A stretch of 64,000 nt of DNA from Gemmatimonadota bacterium (GCA_039588295.1 JBDHAB010000007.1:32001-96000); one strand, 5' to 3'. Shown: positions 1 through 64,000, counted from the first letter of the stretch. The notes: generated from the letters alone by a model not told the origin. Numbers and translations: made by a program.

Positions 1-1
1 T

Positions 2-340
2 GAAGGACGGCTCATGGAAGTTGGTGTGCCCTCGAAGCAGCGGTCCTGGTCCGAGGTTTCGAACCTCGACCCGGACGTGTTGCTGCTCATGCCATGCGGA
101 TACGGGCTGGCGGCGGCCCGGGCCGACGCGGATGTCCACGTGGATCAGCTCCGGCAGATTGCCCCACGAGCGATCGGTGCGGGTCGGGCGTTCGTCGTGG
201 ATGGGTCGGCGTACTTCAATCGGTCGGGCCCACGCATGGTTGACGGGGTAGAGATTCTCGGTCGCCTACTTCATCCCGACCGGTTTCCCGAGGTAGAATT
301 GGCAGGTCGTGCGCAGGTCTGGGACCCTGCTCCACGCTGA
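2..340 (+). CDS. Periplasmic cobalamin/Fe-siderophore-binding protein (BtuF-like), C-terminal part; truncated by the window edge
   Basis: Open frame from the left edge; DPDVLLLMPCG and VDGSAYFNRSGPRMVDGVEIL motifs typical of this substrate-binding family. Confidence 0.75.
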   Translation, partial: EGRLMEVGVPSKQRSWSEVSNLDPDVLLLMPCGYGLAAARADADVHVDQLRQIAPRAIGAGRAFVVDGSAYFNRSGPRMVDGVEILGRLLHPDRFPEVELAGRAQVWDPAPR

Positions 341-429
341 GCCGACACGCGCCGGCCGTGCAGGGCACGGGTGACGGGAGTACTGTCCCGATCGGTCGGC
401 GTCATTCCCGAGTCGCGAGGTGATACCCC

Positions 430-852
430 ATGCGGTATAGTCCGCTTCTTGTTCAGCCGATGAGGGAAGAACTCACACGGCTGGGGTTCGAGGAACTCAA
501 GACACCTGATGAGGTGGACGCCGCCCTGGACGGTGCCGAGGGTACCGTCCTTCTGGTGGTCAACTCGGTATGCGGTTGCGCGGCCGGGAAGGCCCGCCCT
601 GGCGTTGCCCGTGCGCTGGGCCACCGAACGGTGCCGAACCGTCTGGTGACGGTCTTCGCCGGCATGGAACTCGATGCCACCGAGCGCGCGCGCAGCTACT
701 TCGAAGCGTACGGACCCTCATCGCCCCAGATCGTGCTGTTCAAGTCCGGCCAGCCGGTCCACATGCTGGAGCGAGGCGACATCGAGGGGCGGGAGGCGGT
801 GGAGATTGCCGCCGATCTCACGGCGGCGTTTGACCGTCACTGCGGGCGCTGA
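430..852 (+). CDS. brxA: BrxA/BrxB (YphP/YqiW) family bacilliredoxin
   Basis: LVQPMREELT start, VNSVCGCAAGKARP (CGC motif), TVFAG, PSSPQIVLFK. Confidence 0.9.
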   Translation: MRYSPLLVQPMREELTRLGFEELKTPDEVDAALDGAEGTVLLVVNSVCGCAAGKARPGVARALGHRTVPNRLVTVFAGMELDATERARSYFEAYGPSSPQIVLFKSGQPVHMLERGDIEGREAVEIAADLTAAFDRHCGR

Positions 853-882
853 TCCTCGCATGACGGCGCGGAGTCGCACGTC

Positions 883-1602
883 GTGATCCTGCTCGACCCC
901 TACGCTCGTCCCGTGGTCGGTCACCGCGGTGCCTCGGGAGAGTGTCCCGAAAACACGCTCTTGGCGTTTGACCGCGCGCTCGAGGAGGGTGCGGACGCCT
1001 TGGAGCTGGACGTGCGGGCGTCGGCGGACGGTACGGCGGTCGTGATTCACGATCCAACCGTGGACCGGACGACGAGTGGGGCCGGCCCGGTCAGCGCGCA
1101 CACGCTCGCCGACCTGCGGGCGCTCGATGCGGGGCGGGGTCAGCGGATCCCCACGTTGGACGAGGTGCTCGAACGGTATCCCGATACCCCGCTGATTCTG
1201 GAGATCAAGGAATCGGAGGTGGCCGAAGCCGCCGCGCGGAGCCTCACCCGCCACGGTGCCATTGATCGTGTGCTGGTCGGCTCGTTCCTTCACGCGGCGC
1301 TCCGGCCCTTCCGCGCATCCATCTTTCATCGCTCGGCTTCGCGCCGTGAGACGGCGTCGTGCTGGGCGGCGTCGCGGCTCGGGATCTCGCTGCGGCTTCG
1401 GGCGATCGAGGCGTTCGCCGTTCCCGAACGCCACGGATCGCTCACGGTGGTCGATGATGCCTTCGTGCGATCGGCCCGCCGCCGCGGCCGGCCGGTGCAC
1501 GTCTGGACGGTCAACGAGCCCGGTGAGGCGAAGAGGCTGCGCTCGCTGGGCGTGGCCGGTATCATTACCAACTACCCCGCGCGCATGCGTGGGCTCACCT
1601 GA
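883..1602 (+). CDS. Glycerophosphodiester phosphodiesterase
   Basis: GHRGASGECPENT, ELDV, IHDPTVDRTT, IPTLDEVL, VHVWTVN, GIITNYP. Confidence 0.9.
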   Translation: MILLDPYARPVVGHRGASGECPENTLLAFDRALEEGADALELDVRASADGTAVVIHDPTVDRTTSGAGPVSAHTLADLRALDAGRGQRIPTLDEVLERYPDTPLILEIKESEVAEAAARSLTRHGAIDRVLVGSFLHAALRPFRASIFHRSASRRETASCWAASRLGISLRLRAIEAFAVPERHGSLTVVDDAFVRSARRRGRPVHVWTVNEPGEAKRLRSLGVAGIITNYPARMRGLT

Positions 1603-1617
1603 ACTGATCGAGGGACC

Positions 1618-2913
1618 ATGGGCCGAGTACGCCTCCCACATCACGGAATTCGGGCAAGCGTCGTTGCGGTCATGCTCTGTGCGGCACCCGCAGCAGCGTT
1701 AGCCCAGCAGGGGCCGCGGTGCGCGCCGGACAACGCGGGACTCACCCTTCCACAGGGCTTTTGCGCATTGGTGGTCGCCGACGGGCTGGTTCGGGCCCGC
1801 CACCTTACGGTCGCCCCGAACGGCGACGTGTTTGTTGCTATCGGAGCGAGCCGGCAAGCATCCGGCGGGGTCGTCGCGCTTCGTGATACGACGGGTGACG
1901 GCGTGGCCGACGTGCAGGTGCGGTTCGGGTCGGGTGCGGGAGACGACGTCGAGTTTCGCGGTCGCTATCTCTACTACGCGACCAACAACAGCATACAGCG
2001 CTACCCCTGGCGTCAGGGCAAGCTCGAGCCCGATGGTCCCGCCGAGACCGTCGTGCGCGACCTCCCGGCAGTACGGAGCCACAGGGCCAAGAGCATGGCT
2101 TTCGCCACGGCCGGTGCGCTGTATGTAAACGTCGGTTCGCCGTCGAACGCGTGTCAGGTTGATGATCGCACCGCAGGAGCTCGGGGCAAAGATCCGTGCG
2201 ACGAGCTCGGGACGCGCGCGGGTATCTGGTTGTTCGACGCCGATCGGCTGGATCAGCGGCAGGCCGATGGCCGCCGGTACTCAACCGGCTTGCGCAACAC
2301 GGTGGCGCTCGCCACGCGCCCGCAGGACGGAATGCTCTACGGTGTGGTCCATGGCCGCGATCAACTCTCCGGACTTTGGCCCGATCGCTTCACAGACGCT
2401 CAGAGTGCCGAGAAGCCCGCCGAGGAGTTCGTGCGGATTCGTGAGGGCGACGATTTCGGGTGGCCGTATTGCTACTATGATCCCGAAACTCGGGAGAAGG
2501 TCCTGGCACCGGAATACGGTGGTGACGGCAAGATCGTGGGGCGATGTGAGGGAAAGTCGGACCCGTTGATTGGGTTCCCGGCCCACTGGGCGCCAAACGG
2601 GCTCCACTTCTACTCGGGCCCGCAGTTTCCGGAGCGCTTCCTGGGCGGGGCCTTTATTGCGTTCCATGGTTCGTGGAACCGCGCGCCGCTCCCACAGGGT
2701 GGTTACAAAGTTGTGTTTGTGCCATTCGCCGATGACGAGCCGAGTGGCGAGTGGGAGGTTTTTGCCGACGGGTTCGCCGGGGCCGACGTGAGCCCACGCG
2801 GTGCGGCACACCGCCCCGTGGGAATCGCCGAAGGACCGGACGGCTCGCTGTACGTGAGTGATGACGGCGGCGGGCGGATCTATCGCATTCTCGCTGTACC
2901 TCAAAGCCGCTGA
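1618..2913 (+). CDS. Secreted PQQ-dependent sugar/L-sorbosone dehydrogenase-family beta-propeller
   Basis: Signal peptide; GLRN, DFGWPYCY, AHWAPNG, FHGSWNR, RPVGIAEGPDGSLYVSDD. Confidence 0.8.
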   Translation: MGRVRLPHHGIRASVVAVMLCAAPAAALAQQGPRCAPDNAGLTLPQGFCALVVADGLVRARHLTVAPNGDVFVAIGASRQASGGVVALRDTTGDGVADVQVRFGSGAGDDVEFRGRYLYYATNNSIQRYPWRQGKLEPDGPAETVVRDLPAVRSHRAKSMAFATAGALYVNVGSPSNACQVDDRTAGARGKDPCDELGTRAGIWLFDADRLDQRQADGRRYSTGLRNTVALATRPQDGMLYGVVHGRDQLSGLWPDRFTDAQSAEKPAEEFVRIREGDDFGWPYCYYDPETREKVLAPEYGGDGKIVGRCEGKSDPLIGFPAHWAPNGLHFYSGPQFPERFLGGAFIAFHGSWNRAPLPQGGYKVVFVPFADDEPSGEWEVFADGFAGADVSPRGAAHRPVGIAEGPDGSLYVSDDGGGRIYRILAVPQSR

Positions 2914-2922
2914 GGAGGGGAT

Positions 2923-3738
2923 ACGGAACTCCAGGACCTCGTCTTACTGGGAGTGATGGTGGTCGCCGTGGCGGCCCTCGTCGCTGTGCGCCGAGCGTTG
3001 CGCGCTCTGCCGATAGATCGTCTGGAACAACTGGCGCAAAAGGCCGAGCAGGTCATCGAGTCCAGCGGCCCGACCTCGGAGCTGGTGACCGCGTGGGCGC
3101 AGTTCGTACGCGATCACGTTACCGACGCCGTGAACGGTCTGAACAACCGTCTGAACGCGATTCACCATTGGTCGAGAGGGCTGCAGAGCGGCAAGTTGAA
3201 CGAGGAGCAGCAGAACGCGGTGGAGCGGATCGGGACGGAAGTCGAGCGGGCGACGAACATCACCAGTTCCCTGGTTCACCGAGTAACCGCGGATGCGCCG
3301 AATATCCCGCCTCCAGCCTGGCACGTTCTGCATGGCGAGGTGCCGAAACCGTCGAGCGTGCTCGTCGTGGACTCCGACGACAGCAACCGCGCGGTCGTCA
3401 CGATGCTGCTGCGGGGGCTGGGGCACGACGTGACACCGGTCGCGAATGGGCGGGAAGCGTGGGACTTTCTCGCGAGGCGGTCGGTCGACTGTATCCTGTG
3501 TGACGTACGGATGCCGGCCCTCGGCGGGCGAACGCTGTATGAGCAGGTCGAAGAGCAGATGCCACAACTTGCCAGGCGCTTCGTGTTCGTGACCGGTGAT
3601 TTCGCGCGACCGGAATCGTACGAGTTCTTGTTGCAGTCTGGACAACCGGTGGTGGGAAAGCCCTACGAGCTGGACACGCTGCTGTCTGCCATCGCTGCGG
3701 TCCTCTCCACCATGGGATCCGTTAGGCGCGACTCTTAG
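2923..3738 (+). CDS. Membrane-anchored response regulator with degenerate HisKA-like segment (start uncertain: ACG 2923 or GTG 2953)
   Basis: N-terminal hydrophobic helix; VNGLNNRLNAI pseudo H-box; C-terminal REC (VLVVDSD, CDVRMP, FVTG, KP). Confidence 0.7.
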   Translation, partial: TELQDLVLLGVMVVAVAALVAVRRALRALPIDRLEQLAQKAEQVIESSGPTSELVTAWAQFVRDHVTDAVNGLNNRLNAIHHWSRGLQSGKLNEEQQNAVERIGTEVERATNITSSLVHRVTADAPNIPPPAWHVLHGEVPKPSSVLVVDSDDSNRAVVTMLLRGLGHDVTPVANGREAWDFLARRSVDCILCDVRMPALGGRTLYEQVEEQMPQLARRFVFVTGDFARPESYEFLLQSGQPVVGKPYELDTLLSAIAAVLSTMGSVRRDS

Positions 3739-3784
3739 CTACACAGTGGTTGAATGCGGCTGAGGGAGCTGCCGGACGTTCTGA

Positions 3785-4903
3785 TCAATCCATGAACACC
3801 CGGGTGACTGCGCGCCGCAATTCCCCCAGCGCGGCCCGTAACTCCGATTGTTCGTTGCCGTAGCCCAAGCGCAAGTGATGCGGCAGCCCGAAATGGTCCC
3901 CGGGGACGACGAGGATATCGTGCTCGGCACGGATCCGTTCCACGACCTCGAGTGCACCGAGAGGACTACGGTACCGGACGAGGCAAATGGCGCCGCACTC
4001 CGGTGTGTGCCAGTCGAATAGATCGCCAAAACCGGCGAGCCATTCTTCGAGCAACGGGAGGTTCTCATTGAGGATCGACCGAGTGCGATCGAGGATGCGT
4101 GTCCGTGCGCGAACGGCGAGCGTCGCCAGGTGGTCGGTTCCTGGACTGGGCCCGATCACCGTGTAGTCATGGCGCTGGAGCACCCGCTGCTTGAACTCGG
4201 GGGACGACACGATCCAGCCGATCCGCAGGCCTGGCAGACCGTAGGCCTTCGACAGGCCGTTCACGATGATCACTCGGTCGCCGGCTCCCCAGTGGGATCG
4301 GCTCTCTCGGCCGTCGAGTTCCGCGCCCTGATACACCTCGTCCGCCAACAGCCAGGCGCCAACGTCGCGTGTCCTGGTGACGATCGCCTCGCGCGCCGTA
4401 TCCGAGAGCACATGTCCGGTCGGATTGTTGGGATTTGTGACCACGACCAGCTTCGTCCCGGGACTGATGGCGCGCTCGACCTGATTGGGATCGGGCTCCC
4501 ACCCGAGCTGGGGTCGCAGCGGAATCTCCGAGACGGTCGCGCCGAAGTTCCGGACGAGACCATGCGTCTGCATGTACGTCGGTGTGACCACGGCAACATG
4601 GTCGCCCGGCTGCACCAGCGTCCAACATGTGATGAAGTTCGCCTCGGAGCTGCCAATGGTGACGGTCACGTCGTCAGGGCTGGCTCCCGCATAGAGGTCG
4701 GCGATGGCGCTCCGTAACTCGGTCGAGCCGTCGGAGTAGTTGTAGCCCATGGGCACCGCCATGAGCTCCGTGGTGCTGCCACCCGACAGGTTCACGAGCT
4801 CGGCGATGGACAACGGGTGCACGCCGCTTTCCGAGAGATTGAAGCGGACGCGCTTCTCCCAGGTGCTTTGCCACCGTTCGAGATCGAATGGGATGAACGT
4901 CAT
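3785..4903 (-). CDS. PLP-dependent aminotransferase class I/II
   Basis: TNPNNPTG, ADEVY, GLSKAYGLPGLRIGW. Confidence 0.9.
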   Translation of the reverse strand: MTFIPFDLERWQSTWEKRVRFNLSESGVHPLSIAELVNLSGGSTTELMAVPMGYNYSDGSTELRSAIADLYAGASPDDVTVTIGSSEANFITCWTLVQPGDHVAVVTPTYMQTHGLVRNFGATVSEIPLRPQLGWEPDPNQVERAISPGTKLVVVTNPNNPTGHVLSDTAREAIVTRTRDVGAWLLADEVYQGAELDGRESRSHWGAGDRVIIVNGLSKAYGLPGLRIGWIVSSPEFKQRVLQRHDYTVIGPSPGTDHLATLAVRARTRILDRTRSILNENLPLLEEWLAGFGDLFDWHTPECGAICLVRYRSPLGALEVVERIRAEHDILVVPGDHFGLPHHLRLGYGNEQSELRAALGELRRAVTRVFMD

Positions 4904-4910
4904 CACAGAG

Positions 4911-4916
4911 AAGATA
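4911..4916 (-). promoter_or_regulatory. Putative -10 element (TATCTT) 7 nt before ATG; leaderless promoter
   Basis: Minus strand reads TATCTT-ctctgtg-ATG(4903); no SD. Confidence 0.45.
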
Positions 4917-4920
4917 TACG

Positions 4921-4957
4921 ACTGCCTCCCCCGGGGAATCCGACCGGGGGAGGCAGT
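4921..4957. terminator. Perfect 14-bp hairpin downstream of the DUF4097 gene
   Basis: ACTGCCTCCCCCGG (4921-4934) / CCGGGGGAGGCAGT (4944-4957), 9-nt loop; only a weak pyrimidine tail on the minus strand. Confidence 0.55.
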
Positions 4958-4982
4958 GCCGGCAGCATCGTGGCGTTGGCTG

Positions 4983-6053
4983 CTAGCCTTTGATGATCGT
5001 CACGTCACCGGAGCCGGTGTCGACGAGCAGCCTGGCCCCGCCATTGCCGATGACGCCCGTAACGTGTGTGCGGTCCCACTGTCGCATTTGCACCGGGAAA
5101 TCGACTTGGATGCCGCCGCTGCCCGTGTCGATCTCGAGCTCGGCTTCAAAGGTCTCCGGGACGGTCAGCGTTACGTCACCGGACCCCGTATCGATCTCGA
5201 TGTCTCGCGGGTCGCCGGTCAACACGAGGTCCACAGACCCGCTCCCGGTGTCGATGACAACGTCGCGGGCCGTTGCGCCGTCCACGTCCACATCACCCGA
5301 ACCGGTATCGATCTCCAGCGTCGCCACCGAAACGTTGTCGGCCGTCACCTCACCGGAGCCGGTATCGATGCGCAGCAGGTCGCCTCTGACTCCGTGGACA
5401 TCGACTTCTCCCGAACCGGTGTCGATATCGACGTCGCCTTCGGCGTCGCTCACGTCGACCTCGCCGGACCCGACGTCGATCACGAGCCGGCCGCTGGTTC
5501 CGGCTGTCGTGACCGGCGCGCTGTGCGTGTCGAGCCGCAGATCGCCGTTCACGTTCGACACCGACACCTCGCCGACGGCGAGGTACATCGCAAACGACTT
5601 GCCGGCTGGGACTCGCACCCGCAGGTCCGCAAATGCCTCGAGACCGTCGCCCGATCCCGAGATCCGGATGCGACGCCCCGCTTCGCGTCGTCTGCGGTCG
5701 TACTCGTCGCTGAAGGTTCCGTCGTCCCGCACTCGCAGCTCGGTGGAGCCATGGTCGTAGTCGCCGAACACGATGCGGTCACCCGGATAGACCACGCGAA
5801 GGGTCATCCAGTCACCGATCGGCCCCCGTTCGATCTGGAGCTGCTCGGCGTCGGGCCCACCGCGCCGGACCTCCACGACGACGTTCGACCCGCTGCCGGG
5901 CTCCACGGTCACGTCGCCGGCGAGGTTGTAGACCGCAACCCGACTCCCCGAGAGCTGGTACTGGTCTTGCTGCTGCAGTGGCTCACCGGGCCGGTGCAGG
6001 GTCCATGCCCCGCCGACCGCGATCATCGCAGCGAGCGCCAAGCTGGTTCTCAT
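4983..6053 (-). CDS. DUF4097-family beta-strand repeat (beta-solenoid) exported protein
   Basis: Signal peptide MRTSLALAA after GGAGAGAG SD; many (I/V)DTGSG(D/E)V repeats about 20 aa apart. Confidence 0.85.
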   Translation of the reverse strand: MRTSLALAAMIAVGGAWTLHRPGEPLQQQDQYQLSGSRVAVYNLAGDVTVEPGSGSNVVVEVRRGGPDAEQLQIERGPIGDWMTLRVVYPGDRIVFGDYDHGSTELRVRDDGTFSDEYDRRRREAGRRIRISGSGDGLEAFADLRVRVPAGKSFAMYLAVGEVSVSNVNGDLRLDTHSAPVTTAGTSGRLVIDVGSGEVDVSDAEGDVDIDTGSGEVDVHGVRGDLLRIDTGSGEVTADNVSVATLEIDTGSGDVDVDGATARDVVIDTGSGSVDLVLTGDPRDIEIDTGSGDVTLTVPETFEAELEIDTGSGGIQVDFPVQMRQWDRTHVTGVIGNGGARLLVDTGSGDVTIIKG

Positions 6054-6191
6054 TTGCTCTCTCCGTAAGTGAAATGGCTTGCCGTGATGCCGAGCGGTTA
6101 GATACCGAACCCTACGGAAACGTTGAAACACCCGTTTCAGACGCCGGCGGTCGACCTGCCACGGCCGCGGTGGCCCCGGGGGGCGGCGCTG

Positions 6192-7136
6192 TCAGGGCGT
6201 CGCGGGGGGGATGGTGTGGGGGAGCGCGCCGGCCGCCGGTCTGCCTTCGACACGGTTGTCGTAGTAGCGGAGCGTCGGGTAGGCGAAGTCGATGTCGTCG
6301 CACTGGCTGAACGCTTCCAACACGTCCTCCCAGATCGCTTCCGACGAGCTCCGACGCTTTCGTGGCTCGCACAGGTACCGAATGGTGAGCAGGACACCGC
6401 TGTCGGCGACGCTGGTGTACACGATGGGGGTGAGGGCCGCATAGAAGATCATGAAGCGACGCGCGGTCTCCTTGATCCGCTGCTCGGCCGGCTTGGTGAG
6501 ATGCGCGGCATGCTTTTGCGCGATGGTGCCCATCAGCTCCTTTGCACGACGCCAATTGCTCTCGAACGTGACCAGCACCGGCAACTCGTTCCAGATATGC
6601 TGGAATCCCTTGCTGTAGTTCGCGAGGACCTCGGTGAGCACCGAGCCGTTGGGCACGTGAATCACGCGGCCGGTGCTTTGGTCGGCATCCACCCAGTTGC
6701 CGATCTCGAGCAGCGAGAACTGAAAGATCCGGATATCGATCACATCGCCGGCATGCGGACCGATCTGGATGCGATCGCCGACCTCGAACGGGCGGCGCCA
6801 GAGAATGAATGCCCACCCTGCCAAGTTGACGAGCAGATCCTTGAGCGCGATCGCAATACCAGCGGAAACCAGGCCGAGGAACGTCGCAATCGGACCGATG
6901 CCCTCGAACCAGAAGCGGCCGACGATCAGGATCCCGACCGGCACGACGATGTACGAGGTGGTCTTCTGCCAGCGGTAGCGAGCCCGCACGTCCTCCACTC
7001 GGCGCCAGACGATCGCCAAGACGATGCGGCGCAGCGCCCAGAGTACGAGAATCGCGACGAGGGACTGGGTAATCCGGTCCATGGTCGGGTCGCTTATCCC
7101 GAGCGTTTCCTGGAGCCAACCGATTCTTCGATCCAA
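6192..7136 (-). CDS. mscS: Small-conductance mechanosensitive channel (MscS family); start uncertain (TTG 7136 or ATG 7082)
   Basis: TM helices, GIAIALKDLLVNLAG, RPFEVGDRIQIG, GDVIDIRIF, IHVPN, FAYPT. Confidence 0.85.
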   Translation of the reverse strand: MDRRIGWLQETLGISDPTMDRITQSLVAILVLWALRRIVLAIVWRRVEDVRARYRWQKTTSYIVVPVGILIVGRFWFEGIGPIATFLGLVSAGIAIALKDLLVNLAGWAFILWRRPFEVGDRIQIGPHAGDVIDIRIFQFSLLEIGNWVDADQSTGRVIHVPNGSVLTEVLANYSKGFQHIWNELPVLVTFESNWRRAKELMGTIAQKHAAHLTKPAEQRIKETARRFMIFYAALTPIVYTSVADSGVLLTIRYLCEPRKRRSSSEAIWEDVLEAFSQCDDIDFAYPTLRYYDNRVEGRPAAGALPHTIPPATP

Positions 7137-7741
7137 TGGTCCGGCGCATGCGGTTCCAGGATTTGGCGCGAAAAGGGTCCCCAGAGCACGGCGGCGGTCG
7201 CGACGCCCGCGGCCCGCCCTGCCGTGAGATCGTGGGGGGAGTCTCCGACGAACACGGTGTGCGTCGGATCGGCGTCCATCAAGGTGAGTGCCCGGGTCAC
7301 GGGCTCGGGGTCGGGCTTGTGACGCTGCACGTCGTCGGCGCACACGAGGGTCGCGAACAACCCATCGTAGCCACAATGCGTGAGTCCGCGCAGAGTGGCG
7401 GCGCGTGTCTTGCTCGTGACGATGCCCAGCGGTACGTCCCGCCGGCTCAGCTCCCGCACCGACTCCAACACACCAGGGTACTCGCGCACGAGAGCATCGT
7501 GATGGGCGAGATTGTGCTCGCGGTACGTCTGCACCATCGCGGCGATCTCCTCCCGGTCCTCGGTGAACTTGCGGAACTGTGTCCAGAGGGGCGTCCCCAG
7601 GCCGGCCAACCAGACGTCGTCGGGCGGGGTGGTGCCGCGATGCACCTCGAGGGTATGGCGATAGGAGCGGAGGATGAGCTCGACGGAATCGATCAGCGTG
7701 CCGTCGAGATCGAAGAGGACCGTAGTGGCGTCGCGTCGCAT
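7094..7741 (-). CDS. HAD-IA hydrolase (PpaX pyrophosphatase-like)
   Basis: LFDLDGTLIDS, IVTSK, HKPDPEP, VGDSPHD. Confidence 0.85.
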   Translation of the reverse strand: MRRDATTVLFDLDGTLIDSVELILRSYRHTLEVHRGTTPPDDVWLAGLGTPLWTQFRKFTEDREEIAAMVQTYREHNLAHHDALVREYPGVLESVRELSRRDVPLGIVTSKTRAATLRGLTHCGYDGLFATLVCADDVQRHKPDPEPVTRALTLMDADPTHTVFVGDSPHDLTAGRAAGVATAAVLWGPFSRQILEPHAPDHWIEESVGSRKRSG

Positions 7742-7748
7742 GGGCGGC

Positions 7749-7754
7749 AATATA
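7749..7754 (-). promoter_or_regulatory. Putative -10 element (TATATT) 7 nt before ATG; leaderless promoter
   Basis: Minus strand reads TATATT-gccgccc-ATG(7741). Confidence 0.5.
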
Positions 7755-7872
7755 ACCACCGCCTTCCGGTCGCCGCCCGGCGCGCCCCCCCCCGCACGGG
7801 ACGCCCTCCTCTGCTATCTTAAGTGCTTGGCCACTACCTGCTCACGAGTCCCTGGGGTCTTGAGAGATTGTC

Positions 7873-10551
7873 ATGAGGTCGCCTGAGGGTGTCCAACGAA
7901 GGTCGCTGACCATCGCCGGGTGCGTCGTGCTCGGCATCCTGGTCGGGAGCGCCGGGCACCTCGCCGCGCAGGAGGCAGCAGCCGCGCGGGTCAATGGCGA
8001 GGAGCCGGTCGTCGACGGCCGGTTGGAGGATCCGACCTGGCGGTACGCGATTCCCGTCGCCGACTTCTTGCAGCGCAACCCCGTCGAGGGTGCCGTCCCC
8101 AGCGAGTCGACGGAGGTGCGGTTCGCCTACACGGACCACGACCTGTACGTGGCCTTCCGCGGCTTCGACCGCCAACCCGACCGGGTGTACGGCCGTCTCG
8201 TGCGCCGCGATCAACGCGCCTCGTCCGACGACTTCAGCCTGTTTCTCGATTCCTATCACGACAAGCGAACGGCGTTCGAGTTTACCATCAACCCGTCCGG
8301 CGCGCGTCGGGATGTGCTCATTTACGACGACGGCTTTGGGCGGGACGATTCTTGGGATCCGGTCTTCGACTGGGCGACGCGACGAGACTCGCTCGGGTGG
8401 ACGGTGGAGATGCGGATCCCGTTCTCGCAGCTGCGTTTTTCGCGCCGGGATTCGCTGGTGTTCGGACTGCGGGTGCGGCGGAGCATCAACCGGCGGAATG
8501 AGGAGCTCAACTGGCCGTTCTTCCCGCGCGACCAGGCGGGCGAGGTCTCGCACTACGGCACGCTGGTGGGGCTCGTGGACGTGCCGCGGCCACAACGCCT
8601 CGAGCTGCTGCCGTACGTGGCCGGCAGCTCCAGCTTCGAGCCCTCGGAGGAGGGAAATCCGTTTGCCACGGGCCGCAACTCGAGCGGGCGCATCGGCGCC
8701 GATCTGAAGCTCGGCGTGACGAGTGGGCTCACGCTCGATCTCACGGCGAACCCCGATTTCGGACAAGTCGAAGCGGACGCCGCCGTCGTCAATCTTTCCG
8801 AATTCGAAAGCTTCTTCCCGGAGAAGCGTCCGTTCTTCGTCGAAGGAATAAACCTGTTCCAGTTCGGCCTCGCGCCGTCGGAGCGGCGCGGGTTTGGTGG
8901 CGGGGGAGGGCGCGGCGGCGAGGAAGGGCTGGTGTACACCCGCCGGATCGGCCGGGCACCGCAGGTCTCGGCGGATGACGACGAGGGATACGCGGAGGAG
9001 ATTGGTCAGACCACCATCCTGAGTGCCGCCAAGCTCAGCGGCCAAGTCGGCAGCGGGTGGTCGGTGGGACTCGCCCAGGCGGTGACCGCAAAGCAGCAGG
9101 CGGACATCGTCGACGCGGCTGGCGTCCCCGGTCAGTCGCCCGTCGAGCCGCTCACCAGCTACACGGTGTTGCGGGCTGAGCGCTCCCTGAGGAACGGCCG
9201 CCTCGCCTATGGCGCGATCGCCACGGGCACCGTGCGGCACCTGGATGAGTTGGCATTCGACGAGCTCCACTCGCGGGCGTTTACTGCCGGCCTCGATGTA
9301 GGCGGCCGCTTTGGGGGCGACGGCTATGAGTTCGCCCTCGCGCTCATGGGCTCGCGCGTCGAGGGATCCGAGGAAGCGATCCTGGAGACGCAGGAGCGCT
9401 CCGCCCGGTACTTCCAGCGGCCCGATCAGACCCACATGCGCGTCGATTCATCGCGGACGTCGCTCTCCGGGCTCGCGGCGTACGCGCGGCTCGCCAAGCC
9501 CGTTGGCTTCGTGACTTGGCGCGCGCAGGTTGCGTCGCGAAGTCCTGCCTTCGAGGTGAACGACCTGGGGTTCCAGCGGCAGGCGGACGTGCACGCACAG
9601 GAGGCGGAACTCGAGGTTCGGTGGCTCGAGCCGGGTCGCGTTTTTCGGGAGTTCTCGGTGGAGCTTCAGGAGCAAGCGAACTTCACGTACGGCTGGGAAC
9701 GCACTCAAACGACCCTCGAGTCCAGCGTGTCCGCAGAGTTTCTGAACTACTGGACGGTCGATGTGAACGTCGAACGCCGGTTCTCGGCCGACAACACCCG
9801 ACTGCTGCGTGGCGGGCCGGCCCTAGCGGAGCCGGGCGAATGGGAGCTCCGATTGAGCGGGAGGACCGACTTCCGACGCTCGTTGTGGGCACGGGCCGGG
9901 TTTAATCACAACGCCGAAGATGCGAGTGGGGCGAAGCGCTGGGGTGTGAATGGGCAAATGCGGTGGCGCCCTCCAGGGAGCTTCTCGTTCAGTCTCGAAG
10001 GGCGCGCGAGGTGGGGGGCAACGGATCGACAGTACGTCACGCAAGAGACACCGAACGACTCGACGTTCTATGTCCTGGGTCGCCTCAATCGCAAGGAAGC
10101 GTCCCTGACCTTGCGAGCCGATGTTGTGCTGTCCCCACATCTCTCCCTGGAGTTGTACGCCGAGCCGTTCGTGTCCGCGGGACGGTACGATGCACTGCGG
10201 TTGGCGGCGGACCCACGCGCCGATCGATACGCGGATCGCTTTGACCCGTTGGGTGGGGACCGAATCACCCGACCCGGCAACGAGGAGGATATCGCGGTCG
10301 ACGTGGACGTGGACGGCGTGGCGGATTTCTCTTTTTCGGAGCCGGACTTCCGCGTCGTGTCACTTCGAACCAACGCGGTCCTGCGTTGGGAGTTTCGGCC
10401 CGGCTCGACCCTGTTTCTCGTGTGGCAACAGAATCGTGGTGACGAGGTGCAGGATGCCACCCGTGGCCTGTCCGGTGGACTCGGCGACGCGTTCGGCGCA
10501 CCCGGCAGCCATGTGCTGGCCGTCAAGATCTCGTATTGGCTCGGCCTCTAG
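7873..10551 (+). CDS. DUF5916 outer-membrane protein with N-terminal CBM9-like domain
   Basis: Signal peptide; VDGRLEDPTW, WTVEMRIPFSQLRF, NPDFGQVEAD, FFPEKRPFF, VLRWEFRPGSTLFLVW, C-terminal KISYW. Confidence 0.85.
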   Translation: MRSPEGVQRRSLTIAGCVVLGILVGSAGHLAAQEAAAARVNGEEPVVDGRLEDPTWRYAIPVADFLQRNPVEGAVPSESTEVRFAYTDHDLYVAFRGFDRQPDRVYGRLVRRDQRASSDDFSLFLDSYHDKRTAFEFTINPSGARRDVLIYDDGFGRDDSWDPVFDWATRRDSLGWTVEMRIPFSQLRFSRRDSLVFGLRVRRSINRRNEELNWPFFPRDQAGEVSHYGTLVGLVDVPRPQRLELLPYVAGSSSFEPSEEGNPFATGRNSSGRIGADLKLGVTSGLTLDLTANPDFGQVEADAAVVNLSEFESFFPEKRPFFVEGINLFQFGLAPSERRGFGGGGGRGGEEGLVYTRRIGRAPQVSADDDEGYAEEIGQTTILSAAKLSGQVGSGWSVGLAQAVTAKQQADIVDAAGVPGQSPVEPLTSYTVLRAERSLRNGRLAYGAIATGTVRHLDELAFDELHSRAFTAGLDVGGRFGGDGYEFALALMGSRVEGSEEAILETQERSARYFQRPDQTHMRVDSSRTSLSGLAAYARLAKPVGFVTWRAQVASRSPAFEVNDLGFQRQADVHAQEAELEVRWLEPGRVFREFSVELQEQANFTYGWERTQTTLESSVSAEFLNYWTVDVNVERRFSADNTRLLRGGPALAEPGEWELRLSGRTDFRRSLWARAGFNHNAEDASGAKRWGVNGQMRWRPPGSFSFSLEGRARWGATDRQYVTQETPNDSTFYVLGRLNRKEASLTLRADVVLSPHLSLELYAEPFVSAGRYDALRLAADPRADRYADRFDPLGGDRITRPGNEEDIAVDVDVDGVADFSFSEPDFRVVSLRTNAVLRWEFRPGSTLFLVWQQNRGDEVQDATRGLSGGLGDAFGAPGSHVLAVKISYWLGL

Positions 10552-10590
10552 CTCGCCGCAGGTAACGGACCCTCACTCCGAGGTCGGACA

Positions 10591-12318
10591 ATGAATCGGA
10601 GACGGCTGCTGTTCCCCGTGCTGCTCGGCGTGCTCCTCGTATGGTCGTCGGACCACGCCGCGGCTCAGAGTCCCTCCGCCGCGGGAGCACGGGAGCAACC
10701 GTTCGATGTGCTGATTGCCGGTGGCCGCGTGATGGACGGCACGGGCAACCCCTGGCGCTATGCGGACGTCGGCATCCGTGGGGATCGCATTGTGGCGGTG
10801 GGCCGACTCCGAGGCGCCGCTTCCACCCGGGTCATCGATGCCCGCGGCAAGATCGTCACACCTGGATTTGTCGACATCCATTCACATGCTGACGGTCCGA
10901 AGTACGGATCCCAAGGGTTGCGGGCCAGCGACGAACGCCGGCGCGCCGCGCCGAATCTGGTGATGCAGGGCATCACGACCGTGGTCGTCAACCAGGACGG
11001 CCGCTCGCCGCGCTCGATCGCCGAGCAGCGGCAAACACTCGAGCGCTTGGGGATCGGCGTCAATGCTGCGCTGCTCATCGGTCACGGATCCGTTCGTGGG
11101 GAAGTGATGGGAAGCGATTATCGCCGCCCCGCAACGCGCGGGGAAGTCGACAGCATGCGGGTGCTGGTGCGGCGAGGTTTAGCGGAAGGGGCGTGGGGTC
11201 TTTCGGCGGGACTCGAGTACGTACCTGGCCGGTGGAGCACGACGGATGAGGTCGTCGCGTTGGTGAAGGAAACGGTGCCGCAGCAGGGTGTCTACATCGC
11301 GCATGAGCGAAGCGAGGGCGCCGATCCGATGTGGTACTGGCCGAGTCAGCACGAAGGCCGGCCACCGTCGCTGGTCGATGCGGTCCGCGAGACGATCGAG
11401 ATCGGTGAGCGGACGGGTGCCACCGTGGTCGCATCGCACATCAAGGCCAAGGGTGCGCACTACTGGGGCGCGAGCCGAGTGGTGATCCGTCTCATTGACG
11501 AGGCGCGCCGCCGCGGCGTGTCGGTCTACGCCGATCAGTATCCCTACAACACGACCGGAAGTGATGGGAGCACGGTGCTGATCCCACGCTGGGTGTTCAG
11601 TCGCGAGCGCGCCGGAGAGCCGGAAGATTATGCCGCCGCTCTTCGGGATGCCTTGTCCGTGGATTCGCTCGCGTCCATGGTCCGTTTGGATGTCGCTCAC
11701 GAGATCCGGCGCCGCGGTGGACCTCAGCACGTGGTGGTCATGGAGTACCCGATCGCGGATTGGGTGGGGCAGACCGTGGGCGACCTCGCTGCGACCCGCG
11801 GTGTCTCCGCCGTTGATATGGCCATTGTGCTGCAACTGGAGGGAGACCCCCGGCAGGCGGGAGGTGGAGCGCTCAGAGGCTTCTCGCTTTCGGAATACGA
11901 CATCGAGCCGTACGCCAAACAGGAGTGGACCGCCACGGCGACGGACGGTTGGATCAGCCTGCCGGAGGATGGGCTCACGCACGCGCGGGTCTACGGAACG
12001 TTCCCACGGAAGATCAGGCGCTACGCGATCGAACGGGAGTTGATGACCATCGAGCAGGCAGTGCGATCCTCGACCTCGCTTCCAGCTGCGATCATGGGAT
12101 TCGCCGACCGGGGCGCGCTGGTCGAGGGCCATGCGGCCGACATCGTCGTCTTCGACCCCGAATCGATCGCGGACAACGCCACGTTCTTCGACCCGCATCG
12201 CTATCCAAGCGGAATGGAGTACGTGCTGGTGAACGGACGCTTCGTGGTGGATGGCGGCGAACCCACATGGGCCCTTCCTGGGCGAGTGCTCACGCACGAG
12301 GGCAGCTTGGGGCGGTAA
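10591..12318 (+). CDS. Secreted N-acyl-D-amino-acid deacylase family amidohydrolase
   Basis: Signal peptide; PGFVDIHSH, QGITTVV, GLEYVPG, DQYPY, HARVYGTFPR, ADIVVFDP. Confidence 0.85.
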   Translation: MNRRRLLFPVLLGVLLVWSSDHAAAQSPSAAGAREQPFDVLIAGGRVMDGTGNPWRYADVGIRGDRIVAVGRLRGAASTRVIDARGKIVTPGFVDIHSHADGPKYGSQGLRASDERRRAAPNLVMQGITTVVVNQDGRSPRSIAEQRQTLERLGIGVNAALLIGHGSVRGEVMGSDYRRPATRGEVDSMRVLVRRGLAEGAWGLSAGLEYVPGRWSTTDEVVALVKETVPQQGVYIAHERSEGADPMWYWPSQHEGRPPSLVDAVRETIEIGERTGATVVASHIKAKGAHYWGASRVVIRLIDEARRRGVSVYADQYPYNTTGSDGSTVLIPRWVFSRERAGEPEDYAAALRDALSVDSLASMVRLDVAHEIRRRGGPQHVVVMEYPIADWVGQTVGDLAATRGVSAVDMAIVLQLEGDPRQAGGGALRGFSLSEYDIEPYAKQEWTATATDGWISLPEDGLTHARVYGTFPRKIRRYAIERELMTIEQAVRSSTSLPAAIMGFADRGALVEGHAADIVVFDPESIADNATFFDPHRYPSGMEYVLVNGRFVVDGGEPTWALPGRVLTHEGSLGR

Positions 12319-12428
12319 CGCATGAGGACGGCCACCCCTGCGATGCTGTGCGTCGGTCGTGCAGATTCACAACCGGCGACGCGAGGACCGTCGCATTCTC
12401 TCTTTCTGGCTTCTCCCTTGCTCCCTCT

Positions 12429-14873
12429 CTAGAACCCTCCTTGCCCGATCGGCGTCCCCGGCGGTGCGGGGCGCGATGTGCTTCGCGAGGTACCGGGGTC
12501 GCGTCGGTTGAGAAAGCGTTCGATGTCCGACCACACGAGCGCCAGGTGGGCCTGCTCGGCCGGCTGCCGAGGCTCGGTCTGCTGGATCTGGTCGTACAAC
12601 CGCCGTAACCCCCACTCGGCAGCGGCGCGCGCTTCGACCGTCGCCGCTGCATTGCCTGCCAGATCGAGCAGCGCGTCGACGAAGGCGCGCTGGACCACAC
12701 GTCTGAGCGGTGTCCACCCTGGGCCGTCCTGGGCACCCCACGTGTTGTCGCTGACGCGCGCGATGACCTCCTGCGGCGTCGGCACGTTGGGATCTCTCGC
12801 ATTGAGCGCGATCAGTCGAGCGATGCGGCGGCGGTCCAACAGGTTCTCGAGGGTCATGGTGGCGAGGATCCGGGCTGCACCGATCTGATCGAACGCGGGA
12901 TAGGCGTCCGAGGCAAAGAACCATTGGTCGGTCGCCGTGCCGTAAGCGCGGGGGGCCATGAGCGCGAGCACCCGCTCGGGAATGGCCAGGGCAGTGGGTT
13001 CCAGGGCGTCTAGCACGAGTTCCAGCGCACGGCGCTGGCGTTCCGGCGGAATGATCTTTGTTGGGGGCAGGCCGTCTCCGCGGACGGCGTAGCGGAACTC
13101 CATGCCACCGATCGCTTTGATTGCCGCTTCCAGGGTGTACCGGTGATGCAGATACACGGGCACCAGTCGATAGTTGAGCCACACCATGGGTTCTCCGTCT
13201 TGGAGGGCGCGCTCGTCGAACTGCTCGAGGAGCACCCGTCGCACCTCCATTACCCGCGCGAGTTCCTCCACGGCGTCAGCGCCGTTAATCCACTGCGTCA
13301 CCTCGGGATATGATCCCGACGCGGCATTATCACCGTCGGTGTTGAACTTGATGCCACGTCGTAACGCCTCCTCCACGATGGCCCGAAGACCCGTTTCCCC
13401 ATCGTCAGGGAATTCCGTGTATGCGTACCGCACGGCAATGGAGTCGTAGGCCCCCGGCCCGTCGCGGTACGCGTCACTCAAATCGATGCTGCCGTCGGTG
13501 AGCTTGATGAGCGGCGCGGGATAGTCCATCACGGAGGCGCGGCCGTAACTCGCTGCGATGAAGTTGTGGGCGAGGCCCAGCGTGTGGCCGACCTCGTGCG
13601 CGGCGTGCTGGCGCCGCCGCGCCATGGCGAACTCCTCACCGCTCGCGCGCGGGTCGAGTGTCGCCAGCCAGTCGGTGATCTCGAATGCCGACGCTTCAGC
13701 GGAGGTCGGAAGCGTTCCCGCGTAGATGTTGAAGTCGGTGAGCGACCGATAGGAATCCATCCGCACCGCCGCTTTGATGATCTCCCCCGTACGCGGATCC
13801 ACAAAGCTCGGCCCGATGGAGAACCCGGGGTCACTGCGGTGGACCCACTGAATCACGTTGTAGCGTGCGTCCATCGGGTCCATGGTGTCCGGCATGTCCA
13901 CGACTCGGAAGGCGTTGGAGAACCCCGCCGCCTCGAACACGTCGCTCCACCACGCCGCGCCGTCGCGGAACGCGGATCGGTACGGCTCGGAAATGCCCGT
14001 GTCCAGGTAGTACACGATGGGTTCGATCGGTTCGGACTGCGGTGCCGCTGGATCCTTCTTTTGCAGGCGGTGACGCGCGACGTAGCGCACTCGGTAGCGC
14101 TGGTCCAAGGAGCGCGAGAAATCGTAGAACGACACCGCGGAGTTGCCGATTCGCGGGTCGGCGCGACGCGGGACGAATCCGTCATCGGGCAGCTTCACCA
14201 AGGAGTGGTGCTGGCGGAGGGTGATCGCGCGGCCGTCTGGCGCGTTGGCCCTCACGATGGGACCCGAACGGTCGGAGGTGAACGTGATGGACGCCTCCAC
14301 CTCGGTGTTGATCGGAAACGCCCTGGTTCTCGGGAGGTAGATGGCGCTCCGGACTCGACTCGGGGTGTAGGTCCCTTGCTCCGTGGCGCGAAGGCGCTGC
14401 GCCACCCCCATGTGGTCGGCCATGAAGTGCGAAGTGGCATCGACCAACACGCGACCGTCTTCCTCGGCCAGGATCTCGAAGGCGGCGATCGTGGAGACCA
14501 CGAACGACTCCTCGACGGACCGGCGCAGCGCGGCATTCTCCGAGTTCGCGGCGCGAAACCGCGGATTGGTCCAGACGAGAAACACCTGCGGGCCCACGCG
14601 CTCAAATCGTGCGATCGCCTCATCGCCGATCATCCCGCGATCGAGGCCCAGCGGTACACTGCCCATGCCGGTAGCGAGCGAGGTGAGATAGAGGAACGGT
14701 TCGTCGAGTCGCGGGATCTCGAGCAGGAGTGTGGCGTCATCCGCATTCCAATAGAGCGGGAAGTACCCGTCTCGCTTCTCAAGATCCTTGGTGTACTCGC
14801 GGATGGACTGCTGTGCCGCCAGGCTCGCGGGCAGGAGTGCGGCGATGATGAGGAGCGCGGCGTTGCGAAACAT
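12429..14873 (-). CDS. Secreted zinc metalloprotease (DUF5117/DUF4953 met-zincin)
   Basis: Signal peptide MFRNAALL; HEVGHTLGLAHN and SVMDY Met-turn. Confidence 0.9.
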   Translation of the reverse strand: MFRNAALLIIAALLPASLAAQQSIREYTKDLEKRDGYFPLYWNADDATLLLEIPRLDEPFLYLTSLATGMGSVPLGLDRGMIGDEAIARFERVGPQVFLVWTNPRFRAANSENAALRRSVEESFVVSTIAAFEILAEEDGRVLVDATSHFMADHMGVAQRLRATEQGTYTPSRVRSAIYLPRTRAFPINTEVEASITFTSDRSGPIVRANAPDGRAITLRQHHSLVKLPDDGFVPRRADPRIGNSAVSFYDFSRSLDQRYRVRYVARHRLQKKDPAAPQSEPIEPIVYYLDTGISEPYRSAFRDGAAWWSDVFEAAGFSNAFRVVDMPDTMDPMDARYNVIQWVHRSDPGFSIGPSFVDPRTGEIIKAAVRMDSYRSLTDFNIYAGTLPTSAEASAFEITDWLATLDPRASGEEFAMARRRQHAAHEVGHTLGLAHNFIAASYGRASVMDYPAPLIKLTDGSIDLSDAYRDGPGAYDSIAVRYAYTEFPDDGETGLRAIVEEALRRGIKFNTDGDNAASGSYPEVTQWINGADAVEELARVMEVRRVLLEQFDERALQDGEPMVWLNYRLVPVYLHHRYTLEAAIKAIGGMEFRYAVRGDGLPPTKIIPPERQRRALELVLDALEPTALAIPERVLALMAPRAYGTATDQWFFASDAYPAFDQIGAARILATMTLENLLDRRRIARLIALNARDPNVPTPQEVIARVSDNTWGAQDGPGWTPLRRVVQRAFVDALLDLAGNAAATVEARAAAEWGLRRLYDQIQQTEPRQPAEQAHLALVWSDIERFLNRRDPGTSRSTSRPAPPGTPIGQGGF

Positions 14874-15013
14874 GGGACCTCCGGAACTGATGAGCGCCAG
14901 AAAGGAATGGGCAAAGTTCGCACAGTGCTTGGGTCGCAGGAACCCGGCAGCGACGGTGGGCACGGGCTGACTCGCTAGATTAGGCAGGTCGCCGGTCGGA
15001 GGATCGCTCACTG

Positions 15014-15565
15014 ATGCATGGTTGGGTTGGCAGGGTGGCGGCGCTGCTGCTGGCGGGGGCTGTGATGGCCGTTCCACAGGACGTGGAGGCACAACGGCTC
15101 CGGGTAGGGGCGAACATTCGCGGGCCGGCCAGACCTGGCCCCGAACTGGGGATCCGAGGTGGCTACGGCTTCGATGCAGAAGCCGTGTCGCTAGGTGGCC
15201 AGCTCCGCCTTCCCATCGGGCCGTTCATCGAGATCGTGCCCAGCGGCGATTACTTCTTGGCCGGCGACCAAACGGCCTGGCAGGCCAACCTCGATCTGGC
15301 GGTGCGCACCGGGTTTCGGCAGGTCCTGTACGCCGGCGTCGGGGGGGCGCTCGCCCACAGGGCATTTGAGATCCAAGGGATCGCCATCTTTCCGGAAGAC
15401 ACCAAGCTCGGTCTCAATCTGTTCGCCGGCGCATCCATTCCACGATTCCTCCGCACACGGATCCGACCCTACATCGAGGCGCGGTGGACCTTCGTGAGTG
15501 ACTTCGACGCGCAGTTCGACCTCGTGCTCGGTGTGAACTACGTTCTGAACGAGGGCCAGCCCTGA
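15014..15565 (+). CDS. Small outer-membrane beta-barrel protein
   Basis: GGAGG SD; signal peptide ending VEA-Q; alternating amphipathic strands, near-terminal LGVNY. Confidence 0.65.
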   Translation: MHGWVGRVAALLLAGAVMAVPQDVEAQRLRVGANIRGPARPGPELGIRGGYGFDAEAVSLGGQLRLPIGPFIEIVPSGDYFLAGDQTAWQANLDLAVRTGFRQVLYAGVGGALAHRAFEIQGIAIFPEDTKLGLNLFAGASIPRFLRTRIRPYIEARWTFVSDFDAQFDLVLGVNYVLNEGQP

Positions 15566-15653
15566 GCCCACCGGCGTGGCGTGGGATGATTCCTGAAGCG
15601 TCGTCGCGCGAGGCCCCCCTCGAGCCACCGACGCACCGGGGCAGAAACGCCCA

Positions 15654-15682
15654 GGGCCGGCCGACTGACGCCGACCGGCCCC
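15654..15682 (-). terminator. Hairpin between convergent genes; likely fasciclin terminator
   Basis: Minus strand gggccggtcggc-gtca-gtcggccggccc (with G-U pairs), then ggcgtttct. Confidence 0.45.
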
Positions 15683-15705
15683 AACCAATCCACTGAGTTT
15701 GCCGC

Positions 15706-16200
15706 CTACTGGGGCGGGAGCAACACCTTGTCGATCACGTGGATCACGCCGTTCGACGCCAGCACGTCGGTCTGCGTCACGGTTGCGTCATTGATCTGGA
15801 CCCCGCTGGTCGCGTCGATCGTGACATCCATTCCCTGGAGCGTGGTCGCGCTGGTGAGGTTCACGACATCGGCTGCGAACACTTCGCCGGCCACGACGTG
15901 GTAGAGCAGGATGTCGGCCAATGCGGTCGGATCCTGCAGCAGTGCGTCGAGCGTTCCCGCCGGCAGGGCGGCAAACGCAGCGTCGGTAGGAGCAAACAGC
16001 GTGAACGGCCCGTCGTTCGCCAGCGTGGCGTCCAGGTTCGCCGCCTGGGCCGCAGCGATGAGCGTGTTGAAGGTGCCTGCCGTTGCGGCCGTCTCGACGA
16101 GATTCTGCAGCTCGGCCTCTTGGGCATCGTCGCATGCAGCGGTGGCAAGTGTGAGACCCAGGATGCCAGCAGTGGCGAGGCGCGTGGCGAAGTTGCGCAT
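15706..16200 (-). CDS. Fasciclin (FAS1) domain lipoprotein
   Basis: Lipobox-like [44 protein letters not shown]. Confidence 0.92.
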
Positions 16201-16265
16201 GTGACCCTCCGAGTTGTGCTAAGTGGTTGACCTGCAAATGGTTACCGATTTAGACCATCGAGCGA

Positions 16266-16325
16266 TTGTCTACTACATGTCCAAGACAATAAGTGCGAAT
16301 GAGCTTCCTGTCAATCGTTTGTCCA
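16266..16325 (-). promoter_or_regulatory. Sigma70-type promoter (TTGACA-17-TATTGT) overlapped by 11-bp-spaced TnGACA repeats (CarH/LitR-like operator)
   Basis: -35 TTGACA at 16314-16309; -10 TATTGT at 16291-16286; hexamers at 16267, 16278, 16309 and 16320. Confidence 0.6.
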
Positions 16326-16424
16326 TATACGAATGCTACAACAACTGAACAGGGTGCATTTGCCAGGCGGGAATCTTCCGCTAGGTTGGGCGGCGGCAGT
16401 TCGTCGCTAGCTTGGAGTGAACTC

Positions 16425-17453
16425 GTGGATTCCCTGGTGCTGGTTCTTCTGCTTCTCCTTGCCGCCGCGATTGCGGCGGTCGCGGCCCTGGCGTTCCGGG
16501 GCGGCGCGTCTTCGCTGCAGGTCCAGCTCGGTGAGCTACGGTCCCGGCTGGATGATCTGGTGCGAGCGCAACAGGAGCTCCCGCGTGCGGTAGCGGAGGG
16601 AGCTGCGGAGCAGGCGCGGTCGCTTGCCGATGTGGGCGAGCGCCTTGGGCGGCTGGCGGAGGTCACAACTCGGCTCGAGGAGATGGGACGATCCGTCACC
16701 GCGGTCGAAGAACTGCTCAAGGTGCCGCGGCTCCGGGGGACGCTCGGGGAAGTGTGGTTGGAGGAACTGCTGCGCCAGGTGTTCCCGCCCAACCTCTACC
16801 GGATGCAGCACGGCTACCGATCGGGGGCGCGGGTGGACGCCGTGGTCAAGATTGGTGACCGGCTGGTACCGATCGATTCCAAATTCCCGTTGGAGGCGTG
16901 CCAACGGATGTTGGCGAGCGACGGCGCCAGGGCCGACCGGGAACGCCGGGCGTTCCGCCGATCACTGCGGGATCGCGTGGACGAGATCGCAGACAAGTAC
17001 ATCCGGCCCGAAGAAGGCACCTTCGATTTCGCCTTCATGTATGTGCCGGCGGAAGCCGTGTACTATGAGGCCGTGGTCCAGGAACAGGCTTCTGACGACA
17101 GTGAGAGCCTGGTGGCCTATGCGCTCCGACGCCACGTGATCCCGGTTTCGCCGCACACATTCTACGCCTACCTCGCGGCGGTGCTTCATGGCCTCCGGGG
17201 ACTCGAAGTGGAGCAGCGCGCGCGCGAGATCCAGTCGGAACTCGGCGGGCTGCACCAACAGATCGATCGATTTCAACGTGCTTACGAGCTGGTGGGGCGT
17301 CATCTGGAGCATGCGGCCAAGCAGTACGCGGAATCGGAGCGGCAGCTCGTGTCGGTTCGCGCGCGGTTGACGGCGCTGACGGCGGTTGGCGCCGACGCCG
17401 AGCTCGGCCCGCCGGCAGGCGTGTCCCCCGACCGACCATCGTCCAGCGGGTAG
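16425..17453 (+). CDS. rmuC: DNA recombination protein RmuC family
   Basis: N-terminal TM plus coiled coil; RGTLGEVWL, PIDSKFP, KYIRPEEGTFDFAFMYVPAE, VSPHT. Confidence 0.88.
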   Translation: MDSLVLVLLLLLAAAIAAVAALAFRGGASSLQVQLGELRSRLDDLVRAQQELPRAVAEGAAEQARSLADVGERLGRLAEVTTRLEEMGRSVTAVEELLKVPRLRGTLGEVWLEELLRQVFPPNLYRMQHGYRSGARVDAVVKIGDRLVPIDSKFPLEACQRMLASDGARADRERRAFRRSLRDRVDEIADKYIRPEEGTFDFAFMYVPAEAVYYEAVVQEQASDDSESLVAYALRRHVIPVSPHTFYAYLAAVLHGLRGLEVEQRAREIQSELGGLHQQIDRFQRAYELVGRHLEHAAKQYAESERQLVSVRARLTALTAVGADAELGPPAGVSPDRPSSSG

Positions 17454-17522
17454 CGCCGCCCGCTGTGCGGGCCCGCCGCCCCACCACTCGCATGATACAC
17501 CGAAGCAGAGAAGGAACCTTTA

Positions 17523-18056
17523 ATGTCTCTTCACCTTGGGCTCACGGTCAGAACGCTAGTTGTACTCGCTGCGTGCAGTGCTGCGCCCGTTGCCGCGCAA
17601 ACGGAGCGGGGGGAATCTCCCTGCCGCGGGCAGGCGGTGTATCGACAGTTCGATTTTTGGGTGGGGGAGTGGGACGTGTTCGCTCCGGACGGCAAGGCGG
17701 CAGGCACCAACCGAATTGCGAAGTTGGCGAACGGGTGCCTCCTCCTCGAGAACTGGACGAGTGTCGCAGGCGGCACCGGGAAGAGCATCAACTACTACAA
17801 CCCCGCCAGGGGCAAGTGGGTGCAGACGTGGGTGGACGGGCACGGAGGCATCATCGAGGTGGAGGGGGTGTTCGCCGACGGCGTGATGCGTTTCGAGGGC
17901 GTGCACATCTACCCCGATGGCCGTCGCGAAGCCTACCGCATGAGTTTCACCCCGCACAACGATGGATCGGTCCGCCAGTTCATCGAGCAATCGAAGGATG
18001 ATGGGACGTCGTGGTACGTCTGGTTTGACGGGAAGTACGTGAGGCAGCGGCACTGA
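17523..18056 (+). CDS. Exported hypothetical beta-barrel protein (DUF1579-like)
   Basis: Signal peptide; RQFDFWVGEWDV, WVQTWVD, EQSKDDGTSW. Confidence 0.65.
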   Translation: MSLHLGLTVRTLVVLAACSAAPVAAQTERGESPCRGQAVYRQFDFWVGEWDVFAPDGKAAGTNRIAKLANGCLLLENWTSVAGGTGKSINYYNPARGKWVQTWVDGHGGIIEVEGVFADGVMRFEGVHIYPDGRREAYRMSFTPHNDGSVRQFIEQSKDDGTSWYVWFDGKYVRQRH

Positions 18057-18083
18057 CCATCTGAGCGAGGAGCCTGGAGTCTC

Positions 18084-19466
18084 ATGTCAACGCGGGCAAA
18101 GGCGGCCGAGGCCGCAGCACCTGGCGCGAGCACCGCGGAAGATCTCAATCCCTTCAGTGTTGCCTGTCGGCAGTTCGATCAGGCCGTGCGCTACATCCCC
18201 GAGCTCAAGGCCGGGCTGGTGGAGTTCTTGAAGCGACCGGACCGGGTCATCACGGTAGAATTCCCAATTCAGACGCAGAACGGCTCGGTGCGCAACTTCG
18301 TCGGCTTTCGGGTGCTCCACAACCGAGTTCGCGGACCAGGCAAGGGTGGGATTCGCTATCACCCCGACGTGTCGGCCGACGAGGTACGGGCGTTAGCGTC
18401 GTGGATGACCTGGAAGTGCGCCGTGATGGACATCCCGTTCGGGGGGGCGAAGGGTGGGGTCATCTGCAACCCGAAGCAGCTCACCAAGCCTGACCTCCGG
18501 ATGATCACGCGTCGATTCGTGGCCGAACTCGGTGACAACATCGGTCCTCACACGGACATCCCGGCGCCCGACGTCAACACCAGCGCGGAGACGATGGCGT
18601 GGATCTATGACACCTACCAGATGATGCATGCCGGTGAGAACTGCCTGCCGGTCGTGACCGGCAAGCCGGTGAACATCGGTGGGTCCCTGGGTCGACGGGA
18701 GGCAACGGCGCGTGGGTGTCTGTTTGCCACGCAGCGGGCGCTGGCCAGCGGGCTCGTCAAGGGACTCGACTCGGTGAACGGGGCGACGGTCGTGGTCCAG
18801 GGTTATGGGAACGCGGGTGCCATCGCGGCGCAGCTCTTTACGGAAGCTGGTGCCCGCGTCATCGCCGTGAGCGATTCGCAGGGTGGCATCCACGACTCCA
18901 ACGGACTCGACTGGGCCGCGGCACTCGAGCACAAGCGGTTGACGGGCTCGGTCGTGGGACTTCCGCATACCGAAGGTGTGAGCAACGAGGAGCTCCTGGC
19001 GCTCCCGTGTGATGTGCTGATTCCGGCCGCATTGGAGAACGTCATCCGCGGCGACAACGCCGCGGCTGTGAAGGCGCGGTTCGTCGTCGAGGCCGCCAAC
19101 GGCCCGACGACACCCGAGGCCGACAAGATCCTGGTGCAGAAGGGGATCCCTGTGCTCCCCGACATCCTGGCGAACGCGGGTGGGGTCACGGTGAGCTATT
19201 TCGAGTGGGTGCAGAACATCGAGAACGAGCAGTGGGATGAGGATGACGTCAACGGGAAACTGCTCGTCAAGATGAATCGCTCGACGGACGCCGTGATCGA
19301 CGAGAGGCGGAGGATCAACGAGTCGCTCGATCAACTCGAGAACGAGCGGCGGGACCGGGGACTCGGGGGAGAACCTCTGGACCCGGTGGACCTGCGAATG
19401 GCCGCCTATGTGCTGGCGATTCGGCGGGTGGGTGAGGTGACCTTGGAGCGCGGCATTTGGCCGTGA
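18084..19466 (+). CDS. Glu/Leu/Phe/Val dehydrogenase (family II glutamate dehydrogenase type)
   Basis: KGGIRYHP, MTWKCA, GGAKGG, DIPAPD, GYGNAG, EAANGP, NAGGVTVSYFEW. Confidence 0.92.
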   Translation: MSTRAKAAEAAAPGASTAEDLNPFSVACRQFDQAVRYIPELKAGLVEFLKRPDRVITVEFPIQTQNGSVRNFVGFRVLHNRVRGPGKGGIRYHPDVSADEVRALASWMTWKCAVMDIPFGGAKGGVICNPKQLTKPDLRMITRRFVAELGDNIGPHTDIPAPDVNTSAETMAWIYDTYQMMHAGENCLPVVTGKPVNIGGSLGRREATARGCLFATQRALASGLVKGLDSVNGATVVVQGYGNAGAIAAQLFTEAGARVIAVSDSQGGIHDSNGLDWAAALEHKRLTGSVVGLPHTEGVSNEELLALPCDVLIPAALENVIRGDNAAAVKARFVVEAANGPTTPEADKILVQKGIPVLPDILANAGGVTVSYFEWVQNIENEQWDEDDVNGKLLVKMNRSTDAVIDERRRINESLDQLENERRDRGLGGEPLDPVDLRMAAYVLAIRRVGEVTLERGIWP

Positions 19467-19515
19467 TCCGAGTGTTGGATCCCAAAATGCGGTGTCAACC
19501 GTTGTGCACTACTGA

Positions 19516-20904
<1,389 letters not shown>

Positions 20905-21021
20905 TTATCCCCCGGCCCTCCCCCCGTGGGTTGACGGGAAGGCCAGTTAGGATTTCCCTGTAGCATACGGTTGGGGGGAGGCGACCTTCCCCCAGCTGCA
21001 TGCAGCCGTTGGGAGATCCGG

Positions 21022-24000
21022 ATGAGCCTGCCGACTCTGGAACTGCGGGAGCGAGAGGATCACGGAATCCGGCAGAGCCGGTTCCAGTACCTCATGTCCT
21101 ACCACGTGCAGGACATTCTGCTGGTCACTAGTCTCTACGATTCCTTCACCCTCGCGGAAGACGGCAATCTCGGCGAGCTCATCCTCACTGAGTTTCTCGA
21201 CCTCAACCTGCGACACACCCCAGAGCTCACCCATGTGGCGACTGGCGGTGAGGCGCTCGCGCTCGCCGTCGAGAAGCGCCAATATGACCTGATCATCTCG
21301 AGCCTCCACTTGGGCGACATGACCGTCGTGGAGCTGGCCCGCCGGGTCAAGGAGGTCGGTGTCGACGTCCCGGTCGTGCTGCTCGCCTACGATGCGCGTG
21401 AGCTCACGGATTTCATAGCGGGGAACGACGTCTCGGATCTGGAGTGCATCTTCCTTTGGCAAGGCGACGTCAAGATCCTGCTGGCCATCGTCAAGTACAT
21501 CGAGGACCGCCGCAATCTCGCCCACGATACCGGCAAGGCCGGCGTCCCGGCCATCGTCGTGGTGGAGGACAACGTCCGGTACTACTCGTCGTTTCTCCCG
21601 ATGATCTACGGCGAGCTGATGCAACATGCGCACAAGCTCATGCCGGAGGGCCTGAACCGGGCGCACAAGCTCATGCGGATTCGGGCCAGGCCGAAGATTC
21701 TCCTGTGCCAGACCTACGAGGAGGCATGGACGTTCATCTCCGAGTACCCGGACGAGATCCTGGGGTTGATCTCCGACATCGAGTTCCCGCGGGGAGGGGA
21801 CCTCGACCGGCGGGCCGGTGTCGAGTTGGCGAAGGAGGTCCGGGCCTTGCGCCACGACATCCCGATCATGCTGCAGTCGAGTTGGCCGGAGAATGAGAAG
21901 CTGGCGCGACGAACGGGAGCATCGTTTCTGCTCAAGAACTCGCCGGTGCTGCTGCAGCAGCTGCGCGACTTCATGGCCCATGGTTTCGGGTTCGGCGACT
22001 TCGTGTTTCGGCTTCCCGACGGCAGCGAGATTGGCCGGGCCCATGACCTCCAGAGCCTGATCGAGAAACTCCACGTGGTTCCAAGCGAGAGCATCGCGCT
22101 CCACGCTGCGGGGAACCATTTCTCGCGCTGGCTCAAGACCCGCACGGAGTTTGCCCTCGCTGAGCGAATCCGACCCAGAACACTGGCCGATTTCGGCGGC
22201 GTGGAAGAACTTCGCCAATACCTGATTCGTTCCATCGCGGAGTATCGACGCGAGCAAGGCCGCGGCGTGGTGGTCGACTTCGAGCGGGGACGCTTTGACA
22301 GCACGGTGCCGTTCACGCGCGTGGGGTCCGGTTCAATGGGCGGCAAAGCTCGGGGCCTCGCGTTCGTCAACTTCCTGCTCAAGGAACACAACGCGGCGTC
22401 GCGGTTCTCCGGCGTGCGGATTGCCGTCCCCTCCTCTCTCGTCCTCGGCACCGACCTCTTCGACGACTTCCTCGAGCGCAACCGACTGCGGGACTTCGCC
22501 ATGGAGTGCGAGGACGAGGGCGAGCTCAGGACGCGGTTCCTGGGTGGGCGGTTTGCACGCGGGCTCGAGCGGGACCTCTCGGTATTCCTCCGACACATGC
22601 GGTATCCCCTGGCGGTACGCTCTTCGAGCCTGCTCGAGGACAATCAGTATCAGCCGTTCGCGGGGGTGTACCAGACGTTCATGCTGCCCAACAACCACGG
22701 TGATCTCGACATCCGCCTGACGCAACTCATTGCCGCCATTCTCCGGGTGTACGCGTCGACGTTCTCGCAACACGCCAAGGCGTATCTGGATGCCACGCCG
22801 TATCGGCTGGAAGAAGAGAAGATGGCGGTCATCATCCAGCAGGTGGTGGGGGCAGAGCATAGGGGGTTGTTCTACCCCGACTTCGCCGGCGTCGCTCGAT
22901 CCCACAATTTCTACCCGACCGCGCCATTTACGTCCGGCGACGGCATCGCGGCCGTCGCCCTCGGTCTGGGCCGCACGGTCATGGCCGGCGAGCGGTGTCT
23001 TCGGTTCTGCCCCCGGTATCCTCGGCATGTCCTCCAGTTCTCCTCCGTGCAGGATTTCCTGAACCAATCGCAACGTGAGTACTGGGCGCTCGACCTGGGG
23101 CATGAAAGCGAGGGGTTTCACGACCCACTCGATGCCCGCATGGTTCGGCTCGGGCTGGAGCGAGCCGAGGGAGATGGGACCCTGCAAACCGTGGGGTCGA
23201 CGTATTCGCACGAGAACAACGCGGTCTACGACGGGCTGTCCCGACCCGGTGTGCGACTCGTGAGCTTCGCACCGATTCTCAAGCACGGAGCCTTCCCGCT
23301 CGCGGAGATCCTCGACTACCTCCTCGATATCGGCGAGCAGGGCACGAGCGCACCCGTGGAAATCGAGTTTGCGGTGAATTCCTCGACTTCGCCTGATGAG
23401 CCGAAGCAGTTTGGGTTCCTCCAGATGCGGCCGCTGGCGGTCTCCCGGGAACTCGAGGAACTCGAGATCGGCGACGTCCGCCGAGGGGATGTCGTGGTAG
23501 AGAGTCCGTGTGTCCTCGGTCACGGGAGGATCGACAACATCCGTGACGTGGTGGTCATCGATTATCACCGATTTGAGCGTTCAATGAGCCAAGAGGCGGC
23601 CAGCGTGGTCACGCAATTCAACGCCGACCTCAAGGCCAAGGGGATTCCCTATCTCCTGATCGGTGTCGGCCGATGGGGCTCGACCGATCCGTGGCTCGGG
23701 ATTCCGGTCACGTGGGACCAGATTGCGGGAGTCCGAGTGATCGTGGAGGCAGGGTTCAAGGATCTGCGGGTCACGCCGTCTCAGGGGACGCATTTCTTCC
23801 AGAATCTGACGTCGAACAACGTTGGGTACTTCACGGTAAACCAGGAGATCGGTGAAGGGCTCGTGGACTGGGACTGGCTCGCCGGGCGGCACGCCGTGAA
23901 GGAGACGCCCACCGTCCGCCACCTGCGGTTCGACGAACCGCTCGTGATCACCATGAATGGCAAGACCAACCGAGGCGTGATTCTCAAGCCGGGTGCCACC

Positions 24001-24039
24001 GCCGGCAACGCCCGTCCCGGCAGGGGCTCGCAGTACTAA
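21022..24039 (+). CDS. Receiver-domain / PEP-pyruvate-binding (PPDK_N ATP-grasp) multidomain protein
   Basis: Two REC-like domains; GGKARGL, AVRSSSLLED, FAGVY, MAVIIQQVVG, GLG, EIEFA, LQMRP; C-terminal SQGTHFFQN. Confidence 0.8.
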   Translation: MSLPTLELREREDHGIRQSRFQYLMSYHVQDILLVTSLYDSFTLAEDGNLGELILTEFLDLNLRHTPELTHVATGGEALALAVEKRQYDLIISSLHLGDMTVVELARRVKEVGVDVPVVLLAYDARELTDFIAGNDVSDLECIFLWQGDVKILLAIVKYIEDRRNLAHDTGKAGVPAIVVVEDNVRYYSSFLPMIYGELMQHAHKLMPEGLNRAHKLMRIRARPKILLCQTYEEAWTFISEYPDEILGLISDIEFPRGGDLDRRAGVELAKEVRALRHDIPIMLQSSWPENEKLARRTGASFLLKNSPVLLQQLRDFMAHGFGFGDFVFRLPDGSEIGRAHDLQSLIEKLHVVPSESIALHAAGNHFSRWLKTRTEFALAERIRPRTLADFGGVEELRQYLIRSIAEYRREQGRGVVVDFERGRFDSTVPFTRVGSGSMGGKARGLAFVNFLLKEHNAASRFSGVRIAVPSSLVLGTDLFDDFLERNRLRDFAMECEDEGELRTRFLGGRFARGLERDLSVFLRHMRYPLAVRSSSLLEDNQYQPFAGVYQTFMLPNNHGDLDIRLTQLIAAILRVYASTFSQHAKAYLDATPYRLEEEKMAVIIQQVVGAEHRGLFYPDFAGVARSHNFYPTAPFTSGDGIAAVALGLGRTVMAGERCLRFCPRYPRHVLQFSSVQDFLNQSQREYWALDLGHESEGFHDPLDARMVRLGLERAEGDGTLQTVGSTYSHENNAVYDGLSRPGVRLVSFAPILKHGAFPLAEILDYLLDIGEQGTSAPVEIEFAVNSSTSPDEPKQFGFLQMRPLAVSRELEELEIGDVRRGDVVVESPCVLGHGRIDNIRDVVVIDYHRFERSMSQEAASVVTQFNADLKAKGIPYLLIGVGRWGSTDPWLGIPVTWDQIAGVRVIVEAGFKDLRVTPSQGTHFFQNLTSNNVGYFTVNQEIGEGLVDWDWLAGRHAVKETPTVRHLRFDEPLVITMNGKTNRGVILKPGATAGNARPGRGSQY

Positions 24040-24062
24040 TCGGGCGGCCGGCCTAGATGATG

Positions 24063-24095
24063 CGAGAGTGGCAGTGCAGGGCACCGCCACCCTCG
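24063..24095. terminator. 15-bp hairpin between convergent genes
   Basis: cgagagtggcagtgc / gcaccgccaccctcg; two mismatches that are G-U pairs on the minus strand. Confidence 0.5.
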
Positions 24096-24117
24096 ATGGC
24101 ATCGCAACCGCCGATGC

Positions 24118-24753
24118 TCAGCGGTACTTGACCGAGCACCCGTACGGTTGGGTCGTAGGGGTACTCACCTCCTTGCCATTCATTGCTTCCTCGAGCGCCG
24201 CCACCAGGTAGTTGTGCGCCCCTTTGATGTCCGACAGCCGGGCGGTCGGACGATCGTCGATGGCCCCGTTGTAGAGCAGGACGCCCTCAGGATTGATCAC
24301 CACCATTTGAGGAGTGGTCCGCGCACCGTAGCGGCGCCCGACGGTTCCCTCAGGATCCAGCAGGACGGCGAGCGCCTTGCTTCCCCTGTCCGCGCTCAGC
24401 GCGTTCATCTCTTCGGGCGGGTGGTACCCTTGCTTTCCCGGAGCCGAGGACACGATGACCAGCCAGACGACGCCCTTTGCGCCGTAATCCCGCTGCAACG
24501 CCTGCATGTTGCCGCTCTTGTAGTGCTTACCGACGTAGGGACATTCGTAGTTCAGCCACTCGAGCACGATCCACTTGCCGCTGTAGTCAGCGAGGGAGTG
24601 CCTTGCTCCATAGGTGTCGGGAAGCACGAACCCGGGTGCGGGATTGCCGATCTCGGGGTCGGAGAGCTGGGCGTGCAGCGAGACCGGCGTCACTGCGATG
24701 ACACCCATCAGGCGCTCGGCGCAGCCAACAGCCAGGTCGCCATCACGAGCCAT
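24118..24753 (-). CDS. Exported redoxin/thioredoxin-like protein (5' end possibly frameshifted)
   Basis: GNPAPGFVLPD, LEWLNYECPYV, YGARTTP, YNGAIDD, PYGCSVKY. Confidence 0.8.
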   Translation of the reverse strand: MARDGDLAVGCAERLMGVIAVTPVSLHAQLSDPEIGNPAPGFVLPDTYGARHSLADYSGKWIVLEWLNYECPYVGKHYKSGNMQALQRDYGAKGVVWLVIVSSAPGKQGYHPPEEMNALSADRGSKALAVLLDPEGTVGRRYGARTTPQMVVINPEGVLLYNGAIDDRPTARLSDIKGAHNYLVAALEEAMNGKEVSTPTTQPYGCSVKYR

Positions 24754-24808
24754 GAGGATCGTGGGGCCCGCGGACGCCCGGACGGTGCGGACTCGAACCG
24801 TCGGTGGA

Positions 24809-25765
24809 TCACTTGGGTGTCTGCAGCTTCTTCCGCAGATGCAGCAGCATGTCCGCCGTCATCGACTCCAAATCGTACGACGGCAGCCATCCCCACTCCT
24901 CCCTCGCGGCAGTGTCGTCGATCGAGTTCGGCCACGAATCGGCTAGCCGTTGTCGGATCGGGTCGACGTCGTACGCGATGGCAAACTGTGGGAGATGCTT
25001 CCGGATCTCCGCGGCGACCTGTTCGGGTGTGAAATTCATGGCGGTCACATTGAACGCGTTGCGATGGCGGAGGCGCGACGCGTCCGCTTCCATGACGTCG
25101 ATGGCTGCTTTGATCGCATCGGGCATGTACATCATGTCGAGACGGGTATCACCGCGGAGGAAACACGTGTAGCGCTCGTTACGGATGGCCTCGTAGAAGA
25201 TCTCCACCGCGTAGTCCGTGGTTCCTCCGCCGGGCGGCGTGACGTGCGAGATGATGCCGGGATAGCGGACCCCGCGCGTGTCGACCCCGAACCGCTGCTG
25301 GTAGTAGTCACACAGGAGCTCACCCGCGACCTTCGTGACCCCGTACATGCTCGTGGGTCGCTGGACCGTATCCTGGGGGGTGCGATCGACCGGCGTCGTT
25401 GGTCCGAACGCGCCGATGGAGCTCGGCACGAACACCGCGCAGCCGTGCTCCCTCGCCACCTGGAGCACCTTGTACAGCCCACCCATGTTCACGCTCCACG
25501 CGACATCCGGCTGCTGCTCCGCCACCGCGGAGAGCAGCGCCGCCAAGTGGTAGATGGTGTCGATCTGAAATCGGGTGACCGCGCGGTGGAGCTGCTCCTG
25601 CGACGTGCAGTCGAGTTGCACGAATGGTCCGTTGGCGTCACTGCCGCCGGCTGGAGAACGGATATCTGACGAAACGACGACCTCTGCCCCGTAGCGCGCT
25701 CGGAGCGTGGGGACGAGTTCCGATCCGATCTGGCCCAGCGACCCGGTAACGAGAATCCGCTGCAC
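24809..25765 (-). CDS. L-threonine 3-dehydrogenase (SDR/epimerase type)
   Basis: ILVTGSLGQIG, HLAALLSA, PSSIGAFG, MYGVTK, GGGTTDYA, MMYMPDA. Confidence 0.9.
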   Translation of the reverse strand: MQRILVTGSLGQIGSELVPTLRARYGAEVVVSSDIRSPAGGSDANGPFVQLDCTSQEQLHRAVTRFQIDTIYHLAALLSAVAEQQPDVAWSVNMGGLYKVLQVAREHGCAVFVPSSIGAFGPTTPVDRTPQDTVQRPTSMYGVTKVAGELLCDYYQQRFGVDTRGVRYPGIISHVTPPGGGTTDYAVEIFYEAIRNERYTCFLRGDTRLDMMYMPDAIKAAIDVMEADASRLRHRNAFNVTAMNFTPEQVAAEIRKHLPQFAIAYDVDPIRQRLADSWPNSIDDTAAREEWGWLPSYDLESMTADMLLHLRKKLQTPK

Positions 25766-25839
25766 GACCCCTCCTGGAATGCCGTATGCCGTCGGCCTAT
25801 CGTACGCTGCGCTTGCACCCCGTACAAGAGCGCCGGTCG

Positions 25840-27138
25840 CTAGGGCAGGAGCTTTCGTTCCTTGGCGGCGCGCTCGAGTTCATCGTGGAACTGTGGGTCG
25901 GCGATGCGGATCAGTTCCTCCGCACGCTCCCGCAGGTTCTTCCCGAAAAGATTCGCCACTCCATGTTCGGTGACGAGGTAGTGCACGTCCGCTCGGCTGG
26001 TCACGACCCCTGCGCCGTGCTTGAGGAACGGCACGATTCGCGACATGGAGCCGCCTTTGGCCGTGGCCGGAAGCGCAATGATCGGCCGGCCGCCCTTCGA
26101 GTGAGCTGCTCCTCGAATGAAATCTACCTGGCCGCCGAACCCGGAAAAGATGTATGGACCGATGGAGTCCGAACACACCTGTCCCGTCAGATCGACCTCG
26201 ATAGCGGAGTTCACGGCCACCATGTTGTCGATCGTGCTCACGACCTCCGGATCGTTGACGTAGCTGACGGGGTGCGCCTCGATCAGCGGGTTGTTGTCCA
26301 GAAAATCGTAAAGCCGATCACTTCCGAGCGCGAAGGTGCATACAACCTTCCCCGGGTGCACCGTCTTCGCCGTCCCCGTCACTACCCCTCGCTCGATCGC
26401 GCGCATCGCGCCGTCGGAGATCATCTCCGTGTGAATGCCGAGCTCGAGGGCGCCTTCCATACTCTCGTACACCGAGTCCGGGATTCCGCCGATTCCCATT
26501 TGCACCGTTGCACCGGGGGGGATCAGGTCGAGCACGTGCCGGGCGATGGCCTGTTCCACCGCGGTCGCAGGCTTTGCTTCCAGCGTCGGGAGCGGCTCGG
26601 TATGCTCGACGATCGTATGCACGCGGCTGACGTGGAGGAACGAATCACCCAGGACGCGTGGCATTTTCTCGTTCACCTGGACGATCACGGTCTGCGCCTT
26701 TTGACATGCGGCGGTGGACGCGAGCACTTCGACGCCAAGACTCATGAAACCGTGCTCGTCGGGAGGGGAGACCTGGACCATCGCCACATCGAGCGGCACA
26801 ATCCCCTCGCGGAAGAGGCGGGGAATTTGATGAAGAAAAATGGGGACGTAGTCGGCACGCCCGTCGTTGACAGCCTGGCGATCCGCCGGCCCCACGAACA
26901 GCGAGTTGTGCCGGAAGTGTCGCTCCATTCCCGGCTCGGACAGCGGATCCTTGCCGAGCAGGAGGACGTGGTTCAACTGGATGTCTTCCAACTCGTCTCG
27001 GCAGCGGGCGAGCGCGCGGACGAGCTCCTGGGGAATCGCAGCGTTGCCACCGTAGTACACTCGGTCGCCGCTCTTGACCCGCTGCACCGCTTCGTCGGAG
27101 GTCGCGAGTTTCGACTTGTAGTCGTCGAGCCAGTTCAT
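25840..27138 (-). CDS. Acetyl-CoA hydrolase/transferase (4-hydroxybutyrate CoA-transferase/Cat2 type)
   Basis: QMGIGGIP, IHTEMISDG (catalytic Glu), EVDLTGQV, SGFGGQVDF, VTEHG. Confidence 0.9.
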   Translation of the reverse strand: MNWLDDYKSKLATSDEAVQRVKSGDRVYYGGNAAIPQELVRALARCRDELEDIQLNHVLLLGKDPLSEPGMERHFRHNSLFVGPADRQAVNDGRADYVPIFLHQIPRLFREGIVPLDVAMVQVSPPDEHGFMSLGVEVLASTAACQKAQTVIVQVNEKMPRVLGDSFLHVSRVHTIVEHTEPLPTLEAKPATAVEQAIARHVLDLIPPGATVQMGIGGIPDSVYESMEGALELGIHTEMISDGAMRAIERGVVTGTAKTVHPGKVVCTFALGSDRLYDFLDNNPLIEAHPVSYVNDPEVVSTIDNMVAVNSAIEVDLTGQVCSDSIGPYIFSGFGGQVDFIRGAAHSKGGRPIIALPATAKGGSMSRIVPFLKHGAGVVTSRADVHYLVTEHGVANLFGKNLRERAEELIRIADPQFHDELERAAKERKLLP

Positions 27139-27149
27139 GACCGGTGTCC

Positions 27150-28274
27150 TCAGCCCTGTTGTACGATCGCCTGAAGGGCAACGGCAGAGAGCCGTTGGGC
27201 TGCAGCTACCTGTTCGTTCACCACTCTGCCACCGTAGAGGTACACGCCGGCAGCCAGTCCCGGATTCTCGCGGAGCGCCCGGTCCACACCTTTTTCGGCC
27301 AACTCGCTCAACGGAGTGAGGACCACGTCAGAGAGCGCGCGGGACGCGGTCCGAGCCACGTTGGCGGTCATGTTCGGCACGCAGTAGTGCACCACATCGT
27401 GCACCACGAAGGTCGGTTGATCCAGCGTCGTGGGTCGGCTGGTTTCGACGCATCCTCCCTGATCGATCGAGAGATCGACGATCACACTCCCGGCGCGCAT
27501 CGAGCTCACCATGTCCTCCGTGATGAGAAACGGGGCGCGCGCTCCGGGAATCAGCACGGCGCCGATCACGACATCGGCGATCCTGGTGAACTGCTCGAGA
27601 CGCTCCGTTGACGCGACTTGCGTTACGATGTTGCCGGAGATCTGTCGGTTGAGGTTCCGGAGCTTCTGGAGGTCGGCATCGAGGACGATGACGTGGGCTC
27701 CAATGGCCAGCGCCCGACGTGCTGCGGTGCGACCGGCCATACCGGCGCCAAGGATGAGCACCGTGGGTGGAGCGATCCCGGGCACCGAGCCCATGAGGAT
27801 GCCTCGACCACCGGACTCGTTCTGGAGATAGTGCGCCGCCGTGTAGACGGCCATCTCCCCGGCCATCTCGCTGAAGGGCACGAGGATCGAGCGACGCCCT
27901 TCGACGTCTTCGATGAGCTCGTAACCGATGGCGGTCACCTTGAGCTCGCGCAGCTGCTGCACGATGGGTTGGGGTGCAACGGCCATGTGGAGAAAGCCGC
28001 CGATCACCGACCCCGGGCGGACTAACTCGAGCTCGTCGCTCGACACCAAGCCCACCCGGCAGACCAACTCAGGACGTTTGTGCGCCTCTTCGCTACTGTA
28101 CACGATTTGTGCGCCGGCCGCCTGGTACTCGTGATCTGGAAACCGCGCCGCCAGTCCCGCGCCCTTCTCGACGACAACGGTGTGGCCGCGACTGACGAAC
28201 CGCCGTACGGCCTGCGGGGTGAGCCCGACACGGTGCTCGTGCCGGTGGGTTTCCCGTGGTACACCGATGATCAT
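27150..28274 (-). CDS. Alanine dehydrogenase-family protein (active-site variant)
   Basis: IIGVPRE, EHRVGLTP, GAVLIPGARAP, IDQGGCVETS, HYCVPNM; KVKEP motif replaced by RVGLV; AAGGAGG SD. Confidence 0.8.
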   Translation of the reverse strand: MIIGVPRETHRHEHRVGLTPQAVRRFVSRGHTVVVEKGAGLAARFPDHEYQAAGAQIVYSSEEAHKRPELVCRVGLVSSDELELVRPGSVIGGFLHMAVAPQPIVQQLRELKVTAIGYELIEDVEGRRSILVPFSEMAGEMAVYTAAHYLQNESGGRGILMGSVPGIAPPTVLILGAGMAGRTAARRALAIGAHVIVLDADLQKLRNLNRQISGNIVTQVASTERLEQFTRIADVVIGAVLIPGARAPFLITEDMVSSMRAGSVIVDLSIDQGGCVETSRPTTLDQPTFVVHDVVHYCVPNMTANVARTASRALSDVVLTPLSELAEKGVDRALRENPGLAAGVYLYGGRVVNEQVAAAQRLSAVALQAIVQQG

Positions 28275-28640
28275 CGTCTCGCCTCCTTGACCGACGGGGT
28301 CCGGGATCATCTATGCCTGCGTGGGGCGCCGATGCAGCATCGATGAGCTACTTCGTTGGGAGGCTGCGGCGGGTCGGCCGTGGTGACCAGGTGCGCCGCC
28401 AGGGGCCACACCAGAGACCCCAGTCAGCAGTTGGCCTGAGCGCGCTCGATGCGGGGGGACGCCGGGTGCGGTAGGGAGTCGTGCCGTGGAGCCTGTCCCC
28501 ACACCTTGAAGGTTGCTCAGCCTCGGTTGAGGATCGCCGACTTGCCGGTGGCCGATATGCTGATGCTGCCTCACACCCACCCCCTGGACCGCTACCGCCC
28601 CGCCCGTGCCGCCCGCAGAGCGGCGCGGTCACGGTCCTGC

Positions 28641-30074
28641 TCACACCCCCGACGTGCTGCTCTCCTCCGTGAGCGACTTCTGACCCCACGCAAACGCTTC
28701 CTCGTTCAGCCCGAGCAGCGCGCAGTCCTGCTTGAGCGCCTCCCGCATGACGGCGACGAAGCTTTCGCGCGGGAACAACTCGGTGGCAGCCTGCAGCGCA
28801 CCGAGGGCAACGACGTTCTTGACCATCTTCTTCCCGAGCTCAACCGCGATCTGGGTGAACGGTACGCCATGCAGCGTGATGCCGGGTAGCGCCGGTACGT
28901 TCGCGATCACCGAACTGTCATAGAGGATCGTGCCGCCCGGTCGCACGTTCGGACCAAATTTTTCCAGACTCGGCGCGTTGAACACGACCAAGATATCCGG
29001 CTCCGGACATGCCGGTGAGAGCACCTCGTCGGTGGCGACACGCACATCGGCATAGGACGTCCCACCCCGGGATTCCGGACCGTAGCTCGGGATGTAGGTC
29101 GAGTCGAATCCCTCGTTGATGGCGGCGCGAGTCGTCAGCAGCGCGATCGTCTGTGCCCCATCTCCACCGGCACCGGCAAACTTGATCGCGATGTCTTCCT
29201 CATCGATATGAGAGGGAAACCCGGTTCCGAACCGACTCGGTGGCTCCGTCGTGCTCCCAATGACCGCTGCGACCTCATCCGGCTCGAAGCTGGGTCGTCC
29301 CAGATCAAACCACGGCTCGACCTCCACGTCCTTCTTCACGCCCAGCGGGAAGATGGGCACCATGCACTCTTTGACCCACTGCTCGGTCTCCAGTGGGGTC
29401 AGGCGTAGATGCGTCGGGCATTCCGACAGCACCTCGACAAAGGAGAGCCCGCGCCGCTCGACTTGGAGACGGACGGCCTTCTTGATCGCCTTCTTCGCAC
29501 GCACACGCTGCTTGTTGTCGAACAGCGCGACGCGCTCGACGTAGACTGGGCCGTCCATCTGGCCAACCATTTCGGCCATCTTGAGCGGCTCCCCGGTCAA
29601 GCGGTCGCGACCGGCCGGCGTCGTCGTCGTACGCTGTTCCCGCAGCGTGGTGGGGGCCATCTGCCCCCCGGTCATGCCGTAGATCGCATTGTTGATGAAG
29701 ATGAAGGTCATCGGGAGACCCATCTGCACCGCCTGGATGATCTCGGCGAGGCCGATCGCGGCCAGGTCCCCATCCCCTTGATAACTGACCACCACGGCGT
29801 CGGGGTTGGCCATCTTGTGGCCGATCGCGACGGCTGGAGCCCGTCCGTGCGCCGCCTGCGTGTTTCCGACATCGAGGTAGTAGTACATGAAGACCGCGCA
29901 CCCCACGGGCGAAACCGCAACGGTCCGGTCTTGTACATCCAATTCGGCGATCGACTCCGCCAGATACTTGTGTGCCAACCCGTGACCGCATCCGGCGCAG
30001 TAATGCGTGGTGAGCCCTTTGAGGCCTTGACCCTGCGCATGGCGCGCGAAGCGCTCGTAGAAGACGCTAGACAT
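28641..30074 (-). CDS. 2-oxoacid:ferredoxin oxidoreductase beta-gamma fusion (VOR type)
   Basis: HYCAGCGHG, HGRAPAVA, GDGD...NNAIYGMTGGQ TPP motif; gamma domain AGAGGDG, SYGPESRGG. Confidence 0.9.
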   Translation of the reverse strand: MSSVFYERFARHAQGQGLKGLTTHYCAGCGHGLAHKYLAESIAELDVQDRTVAVSPVGCAVFMYYYLDVGNTQAAHGRAPAVAIGHKMANPDAVVVSYQGDGDLAAIGLAEIIQAVQMGLPMTFIFINNAIYGMTGGQMAPTTLREQRTTTTPAGRDRLTGEPLKMAEMVGQMDGPVYVERVALFDNKQRVRAKKAIKKAVRLQVERRGLSFVEVLSECPTHLRLTPLETEQWVKECMVPIFPLGVKKDVEVEPWFDLGRPSFEPDEVAAVIGSTTEPPSRFGTGFPSHIDEEDIAIKFAGAGGDGAQTIALLTTRAAINEGFDSTYIPSYGPESRGGTSYADVRVATDEVLSPACPEPDILVVFNAPSLEKFGPNVRPGGTILYDSSVIANVPALPGITLHGVPFTQIAVELGKKMVKNVVALGALQAATELFPRESFVAVMREALKQDCALLGLNEEAFAWGQKSLTEESSTSGV

Positions 30075-31485
30075 GGCCGGCCTCCGCGAGGGCGGTGATT
30101 TTGTCCACGATTTCTTGCTGTGAGGGCAACACACCGCCCATCCGTCGGACGTGGTGAATCGGTGGCCCGTCCCTGACGTCGGCGTGGCTCAGCGCGAGCC
30201 GAAGCTCGTCTTCGAGTTGGCCGGCTCCAGCCTCGACGACGACGACGCCCCGCACTCCGTCCAGCAGGGGGAGCAGCCGGGTGATTGGGAATGGCCAGAG
30301 CGTGATCGGGCGGAACAATCCAGCCTTGATTCCCCCGTGTCGGAGCGCCCGTATGGCGCCTTTCGCCATCCGCGCCGGCGTGTTGCAGGCCACGACGATC
30401 CACTCGGCATCGTCGCAGTGGAACTCGTCCGCACGCTGTTCACGCTCAGTCATCCGCTCGTACTTTGCGTTCAGCTCGGCGTTCCGGGCCTCGAGCCGGG
30501 CTTCGTTGAGGTCAATCGACGAGTTCAACATCCCACGGTGAGCAGCGTCTCCGTACACCGCCCAACCCGGAAGTCCGGGCCGTGTGAGTTCTCGGGGGAG
30601 CGTGACGCGACCCGTCATCTGACCCATGTACCCGTCGCAGGCGAGGACCACGGGGTTGCGGTACTCGAACGCCAGGTCAAACGCGCGCATCGTCAAATCC
30701 AGCATCTCCTGGGGCGTGGATGGGGCAAAGACCAGTGCGTGCGTGTTGCCGTGGCCGAGCCCGCGGCACACCAGTTTGATGTCGCCCTGCTCGGGCGCGA
30801 TGTTGCCGAGCCCGGGACCGCCGCGCATGACGTTGATGAAGACACCCGGGATCTCGGCGCCGATCATGTAGGAAATCCCCTCTAACATGAGGCTGAACCC
30901 CGGGGACGACGTGAACGTCATGCATCGCATTCCGGCGCCCCCACAGCCATACATCATGTTGACCGTGGCGACTTCGCTGACCGCCTGCACGAATATGCCA
31001 TCGAGCTGCGGCAGCAGCTTGGCCATGAGTTCGGCGCCCTCGGTGGACGGGGTGATGGGGTAGCCGAAGAAGTGCCGGCAGCCCGCGAGCAGCGCGCCAA
31101 TGGCGGCTGCGTGGTTGCCCTTGAGCACCATGGGCTCGAGATGGGACAACGCGATGGTCGAATCGGGAACGGATTCCGGTTGGGTTCCGACGGTCTCGGT
31201 TCGATCGAAGTACGTGTACGGGTCAGACACCACCATGTCGATTCCGTCCAGCTCGGGCGGTGTTGCCATGAGGCCGTGCGGTTCGGGGCATGCCGAGATA
31301 CAGAGCCCGCACCCGTTGCACACCTCTAAGTCCACGGTAACCGGCGTGAAGCCGGTAACGGGATCGATTTCCGTCCCGAGCTCGATGCAGTGCTTAGGGC
31401 ACGCCTCGATGCACCTGCCGCACGCTTTGCAGAGGTGGGGAAAGAGGAACGGTTTTGGCCGGCTCTTGACCTTCGCAGTCACCAT
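30067..31485 (-). CDS. 2-oxoacid:ferredoxin oxidoreductase ferredoxin(delta)-alpha fusion (2-oxoisovalerate VOR type)
   Basis: Two CxxCxxCxxxCP motifs; GYPITPSTE, TSSPGFSLM, RGGPGLGNI. Confidence 0.9.
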   Translation of the reverse strand: MVTAKVKSRPKPFLFPHLCKACGRCIEACPKHCIELGTEIDPVTGFTPVTVDLEVCNGCGLCISACPEPHGLMATPPELDGIDMVVSDPYTYFDRTETVGTQPESVPDSTIALSHLEPMVLKGNHAAAIGALLAGCRHFFGYPITPSTEGAELMAKLLPQLDGIFVQAVSEVATVNMMYGCGGAGMRCMTFTSSPGFSLMLEGISYMIGAEIPGVFINVMRGGPGLGNIAPEQGDIKLVCRGLGHGNTHALVFAPSTPQEMLDLTMRAFDLAFEYRNPVVLACDGYMGQMTGRVTLPRELTRPGLPGWAVYGDAAHRGMLNSSIDLNEARLEARNAELNAKYERMTEREQRADEFHCDDAEWIVVACNTPARMAKGAIRALRHGGIKAGLFRPITLWPFPITRLLPLLDGVRGVVVVEAGAGQLEDELRLALSHADVRDGPPIHHVRRMGGVLPSQQEIVDKITALAEAGHV

Positions 31486-31489
31486 AGTA

Positions 31490-33751
31490 TCACGTTCCCT
31501 GTCTCAGGCACCGAAGTCGTCGTTCGCAGTACGTGCCGAAGATCCGCAGCGCGCGATCCGCCGTCCGGAATGTGGGTATGCCGTGCTGTTCGAGCAGCGT
31601 TGCCATCGGCACGTAGCGTGGCCCAGCGTCCACCACCGCAACCCAGGGCTTGGTGGTCGTCTGCGCGGTGGCAATCAGGCGACGCACCACCGATTGTGGA
31701 TCGTCAATATCCTCACCGTGTGTGGCATCTCGGGCGAGGGTGTTGAGCGCGCCGGTCAGTGGCACACACCCCACGATCCCAACGTCAACGTTCTCATCGC
31801 ACAACACAGTCGTCATCGCTTCCTCGTAGCCCGCGTCATCCATGATCGGGGTCAGATCGAGGGGGTTCCGCGCCTCCACGACGTCCTGAAGCCGTCTGCC
31901 TGTGAGCAGTGCGCCCAACCGTCGCACGGTGTCGCCAGTGAACGGTGCGAGCTGGAACGGACCGAGGTTGTCTGCCATGGTCACGCACTCAAACCCGGCA
32001 TTCGACACGGCACCAAGTCTGGAGCCGCGAACGACTCTGCGTCCAAGATAGCAGAACACCTTGACCAGATCATCAAAATCGGCCAGCGAGTCCGCAACGA
32101 CCACCCCGGCTTCGGTCGCGAGCTCACGGCAGACCGCATAATCACCCGCGACGGCGGCGGTATGTGACGCCGTTGCTCCCGCACCTGCGGGAGTGCGGCC
32201 GGCGCGATACAGCACCACGTCACGGCCGCTCGATGCGATCTCCGCCGCGGCGTCGAGCCACCGGTGTCCGTCACCGGGCTGGAACCCTTCGACATAGCAC
32301 GCGAACACGTCGATCTCGGGATCGTCTTTCAGATACGTCAGGTAATCACTGACGGTCAAATCGGTCTGGTTGCCAACGGAGATCGAGAACCGCGGGTTGA
32401 GCCCCAGGAACCTACTGGCACGTGCCACGGCAAAAGCGCCGCTCTGAGAGATTAGGGCGAGCGGCGTCGCTGCGCCACGTTTCGGCGGGAGCTTGTACTC
32501 CGGAATGAACGTGGTGTCGTACCGTCCCGGGATCGAGCGGACCCCCAGGCAATTCCCCCCGTTCAGGACGGGTCCTCCCCATTCGGTCGGGCGCGACGCG
32601 TGCAGCGCCTCGAGAATGTCATGCTGGAGCTGCGCCGTGCCACCCTTCTCACCCAGGCCGCCAGGAATCACGATGAGGCTCTCGGCCTTGCGGCCGGCCA
32701 CGACTTCCCGAACCGCGTCGGGCACCTGCGAAGCGGCTACACTCAGGACGAGGAGATCGACGCACCCGGGCAATGCCGTAATGCTGGCAAAGCATCGAAC
32801 CCCGTCGATTTCCCCGGCGTCGGGCTTGACGATTGCCATGCGTTCGGCGGGGAAACCCTCCCGGAGCATGTTCCGGAGGATGATGCGGCCGGGATTGAGC
32901 CGCTCAGACACGCCGACGATGGCGGCGGACTTCGGCTCGAGCAGCGCCTTGAGCTTGTGGATGGGCCGGTCCGGTCGCCGCCCCGGTTCACCGGCTCGGA
33001 GCGTCACCAGCACGTCGAGGGCGGTGGGGCCGTGCTCGCCGGGAACCAGCGGGTTGATCTCGAACTCGCCGATCTGCGTTGCGGCGTCACTGCGCGCGAA
33101 CGCCAACGCCGTCTCGACCAGCGAAACCAGAACCGGCATGTCGAACGCCACGCCCCCACCCCCACCCCGCTCCATGCCGGCCGCGAGCCGTGCGAATGCC
33201 TTCGATGCGAGCGATCGCTCGATCTGATTCCTCGATCTCGTGTGCGCACCGAAGACCGCGGCAGCGCGACCCGCCTGCAACTCGGCCGACAGCAACTCGG
33301 CGTGCATCCCCCCAGGCCCGATGGTCACGACCGGACCGAAGTCGTCGGTCCATCGCATGCCGAGCAGGAGCTCGCCTCCCAGCGCCCGATCGTAGTCGAC
33401 ATGGGCGTTCAGTGCGAACCCCACCACCGCCTGCTCGGCGAGGCTCGATTCCATGGTGCGGACGGCCTCACGCACCGTTCCCGGGTGGTTGCGCACGATC
33501 GCGACCGCGCCGACTTCGGTCTTGTGCACGATACGGGCTGAAACGGCCTTGATGACGACGAGGTCCGTGCCGAGCTGGCGGAGATCACCGTCGTCGACGT
33601 CGGCACTCGAGCGCACCAACACGGCGGCGGGCACCTCGATGCCAAGACACTCGACGATCCGGGCCGCTTCCGGTTGCAGCAGCACGCGCCGGTGCTCCGC
33701 CCGCGCGGCGTCGAGCACCTGTGCGATGTTGTCGGACGTCGCTGTGACCAC
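31490..33751 (-). CDS. ADP-forming acetate/acyl-CoA ligase, beta(ATP-grasp)-alpha domain order
   Basis: N-terminal HKTEVGAV, FGPVVTIG, EINPL; then CoA-binding PKSAAIVG, GNCLG, SQSGA, ASHTA phospho-His, NPLDLT. Confidence 0.85.
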   Translation of the reverse strand: MVTATSDNIAQVLDAARAEHRRVLLQPEAARIVECLGIEVPAAVLVRSSADVDDGDLRQLGTDLVVIKAVSARIVHKTEVGAVAIVRNHPGTVREAVRTMESSLAEQAVVGFALNAHVDYDRALGGELLLGMRWTDDFGPVVTIGPGGMHAELLSAELQAGRAAAVFGAHTRSRNQIERSLASKAFARLAAGMERGGGGGVAFDMPVLVSLVETALAFARSDAATQIGEFEINPLVPGEHGPTALDVLVTLRAGEPGRRPDRPIHKLKALLEPKSAAIVGVSERLNPGRIILRNMLREGFPAERMAIVKPDAGEIDGVRCFASITALPGCVDLLVLSVAASQVPDAVREVVAGRKAESLIVIPGGLGEKGGTAQLQHDILEALHASRPTEWGGPVLNGGNCLGVRSIPGRYDTTFIPEYKLPPKRGAATPLALISQSGAFAVARASRFLGLNPRFSISVGNQTDLTVSDYLTYLKDDPEIDVFACYVEGFQPGDGHRWLDAAAEIASSGRDVVLYRAGRTPAGAGATASHTAAVAGDYAVCRELATEAGVVVADSLADFDDLVKVFCYLGRRVVRGSRLGAVSNAGFECVTMADNLGPFQLAPFTGDTVRRLGALLTGRRLQDVVEARNPLDLTPIMDDAGYEEAMTTVLCDENVDVGIVGCVPLTGALNTLARDATHGEDIDDPQSVVRRLIATAQTTTKPWVAVVDAGPRYVPMATLLEQHGIPTFRTADRALRIFGTYCERRLRCLRQGT

Positions 33752-33889
33752 ACGGCCCCCAAGCTGTAACGGACCCGGCCCGCGCCGGCGGGCTTCCAGG
33801 AAAGGTCATGGGGAGGGCGTAATCTGGCTATGAAAGTTCTTTAAAGCGTTCTTAGAGGCCCACTTGCAGGCTCGACCCCGGGCGCCGGA

Positions 33890-34924
33890 TCACTCCCCGT
33901 GCGGGCGTCTTCCCGTTGCGTACGCCCGGGCCGCCTCAGCACGCGCTGCGGCGTCCCCAAAGATCTTCTCTCCATCGAACCGGCCGTTCTCGATGAAGAT
34001 CTCCGAGATATCGAACCCCGCGGTGATGCTCCCGGCGAGATGAACGCCCGGCACGGACGTCTCGAGGGTCCCAGGGTCCAGCTCGGGTCGGCCCGTGGCC
34101 GCATCGTAGGCGACCCCGACCCGGTCGAAGAGGGAAAGATCCGGACGAAATCCGGTGAGGGCATACACGCGGTCGGCAGGCAACCGCTCGTGGCTCCCGT
34201 CGGCCCGCTCGATGTGCACGCATTGTCCGTCGATGGCGAGCACGTGGGCTCCCAACCGTGCGGCGATTTCGCCCGCTTCGATCCGGTTCAGGATGTCGGG
34301 GCGCAGCCAGTACTTCACCGAGCGGGAGAAGGCGGTCCCACGGTAGACCAGAGTCACGCGGGCTCCGGCCCGAAACAGCTGCAGGGCGGCTTCGACGGCG
34401 GAATTCCGACCGCCGATGACGACGACATCGAGGCCATAGCTCAGGTGTGCCTCGTCGAAGTAATGGCGGACGTGTGGAGGATCCTCGCCGCTCACGCCCA
34501 AGAGGTTGGGCTGATCGAAATACCCTGTTGCCAAGACCATGCGCCCGCAGGTCACCTGCTCCGTGCTCCTGCCGGTGTCGACGATGCACCGGATCGCCCG
34601 TTCGATGGGTTCCGCCTCGACGAGGCGCGTGTAGGTTTGCACGCGCAAGCCCTCGGCCCGCGCGACACCACGGTAGTACTTGAGCGCCTCCTCGCGCGTG
34701 GGCTTGGCGCCGGCGCACACGAGGGGGTGACCCCCAATCTCGAGCCGCTCCGGCGTGGTGAAGAACACCATGCCGACGGGGTAGTGGACGATGGAGTTGG
34801 CCACTGCTCCGGCATCGATCACGAGGGGATCGAACCCGCGCCGGCGTGCTGAGATCGCGCACGCGAGTCCGATCGGACCGGCGCCCACGATCAGAACGTC
34901 TTCGCTGCGTGTGGGGGGCTTCAT
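33890..34924 (-). CDS. ypdA: YpdA-family putative bacillithiol disulfide reductase
   Basis: GAGPIG, FFTTPERLEIG, KPTREEALKYY, ATGYFD, GGRNSA, VKYWLRPD, FIENGR. Confidence 0.9.
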   Translation of the reverse strand: MKPPTRSEDVLIVGAGPIGLACAISARRRGFDPLVIDAGAVANSIVHYPVGMVFFTTPERLEIGGHPLVCAGAKPTREEALKYYRGVARAEGLRVQTYTRLVEAEPIERAIRCIVDTGRSTEQVTCGRMVLATGYFDQPNLLGVSGEDPPHVRHYFDEAHLSYGLDVVVIGGRNSAVEAALQLFRAGARVTLVYRGTAFSRSVKYWLRPDILNRIEAGEIAARLGAHVLAIDGQCVHIERADGSHERLPADRVYALTGFRPDLSLFDRVGVAYDAATGRPELDPGTLETSVPGVHLAGSITAGFDISEIFIENGRFDGEKIFGDAAARAEAARAYATGRRPHGE

Positions 34925-35014
34925 TTCAGTGTCGACGTTGGTACTGTTCCTAGGGATCGGAGCTGAGGGAGCCTCCTCGTTGGCAAATGTAACGCCCTTG
35001 CTGCTGGGTTGGCG

Positions 35015-36142
35015 ATGAATCGGACCGTCTTGGTGCTAGGAGGGTATGGCGGCGCGGGCCGTCGGATCACGGAGCTATTGGCGCGGGAGTCCGGGGTGCG
35101 GGTCGTGGTGGGTGGGCGGCAACTGGGCCCGGCGCAGGGATGGGCGGCGGAGCTCAACCGCGAGCTTCGAAGTGAGCGAGTCACCGCCGTCCTAGCGGAA
35201 GCTTCCAACCCGAGCCTGCTCAGGAAGGCGTTGGCCGACGTCGACCTCGTCGTGGTTGCGTCGAGCACGGCTGCACACGTTGCCACGGTGGCCCAAGCGG
35301 CGATCGAGGCCGAGGTGGATTACCTGGATATCCAATACTCCACGTCGAAGCTACGTGTGCTGGACTCGATGAGGGCTGAGATCGAGCGGCGAGGTCGCTG
35401 CTTCATTACCGACGGCGGCTTCCACCCGGGACTGCCTGCGGTTCTCATCCGCTTCGCCGCCGGCTTCCTGGACCGCCTGCAGCGGGCGAACGTGGCGGCT
35501 GTGGCGAGAATCGATTGGCGGAATCGCACGGTTGCAGCATCGACGAGCACGGAGTTTGCGGAGGAACTGCGGCATTACGAGCCGACGGTGCTCAAGCGAG
35601 GCACATGGGCCCGCTCCCGTTGGTGGGAACGCAAGCGATTCGCGTTTGGCAAGCCGTTCGGGACGTTGTCCACGGTGCCGATGCAACTCGGGGAGATGCG
35701 GAACCTCCCGCATCAGTTTCCCATGCTGGTCGATGCGGGATTCTACGTTGCCGGACTCAATTGGTTTGTCGACTATCTTGCGATGCCGTTCGGCATGCTG
35801 GCGCAGCGTCTGGCGGGTGATCGCGCCACGCCGGCGGTCGGGAAGCTGATCGGGTGGGGGCTGCGAACCTTCACAGTGCCCCCCTACGGGACCGTGGCAG
35901 TCGTCGAGGCGAGCGGGTGGAAGAAGGGGAGGTTGGTGGCAGTCCGAGGTCGGATCGCTCACGAGGACGGTTACGAGCTGACCGCGATCACGGTTGTGGG
36001 GTGTCTGCTCCAATACCTGGACGGTTCCGCAAGACGACCGGGGCTGTGGCATCAGGCGCACCTCGTCGATCCGCGCCGGCTCGTGACGGACTTGGAGCGC
36101 CTCGGCGCCACGGTCGAGTACGATCTGGAGGTCGAGACATGA
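35015..36142 (+). CDS. Saccharopine dehydrogenase / lysine 6-dehydrogenase-like NAD(P) oxidoreductase
   Basis: VLGGYGGAG Rossmann fold, VDYLDI, DGGFHPGLP, DGYELTA. Confidence 0.7.
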   Translation: MNRTVLVLGGYGGAGRRITELLARESGVRVVVGGRQLGPAQGWAAELNRELRSERVTAVLAEASNPSLLRKALADVDLVVVASSTAAHVATVAQAAIEAEVDYLDIQYSTSKLRVLDSMRAEIERRGRCFITDGGFHPGLPAVLIRFAAGFLDRLQRANVAAVARIDWRNRTVAASTSTEFAEELRHYEPTVLKRGTWARSRWWERKRFAFGKPFGTLSTVPMQLGEMRNLPHQFPMLVDAGFYVAGLNWFVDYLAMPFGMLAQRLAGDRATPAVGKLIGWGLRTFTVPPYGTVAVVEASGWKKGRLVAVRGRIAHEDGYELTAITVVGCLLQYLDGSARRPGLWHQAHLVDPRRLVTDLERLGATVEYDLEVET

Positions 36143-36186
36143 ACGCTCTACGGTGGGCGGGCATCATGGGAGAGAGACCGGTATGA
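36139..36186 (+). CDS. Putative 15-aa bridging peptide MNALRWAGIMGERPV
   Basis: GGAGG SD at 36127; ATGA overlap with the upstream stop and with the downstream start. Confidence 0.35.
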   Translation: MNALRWAGIMGERPV

Positions 36187-37529
36187 CGCAGCGCGCTGTC
36201 ATTTTGGGTGCGGCAGGACGTGACTTTCACAATTTCAACGTCTTCTTCAGGGGCAACCCCGAATATCACGTCGTCGCGTTCACTGCGACACAGATTCCGG
36301 ATATCGACGGACGCCGCTATCCGCCGGAGCTTGCCGGCGAGGGGTATCCAGACGGCGTACCGATCGAGGCCGAGCAGGATCTCAGCCGACTGATTCGCGA
36401 CAAGAGCGTAGACGTCGCCGTGTTTGCCTATAGCGATGTTTCGCACGAGCACGTGATGCACGTCGGTGCTCGGGCCATGGCGGCTGGGGCGAGCTTCCTG
36501 CTCCTGGGCCCACGGCAGACCATGCTCACGGCGAAGGTTCCGGTCATCTCGGTCTGTGCCGCGCGGACGGGAGCCGGAAAGAGCCAGACGAGTCGACGAG
36601 TAGCGGCCATCTTGCGGAGCAAGGGGAAGCGGATCGTCGTGGTGCGCCATCCGATGCCGTATGGCGACTTGACCCGGCAGGCCGTCCAGCGGTTTGCGAG
36701 CTTCGAAGATCTCGATGCACACCGCGTCACCATTGAAGAGCGAGAGGAGTACGAGCCGCACATTCGCGCGGGCTGCGTGGTGTATGCGGGGGTTGATTAC
36801 GAGCGGATTCTGCAGCGGGCCGAGCAAGAGGCGGACGTGATCATTTGGGACGGCGGCAACAACGACCTGCCCTTCTACAGGCCCGATCTCCACATTGTGG
36901 TGGTCGACCCCCATCGGGCGGACCACGCGAAGCGGTACCACCCAGGGGAAACGAATGTCCGGATGGCGGACGTCATCGTCGTGAACAAGGTGGGAACGGC
37001 CGGTTTGGCGGAAGTGGAGCAGGCACGGAGCGTAGCCATGGATCTCAACCCCGACGCGGTAGTCATCGAGGCGGCAAGCCCGATCTTGGTCGAGGAGCCA
37101 GCGTATATCCGTGGCAAGCGGGTACTGGTCATCGAAGACGGACCGACACTCACCCACGGTGAGATGGCGTACGGGGCGGGCTGGGTGGCTGCTCGCCGCT
37201 TCGGAGCGGCGGAGATCGTTGACCCGCGGCCCCATGCCGTCGGGTCGATTCGGGAGACGTTCGAGCGGTACCCCACGACAGGCGCGGTACTGCCCGCTAT
37301 GGGATACGGTACGCAGCAGGTGGATGAGTTGGCTCGAACCATTGCGGCGGTCCCTGCCGATCTCGTGTTGATTGCCACGCCAATCGATCTGCGCCATCTC
37401 ATTGATTTCGACAAGCCGACGCTTCGCGTACGTTATGAGCTTCAGGAGATCGGACGTCCGACTCTGGAGGACGTCCTCTCGGGCTTCGATGACGGAGCGG
37501 GCTCGGTCGAAGGAGTGGCGGCTCCGTAG
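36183..37529 (+). CDS. arcE: COG2403 P-loop protein (cDPG-synthetase-like); probable arginine synthetase ArcE
   Basis: GAAGRDFHNFN, FTATQIP, RTGAGKSQT, RHPMPYG, TIEEREEYEP, WDGGNND, EDGPTLTHG, LPAMGY. Confidence 0.75.
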   Translation: MTQRAVILGAAGRDFHNFNVFFRGNPEYHVVAFTATQIPDIDGRRYPPELAGEGYPDGVPIEAEQDLSRLIRDKSVDVAVFAYSDVSHEHVMHVGARAMAAGASFLLLGPRQTMLTAKVPVISVCAARTGAGKSQTSRRVAAILRSKGKRIVVVRHPMPYGDLTRQAVQRFASFEDLDAHRVTIEEREEYEPHIRAGCVVYAGVDYERILQRAEQEADVIIWDGGNNDLPFYRPDLHIVVVDPHRADHAKRYHPGETNVRMADVIVVNKVGTAGLAEVEQARSVAMDLNPDAVVIEAASPILVEEPAYIRGKRVLVIEDGPTLTHGEMAYGAGWVAARRFGAAEIVDPRPHAVGSIRETFERYPTTGAVLPAMGYGTQQVDELARTIAAVPADLVLIATPIDLRHLIDFDKPTLRVRYELQEIGRPTLEDVLSGFDDGAGSVEGVAAP

Positions 37530-37554
37530 CGCTGCAGTCGAGAGGAGATCCGCT

Positions 37555-38754
37555 GTGACAGCGACGAACGGGACAATCGGACTTCTGACCGGCGGTGGGG
37601 ATGTTCCCGGTCTCAATCCTGCCATTCGCGCCATTACGATTCGCGCGCTGCGGGAGGGCTACCGCGTGCTGGGAATTCGCCGAGGCTGGGCTGGCCTCAT
37701 CGATCTCGTTCCAGAGCGCGACGCTGATAACAGCATGCATGTGCAGATGCTGACGGAGGACGTCGTCAATCGTGCGGGTCGGACGGGAGGGACGTTCCTC
37801 CACACATCGCGCACGCGGCCGAGCCGGCTTCCCAAGCCGGTGGTGCCCGAACACCTCCGCGACCGGTACACGGATGAGATCAACGATGTGACACCGTCGG
37901 TGTTGAGGAACCTCGAGTTCCTTGGAATCGACTATCTCGTGCCGATCGGTGGCGACGATACGCTGAGCTACGGCCTGCGCCTGCACCAGGAGGGGGTGAA
38001 GGTCGTGGCGGTCCCCAAGACCATGGACAATGACGTTCCCGGTACGGACTACTGCATCGGGTTCAGCACGTGCGTGACCCGCACGATTGAGATGACCCAC
38101 AGCCTGCGGACCTCCGCGGGGTCACACGAGCGGTTCCTCGTCATCGAGGTGTTTGGGCGGTACGCGGGGTATACGGCGCTGCTGCCTACCATGGCGGGCG
38201 CGGCGGATCGGTGCCTGATTCCCGAACACCGCTTCCAACTAGAGCATCTCTGCGAGCTGCTCAGCTACGACCGCGGACGAAACCCGAGCAAGTACGCAGT
38301 GGTGCTCGTATCGGAGGGAGCCCGCATGACGGACGATGACGAAATGTCCTTCGAAGGTCAGGAACAGGATCAGTATGGTCATCGCAAGCTCGGGGGGATC
38401 GGCGATAAGGTCGCGTCGCGCCTCAAGCTTTGCTCACCGAGGTACAATCAGGGTCGGCGCGTGAACATCGTGAACCAGCGTCTTGGCTACCTGGTGCGGT
38501 GTGGCGATCCGGATGCGATGGACTCGATCGTGCCCATGGCCTTCGGCAACCTCGCGCTCGACCTGGTACTCGGAGGCACCTCCGGCCGCTTGGTGAGCCT
38601 GCGCAACGGTGTGTACGACAGTGTGCCGATCGACGTGGTGACGGGCCGCAAGAAGGTCATCGACGTCGACAAGTACTACAATGTCGAGCGTCTCCGACCC
38701 AACTACAAGACCTTCATCCGACAACCCCTGTTCATCATGACGAGCGATGTCTGA
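37555..38754 (+). CDS. pfkA: 6-phosphofructokinase, probably PPi-dependent
   Basis: TGGGDVPGLN, GGTFLHTSR, GGDD, PKTMDND, EVFGR, LGYLVR. Confidence 0.85.
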   Translation: MTATNGTIGLLTGGGDVPGLNPAIRAITIRALREGYRVLGIRRGWAGLIDLVPERDADNSMHVQMLTEDVVNRAGRTGGTFLHTSRTRPSRLPKPVVPEHLRDRYTDEINDVTPSVLRNLEFLGIDYLVPIGGDDTLSYGLRLHQEGVKVVAVPKTMDNDVPGTDYCIGFSTCVTRTIEMTHSLRTSAGSHERFLVIEVFGRYAGYTALLPTMAGAADRCLIPEHRFQLEHLCELLSYDRGRNPSKYAVVLVSEGARMTDDDEMSFEGQEQDQYGHRKLGGIGDKVASRLKLCSPRYNQGRRVNIVNQRLGYLVRCGDPDAMDSIVPMAFGNLALDLVLGGTSGRLVSLRNGVYDSVPIDVVTGRKKVIDVDKYYNVERLRPNYKTFIRQPLFIMTSDV

Positions 38755-39301
38755 ATCGCTGCGCGACGCGGTCGAGGAGCTCTGGCCCGAACTCGAGTGG
38801 ATTGAGTCGAAGGAGCTCCGCGAGCAAGTCACACAGACGTGGGTCCGGGCGTTCGAGCAGAGTCCGCTCGCGCCCGCCGACCTCAACCGGATTCCGTTCA
38901 CCCTTCTGGTGCCGAACTGTCCGGCCACCTTCATGGAGCACAAGCGCTGCGTCGTCCACATTGCACGGCGAGCGGCGGAATCGATGCACGAGTTCCTTGG
39001 GAGCGCGCTCCACATCGACCGGGACACAGTGATTGCCGGAGCGATTCTGGCCGATGTCGGCAAGTTGTTGGAATACGAGAAACGCGATGGAGAGACGCGA
39101 CAGAGCGCCCGCGGTCAGAGTCTCCGCCATCCGTTTACGGGTGTGGCCCTTGCCATGGCATGCCATGTGCCGGACGCGGTCTGTCACATCATTGCCACGC
39201 ATGCCGCCGAGGGTGACTTGGTGCAGCGGAGCACCGAGGCCTACATCGTCCATCATGCGGATTTCATGAGCTACTTGCCGTTCAAGAACCTCGCCGGCTG
39301 A
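38747..39301 (+). CDS. HD-superfamily metal-dependent phosphohydrolase (HD doublet reads AD)
   Basis: EH...GAILADVGKLLEY...LRHP...ATH...HHAD; overlaps the pfk stop by 8 nt. Confidence 0.75.
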   Translation: MSESLRDAVEELWPELEWIESKELREQVTQTWVRAFEQSPLAPADLNRIPFTLLVPNCPATFMEHKRCVVHIARRAAESMHEFLGSALHIDRDTVIAGAILADVGKLLEYEKRDGETRQSARGQSLRHPFTGVALAMACHVPDAVCHIIATHAAEGDLVQRSTEAYIVHHADFMSYLPFKNLAG

Positions 39302-39339
39302 CGGGCCGCATCCCGGGCAGACGGAAGGAGCCATCCGGA

Positions 39340-40719
39340 ATGTCACAGTCGATCACCGCCACCATGGCCCAGTGGGCCGCCGACCTCGGGTTCGACGATC
39401 TCGGAGCCGAAGCGATTCACGAATCGCGGCGCTACCTGCTCGACTCGCTGGGCTGTGCCTTTGGGGGATATCGCCAGGAGGACGCCCGCATCGCCCTGGA
39501 TGTGCTGGGCGAGATCGGCGGGTCCGGACTGGCGACGGTCCTCGGGAGCGGCGCGCGAACCGATCCCGTGTCGGCGTCGCTGGCGAATGCGCTCATGGTC
39601 CGGGTGATGGACTACAACGACATCTACTGGCAGCAGGACCCATCACATCCGTCGGATATCATCCCGGCCGCGATCGCCTGTGGCGAACGTGCCGGTCGGA
39701 CCGGTAAGGACCTGATCGTCGGCATCGTCCTCGGGCACGAATTCGAGATGCGGCTGTGCGAGGCGGCGTTTCCGGGCATCCGGGAACGCGGATGGCATCA
39801 CGCGACGCTCACGGCCTTCGTCTCGCCGATCGTGGCGGGTCGAATGCTCGGTCTGTCGTGGGATCGCATTCAGCATGCGATCGGGATCTCGGCGTCGCGA
39901 CACGCGACGTTCGGTGCAGTGACCGCTGGCAAGCTCACGATGATGAAGAACACGGTGGATCCGTTGGCGACGCAGAGCGGCGTACTCGCGGCGCTGTTGG
40001 CCGAACGCGGCTATACGGGTCCGGAGCACGTGGTGGATGGCAAGGAAGGACTGGTCCACTGCTTCGGGCCGGAGTGGAAGCTCGAGATTCTCACAGAGGG
40101 TTTGGGGCAGTCGTGGCGCATCGAGCGCTGCGGGATGAAAGCATTTCCGACCGAGGCGTTGACGCACGCCCCGATCTCCGCGGTGCTTGCCATCGTGCAG
40201 GAGCACGATCTGGCACCCGAGCAGGTGGCGACGGTGCGTATCCGCTCGCTTGCGCGCGCGGCCGATATCCTGGCAGACCCGAGCAAGTACGACCCGCGAA
40301 CAAAGGAGACCGCGGACCACAGTCTCCCGTATGTCGTCGCGGCTGCCCTGGTCGACCGTCAAGTCACGCCAGCCCAGTTTGAGTCCGACCGTATCATGGA
40401 CCCGAAGATTCGTGAGCAGCTCCGCAAGGTCGAAGTGGTGGCCGACCCCGAGATCGAGAAGGTGTTTCCGGAATTGCAGCGGGTAATTGTGCAGATCGAC
40501 ACGACGGACGGTCGTGCGTTGACGCAAACGTTGGACTACCCGAAGGGTGATCCGCGAAACCCACTCACCGACCATGAGATCGAAGAGAAGTTCGACGCGC
40601 TCGCGGCGCCGGTGCTCTCGCAGCGTGCGAGGGACCGGCTGAAGGCCGCCGTCTGGGAGCTGGAGTCCATGGACTCGATTTCAGACCTCATGGCGCTGTG
40701 CCGGGCCGACGTAACGTGA
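39340..40719 (+). CDS. prpD: MmgE/PrpD-family dehydratase
   Basis: LDSLGCA, RVMDYND, SHPSD, GWHH, K-AFP-EALTH, ETADHSLPY, PKGDPRNPL. Confidence 0.88.
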   Translation: MSQSITATMAQWAADLGFDDLGAEAIHESRRYLLDSLGCAFGGYRQEDARIALDVLGEIGGSGLATVLGSGARTDPVSASLANALMVRVMDYNDIYWQQDPSHPSDIIPAAIACGERAGRTGKDLIVGIVLGHEFEMRLCEAAFPGIRERGWHHATLTAFVSPIVAGRMLGLSWDRIQHAIGISASRHATFGAVTAGKLTMMKNTVDPLATQSGVLAALLAERGYTGPEHVVDGKEGLVHCFGPEWKLEILTEGLGQSWRIERCGMKAFPTEALTHAPISAVLAIVQEHDLAPEQVATVRIRSLARAADILADPSKYDPRTKETADHSLPYVVAAALVDRQVTPAQFESDRIMDPKIREQLRKVEVVADPEIEKVFPELQRVIVQIDTTDGRALTQTLDYPKGDPRNPLTDHEIEEKFDALAAPVLSQRARDRLKAAVWELESMDSISDLMALCRADVT

Positions 40720-40785
40720 TCCCGCAGTGGCGGGGCGGAGGCGATGGCCGTGGCCGCGGTATCGCCTCCCCTGGGTGAGGGCATT

Positions 40786-42729
40786 ATGGGACAGACCGTC
40801 GTTGAGAAGATCGCCCAGCAGCACATGACAGCCGGTCCCGAGCGGTCGATCTGCACGGGAGACGTCGTGTCGCTTCGGCCTCGGTACGTGATGACCCATG
40901 ACAACACGGCCGCGGTGATGAAGAAGTTCCAATCCATTGGTGCGACGCGGATTTGGGATCCTCGGCAGCCGGTCTTCGCACTCGATCACGACATCCAGAA
41001 CACCTCGGAGACGAATCTCGCCAAGTATCGGGAGATCGAGGCGTTCGCGCGCGCGCACGGCGTCGACTTCTACCCGGCCGGGACGGGCATCGGACACCAG
41101 ATCGTCGTGGCTCGTGGGTATGCGGTACCGGGCGCGCTCGTCGTGGCGTCGGATTCCCATTCCAACATGTACGGCGCGGTTGGGGCCCTCGGGACACCGG
41201 TCGTCAGGACGGACGCTGCCGCCATCTGGGCGACCGGCGAATTCTGGTGGCAGATTCCCAGAACGGTACAGGTCGTGTTGCACGGTCACTTGCGCGATGG
41301 CGTGACAGGGAAGGATGTCATCATTACGCTGTGTGGACTCTACAACGACGAGGTACTGAACGCGGCGGTCGAGTTTGCAGGGCCGGCGATCGCGGGCCTC
41401 AGCATGGACGCGCGCATGACGATCGCCAACATGACCACCGAGTGGGGTGCGTTGGTCGGCTGGTTTCCAGTGGACGATGTGACCCTTCGGTACCTCGCTC
41501 GCCGCAAGGAGCTGCTGGACGCGCAAGGGGAGACACGGTATACGGACGAAGACCTGGCGCAGTGGCGCGAAGCGCCGCCAGCCCCCGATCCGGAAGCGGC
41601 GTACGCGGGGCGCATCGACCTGAACTTGTCCGACGTCAGTCCGCACGCGTCGGGCCCTGACAGTGTGCACGTGATGCGTTCCGTCGCGGATATCGAACAG
41701 GATCGGGTCGTGATACAGAAGGCCTATCTGGTCTCGTGTGTCAACAGTCGCGTCGAAGATCTGGAAGCCGCCGCGCGTGTGATGCGCGGGAAGCGCGTCG
41801 CCGATGGGGTCGAGTTCTATGTCTCGGCGGCGAGCCGCGAGGTGGAGGAAGCCGCGGCGGAATCCGATGCGTGGGGCGCGTTGTTGGAAGCGGGGGCGAG
41901 GCCGCTGCCCCCCGGCTGCGGCCCGTGTATCGGCTTGGGTGCCGGGCTGCTCGAGTCGGGTGAGGTCGGCATCTCCGCCACGAACCGCAACTTCAAGGGT
42001 CGCATGGGGTCGAGGGACGCCCGGTGCTATCTGGCCAGCCCGGAGGTGGTGGCCGCCTCAGCGGTCGCGGGATACATCACCGGGCCCCGTGCGTCCGACG
42101 GACGCCAACCGGAGCGCCGGTATGCCGAGCCGGCGACCGCAGCCTCCGCAGCCGAAGCGGTAAAGATCCAGGAGGGATTCCCGGAGCGAGTCTCCGGGCG
42201 GCTCGTCTTCGTGCCGCAGGACAGCCTCAATACCGACGGGATCTACGGCAAGGACTACACGTATCGCGAGGGCATGACACCGGGGGAAATGGCAGGTGTG
42301 GTCATGGAGAACTACGATCCCACGTTCTCCGAGCGGGTGCGGCCGGGAGACATCCTGGTGGGTGGCTGGAACTTCGGCACAGGGTCGTCGCGCGAACAGG
42401 CCGTGACGGCGCTCCAGGCGAAAGGGCTTCCGCTGGTGATCGCGGGAAGTTTCTCGCAGACGTACCTGCGCAACGCGTACAACAACGGGTATCCCTGCAT
42501 CGCGTGCGACGCGTTGGTGAGACGGTTGAAGGAGTTACTCACCGCTGCCGTCACCGCGCGCGAGCTCACCGTGATTCCAGGTGACGAACTGCTCGTAGAT
42601 TTCGCGCGGAGCACGTTGCGCTACCGCGATGAGGTATTCGCGTTTCCACCGTTGGGGGCCGTACCGCAATCGCTGGTCATCGCGGGTGGGATCGAGAATC
42701 AAATTCGGAACAAGCTGGGAGTGGGTTGA
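40786..42729 (+). CDS. lysF: Single-chain, fungal Lys4/LysF-type homoaconitase
   Basis: THDN, LDHDIQN, GIGHQ, ASDSHSN, RTDAAAIWATG-WWQIP, SCVNSR, CGPCIGLG, NRNFKGRMG, NTDGIY, NFGTGSSREQA. Confidence 0.85.
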   Translation: MGQTVVEKIAQQHMTAGPERSICTGDVVSLRPRYVMTHDNTAAVMKKFQSIGATRIWDPRQPVFALDHDIQNTSETNLAKYREIEAFARAHGVDFYPAGTGIGHQIVVARGYAVPGALVVASDSHSNMYGAVGALGTPVVRTDAAAIWATGEFWWQIPRTVQVVLHGHLRDGVTGKDVIITLCGLYNDEVLNAAVEFAGPAIAGLSMDARMTIANMTTEWGALVGWFPVDDVTLRYLARRKELLDAQGETRYTDEDLAQWREAPPAPDPEAAYAGRIDLNLSDVSPHASGPDSVHVMRSVADIEQDRVVIQKAYLVSCVNSRVEDLEAAARVMRGKRVADGVEFYVSAASREVEEAAAESDAWGALLEAGARPLPPGCGPCIGLGAGLLESGEVGISATNRNFKGRMGSRDARCYLASPEVVAASAVAGYITGPRASDGRQPERRYAEPATAASAAEAVKIQEGFPERVSGRLVFVPQDSLNTDGIYGKDYTYREGMTPGEMAGVVMENYDPTFSERVRPGDILVGGWNFGTGSSREQAVTALQAKGLPLVIAGSFSQTYLRNAYNNGYPCIACDALVRRLKELLTAAVTARELTVIPGDELLVDFARSTLRYRDEVFAFPPLGAVPQSLVIAGGIENQIRNKLGVG

Positions 42730-42777
42730 CCGTCGTAGCCGCTCTCGAGCGCTGAAGGTTGGGAGGAAGAGGCTGAA

Positions 42778-43965
42778 ATGGGGAAACACACCGTCGTGAC
42801 GATGCCGGGTGATGGGATCGGGGCCGTCGTGCTACCGGAGGCCATTCGGGTGCTTCAGGCAGTCGGGTTCGACGCGGACTATGTGCACGCCGACATCGGG
42901 TGGCAATTCTGGGTCACCGAGGCCAATCCGCTCCCGGAGCGCACGATCGATCTGCTGAAAGAACACAAGCTCGGTCTGTTTGGAGCGATCACCTCCAAGC
43001 CTAAAGCCGAAGCACGTGCGGAGCTGCGGCCGGAGCTGCGTGACGCCGGGTACGAGTATTTCAGCCCGATCGTGGGCATGCGGCAGATCTTCAATCTCGA
43101 CGTGTGCATTCGGCCCTGTCGCTCGTTCCCGGGTAACCCGCTCAATTTCGTGCGCCAGCAACCCGGTGGCGGTGCCGAGGAGCCCAAGGTCGATGCCGTG
43201 GTGTTCCGACAGAATACCGAGGGGCTCTACTGCGGCATCGAGTGGACCGACCCGCCGCAAGTGGTCCGCAATGCCCTCGGCATGCACCCGAAATACCGAC
43301 CGTTCGCGGACGTTCCGGGCGAGGAGTTGGCGCTGTCGGTCCGGATGTTCACCCGCAACGCCTGCCGACGGATCGTCCGCGCCGCGTTCGCATACGCGCA
43401 GCAGCACGGCTACCGGTCAGTGACGATCTGCGAGAAGCCGAACGTGTTGCGCGAAACCTCCGGGATGATGGAAGAGATTGCGCGGGACGTACAGCGGGAA
43501 TTCCCCGACATCCAACGTTGGTCGACCAACATCGACGCACAAATGATGTGGCTGACCAAGAATCCCGAAGACTATGGTGTGATCGTGGCGGGGAATCTGT
43601 TCGGCGACATCATCTCCGACGCCTTTGCCGGATTGGTTGGTGGCCTTGGCTTTGCGTGTTCGGGTAACATCGGCGATGACGTGGCCGTGTTCGAACCGAC
43701 CCACGGATCGGCGCCGAAGTATGCCGAGTTGGATCCACCCATCGTGAACCCCATCGCGATGACGTTGAGCGCGGCGATGCTGCTCGACCACGTGGGTGCC
43801 AGCGAGCAGGCCGGTCGTGTGCGGCAAGCCGTTGCGGCTGTCGTTCAACAGGGGCAGGTACGGACCTACGATATGTTGCGCCTGGCAGGCGGGCCGGAAG
43901 TGACGAAAGCCGGTGCCGCGACGACCGCGCAGATGACCGACGCGATCATCAGCGCGCTCGGATAG
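42778..43965 (+). CDS. Beta-decarboxylating dehydrogenase, homoisocitrate-dehydrogenase-like
   Basis: PGDGIG, FGAITS, YFSPIVGMR, RQNTEGLY, KPNV, NLFGDIISD, FEPTHGSAP, NPIA. Confidence 0.8.
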   Translation: MGKHTVVTMPGDGIGAVVLPEAIRVLQAVGFDADYVHADIGWQFWVTEANPLPERTIDLLKEHKLGLFGAITSKPKAEARAELRPELRDAGYEYFSPIVGMRQIFNLDVCIRPCRSFPGNPLNFVRQQPGGGAEEPKVDAVVFRQNTEGLYCGIEWTDPPQVVRNALGMHPKYRPFADVPGEELALSVRMFTRNACRRIVRAAFAYAQQHGYRSVTICEKPNVLRETSGMMEEIARDVQREFPDIQRWSTNIDAQMMWLTKNPEDYGVIVAGNLFGDIISDAFAGLVGGLGFACSGNIGDDVAVFEPTHGSAPKYAELDPPIVNPIAMTLSAAMLLDHVGASEQAGRVRQAVAAVVQQGQVRTYDMLRLAGGPEVTKAGAATTAQMTDAIISALG

Positions 43966-43976
43966 GAGGACACGTC

Positions 43977-45197
43977 ATGACGGTCCGCGGTGTTGCGGGT
44001 CGAACGGGCGACGACGCGCGTTCTGATCTCCAGGTGACCGTGGAGCTCCGGCGGTCCGGCGGACTCGGAATCACGCTTGCCTCCAAGGTGGAGGCGCTAT
44101 ATGGACAGTCGATCGTCGAACTGACGGAGGGGCTGCTCTCGGAACTCGGAGTCGAGCACGCGGCGATTGCGATCGAGGATCAGGGTGCGTTGCCGTTTGT
44201 CATCGCCGCGCGTCTCGAGACAGCCGTGCGGCGTGCCGGCGCTCCGGCCCGCGGAGACGGTCGCCCACCGTGCACCGTCCCGCGGCGCGCGGCATCCCCA
44301 CAGGCGCGTGTTCGGCGCTCTCGGCTCTATCTGCCCGGCAACGAGCCCAAGTTCCTCGTCAACGCCGGTCTGCACCGGCCCGATGCGGTGATTCTCGATC
44401 TCGAAGATTCAGTCCATCCGGCGGAGAAGGACGCCGCGCGCATCTTGGTGCGGAATGCGCTTCGCTGTGTCGACTTCCTGGGTGCCGAGCGGATGGTGCG
44501 GATCAATCAACTGCCCGCCGGGCTCGAGGATCTTGAAATGGTCGTCCCTGAGCACCCTGACCTCGTGCTCATTCCCAAGACCGAGCGACCGGACGCGGTG
44601 CGCCGTGTGCATGAGCAGATTCGCACCATTCAGGATCGGGAGAAGGACGCCGACCCGATTTGGCTGATGCCGATTCTCGAGTCGGCGTTGGGCGTGGAGC
44701 ATGCGTTCGACATCGCCCGAGCGGTGGACTCGGTCGCCGCACTCACCATTGGTCTCGAGGACTACACGGCCGATCTCGGGGTCGCGAAGACTCGGCATGG
44801 CGAGGAGTCGCTCTTTGCGCGCATGCGGCTCGTGAACGCGGCGCGCGCGGCGGGGGTGCAGGCGATCGACTCGGTGTACGGCGATATTGCTGATGTCGAC
44901 GGGCTCGCGGCGTGGGGCGCGCGCTCGCGTGCCCTGGGGTTTGACGGCATGGGGTGCGTTCATCCGCGGCAGATCGACGTGGTCCACCAGGCGTTTGCAC
45001 CGCCGCAGGCGGAGCTCGACAAGGCGTTGCAGATCGTTGCCGCCTTCGAGCAGGCGCAGGCACAGGGACTGGCGGTCGTGAGCCTTGGCACGCGCATGAT
45101 CGATCCTCCGGTGGTGTTGCGGGCGCAGCGGCTCGTGGATCGAGCGCGTCGATCCGGACTGCTCCCCGAAACGGCTGATCGCGGGGGGGCGCCATGA
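43977..45197 (+). CDS. citE: Citrate-lyase acyl-carrier (CitD-like) fused to lyase beta subunit (CitE)
   Basis: N-terminal ~90 aa AG...RSD...IEDQGALPFVIAARLETA (CitD-like); RRSRLYLPGN, LDLEDSV, VRIN, ILES, GLEDY, HPRQI, MIDPP. Confidence 0.85.
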   Translation: MTVRGVAGRTGDDARSDLQVTVELRRSGGLGITLASKVEALYGQSIVELTEGLLSELGVEHAAIAIEDQGALPFVIAARLETAVRRAGAPARGDGRPPCTVPRRAASPQARVRRSRLYLPGNEPKFLVNAGLHRPDAVILDLEDSVHPAEKDAARILVRNALRCVDFLGAERMVRINQLPAGLEDLEMVVPEHPDLVLIPKTERPDAVRRVHEQIRTIQDREKDADPIWLMPILESALGVEHAFDIARAVDSVAALTIGLEDYTADLGVAKTRHGEESLFARMRLVNAARAAGVQAIDSVYGDIADVDGLAAWGARSRALGFDGMGCVHPRQIDVVHQAFAPPQAELDKALQIVAAFEQAQAQGLAVVSLGTRMIDPPVVLRAQRLVDRARRSGLLPETADRGGAP

Positions 45198-46771
45198 GCG
45201 CCGTCGGCTTCGCATCCAATGATGCGGGGCGGCGCGTGCCCAAGGTCGTCAACGGACGGAAGCAGGCGCCCTACCAGGGGGTGGGTGGGTACGATCCGCA
45301 CGCCACGAAGTGCGCACCGCCGGTCCGTTCCTGCCGGGATTATCCGCTGAACGGAGACAAGTGTGTGTCGAGTCTTCGGGCCGCCCTCGAGCAGTGCGGT
45401 CTCGCAGACGGCATGGTGATCTCTACCCATCATCACTTGCGCAATGGGGACCGGGTGGCGGTTGCCGCGCTCGAGGCCGCCGCGGCGCTGGGCGTGAAGG
45501 ACCTCATGTGGTTCCCCAGTGCCTCCTTTCCTTGCCATGCACCGGTGATCGAGCTCATGGATCGCGGCGTGGTGCATCACATCGAAGGCAGCATGAACGG
45601 ACCGTTGGGCGACTACTGCTCTCGAGGCAAGATGCGCGGTCTAGGCGTTCTTCGGTCGCACGGTGGGCGCTGGCAGGCGATCCAGGACGGGGAGGTCAAG
45701 ATCGATGTCGCGGTCATTGCCGCGCCGACCGCCGACCCCTTCGGTAACGCCGACGGGTCGCACGGGCCCTCGGCGTGCGGCTCGTTGGGGTTCGCGTTGG
45801 CGGATTCGATCTACGCCGACCATGTGATCGTCGTGACCGACAACATCGTTCCGTTTCCCTGTGTGCCGTGGCAAATCCAGGGGAACAATGTCGACTGTGT
45901 GGTCCAAGTCGACTCGATTGGTGATCCCTCGAAGATCGTGTCCGGGACCACGCAGATTACCAAGAGTCCGGATCGTCTGTTGATTGCCGAGTACGTCGCG
46001 CGGTTCCTGCGCGACGTCGGCATTATGCGAGACGGATTCTCGTTTCAGGCCGGTGCTGGCGGTATTGCCCTCGCCTTCGTGCAGTTCCTGAAGGGAATGA
46101 TGCAACGGGCGGGCGTGAAGGCGCGTTTCGTGCGTGGTGGATCCACGCAATATCTCGTGGAGTTGCTGAACGAAGGCCTGGCGGACTACATCCTGGACGG
46201 TCAGACGTTCGACCTCGCGGGTGTCGCGTCGATCGCGTCGGATCCGCGCCATATCGCGACGTCGCCATTCACGTCCTACAATTACCACGGGAAGGGGAAC
46301 TTCGCGTCGATCGTCGACGCCGCCGTGCTTGGCGCTACCGAGGTCGACGTGAGCTTCAACGCGAACGTGGTGACCCACTCGGACGGTTTCCTGCTTCACG
46401 GGATCGGGGGATGGCAAAACTGCCTGTTCGCGGGGTGCACGATTCTGGCGGTGCCGGCGTTTCGCGACCGGATCCCCGTCATCGTGGATGAAGTCACGAC
46501 GCTGTGCGGGCCATCCCAATTGATCGACGTGGTTGTAACCGAGCGCGGAATCGCGATCAACCCGCGGCGGGCGGATTTGCTCGAGCGGGTGCAGGGGTCC
46601 GATCTCCCGATTCGACCGCTTGAGGAGATCAAGGACGAGGTCCAGGCTATTCTGGGTGGCCGCCCGGAGCAGCCACGCGTAACCGACCGACCTGTCGCCG
46701 TGATCAAGTGGGTCGACGGGACGGTGTTGGACACCGTGTGGCAGGTCGACACCGCGGATCGGAGAGGATGA
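45194..46771 (+). CDS. citF: Citrate lyase alpha subunit (family II CoA/ACP transferase)
   Basis: DGMVISTHHHLRNGD, RSHGGR, CGSLG, FSFQAGAGG, LGATEVD, NANV, GIGG, VVTERGIAINP; ATGA overlap with citDE. Confidence 0.88.
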   Translation: MSAVGFASNDAGRRVPKVVNGRKQAPYQGVGGYDPHATKCAPPVRSCRDYPLNGDKCVSSLRAALEQCGLADGMVISTHHHLRNGDRVAVAALEAAAALGVKDLMWFPSASFPCHAPVIELMDRGVVHHIEGSMNGPLGDYCSRGKMRGLGVLRSHGGRWQAIQDGEVKIDVAVIAAPTADPFGNADGSHGPSACGSLGFALADSIYADHVIVVTDNIVPFPCVPWQIQGNNVDCVVQVDSIGDPSKIVSGTTQITKSPDRLLIAEYVARFLRDVGIMRDGFSFQAGAGGIALAFVQFLKGMMQRAGVKARFVRGGSTQYLVELLNEGLADYILDGQTFDLAGVASIASDPRHIATSPFTSYNYHGKGNFASIVDAAVLGATEVDVSFNANVVTHSDGFLLHGIGGWQNCLFAGCTILAVPAFRDRIPVIVDEVTTLCGPSQLIDVVVTERGIAINPRRADLLERVQGSDLPIRPLEEIKDEVQAILGGRPEQPRVTDRPVAVIKWVDGTVLDTVWQVDTADRRG

Positions 46772-46953
46772 CAATGCTCGAACTGCAGGAACGCCGCGAT
46801 GTATCGCCCGTGTGCCCGCACTGCGATCAAGCGATTGGTTTGCTGTGGTTTCAGTCGCTGGCGGGGATGTTGGGGCGCCGCTATGTGTACTTCTGCCCGA
46901 GCTGCCACCGGGTACTGGGTGTGTCCCATCGCAAGGGATTCTGGATGGGCTGA
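46768..46953 (+). CDS. Small zinc-ribbon protein (CPHC...CPSC), 61 aa
   Basis: ATGA overlap with the citF stop, GGAGAGG upstream, two CxxC motifs. Confidence 0.7.
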   Translation: MTMLELQERRDVSPVCPHCDQAIGLLWFQSLAGMLGRRYVYFCPSCHRVLGVSHRKGFWMG

Positions 46954-47083
46954 GCGAGTAGCTCGTCGCAGGCACTCCGCGGCTTCTTCCCGCCTTAAGG
47001 TGGGCTTCATCGCTTCTTCAAGTTCGGTTGCCTCTTTTCTACGTATCCGCGCGATGTGCCCGCCACTCAGGAGGAGGCTTACC

Positions 47084-48130
47084 ATGGCAGGGATCGTAGG
47101 CTACGGGGCGTTCGTTCCCCGCAACCGGATCACGTCGGAGGAGATCGCCCGGCAGTGGGGCAAGGATCCCGAAAGTATCCGTCGAGGTCTGCTCCTCGAA
47201 GAGAAGTCGGTGCCGGGGATCGACGAAGACACGATCACGATCTCCGTGGCGGCGGGCCGGGCGGCACTCGAGCGCGCGGGGGTCAACCCGCAGCGAGTCG
47301 GCGCCCTGTATATCGGGTCGGAATCCCATCCCTATGCCGTCAAGCCGAGCGGGACCGTTGTTGCGGAAGCCCTGGGGATCGGACCCGAGGTCCACATAGC
47401 CGACTTGGAGTTCGCGTGCAAGGCGGGCACGGAGGCCATGTTCGTTGCCTTCGGACTGGTGGAATCGGGGCGGGTGGAATACGCGATGGGTATCGGCGCC
47501 GACACCTCACAAGGCGCCCCGAACGATGCGTTGGAGTTCTCGGCATCGGCGGGCGGTGCGGCGTTTCTGTTCGGCGGGACGAACCTGCTCACCGAGGTGC
47601 TCGAAACGTACAGCTACACGTCCGACACGCCCGATTTCTGGAGACGTGAGGGTGAATTTTATCCGCGGCACAGCGGGCGTTTCACGGGGGAGCCGGCCTA
47701 CTTCAAGCATGTCACCGCCGCGACCCGCGGCATCTTAGAAAGGTCCGGGCTCCGCCCCCAAGACTTTCGTTACGTCGTGTTTCACATGCCCAACGGGAAG
47801 TTCCCACTCTCGGTGGGCAAGCAGCTCGGGTTCACGAAGGAGCAGCTCGAGGTGGGGTGGGTCGTTCCCACCATGGGCAATACGTACTCTGGCTCCTCGC
47901 CAACCGGGCTGGCGGCAATCCTGGACGTGGCGGCGCCTGGCGATCTGGTGCTCATCACGTCGTTCGGCTCCGGGGCGGGGAGCGACTCGTTCGTCCTCCG
48001 AGCCACCGAGCTCCTCCCCGAACGGCGCAGCCGCGCACCCACGGTGCGCTCGATGCTTGAAGGCAGGAGGCGATACCTCACGTACGGTGAGTACGCGAAG
48101 TATCGCGAGAAGATCTTGGTGAACGATTGA
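47084..48130 (+). CDS. Archaeal-type hydroxymethylglutaryl-CoA synthase
   Basis: AGGAGG SD; GIVGYG, GSESHPYAVKP, DLEFACKAGT, DTPDFWRR, RFTGEPAYF, FHMPNGKF, GNTYSG, SFGSGAGSD. Confidence 0.88.
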   Translation: MAGIVGYGAFVPRNRITSEEIARQWGKDPESIRRGLLLEEKSVPGIDEDTITISVAAGRAALERAGVNPQRVGALYIGSESHPYAVKPSGTVVAEALGIGPEVHIADLEFACKAGTEAMFVAFGLVESGRVEYAMGIGADTSQGAPNDALEFSASAGGAAFLFGGTNLLTEVLETYSYTSDTPDFWRREGEFYPRHSGRFTGEPAYFKHVTAATRGILERSGLRPQDFRYVVFHMPNGKFPLSVGKQLGFTKEQLEVGWVVPTMGNTYSGSSPTGLAAILDVAAPGDLVLITSFGSGAGSDSFVLRATELLPERRSRAPTVRSMLEGRRRYLTYGEYAKYREKILVND

Positions 48131-48176
48131 TCCCGGCTCGCGAACCGCAGCCGACAGCTAACACGAGGAGGTGTGC

Positions 48177-49325
48177 ATGCGAGAGGTAGCGATCGTCGCG
48201 GCCGGGATGACCCGCTTCGGCGAGCTCTGGCAATCGAGCCTACGCGACCTCTTTGTCGAGGCGGCGTCCGAGGCACTGCGGAATGCCGGCACCGACCGAC
48301 TCGACGCGATCTACGTGGGCAACATGTCCGGCGGGCAGTTCGTGGGGCAGGAACATCTTGGCCCACTGATGGCGGATCATCTCGGGATGGCGGGGGTGGC
48401 GTCGACGCGTGTCGAGTCCGCCTGCGCCTCGGGAGGCGTGGCGCTCAGGACCGCGGTGCTCGAGGTGGCGTCCGGTATGAGTGACCTGGTGTTGGCAGCC
48501 GGAGTGGAGAAGATGAACGACGGCGTGGACGTGACTAACGTGCTCGCCACCGCCGCCGATCAGGAGACCGAAGTCTATCACGGTATCACGTTCCCTGGGC
48601 TCTACGCGATGATTGCCCGAGCCCACATGAAGGCATATGGGACCACCGAAGAGGATCTGGCCGCTGTCTCCGTAAAGAACCACCGCCACGGAGCGCTCAA
48701 TCCCAAGGCACAGTTCCAAACAGAGGTGACGCCAGAGCAGGTCATGCAGTCCTCGATGGTCGCCGAGCCGCTTCGGCTGCTGCACTGCTCGCCGGTGAGC
48801 GACGGTGCGGCCGCCGTCCTGGTGTGTTCGCTGGAGCGCGCGCGCGAGTTCACTGACAAGCCGGTGAAGATCAGGGGAAGTGGCCTGGCCACCGCCTCGA
48901 TGGCACTCGCCGATCGTCCTGACCCGGCGTTTCTGGATGCCGTGAGCCTCGCCGCCAGTCGTGCATACAAAGCCGCAGGTATCGGACCGGCCGATGTGCA
49001 GGTTGCCGAAGTCCATGACTGCTTCACCATTGCCGAATTGTGCGCGATAGAGGCGCTGTGTCTCACAGAGCGCGGAGCCGCGGGTGAAGCCACGCGTGCG
49101 GGCGAGACGGCGCTCGGGGGGCGCGTCCCCATCAACACGAGCGGAGGGCTCAAGTCGAAAGGCCACCCTGTTGGAGCGACGGGGGTGGCGCAGGCTATCG
49201 AGATCGTGGAGCAGCTACGGGGCGAGGCAGGTGATCGTCAGGTGGAGGGTGCTTCACTTGGCCTCTGTCAGAACATGGGCGGGTCGGGCGCAAGCTCGGT
49301 GGTCCACATCCTCGAGAGAGTCTAA
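48177..49325 (+). CDS. Archaeal/SCP-x-type acetyl-CoA acetyltransferase (thiolase)
   Basis: [48 protein letters not shown]. Confidence 0.88.
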
Positions 49326-49327
49326 TC

Positions 49328-49720
49328 ATGCCGAGTCCGAGATACTGGAGAGAGATCCCGAATCGCTACCGACTCGAGGCGCGGCGCTGCGGCAGTTGCA
49401 GTCGTGTCGTGTTTCCGGCGCGTCGTATCTGTCCCGGCTGTGGTGGCAGCGAGTTCGAGACCATCGCGCTGTCGCACCGGGGAACGGTCGTGACATCGAC
49501 CGTCGTCCATGTCGCTCCCGCAGAGTTTCTGATGGAGGCTCCCTATGCCATCGCCGTGGTGGAGACTCCGGAGGGCGCGCGCCTCATGGTCCAGGTAACG
49601 GACTGCGATCCTGCGGAAGTGGAGCCCGGGACTGCAGTCGACTTGGAGTTCCGGAAGATCCGTCGTGAGGGAAACGGCGGCATCCTGTGCTACGGGTACA
49701 AAGGGGTGCCGGCTGGCTGA
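49328..49720 (+). CDS. DUF35 zinc-ribbon/OB-fold scaffold protein
   Basis: RYWREIPNRYRL, CGSC...FPARRICPGC, PYAIAVVE, FRKI...YGYK. Confidence 0.88.
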   Translation: MPSPRYWREIPNRYRLEARRCGSCSRVVFPARRICPGCGGSEFETIALSHRGTVVTSTVVHVAPAEFLMEAPYAIAVVETPEGARLMVQVTDCDPAEVEPGTAVDLEFRKIRREGNGGILCYGYKGVPAG

Positions 49721-49755
49721 GCGATGCGCCGGCTGCTGCCGCCAGAGAGGTGCGT

Positions 49756-49932
49756 ATGCGGAGAGTCCAGGTTTGGGCAACAGTGAGCGAGGAGACGTAC
49801 CACGCGTATGAGGGTGAGGCCCGACGGCGTGGTGTGAATGTGGAAGCGCTGGTCGAGCAGACGGTCAACTGCCTGCTCCAAGAGCTCGAACGCGAGGAGA
49901 ACGAGGGGACGAGCTTCATCGTTCCATCCTGA
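49756..49932 (+). CDS. Small ribbon-helix-helix-like hypothetical protein
   Basis: GAGG SD; beta-strand MRRVQVWATV then helix-(ARRRGV)-helix pattern. Confidence 0.5.
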   Translation: MRRVQVWATVSEETYHAYEGEARRRGVNVEALVEQTVNCLLQELEREENEGTSFIVPS

Positions 49933-50005
49933 TGGTGGTGATCGGGCAAGGTGGGATGGCGGAGATCGTGAACCGATCATAGAATCGACGAGGGACGACC
50001 TGCGC

Positions 50006-50194
50006 ATGCTTCAACTCGATCTCTCGACCAAGGAGCTCGCGATCCTCGAAGAGGTTCTCGAGAGCTACCTTTCGGATCTCCGGATGGAGATCGCCAACAC
50101 GGACAGTATGGACTTCCGCGACATGCTCAAAGAGCGTAAGGCGGTGGTTATGGCTGCACTCCAGGCGGTTCGCGGGGAAAAGGCGGCCCAGTAG
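50006..50194 (+). CDS. Small helical hypothetical protein
   Basis: GAGGGA upstream; protein-like composition (LSDLRMEIANTDS..FR..LK). Confidence 0.6.
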   Translation: MLQLDLSTKELAILEEVLESYLSDLRMEIANTDSMDFRDMLKERKAVVMAALQAVRGEKAAQ

Positions 50195-50217
50195 CGACGT
50201 ATGGTCCACGAACATGG

Positions 50218-50916
50218 GTGCACGCTGCCGTGAAGGCCGTGGTTCCACCCCGCATCGTGCTGTCGCTGGTCCTCTTGGCCCTTTCCGGTAGCGCACTCGT
50301 GGCACAACAGCAACCCGACCGCCCCGTTCGACTCCCCGAGCCCGCGCTCGACGGCCCACGGTCGCTGGAGGCCGCGCTCTTCGCTCGCCACTCCGTGCGC
50401 GAGTTTGCCGAGAGCCCACTCACACTGTCGCAGGTGTCTCAGCTGCTGTGGGCAGCTCAAGGACGAAACCGGGACGACGGGGGGAGGACGGCGCCGTCTG
50501 CTGGTGCCCTGTATCCCCTGGAGGTGTACGTGCTGGCCGCGCAGGTCGACGGCCTGGCGTCCGGTGTGTACCGCTACGATCCCGACAACCACGAGCTCCG
50601 GTGGACCGTCGAAGGTGATCGCCGCAGAGCGCTGGCCACTGCGGCCCTTCGCCAGAGCTGGATCGCGGATGCGCCCGCGGTGTTGGTCCTCGCTGCGGTA
50701 TACGGGAGAACGACGCAAAAGTACGGTGAGTACGGTCGCACTTACGTCCACATGGAAATCGGGCACGTCGCTCAGAATGTCTACCTTCAGTGCGCCGCGC
50801 TCGGGTTGGGCACCAGCATGGTTGGGGCGTTTCATGAGGACCGGGTCACGCGAATCCTCGAATTACCGCTGGGGCACGAGCCGTTGGCCCTGCTGCCGGT
50901 CGGGAAGCCGCGATGA
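50218..50916 (+). CDS. SagB/ThcOx-family nitroreductase-like dehydrogenase with signal-like N-terminus
   Basis: RHSVREF, LLWAAQG, RTAPSAGALYPLE, GHVAQNVYL, VGAF. Confidence 0.85.
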   Translation: MHAAVKAVVPPRIVLSLVLLALSGSALVAQQQPDRPVRLPEPALDGPRSLEAALFARHSVREFAESPLTLSQVSQLLWAAQGRNRDDGGRTAPSAGALYPLEVYVLAAQVDGLASGVYRYDPDNHELRWTVEGDRRRALATAALRQSWIADAPAVLVLAAVYGRTTQKYGEYGRTYVHMEIGHVAQNVYLQCAALGLGTSMVGAFHEDRVTRILELPLGHEPLALLPVGKPR

Positions 50917-51070
50917 TCGGGGCGCGGTCGCACCGCCCATTCGGTGTGTGCAAAGAGGGCGAGGGTCCGTTACACGAACGGTCTTGACCTCGCCCTTCCG
51001 AGCGGGGCACCTTGGTGTGCACCGTGTCTGTCCTGCAAAACGCCCGAACGAACTTGGACCACGAGACCGC

Positions 51071-53056
51071 GTGACCGCACCCCTCTCTGATCGACAGCGC
51101 CGCGTGCTCGCGGCGGTGTGTGATACGCTGTTGCCGTCGATTGCGCGGGACGACGACCCGCATGGCCTCTTCGCCATCGGCGCCGACGCGGCAACGGTCG
51201 AACGGGTCGAGCGGATCATCTGCTCGCTGCGCGATCCGCACGATCGGACGCGCGTGACCCTGTTGCTCTCAGCACTGGGATCCCCGCTCGCCAACGTCGT
51301 ACTCTCCGGGCGCTACGGATCCTTCGCCACGATGTCCGGTGCTACGAGAGAAGCCGTGCTTCGGCGTTGGGCCTTCTCGCGCGTTCCGCTGCAGCGTGCC
51401 GGCTTTCAGGCGCTCAAGCGGCTGGCGCACATTGGATTCCTGGTCTGGCCACTCGAAGACGGTTCGCACCCTGCGTGGCGCGCCGCAGGCTATCCCGGTC
51501 CGCTGCCGCAGCCCGTACATGGCGTGACGCCACTTGCGGAGTGCGAGATCGATCGGGACACCGTGCTGGACTGTGACGTGGTCGTCGTTGGGGCAGGTGC
51601 CGGTGGTGGGGTCGTCGCTGGGGTGCTGGCATCCGCCGGACAGGACGTCGTGGTGCTCGAGAAGGGCCCCAACCCCGGTGCCACCGACATGACACAAGTC
51701 GAAGGCGACATGCTGGGCGCCCTCTATCTCGACGCAGGTCTCCTCATGACCAAGAGTGGCTCCATGCCCATTCTCGCAGGGAGCTGCGTTGGCGGCGGCA
51801 CGACCATCAACTGGACCACCAGCCTTCCGCTGCCGGAGCAGACCCGCGCCGAGTGGGACCAGGTTTCCGGGCTCTCGCTGTTCTCGAGCCGACGCTTCGC
51901 CGATTCGCTCGACCGTGTGGCCGCGCGTCTCCATCTGAGCACGCGCTGGACGACCCCGGGGGTGCGAGACCAGATCCTCGAGCGTGGCTGCCGGGCTCTC
52001 GGGTGGCACGTCGAGGCCCAGCCACGAAACGTGACCGACTGCCTCGAAGGCTTGGAATGTGGCTACTGCGGGTACGGGTGCCGTCATGGCGCCAAGAATT
52101 CCACGGCCGAGACGTATCTCCGCGACGCGGTGGCCGGTGGAGCGCGGCTGGTTCCGCAGTGTGACGTCGAGCGCGTGACCGCGGAGCGGGGCAAGGCGAC
52201 GGGCGTCATCGGAACCGTGAGCCGTTCGGACGGAGCATCGCGCCGCCTCACCGTGAGGGCCAAGGTCGTCGTGGTTGCGGCCGGGGCGATCTACACCCCG
52301 GCACTGCTCGGAAGATCGGGCCTTTCCAATCCGCGGGTGGGTCGCGGTCTTCGCCTTCATCCGGTGAGCGCCGTCATGGGCGTGTTTCCCGAGCGGGTCG
52401 AGGGGTGGAGCGGAGCGCTGCAGACGCGCTTCTCAAACCAGTTTGCGGATCAGAACGGCGGCTTTGGGGCCAGGTTGGAAACCGGTCCCACACACTACGC
52501 ACTTGCCGGAAGTGCTCTGGGGTGGGAAGGCGCAACCGAGTTTCGCCAGGAGCTATCGCGGTTTGCCCATATAAGCCACATCGGCATTCTCCTGCGAGAT
52601 CGGGATGCGGGGCGAGTCGCGGTTGGACGTGATGGGCGCCCGCGGGTCCATTACGAGGTCTCGCAATACGATGCGGCCCACATGCGTGCGGCTGTTCTCG
52701 GTGCCGCGGAGATTCTCGCGGCGGCGGGTGCCACCGAGGTGTTCACGATTCAGACCCCTCCGGTGCGGGTGCGGCCCGGTCGGTCGGGCTGGCTCGACGA
52801 GTTCACGCGGAGGGCGGACACGGTGGGGTACGGCTGCTGCCGGATGTCCTACATCAGCTTCCATCAACTGGCGAGTGCGGCCATGGGCAACGAACCTGCG
52901 TCGTCCGTCGTTGGCGAGATGGGTGAGACGCACGACGTGCGCGGCCTCTTTGTGGCGGACGGCAGCACGTTTCCCACATCGAGCGGTGTGAACCCGATGG
53001 TCACCATCATGGCTATCGCCGATCACGTCGCGCGAGGAATCCTCGAGCGTAGGTGA
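51071..53056 (+). CDS. GMC oxidoreductase, long-chain-alcohol-oxidase-like
   Basis: VVVGAGAGGG, GSCVGGGTTINW, CGYCGYGC, GLRLHP, SFHQLAS, SGVNPMVTI. Confidence 0.85.
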   Translation: MTAPLSDRQRRVLAAVCDTLLPSIARDDDPHGLFAIGADAATVERVERIICSLRDPHDRTRVTLLLSALGSPLANVVLSGRYGSFATMSGATREAVLRRWAFSRVPLQRAGFQALKRLAHIGFLVWPLEDGSHPAWRAAGYPGPLPQPVHGVTPLAECEIDRDTVLDCDVVVVGAGAGGGVVAGVLASAGQDVVVLEKGPNPGATDMTQVEGDMLGALYLDAGLLMTKSGSMPILAGSCVGGGTTINWTTSLPLPEQTRAEWDQVSGLSLFSSRRFADSLDRVAARLHLSTRWTTPGVRDQILERGCRALGWHVEAQPRNVTDCLEGLECGYCGYGCRHGAKNSTAETYLRDAVAGGARLVPQCDVERVTAERGKATGVIGTVSRSDGASRRLTVRAKVVVVAAGAIYTPALLGRSGLSNPRVGRGLRLHPVSAVMGVFPERVEGWSGALQTRFSNQFADQNGGFGARLETGPTHYALAGSALGWEGATEFRQELSRFAHISHIGILLRDRDAGRVAVGRDGRPRVHYEVSQYDAAHMRAAVLGAAEILAAAGATEVFTIQTPPVRVRPGRSGWLDEFTRRADTVGYGCCRMSYISFHQLASAAMGNEPASSVVGEMGETHDVRGLFVADGSTFPTSSGVNPMVTIMAIADHVARGILERR

Positions 53057-53130
53057 GAGTGGACCGCGAGTGTGCAACCGAGCGAGGTTGAGCCGTCATA
53101 CGGGGTGTAACGGGATCAAGGAGCCCATCC

Positions 53131-54573
53131 ATGATTGGCATGATGAACTCTAAGTCGTTGTTTGGTATGATCTTGGCAGCATGGCTCGGTGCGATGCCGA
53201 GCGCGGGGCAGGCGCAGCAGCCCGCCATCCAGTCGACGGCGGCAGACCGGCAGGCTGTCACCATCACGGTCTACAATCAGAACTTTGGCCTCGTCCGTGA
53301 GGTCCGCGACATGACGCTGACCCGCGGCGAGCTGCAGCTCGAGTTCCGCGACGTTGCGGCACAGATCCAACCTGAGACGGTCCACATCCGGAGCGTCGGG
53401 CGTGCGGGAGCGCTTCGGGTGCTGGAGCAGAACTATCAGTACGATCTGCTCAACCCCCAGAAGCTGCTCGAGAAGTATGTCGGACGCACGGTGAAGGTGT
53501 ATCGCTACAACGAGCGGACGGGGCGAGACGAAGAGTATGAAGCCGAAGTCCTGTCCGTGAATCAGGGGCCGATTCTGCGGATCGGTGACGAGATCACGTT
53601 CAACTTCCCCGGCAGGTTCTCCTTTCCCGAAATTCCCGAAAATCTGATCGCCAAGCCCACCCTCGTCTGGACCTTGGACAGCCGTGAACCGCGGCAGCGC
53701 GTGGAGGTGTCGTACCTGACGAACAGCCTCAATTGGAAGGCCGACTATGTCTTTGTCATCAATGAGGACGACACGCTCGGTGACCTCACGGGCTGGGTCA
53801 CCCTGACCAACCAAAGCGGCGCGACGTACGAAGATGCGCAGCTCAAGTTGGTGGCCGGAGATGTCCAGCGCGTGACGCCCCAGGCGCGTCGGCGGATGGA
53901 GTTGGATGCGCTGCGCGCCGCTGCCGTGGAGGAGTCGGGGTTTGTTGAGGAAGCGTTCTTCGAGTATCACCTCTATACCCTGCAACGGCCTACCACGCTG
54001 CTGCAGAACGAGCAAAAACAGGTCACGCTGCTGGAAGGGAGCGGTGTGGGGGTCGAGAAGCGGCTCATCTTTTACGGGGCGCCGTACTACTACCGAGGAT
54101 CCTATGGCCAGGTGATGTCGAATCAGAAGGTCGGTGTGTACCTGGACTTCCAGAACAGTGAGGACAACCGCCTTGGCATTCCGCTCCCCAAAGGGATCGT
54201 ACGCGTTTACAAGGCCGATGGCTCCGGCGCGCAGCAGTTCATTGGGGAAGATCAGATCGATCACACCCCCCGTGACGAGCGTGTACGGATCAAGATGGGC
54301 GAGGCCTTCGACGTCGTTGGCGATCGCCGGCAGATGGAGTACCGGGTCATCAGCAGGTGCGTGTCGGAGAGCACCTGGGAAATCACGCTGCGCAACCATA
54401 AGGATGAGCGTGCGGAAGTGCAGGTCTACGAGCCCGTCGGAGGTGACTGGGAGATCCTCTCCTCGAGCCATTCGCCGGAGAAGCTGGATGCACGGACCTT
54501 CAGGTTCACGGTGGATGTGCCGGCGCGAGGCGAGGTGACCGTGGAGTACCGGATAAGGGTGAAGTGGTGCTAG
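53131..54573 (+). CDS. DUF4139-domain exported protein
   Basis: Signal peptide; ITVYNQNFGLVRE, EQNYQYDLL, WKADY, FFEYHLY, PLPKG, IDHTP. Confidence 0.85.
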   Translation: MIGMMNSKSLFGMILAAWLGAMPSAGQAQQPAIQSTAADRQAVTITVYNQNFGLVREVRDMTLTRGELQLEFRDVAAQIQPETVHIRSVGRAGALRVLEQNYQYDLLNPQKLLEKYVGRTVKVYRYNERTGRDEEYEAEVLSVNQGPILRIGDEITFNFPGRFSFPEIPENLIAKPTLVWTLDSREPRQRVEVSYLTNSLNWKADYVFVINEDDTLGDLTGWVTLTNQSGATYEDAQLKLVAGDVQRVTPQARRRMELDALRAAAVEESGFVEEAFFEYHLYTLQRPTTLLQNEQKQVTLLEGSGVGVEKRLIFYGAPYYYRGSYGQVMSNQKVGVYLDFQNSEDNRLGIPLPKGIVRVYKADGSGAQQFIGEDQIDHTPRDERVRIKMGEAFDVVGDRRQMEYRVISRCVSESTWEITLRNHKDERAEVQVYEPVGGDWEILSSSHSPEKLDARTFRFTVDVPARGEVTVEYRIRVKWC

Positions 54574-54602
54574 CAGAGCGCCGACCCAATACGTAGCGGA
54601 AT

Positions 54603-54633
54603 CGACGGGGGGCGAGTGATCGCCCCCTCGTCG
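54603..54633 (+). terminator. GNRA-capped hairpin after the DUF4139 gene
   Basis: cgacggggggcga-GTGA-tcgccccctcgtcg. Confidence 0.5.
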
Positions 54634-54716
54634 TATGTGGGAGCATCGCTCTCATACTGGGCGTGCCCGACGGCTATCTTACTGCCTCGTCGTTCCGTCC
54701 ACGCTGGGTCCGCGCG

Positions 54717-55913
54717 ATGACCGATGCCACAACCGCTGCGCTGATCTCCGACCCGACCGCCGTCTTCGCCTGGCTCGCGGCCGTCGTGGCCGGCATCTTC
54801 TGGCTCAGTGGGCTGCCGCGGTTCAAGAAGCTGTTCGAGCTCACCCCGCCCGTGATCTACGCGTATTTCCTGCCCGCCATTTCCACGACACTGGGTATCA
54901 CGCCACCACTGTCTGATGCGTACACCTGGATGGTGCAGTACCTCCTGCCCATGGCGCTGCTGCTGCTCATGATCACCGTGGATCTCAAGGGCCTGCTTCG
55001 GCTCGGACCGATGGCGTTGTTCATGTTGGTGGCCGGAACGGCAGGCATCCTCGTAGGAGCTCCGGTGGCATTGGTGATCTTCGGGCCCTTCCTACCGGAG
55101 GACGCCTGGAAGGGCTTCGCCGCGCTCTCAGGAAGCTGGATCGGTGGCTCGGCGAACATGATGGCCATCGCCCGGAGTGTCGGGACGCCCGACGCGCTGC
55201 TCGGACCGATCATCGTGGTCGACACCGTCGTGGGCTACGGCTGGATGGGGGTACTGCTCTTCTTCAGCGTGTGGCAGCACCGGTTTGATCGAAGAACCAA
55301 CGCGCGAACGGACGCAATCGAGGATACCAACCGACGGCTGACAGACATCAATGCGCACCGCCATCCGATCGAGCTGTCGAACGCCGCCGTGATCATCGGC
55401 GGAGGCCTGGCTGCCGCGGCGCTCGCCGTTGGCGTTGGGCGGCAGCTGCCCGTGCTGGGGGACCCGACCATCATCAGCCACACCACGTGGGCCGTGCTCC
55501 TCGTGGTAACGGGTGGCCTGGTGCTCTCGTTTTCTCCGGTGAGCCGGCTCGAGGAAGTGGGAGCCTCTCGGATCGGCTACCTTGCGCTATACCTCATGAT
55601 GGCGGCGGTTGGAGCGCAGGCCGACTTCAAAGCGGTGATCGAGGCACCGGCCTTCTTGGGCGCTGGCGTAGTGTGGATTGGCATTCACGTAGTCGTGCTC
55701 TATCTCGCCGCACGCCTCGTCCGCGCCCCGCTGTTCTTTGTCGCCACGGCCAGCATGGCGAACATCGGAGGCCCTGCCTCAGCCCCGGTGGTGGCGGGCG
55801 TCTACCATCCGGCCATGGCCCCGGTCGGCCTGCTCATGGCGGTCGGCGGTTACGTGCTGGGGATCTACGGTGGATTGGTCTGCGCGTGGCTGCTGAGCTT
55901 GATCGGAGGATGA
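54717..55913 (+). CDS. DUF819-family membrane transporter
   Basis: Polytopic; GSWIGGSANM, ASMANIGGPASAPVVA, GYVLG. Confidence 0.85.
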   Translation: MTDATTAALISDPTAVFAWLAAVVAGIFWLSGLPRFKKLFELTPPVIYAYFLPAISTTLGITPPLSDAYTWMVQYLLPMALLLLMITVDLKGLLRLGPMALFMLVAGTAGILVGAPVALVIFGPFLPEDAWKGFAALSGSWIGGSANMMAIARSVGTPDALLGPIIVVDTVVGYGWMGVLLFFSVWQHRFDRRTNARTDAIEDTNRRLTDINAHRHPIELSNAAVIIGGGLAAAALAVGVGRQLPVLGDPTIISHTTWAVLLVVTGGLVLSFSPVSRLEEVGASRIGYLALYLMMAAVGAQADFKAVIEAPAFLGAGVVWIGIHVVVLYLAARLVRAPLFFVATASMANIGGPASAPVVAGVYHPAMAPVGLLMAVGGYVLGIYGGLVCAWLLSLIGG

Positions 55914-55922
55914 GAAGAGACG

Positions 55923-56020
55923 AGGGATAAGCGACAAGGGATAAGGGAGAGGGGTGGCGTGCAACCTCCCGGTATCGGGTGTTCAGTTCCCCTCATCCTT
56001 CTCCCTTGTTTCTTATCCCT
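55923..56020. repeat. Inverted array of degenerate AGGGATA heptamers forming a long hairpin between convergent genes
   Basis: Left arm AGGGATA AGCGACA AGGGATA AGGGAGA GGGG; right arm reverse complement AGGGATA AGAAACA AGGGAGA AGGATGA GGGG. Confidence 0.7.
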
Positions 56021-56024
56021 TTCG

Positions 56025-57482
56025 TCACAGATACGGCGCCGCAAGCCGGGCCACACCGTCCCGTAACCTGATGGGCAGACTGCGACCGTTTACCTCTTCC
56101 AGCGTGATCTCGCGAGCGCTCTGAAGTTTCTCGTCGACCAGCTCGTGGAGGTGTTGCGTGAGGCTCGTGTCGTAGCACTCGACGCCGAACTCGAAGTTGA
56201 GCCTCAGGCTCCTGGGATCCCAATTGGTGGAGCCAAACAACGCCCAGCCATGGTCCACCAGCATCAGCTTCGAGTGATCGAACGGTGGTAGCGTGGCGTA
56301 CACTCTGCACCCTCGCTTCAAGACCTGCCAGAGCTGTGCGGTAGCCGCCCACTGCACGAACACGAGGTTGCTCTTCTGTGGTAGCACGATTTCTACGCGA
56401 ACCCCCCGCAGGGCTGCTACGTCGAGCGCACTGATGAGCTGTGCGTCGGGAAGGAAATAGGGTGTCACGATCCGGATCGATCGCTGAGCGCAGGCCAGGG
56501 CGCCGTGGAACACGAATCGGGCCCTTTCGAAGTCCTCATCCGGACCGTCGTTGATTCCGCGGGCTGCGACATCACCCACGGGCGGGAGGTGTGGAAACCA
56601 CGAGTCGCCGGTGAGCTGCTCGTTGGTGGTGAATGCCCAATCTTCCGCGAACGTCTGCATGAGCTGGCCCACGACCGGTCCTTCGACACGAAAGTGCAGG
56701 TCTCGGACCGGGTGTCGTGAGGGTGTGGCGAACACTGAGCCCTCGCGGATGTTCATGCCTCCCGTGAACCCGATCGTGCCGTCGACCACGAGGATCTTGC
56801 GGTGATTCCGCAGGTTCATGTACGGCATGCGCCAGGGCAGGATTGTGCGGCCAAACAGCGCGACCCGCACGTGACGACGCTTGAGCTCGTGCACGATTGA
56901 CGGTCGTGAGTACCGCGCGCCGACCGTGTCAATCAACACGCGGACCTGCACGCCGCGGGCGACCGCCCGCTCCAGTGCGTCCTGAAACAGGCGACCCGCA
57001 CGGTCGTTGTCGAAGATGTAGGTGCTGAGCGCCACGCAGTGGGACGCCGCATCGATAGCGGCGACCATGGCGGGATACGCCTCGTCCCCATTGCGAAGGG
57101 GGCGCACCGTGTTACCCGACAGCAGCGGCCGACCGGCGATCCGGTCGACCAGCTCCGCGAGTGGCCGGAGATGCCCGACGGGCTCGGGCAGGGTGGTCGA
57201 GGTCACCGGCAGGGATGGACGCGGATACTCGCCCGACGCCAGGACCGGGCTCTCAGCCCGCTGCTGTACGGCCTGCCGACGGATGCGATTGATGCCGAGC
57301 AGCGCATAGAGGATGGGGCCTACAATAGGGGCGAGCCAGATCAACCCGACCCACCCGACGGCGGCGCGGCTATCGCGCTTATACAGCACGACGTGCGCTG
57401 AGGCGATCACCGACAGCAGGATCGTGAGTGCGGCGGCCACGACCCGCCAGAGGTTAGAGAGGAATTCGATTACCGTTTCCAT
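56025..57482 (-). CDS. cls: Cardiolipin synthase
   Basis: N-terminal TMs (PLDc_N); two HKD motifs RNHRKILVVDG and HSKLMLVD; GSTNWDPRS. Confidence 0.9.
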   Translation of the reverse strand: METVIEFLSNLWRVVAAALTILLSVIASAHVVLYKRDSRAAVGWVGLIWLAPIVGPILYALLGINRIRRQAVQQRAESPVLASGEYPRPSLPVTSTTLPEPVGHLRPLAELVDRIAGRPLLSGNTVRPLRNGDEAYPAMVAAIDAASHCVALSTYIFDNDRAGRLFQDALERAVARGVQVRVLIDTVGARYSRPSIVHELKRRHVRVALFGRTILPWRMPYMNLRNHRKILVVDGTIGFTGGMNIREGSVFATPSRHPVRDLHFRVEGPVVGQLMQTFAEDWAFTTNEQLTGDSWFPHLPPVGDVAARGINDGPDEDFERARFVFHGALACAQRSIRIVTPYFLPDAQLISALDVAALRGVRVEIVLPQKSNLVFVQWAATAQLWQVLKRGCRVYATLPPFDHSKLMLVDHGWALFGSTNWDPRSLRLNFEFGVECYDTSLTQHLHELVDEKLQSAREITLEEVNGRSLPIRLRDGVARLAAPYL

Positions 57483-57520
57483 GGAGTTCGACCCAACACG
57501 CCAGGCACCTCAGGCGCCGT

Positions 57521-58495
57521 TCAATCGGCGAGCGTCGCGAGGTACCGGCCCAACTGCTCGAGCACGATGTTACCCCCGCTGAGAACCGAGACGACTCGAT
57601 CGTTGTCCCCGATGGGAATCCGTCCGGACAGGAGCGCAGCGGTGCCGGCGGCGCCCGCCGGTTCGGTGAGGAGCTTGGCACGTGAGAGGAGCGCACCCAT
57701 GGCGTGAATCATCTCCTCATCCGAGACGGTGACAATGTCTTCGACGTACTTCATGGCGAGGGCGACGTTCAACTCACCAGCCATCGGCGTGGCAAGGCCA
57801 TCGGCGATCGTCTCGGTCGAGTCCAACCGCACCGCGCGGCCCTGCTGCAAGCTCCGCTGCATGGCTGGCGCTCCAACCGGCTCGGCTCCATAGATGCGAA
57901 CGCTGGGCCTTGTTTGTTTCACCACCGCGGCAATGCCGGCCAGCAGCCCGCCACCTCCCACGGGAACGACGATCGCCGTGACACCGTCGAGCTGGTCGAG
58001 AATCTCCAAGCCGACCGTTCCTTGTCCCGTGACGATGCGTTCGTCGTCGAATGGATGAACGAAGGACAGATCTTGCTCGGCTTCCATCGTGTGCCCGAGG
58101 TCGAACGCCGCGGCGAAATCGCCGTGCAGCACGATCTGAGCACCGTACCGACGGGTGGCGGCGACCTTGGATCTGGAGGCATTCTCCGGCATGATGACGG
58201 TCGCCGGGATGTCGAGCACCCTCGCGGACCACGCGACTGCCTGCGCGTGATTGCCTGCGGACACGGTAATGACCCCTCGTCTCCGCTTGACGGTGTCCAA
58301 CTGGCCGAGCAGGTTGAGCGCACCTCGGACCTTGAAGGAGCCGGTCTTTTGCAGATTCTCACACTTGAGGAAGAGACGCGCGCCGATCTCGTGACCCAGG
58401 AGCGTCGTCGTCTCCATCGGAGTGACGGGCACCCGCCCCGCCAGCCGGGTGCGGGCGGCTTCAAAATCCGCGAGTGCGAAACCAGTGGTCTGCAT
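57521..58495 (-). CDS. Threonine/serine dehydratase (catalytic domain only)
   Basis: KCENLQKTGSFKVRG, SAGNHAQ, HPFDD, PVGGGGL, EPAGA, LSGGN. Confidence 0.88.
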   Translation of the reverse strand: MQTTGFALADFEAARTRLAGRVPVTPMETTTLLGHEIGARLFLKCENLQKTGSFKVRGALNLLGQLDTVKRRRGVITVSAGNHAQAVAWSARVLDIPATVIMPENASRSKVAATRRYGAQIVLHGDFAAAFDLGHTMEAEQDLSFVHPFDDERIVTGQGTVGLEILDQLDGVTAIVVPVGGGGLLAGIAAVVKQTRPSVRIYGAEPVGAPAMQRSLQQGRAVRLDSTETIADGLATPMAGELNVALAMKYVEDIVTVSDEEMIHAMGALLSRAKLLTEPAGAAGTAALLSGRIPIGDNDRVVSVLSGGNIVLEQLGRYLATLAD

Positions 58496-58668
58496 GAGCC
58501 GTAGGAAGCTACGTGGGGATGTGAAGTGGGGTAAGTGGGGTGGTGACCGGTACTTCGGGTGCTGTCTGCGGGGCGCGTGCGACGGTTCGAGTCCGCATCT
58601 TGGTGCGTCACTCAACCTTCAACCTTGGCGCAGTATCTAATGGATATGACCGATAGGAGAGTATTCCG

Positions 58669-59490
58669 ATGAAACAGCGTGCAATGACCGGACTCGGGTC
58701 TGTGGCGGCGCTCGTCATCCTGACGGCCGCGGTTGCCACGCCGGCGCTGGGTCAGGAGCGGATGGTCGCGAATGAGGACTGGTGCCGCCGTTCGGGCGAC
58801 AGGGACAGAGGCTGGTTTTGCGAGGTGCGTGAGTTCACGCTGGCGGCGCGGGATCGCATCGCCGTGGACGCCGCGCCAAATGGAGGGATCAGCGTTCAGG
58901 GCTGGGACCGCGGCGAAATCCGCGTGCGCGCACGGGTGAGCGCCCGCGCCGACACCGATGGCGAAGCACAGCAGATGGTGTCCGAGGTGGAGGTGCTGGC
59001 CGAGGGGCGCGAGATTCACTCGAGCGGTCCGAAGAGGGATTCCGACAATGGGTGGTCTGTCAGCTACCGTATCTCCGCACCGCGTCGGTCGAACGTGGCG
59101 CTCGAGACGACCAACGGTGGAATATCCATCTCAGAGCTCTCTGGAAGCATCGAATTCCGCACGACGAATGGTGGAGTGTCGCTCCGGGACTTGGGCGGCG
59201 ACGTCCGTGGCCGAACCACCAACGGTGGGCTCGATATCGAGCTCAGCGGGTCCGCGTGGCAGGGAGAGCAACTCGACGTTCAGACCACCAACGGTGGCGT
59301 GGAGCTCGTGGTGCCCGAAGGCTATTCGGCCCACCTCGAGACCGGCACCGTGAATGGTGGTCTGCAATTCGACTTCCCCATTACGGTGCAAGGGCGCCTG
59401 GATCGAAACGTCTCGGTCGATCTCGGGAGTGGTGGCAGCCTGATTCGTGCCAGGACCACCAACGGTGGTGTCGTGGTGCGGCGGCAATAG
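58669..59490 (+). CDS. DUF4097-family beta-strand repeat exported protein
   Basis: AGGAG SD, signal peptide, repeated TTNGG motifs. Confidence 0.85.
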   Translation: MKQRAMTGLGSVAALVILTAAVATPALGQERMVANEDWCRRSGDRDRGWFCEVREFTLAARDRIAVDAAPNGGISVQGWDRGEIRVRARVSARADTDGEAQQMVSEVEVLAEGREIHSSGPKRDSDNGWSVSYRISAPRRSNVALETTNGGISISELSGSIEFRTTNGGVSLRDLGGDVRGRTTNGGLDIELSGSAWQGEQLDVQTTNGGVELVVPEGYSAHLETGTVNGGLQFDFPITVQGRLDRNVSVDLGSGGSLIRARTTNGGVVVRRQ

Positions 59491-59522
59491 TCGTATTCGG
59501 GTTGGATATCACCGGACAAACG

Positions 59523-59555
59523 AGCGGGCCCTGGATCGTGGATCCAGGGCCCGCT
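59523..59555. terminator. Perfect 15-bp hairpin between convergent genes
   Basis: AGCGGGCCCTGGATC-gtg-GATCCAGGGCCCGCT. Confidence 0.6.
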
Positions 59556-59616
59556 GGCTGATGTGGCGGGTGGGTTCCGCGCGTTGGCCACGGCGCCGGC
59601 CCGTCGACATCGCTGG

Positions 59617-61368
59617 CTAGTCGCGCACGACCACGATTTCCCGTTCCGCGTGCGCGTTCGAGCCAGCTGCCGTGACCACGTCCAGCCGAATCCTGAACCG
59701 GCCGTCTTGGTTCTCGGGAATCTGGAGTGTCACAGAGCTTCCACGAACCTCACCCCTGCGCACGACAGGATCGTCCCACTCGAGGCGGACGGTTGGCGTG
59801 TCTCTACTTGCCAGCCCGAGCCATTCCGCGGCACGGCGTAGAAAACCTCTTCCTTGTTTCACGACGGTGAGCGTAACCGCGCGGGTTCCTTCACCGTCGC
59901 CTCCAAGCGTCTCCCAATAGAGCGCGATCTCCTCCCCCGCACCGAAGGTGTTCGATGGACGTGCTCGACGCACGGCGCCCTCGAGTGTTGATGGCAGAGG
60001 TTCCCCGGGATCGAGCAACAGGATGTCTGACAATGCGAACGTCCGTGGTTCGGGTGGTGTCCTGCGCAGCCACCGGCGATAGCGTGCGGCGATACTGTCC
60101 GACCGATTGAGAGTCTCCACGCTCAGCAACGCGGGAAGGGTCGGAGCGAGAACGGCGAGCCGAGCGGCACCCGAAACGATGGTTTCGCGGACGACCGCCG
60201 GACTCCCGTGTGCATGTGTCGTGAGGATCAGGGCGACCTCGGCCGATGAGGCGTTGTCGCCAACGCCTGAACGCTCGTCGAACTCGGCGTTGACGGGTGG
60301 GCTGAACGCGCACACCACCTTCATCCCGTCGCGGCGGGGAAACAGCGCTACCTGTGGCTCCAGGGCGAAGAAATCTGTTGCATACGCGGGGGCGTATCGC
60401 TCGGTCGCCAGCTCGGGGTCGAGCTCCCACTCGTCCATCCCGATCGCGGAGGGGTCAAGGGACAAACCGTGTTGGGGAATGAACTGCCGACCGCCCTCGC
60501 GGCGGAAGCCGATGATCGAAGGTTGGTGAGCACCCGCGTCGTCCCATGACCGCTTCCATCCGGTTGCCCACCCGAACCGCATCGTCACCTCCGCGTAATC
60601 GTCACCCCATCGCATGCCGTGTGGGTTCTCAGCGTGTTCCAGCATGGTGTTGACGACGCGTCGGGCAAAGTGCTCCGTCCGGCGCTCGTTCCCCGGTGTC
60701 AGGAAGAGGGGATCGGCGAGCCAGAAGATGCGGACGTTGAGCGCGGCACGCTCCTCGCAGCGTGCCGTGTGGTAGTGTCTGGCGGCGGCGCCGTCCAGCA
60801 GCAGTTCGAGGTTCGACCACTCACACTGTTGTTCTTCCGGCATGATCGCCAGGCTCACAGCAAAGAGCGAGTCGGCGAGGCGGAAGTCTCCGGTCACGTG
60901 AGCGACGTATCCGGAGAGTGCCGTGCACCACCACGACTCGGCGCGGCAGTTTCCGAGCGCCGCTTCAGCGTTGGCGAACTGTGCCGCCTCGGTCGTATAG
61001 CGGATTCGCTGGCCGACGACCCAGGGATCCCCGGGAATCAGTGCCGCGGCCGAGTCGAGGCGGGCGATGAGCTCGTGTCGCGCCGTGGTAACGCGGTCGT
61101 GCTCGGGTTCCGGGTCCCAGGGGAACTCATCATCGTCATCCCAATAGCAGAATCGGCCGATCACGAGGTCGCAGCGACCTCGGCCTCCTGCCGGCGTCCT
61201 GGGGAGGAATCGGCGGCGGAGACGTTCAAAGCGGCGCTGAGCGTTCTCGAGATCCCTGCGTACGGACACCGAATCCGGGCTCGCTCCAAGTTGATGCTGG
61301 AGTGCCGCGGGCAGCTGCTGAGGGAGTGCGTGCAGGACGAGTCCAACGAGCAAGCTCGCTCGGGTCAC
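59617..61368 (-). CDS. Exported hypothetical protein with GWxTD-like domain and C-terminal Ig-like sandwich
   Basis: GTG start with signal-like segment; FWLADP...GNERRTEHFARR...WGDD...RFGW. Confidence 0.6.
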   Translation of the reverse strand: MTRASLLVGLVLHALPQQLPAALQHQLGASPDSVSVRRDLENAQRRFERLRRRFLPRTPAGGRGRCDLVIGRFCYWDDDDEFPWDPEPEHDRVTTARHELIARLDSAAALIPGDPWVVGQRIRYTTEAAQFANAEAALGNCRAESWWCTALSGYVAHVTGDFRLADSLFAVSLAIMPEEQQCEWSNLELLLDGAAARHYHTARCEERAALNVRIFWLADPLFLTPGNERRTEHFARRVVNTMLEHAENPHGMRWGDDYAEVTMRFGWATGWKRSWDDAGAHQPSIIGFRREGGRQFIPQHGLSLDPSAIGMDEWELDPELATERYAPAYATDFFALEPQVALFPRRDGMKVVCAFSPPVNAEFDERSGVGDNASSAEVALILTTHAHGSPAVVRETIVSGAARLAVLAPTLPALLSVETLNRSDSIAARYRRWLRRTPPEPRTFALSDILLLDPGEPLPSTLEGAVRRARPSNTFGAGEEIALYWETLGGDGEGTRAVTLTVVKQGRGFLRRAAEWLGLASRDTPTVRLEWDDPVVRRGEVRGSSVTLQIPENQDGRFRIRLDVVTAAGSNAHAEREIVVVRD

Positions 61369-61385
61369 CGTTGCGTCCCTGCGGC

Positions 61386-62459
61386 TCACTCCGGAACCGG
61401 GTTGAAGCCCGCAGGACTGCGAACCTCGGAGACGCCCACTAACCCTTCGACGTGATCCGCGCGATCCTCCGCCACGATGTACTCCTCGCGGTACATCTGG
61501 ATCAACTCGAAGAAGTACGAGAGTGCGAGTGGACCGATCAGGAGGCCGAGAATCCCGAAAAAGCGGATGCCCGCGAGCGCCCCGACCAGGGTGACGATCG
61601 GGTGGATCTTCGCCCACTTGTTGTAGATGAGGGGCCGGATGAAGTTGTCCACGCTGGCCACAATGATGAGGCCCCAGGCTGCGATGGCGATTCCGGCGGC
61701 GTACCGTCCGTCGAGGACGAGGGCGATTGCACCGGGCCCCCAGATCAGGCCACTTCCAACCACCGGAAGGATCGCGAACACGGCGGTCACCACACCCCAG
61801 AAGAACGCGTTCTGCAAGCCGGCGATGGCGAACGCCCCGCCGACCAACGTGCCTTGGATGACCGCGATGAGTCCGGTTCCAACGAGCGTCGAGTTCGTGA
61901 CGTCACGGAAGCGAACGCGCAACTTCTCGGTATTGTCTGGATTGAACGGGACGTACGGGCTCACCACCCCCCATGCCCGACCGCTCCCGACGAGGAGGAA
62001 GTACAGGCCGAACATCGCGATGGTCAGGTTCAGCGCGAGCTTGGTCGCGGTTCCCACGAGGTTGAACGCGCTCGAGCCGATCCACTGCACGGCGTTCTCG
62101 CCGAGAGAGACGAGTCGCGGGCCCACCTCGAAGTCCCCGAGGCGGAGTTCCGCCAGCCGCCCGACCAGTGGGCTCTGGATCAGCCCGCCGGCCAGCTGTT
62201 GGGCCTCGTTCACCACCAGGCCCGCGATCGAGGCGCCGGGCACGACGAGCATGAATGAAGCTGCCGCGACCACCAGCCCGGCTGCCACCGCCGGATTGAG
62301 CCACCGGCGCAACCAGCGGTAGAGCGGCTCGAACACGACATACAAGACCGGCCCCCCGATGAGACCGGTGACGTACGGCCACAGGGTGATGAGGAGACCG
62401 AGGCCAAGCAGGCCGATCAGGACCTGGGCGCGCTGGTATCTCGATGCCAGGAAGGCCAT
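61386..62459 (-). CDS. AI-2E family transporter
   Basis: Polytopic; IQG, LPVVGS, DNFIRP, IHP, GLLIGP. Confidence 0.88.
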   Translation of the reverse strand: MAFLASRYQRAQVLIGLLGLGLLITLWPYVTGLIGGPVLYVVFEPLYRWLRRWLNPAVAAGLVVAAASFMLVVPGASIAGLVVNEAQQLAGGLIQSPLVGRLAELRLGDFEVGPRLVSLGENAVQWIGSSAFNLVGTATKLALNLTIAMFGLYFLLVGSGRAWGVVSPYVPFNPDNTEKLRVRFRDVTNSTLVGTGLIAVIQGTLVGGAFAIAGLQNAFFWGVVTAVFAILPVVGSGLIWGPGAIALVLDGRYAAGIAIAAWGLIIVASVDNFIRPLIYNKWAKIHPIVTLVGALAGIRFFGILGLLIGPLALSYFFELIQMYREEYIVAEDRADHVEGLVGVSEVRSPAGFNPVPE

Positions 62460-62466
62460 GGGAGAC

Positions 62467-62472
62467 AGTCTA
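62467..62472 (-). promoter_or_regulatory. Putative -10 element (TAGACT) 7 nt before ATG; leaderless promoter
   Basis: Minus strand reads TAGACT-gtctccc-ATG(62459). Confidence 0.5.
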
Positions 62473-62583
62473 CTCGGAGCCGATCTCCGCTGCCAGCCCG
62501 CCGACCCAGGGGTGGGTAAAAAGCAGCGTGGGAGATCCGCCGCTGCGGACCTCCCACGCGTGCACCGGAGTCGACGCGGCTAT

Positions 62584-63999
62584 TTAGAAGCCGGGGGTGA
62601 ACGAGAACTGCAGGTGCCCGCCGCGCTCCCGACTGAACGGGTAGACGTAGTCGAGTTCGATGATCATGAATCCGAACACGTTCATGCGCAGTCCTGCACC
62701 CGCACTGTAGACGGGATCTCGATTGCCGCCGAGAAAGAACGGCCTGAGCGCATCCTGTTCGGTCGGGTCCACATTTCCGCCGTCGAACCATGCGAGGCCG
62801 GCGTCGCCGAACAGGACCATCTCGATCGGCAAGAACCCGAAGAGGCCGCTTCCGATCCCCAGGAGCCCCAAGGGTGGGAATCGCACCTCGAGATTGCCGA
62901 CGAGAACCTTGGCACCGAGGAGGTTCGTGTAGTTGGTGCAGTCAGCGTCCGTGCACTCTTGGAGGAAGTCGTAGGAGCCGTAACTGTACCCGCGCACAAA
63001 TCCGTCATAGCCGAGGAACAAGGGCTGGAGACGGTTCTGGTCTTCGGAATCTGGCCCGTAGCGGCCGTAGTGCATGAGCCGTGCAGCGATCGTGATGGGC
63101 CGTACCGGCATGATGTACTTCCGAACGTCTGCGATGGCCTGGTGAAAGTCGATCGTGCCGAGGTTGGTGCCGAATTCGAGCCGATAGCGCTGTCCCAAGA
63201 GTGGACTCGCGACGCCGAACAGCGAGTTGTCATACACCAGGGCGAGACTCGCCTGGCCGAGACTGATGGCGTCGGGGGCGTCCAGATCCACGGTTTCGTC
63301 CAGCAGGATCTGGCCGAATTGATCGATCGCTCGGGTCTTTTGCTCGATGTCGTATGTGATGTTGAGAAAGCCGCCGGACATTTCCACGCGTTGGACCCGG
63401 CTGAGCGGATACGCGATAATCCCGCCGAGTGATCGATTGGTCTGCCGATAGAGCAGCTGTTGCTCGATCAGTGCCGGGGTCCCGTTCACCGTACCCACGC
63501 CCGAGTTCACGAATCCGGTGAGATACGGAATCTGTTGCGCCGCGATGCCCCAGTTCAGCCGATTGCTGAGGTTCGTGTATCCCACGAGAGCGGCCACGTC
63601 CTTGAGACTACCCTGAACCTGGAGCGCCGTCGCCAGGTTGTGATTGCCCAGCATGTCGCTCCAGAATAGCGATGCGCCGCCCGCGACGTAGGTGCCGTAC
63701 CTGTCGGCCCCGACCGCGAGTGATGGCTGACCGATGTAGTCCAAGGCGAATCTGGTCCGATAGGGATCGCGCGCGTAGGTGGACGTGTCACGCGGGAGGC
63801 CATAGAACGCGTTCGCGATGAGGTTCTCGACGTCAGCGGTCAGACGCTCGACCGGCGGGAGCACCGCAGGGTCGAGATCAGCGAACGCCGTTCGCACCGG
63901 CCCCCCGGCACGGGTGTCCTGCCGCTCGATGAGGTAAATGGAATTCTCGTCGTGCCCATAGACGCTCATCGCGATCTCGCCCGTCCTGAGCGCGACCGA
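62584..63999 (-). CDS. BamA/Omp85-family outer-membrane protein, C-terminal part; truncated by the window edge
   Basis: SDMLGNH, FVRGY (Omp85 VRGY motif), NLEVRFP, FGDAG, terminal aromatic F. Confidence 0.8.
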   Translation of the reverse strand, partial: SVALRTGEIAMSVYGHDENSIYLIERQDTRAGGPVRTAFADLDPAVLPPVERLTADVENLIANAFYGLPRDTSTYARDPYRTRFALDYIGQPSLAVGADRYGTYVAGGASLFWSDMLGNHNLATALQVQGSLKDVAALVGYTNLSNRLNWGIAAQQIPYLTGFVNSGVGTVNGTPALIEQQLLYRQTNRSLGGIIAYPLSRVQRVEMSGGFLNITYDIEQKTRAIDQFGQILLDETVDLDAPDAISLGQASLALVYDNSLFGVASPLLGQRYRLEFGTNLGTIDFHQAIADVRKYIMPVRPITIAARLMHYGRYGPDSEDQNRLQPLFLGYDGFVRGYSYGSYDFLQECTDADCTNYTNLLGAKVLVGNLEVRFPPLGLLGIGSGLFGFLPIEMVLFGDAGLAWFDGGNVDPTEQDALRPFFLGGNRDPVYSAGAGLRMNVFGFMIIELDYVYPFSRERGGHLQFSFTPGF

Positions 64000-64000
64000 G

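Follow-up and report, generated by a model that had tools for sequence, protein, structure and literature searches.

A conserved six-gene bacterial cassette predicted to run the upper fungal lysine pathway in reverse, from 2-oxoadipate to 2-oxoglutarate and acetate

The window analyzed here is a 64,000-nucleotide stretch of DNA from a Gemmatimonadota bacterium. Its translation reproduced the seven co-directional open reading frames that a preliminary description had reported at 38747..46953, all on the + strand and separated by gaps of 66 nt or less, or overlapping. In order, they encode an HD-fold protein of 184 amino acids (38747..39301), an MmgE/PrpD-family protein (39340..40719), a single-chain homoaconitase of the Lys4/LysF type with 647 amino acids (40786..42729), a beta-decarboxylating dehydrogenase (42778..43965), a CitD-CitE fusion with a vestigial carrier domain and a C-C lyase (43977..45197), a CitF-type CoA-transferase (45194..46771), and a small Zn-ribbon protein of 59 amino acids (46774..46953). 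Successive intergenic distances are 38, 66, 48, 11, -4, and 2 nt. For the aconitase, position 40786 is the more probable start, since the alignments of most relatives begin near residue 15 of the longer reading frame; for the Zn-ribbon protein, it is 46774, where a ribosome-binding-like sequence is found. Profile searches upheld the family assignments made previously, and the motifs LDHDIQN, RTDAAAIWATG..WWQIP, and YFSPIVGMR are found in the translations.

Conservation of the cluster, which the preliminary description proposed to survey, extends to six of the seven genes. The complete six-gene set is present in 9/9 relatives possessing the aconitase and in 54/56 well-flanked loci spanning several phyla, though the relatedness of these genomes means that the independence of such counts is overstated. 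At least 594 stretches in GTDB carry a gene for a relative of the aconitase. Carriers are found in several bacterial groups from soil and sediment. In a low-GC lineage, the six genes are retained in a reshuffled order. The Zn-ribbon gene, proposed earlier as an operon member, has weak Zn-ribbon matches only and occurs in just two of the nine relatives and 1/80 loci; the conserved core is therefore the six genes, and the Zn-ribbon gene is accessory. The flanking genes are lineage-specific (pfk in 3/80 loci, a GTPase in 4/80), and SucA is encoded in 38/40 cassette genomes, so the suggestion that the cassette forms a fermentation step fitting its neighbors is not borne out.

The aconitase passes the homoaconitase model TIGR00139 as a single chain (719.7 bits against a cut-off of 529.9), and its three Fe-S cluster cysteines and DSH, NRN, and GSSRE motifs are invariant in 110/110 sequences. 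It would interconvert homoisocitrate and cis-homoaconitate. The fungal enzyme Lys4/LysF cannot act as a homocitrate dehydratase, and homocitrate is strongly favored at equilibrium (PMC3556520). Aspergillus LysF has activities of 0.99 U/mg with citrate, 1.88 U/mg with isocitrate, and 7.5 U/mg with homoisocitrate (PMC3556520), and the first two values count against a strict C7 reading of the cassette enzyme. In some cassette variants, HacAB-type aconitases take the place of Lys4.

The dehydrogenase carries a homoisocitrate-type S-P-I-V loop, for which the fungal Lys12 counterpart is SSPIVALR. It matches the Iso_dh domain and retains all catalytic residues, while passing no equivalog cut-off. NCBIfam returned no model for fungal Lys12, and the equivalog test for homoisocitrate dehydrogenase (HICDH) consisted of AksF2 (252.5 against 540) and ICDH-HICDH (138.5 against 680); Icd TIGR00183 scored 177 against 567, and the best-scoring model is the broad-range AksF. 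In the tree, the enzyme separates from Icd, IDH3-like, and LeuB-like proteins in a clade of its own. Of the two Icd residues for the gamma-carboxylate, Ser113 is retained, and the equivalent of Asn115, which binds isocitrate in Icd (PMC3521221), is Ile in 100/100 dehydrogenases, as it also aligns in Thermus HICDH. The equivalents of Icd K344, Y345, and Y391 are likewise retained in 100/100, indicating an NADP-type pocket, and the cofactor loop is Lys-Tyr (NADP type) in all 100 compared to Asp-Ile (NAD type) in Thermus HICDH. As the same pocket is seen in genomes with LysW lysine synthesis and no lyase, it does not fix the direction of the reaction.

The PrpD-like protein has both the N- and C-terminal MmgE/PrpD Pfam domains and misses the PrpD model TIGR02330 widely (60.5 against a cut-off of 458). 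Among PDB matches, it scores nearer to IDS epimerase (E 3.5e-40), IRG1, and cis-aconitate decarboxylase (CAD) than to PrpD (1e-17 to 1e-11). The H-P-S-D motif with the catalytic His and the P-x-E motif of the PrpD type are nevertheless retained in 91/91 sequences. A second hydro-lyase accompanies the aconitase in 66/68 and 17/17 lyase-bearing loci. In three metagenome loci and one genome (G079), an aconitase-fold protein replaces the PrpD-like protein, and there are 0 loci with both. The stereochemistry points to (S)-homocitrate as the intermediate, with the PrpD-like protein as the proposed hydro-lyase between it and cis-homoaconitate, though the existence of an aconitase-fold substitute weakens this argument.

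In the lyase module, the CitE portion is 39% identical to E. coli CitE and scores 258 bits on the citE model (cut-off 443) and 143 bits on RipC. CitF is also 39% identical to its E. coli counterpart, reaching 481 on TIGR01584 against a cut-off of 501, which a variant in locus L288 passes, and carries family-specific invariant motifs. Ahead of the HpcH/CitE domain is fused a domain matching ACP (MdcD/CitD). In E. coli CitD, Ser14 carries the phosphoribosyl-dephospho-CoA group. The corresponding residue is Arg in the fusion studied here, and Arg 78, Gly 2, Gln 1, Lys 1, and Ser 0 among 82 copies, with Ser in 1/38 metagenome copies. CitG above the cut-off was found in 0/51 carriers, and none of CitC, CitG, and CitX was found in this genome (G000, 96% complete), to which the genome-wide search for CitC and CitX was confined. 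Loss of the carrier Ser and absence of CitG make free CoA esters likely, and the ACP domain is probably not a working carrier. G520 and three metagenome loci have, in place of CitDEF, a pair of ATP-dependent ligase subunits and a citryl-CoA lyase (ATP-citrate-lyase type). In G520, this module adjoins pcd, which favors the cleavage direction. In two genomes, citDE-citF is found with no other cassette genes nearby, which counts against the proposed route.

The HD-fold protein passes the HDIG domain model TIGR00277 weakly (29.8 bits against 27.6), and its structure model (pLDDT 90) best matches the YhaM HD domain (Z 15.7, rmsd 3.1, 162 residues aligned). While the HD fold is common to this protein and the YhaM-like phosphohydrolases, the intact His-Asp motif of the latter is missing: the first His is replaced (Ala 74, Ile 17, Cys 1 of 92), and the other metal ligands are retained, with H65, D103, H128, H152, H169, and D172 invariant in 92/92. 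Occurrence of the gene follows the lyase module. Speculatively, the protein could be an accessory serving the reverse direction by hydrating CO2, opening a lactone, or repairing CoA esters.

Three genomes (G207, G223, and G327) in which the cassette is reduced to the dehydrogenase and aconitase, with CitF absent, bear on the substrates. In each, a lysW-synthase-lysX-Y-Z-J cluster is present that itself encodes neither an aconitase nor a dehydrogenase. Besides the cassette-type aconitase, G207 and G223 encode a mitochondrial-type enzyme and a LeuC in a leu operon, and G327 the mitochondrial type alone; in trees, the cassette-type aconitase and dehydrogenase of these genomes nest among the cassette enzymes. 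As this pair provides the only dedicated candidates for the LysW pathway in these genomes, C7 substrates are supported. LysX is present in 14/30 Lys4-positive genomes compared to 1/45 Lys4-negative genomes.

The cassette is also associated with lysine catabolism. Lysine 6-aminotransferase (Lat) is encoded in 10/10 cassette genomes and 0/40 cassette-free relatives, and across the phylum in 11/14 carriers versus 9/237 non-carriers. Piperideine-6-carboxylate dehydrogenase (Pcd) is found in 13/14 non-acidobacterial carriers versus 2/31 non-carriers, and this genome encodes both enzymes. In the Acidobacteria, the largest carrier group sampled, Lat was found in 0/10 and Pcd in 1/32, which leaves the source of 2-oxoadipate there unaccounted for and counts against a lysine-fed cassette. 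This genome also encodes SucA and a GcdH-like enzyme, so the cassette route is not required for disposal of 2-oxoadipate; HglS was not found in it.

From the genes observed and their conservation, their motifs, their co-occurrence, and the swapping of modules, we infer the substrates of every step, the direction, the (S) configuration, the use of free CoA, and co-transcription of the genes. Read in this way, the six genes would constitute the upper fungal lysine pathway in reverse, from 2-oxoadipate and CO2 to 2-oxoglutarate and acetate, to which we assign a probability of about two in three. In this genome, lysine would be converted to 2-oxoadipate by Lat, Pcd, and an aminoadipate transaminase with no assigned gene. 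The dehydrogenase would then carboxylate 2-oxoadipate with CO2 and NADPH to (2R,3S)-homoisocitrate, the Lys4-type aconitase would form cis-homoaconitate, and the PrpD-like hydro-lyase would hydrate it to (S)-homocitrate. CitF, as a putative acetyl-CoA:homocitrate CoA-transferase, would exchange (S)-homocitrate and acetyl-CoA for (S)-homocitryl-CoA and acetate, and CitE, as a putative homocitryl-CoA lyase, would release acetyl-CoA and 2-oxoglutarate, with free CoA cycling substituting for the ACP-bound cofactor. The lysine skeleton may thereby become a C5 anaplerotic compound or glutamate precursor, alongside the ordinary SucA/glutaryl-CoA route. The core of the conversion first proposed for this locus withstands the earlier refuting conditions on conservation and homocitrate synthesis and gains support from the LysW-only genomes and lysine-gene co-occurrence, while its fermentative setting is not supported and its ACP is probably not a working carrier.

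The same enzymes could run forward, from acetate or acetyl-CoA and 2-oxoglutarate through homocitrate to 2-oxoadipate, feeding an unrecognized lysine or aminoadipate synthesis. This genome, which shows no complete lysine synthesis, gives such a role some weight: LysA is over its cut-off, DapA is below it (141 against 206), and searches with E. coli queries gave a weak DapF and neither DapB nor DapD. LysW/X/Y/Z were not found genome-wide with the queries used. Orthologs of the aconitase and dehydrogenase serve LysW synthesis in other genomes, and the acidobacterial carriers lack Lat and Pcd. Still, a forward run is unlikely. The CoA-transferase/lyase cycle involves no thioester hydrolysis and would therefore lack the pull of a synthase; the ATP-ligase variant is of the cleavage type; the LysW lysine makers have a separate synthase; and no aminoadipate-activating LysX/Z/Y was found in this genome (LysX in 1/51 carriers). 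The absence of homocitrate synthase, methylcitrate synthase, PrpB, and lysW/X/Y/Z noted previously holds genome-wide with the queries used, there being one citrate synthase, GltA. The sole LeuA-like DRE-TIM protein is below every synthase cut-off (189 against 413) and is 28-31% identical to the LysW-cluster synthases; hence, ordinary biosynthesis from a homocitrate synthase and complete aminoadipate genes elsewhere finds neither a LysW pathway nor a convincing synthase.

A C6 version, in which an ATP-independent citrate lyase would work in fermenting citrate or in part of a reverse TCA cycle (2-oxoglutarate and CO2 to isocitrate, citrate, and then acetate and oxaloacetate), is improbable. The Ignavibacterium album genome paper proposed this role, reading a similar CitF and CitD-CitE pair as citrate lyase (PMC3362086), and it draws on the identity to the E. 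coli enzymes, the near-equivalog score of CitF, the Icd-like NADP pocket with Ser113 kept, and the LysF activity on citrate and isocitrate. However, Asn115 is lost throughout, the aconitase is of the Lys4 type, AcnA and Icd are encoded separately in the genome, and citrate needs no second hydro-lyase, yet nearly all lyase-bearing loci have one; the Lat, Pcd, and LysX correlations would also be left unexplained. Just as improbable is a general or different 2-oxoacid chain shortening (2-oxopimelate and longer, or alkylmalates such as citramalate), with homocitrate a minor substrate or one of several. The HacAB-type replacements, the AksF match, the invariant family-specific substitutions in CitE and CitF, a CstA-family transporter within 8/20 low-GC loci, and the lysine enzymes missing in Acidobacteria would suit it. 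The LysW-only genomes, however, link the aconitase and dehydrogenase to homoisocitrate, the citryl-CoA-lyase variant implies a tricarboxylate, and the physical and statistical associations are with lysine catabolism. The least credible alternative, that the PrpD-like protein is a CAD- or IDS-epimerase-like decarboxylase or epimerase, with homoaconitate leaving otherwise and the lyase acting on a different CoA ester, has the top PDB matches in its favor and is set against by the PrpD-type motifs lacking in IDS epimerase, the mutually exclusive aconitase-family hydro-lyase, and the preference of CitE for the citE model over RipC.

Beyond this locus, we lean slightly towards reading the reverse route as a widespread, undescribed lysine catabolism through (S)-homocitrate, with a carrier-free homocitrate lyase, an (S)-homocitrate hydro-lyase, an NADPH-dependent 2-oxoadipate carboxylase, interchangeable modules (three lyases, two second hydro-lyases, and two homoaconitases), and an HD accessory. 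Fungal Lys4 would then fall in the same clade as the cassette aconitases. A literature search found no description of this route. If correct, it would mean that oxidative decarboxylation is joined by a further fate of 2-oxoadipate across hundreds of genomes, moving lysine carbon to the glutamate family with CO2 uptake in heterotrophs, and would correct annotations as citrate lyase (with a possible reverse TCA cycle) or lysine biosynthesis. It would also offer C6/C7 dicarboxylate engineering a citrate-lyase-type enzyme that needs no carrier and a homoisocitrate dehydrogenase of the NADP type.

Among known systems, the cassette shares its single-chain Lys4-type homoaconitase and HICDH-like loop with the fungal upper alpha-aminoadipate pathway (Lys20/21, aconitase and Lys4/LysF, Lys12) and the Thermus LysW pathway, and as in the fungal pathway, two different hydro-lyases would perform one isomerization (PMC3556520). 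It differs in having a CoA-transferase/lyase pair instead of a synthase, a PrpD-family enzyme in place of aconitase, an NADP-type rather than NAD-type pocket, predicted (S)- rather than (R)-homocitrate, and a link to lysine catabolic genes. With citrate (pro-3S)-lyase CitDEF of E. coli and Klebsiella, which is accompanied by CitC/CitG/CitX, it shares CitE, CitF, and the CitD fold, but its CitD is fused to CitE with Arg at Ser14, and the homoaconitase and HICDH-like enzyme are present rather than CitC/CitG/CitX. Pairing of a PrpD-family hydro-lyase with an aconitase bypasses aconitase stereochemistry in the 2-methylcitrate cycle (PMC3556520), and the same pairing is seen here. Unlike that cycle (PrpC, PrpD, AcnB/AcnD, PrpB), the cassette misses the PrpD cut-off widely, no PrpC is in the locus, and PrpB was not found genome-wide. 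Furthermore, 2-methylisocitrate is a tertiary alcohol, not oxidizable by a cassette-type dehydrogenase. The reductive TCA segment (ATP-citrate lyase or citryl-CoA synthetase/lyase) follows the same reaction logic, and one cassette variant has ligase subunits and citryl-CoA lyase, but the cassette route would be one CH2 longer and linear rather than cyclic, in heterotrophs keeping SucA. Finally, the upper steps to 2-oxoadipate encoded here are those of Lat/Pcd lysine catabolism; while the known routes from 2-oxoadipate (OGDH/GcdH or HglS) decarboxylate it, the cassette would carboxylate it, yielding 2-oxoglutarate.

The six genes at window positions 38747-46771 (+), encoding an HD protein, a PrpD-like protein, a Lys4/LysF-type aconitase, a dehydrogenase, a CitD-CitE fusion (citDE) and CitF, are a real, strongly conserved pathway module, hitherto uncharacterised. 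Its most probable role, at roughly two chances in three judging from sequence, is a seven-carbon cleavage fed by 2-oxoadipate. Reading of the open reading frames in the window bore out the preliminary description of seven co-directional genes spaced by 66 nt or less, and profile scans confirmed the families that it had named (HD, MmgE/PrpD, single-chain aconitase, dehydrogenase, CitD-CitE fusion and CitF). In these scans, the aconitase scores 719.7 against a cut-off of 529.9 for fungal homoaconitase (TIGR00139), and the beta-decarboxylating dehydrogenase is above no equivalog cut-off. Named close homologues of the proteins come from Gemmatimonadales. The genome itself (G000, 96% complete) also encodes a separate citrate synthase, AcnA and NADP-Icd, and the cassette is therefore not its housekeeping TCA set.

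Among 60 relatives, the aconitase is present in nine, and all nine have the six genes in the same order. The operon is accordingly a six-gene core; the seventh gene first assigned to it, encoding a Zn-ribbon protein (window 46774-46953, +), is found in 2/9. Relatives of the aconitase number at least 594 in GTDB, and the wider locus survey covered the best 80 of them, from Gemmatimonadota, Acidobacteriota, Latescibacterota and Rhodothermales. The complete set occurs at 58 of these 80 loci, and at 54 of the 56 with sufficient flank, the exceptions being L071, where prpD is missing, and L108. In the phylum of genome G067, 31/401 genomes have the aconitase, and 28 low-GC loci from these genomes show a reshuffled gene order, with the dehydrogenase at 27, HD at 24, prpD at 20, citDE at 17 and citF at 17. 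CitF accompanies the aconitase there (26/30 aconitase-positive genomes vs 2/45 aconitase-negative ones chosen by handle number), though the genome sets behind this and the other counts partly overlap and include kin, so that the counts are not independent. The HD gene adjoins the lyase genes in 62/68 and 17/17 loci; family scans and fold searches with its product returned generic HD relatives only.

The genes flanking the cassette are lineage-specific, and no further adjacent gene recurs across phyla in the neighbourhoods of the surveyed loci. The Zn-ribbon, pfk, GTPase-like, saccharopine-dehydrogenase-like and HMG-CoA synthase/thiolase/DUF35 genes were rejected as members, each occurring at 1 to 4 of the best 80 of at least 594 loci. 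A scan for promoters and terminators gave nothing exceeding chance, and no cassette-type dehydrogenase turned up in a search of plasmids, which gave one match at 37%.

The strongest evidence for a seven-carbon substrate comes from three genomes with LysW-dependent lysine synthesis (G207, G223 and G327), whose locus retains only the dehydrogenase and the aconitase. CitF was found in none of the three, the PrpD-like gene in neither G207 nor G223 when searched with the query from this cassette, and the HD gene at none of the three 20-kb loci. Each genome has a lysW-synthase-lysX-lysY-lysZ-lysJ cluster with no aconitase or dehydrogenase gene inside; in a paralogue inventory of aconitases, the remaining ones are mitochondrial-type, and two genomes also have LeuC within a leu operon. 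In two trees from quick searches, scored by SH-aLRT alone and with no sequence named as fungal Lys4 or Lys12, the retained aconitase and dehydrogenase nest within the full-cassette enzymes (support 97 and 99). Across the phylum of G067, LysX is encoded in 14/30 aconitase-positive and 1/45 aconitase-negative genomes. The arrangement of a general aconitase plus a Lys4-type enzyme is the same as in fungi, in which homocitrate is described as dehydrated by aconitase and homoisocitrate as made by Lys4 (PMC3556520). As a caveat to the seven-carbon reading, LysF is also reported there to have some activity on citrate and isocitrate.

All catalytic residues are conserved in the dehydrogenase, as is Ser113 of Icd. 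Asn115, described as binding isocitrate in Icd (PMC3521221), is replaced by Ile in 100/100 sequences, and Thermus HICDH aligns with Ile at the same position. A literature search on HICDH Arg85 found no paper. The NADP residues Lys344, Tyr345 and Tyr391 are likewise present in 100/100 sequences. NADP specificity was rejected as proof of direction: the pocket is shared with the biosynthetic users that have only the LysW pathway, and so does not fix the direction.

A link to lysine breakdown is indicated by lysine 6-aminotransferase (Lat, identified by TIGR03251 above cut-off), which is encoded in 10/10 cassette-bearing relatives compared with 0/40 cassette-free ones, the latter including G021, a genome flagged unpublished. 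It also occurs in 8/10 other carriers and 6/10 low-GC carriers. In a separate 251-genome sample of the phylum, Lat was found in 11/14 aconitase-positive vs 9/237 negative genomes, the agreement extending over four families; with the window's genus left out, the count is 6/9. Piperideine-6-carboxylate dehydrogenase (Pcd) is distributed similarly, in 13/14 non-acidobacterial carriers vs 2/31 cassette-free relatives, and in 1/3 of the LysW-only genomes. G000 encodes both enzymes at a distance from the cassette. A variant cassette in G520 has pcd and a gene for a class III aminotransferase divergently oriented at its side, and in G403 about 4 kb separate pcd from citF. The acidobacterial carriers are an exception that a lysine feed does not explain: the TIGR03251 scan found Lat in 0/10 of them, and Pcd occurs in 1/32 Acidobacteria.

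In citrate lyase, the cofactor of CitD sits on Ser14, and CoA esters can serve as substrates for CitF and CitE in isolation. In the CitD-CitE fusion, an Arg aligns with Ser14 of E. coli CitD, and Ser occupies this position in 0/82 genome copies and 1/38 metagenome copies. CitG scored above cut-off in 0/51 carriers, and CitC, CitG and CitX were not found in G000. Thus the lyase is probably carrier-free. The model matched by CitE is named as a pro-3S lyase; by CIP ranking, (3S)-citryl-CoA with its oxaloacetate arm exchanged for a 2-oxoglutarate arm would be (S)-homocitryl-CoA. PrpD is described as eliminating water in syn fashion from (2S,3S)-2-methylcitrate (PMC3556520). By analogy, that geometry would correspond to (S)-homocitrate. 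The homocitrate handled by homocitrate synthase and aconitase is the (R) form. With (S) predicted and aconitase using (R), AcnA would be unable to feed the lyase, and a dedicated hydro-lyase would be needed. The PrpD-like protein has PrpD-type motifs in 91/91 sequences, and scores closer to IDS epimerase and CAD; its replacement by an aconitase-fold protein in some loci makes the (S) assignment less than secure.

Such replacements show the cassette to be built of interchangeable modules. CitDEF gives way, in G520 and 3/80 metagenome loci, to a citryl-CoA lyase together with ligase subunits resembling SucC and SucD, and at two further loci CitF is paired with citryl-CoA lyase; an ATP-driven ligase plus lyase is an established cleavage device, as in citryl-CoA synthetase/lyase. 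Where PrpD is missing at 3/80 metagenome loci, its place is taken by a fused aconitase whose active-site motif is changed to R-D-F-G-G. Members of this family, with motifs R-D-F-G-G, F-D-C-N-P and G-T-H, lie at L303:11791-13623, L322:2030-3853, L328:11835-13631 and L238:490-2346, and no locus has both them and the PrpD-like gene. The family is a candidate homocitrate hydro-lyase in its own right. Some loci carry HacAB-type aconitases in place of Lys4, and in the quick dehydrogenase tree the sequences from all sampled variants group together as a single clade (23 rows, support 99). The Gemmatimonadaceae genome G079 (L190:7757-13746) has the lyase cassette as well as a synthase-lysX-Y-Z-J cluster that is without its own aconitase and dehydrogenase; Lat is not found there, the PrpD-like gene is missing, and an R-D-F-G-G aconitase (61-64% identity) is encoded elsewhere in the genome. 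In G079, the aconitase and dehydrogenase of the cassette may serve both the forward and the reverse direction.

A citDE-citF pair with the other cassette genes not nearby is found at L247:7259-10049 (G211) and L248:9125-11913 (G263), downstream of genes that read as ABC-transporter and ADP-ribosylglycohydrolase-like. A CstA-family transporter gene lies within 8/20 low-GC loci (e.g., L158:5650-7284) and an acyl-CoA synthetase gene adjoins 5/20, possible roles being the uptake of 2-oxoacids or peptides and the recycling of acetate.

In the window, the cassette is followed immediately (47084-49720, +) by genes for an archaeal-type HMG-CoA synthase, which passes NF003274 and TIGR00748, a thiolase and a DUF35 protein; these are linked to the cassette in 7/9 relatives vs 4/80 wider loci (best 80 of at least 594). 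Upstream lie a conserved GTPase-like protein (36153-37529, +) with no NCBIfam family, which may resemble the arginine synthetase / cyclic diphosphoglycerate synthetase-like family, and a saccharopine-dehydrogenase-like NADP domain protein (35009-36142, +), upstream in 6/9 relatives, for which a PDB search gave no relevant relative. Profile scans place an amino-acid catabolism block at 18084-33751, with two glutamate dehydrogenase genes and alanine dehydrogenase-like, CoA-transferase, Vor-type 2-oxoacid:ferredoxin oxidoreductase and ADP-forming acetate-CoA ligase-like genes. Elsewhere in G000, a benzoyl-CoA-reductase-like cluster (activator, dehydratase, thiolase, SDR; G000:C1:35060-48218) neighbours an unassigned DRE-TIM synthase and a LeuB-like gene, and a similar-looking cluster flanks the cassette at L303:681-9784. 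A third aconitase-family protein (G000:C1:118865-120907), with a long N-terminal extension ahead of the large-subunit domain, falls under every cut-off.

If the seven-carbon reading holds, the net reaction would be 2-oxoadipate + CO2 + NADPH -> 2-oxoglutarate + acetate. The added CO2 would become C1 of 2-oxoglutarate, and would be kept only when this goes to glutamate. A fermentation step, as originally proposed, was not borne out: SucA is encoded in 38/40 carriers, and G000 has both SucA and a GcdH-like enzyme, so that the route is better read as anaplerotic or redox-sparing. Among lysine genes, G000 has LysA and a weak DapA; DapB, DapD and the LysW pathway were not found in its genome, so that no complete known lysine synthesis was found. 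The organism could be auxotrophic for lysine, or the cassette may matter in its forward direction. LysA in 43/51 genomes was rejected as proof of the DAP pathway, since G000 has LysA without DapB.

Among known systems, the methylcitrate cycle was rejected for want of PrpB, and the cassette enzymes fall outside canonical citrate lyase, PrpD and Icd by the membership criteria of those families. A literature search with most subscription journals outside its range turned up no account of a homocitrate lyase or of these genes as a set. The I. album genome paper reports CitF and a CitE-CitD fusion, interprets the pair as a citrate lyase serving fermentation or a reverse TCA cycle, and states that lysine synthesis was not found (PMC3362086). 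The I. album genes IALB_1146/1147 may belong to a cassette of this kind. The module is built from known enzyme families, and would work like the upper aminoadipate pathway reversed, ending in a citrate-lyase-type step.
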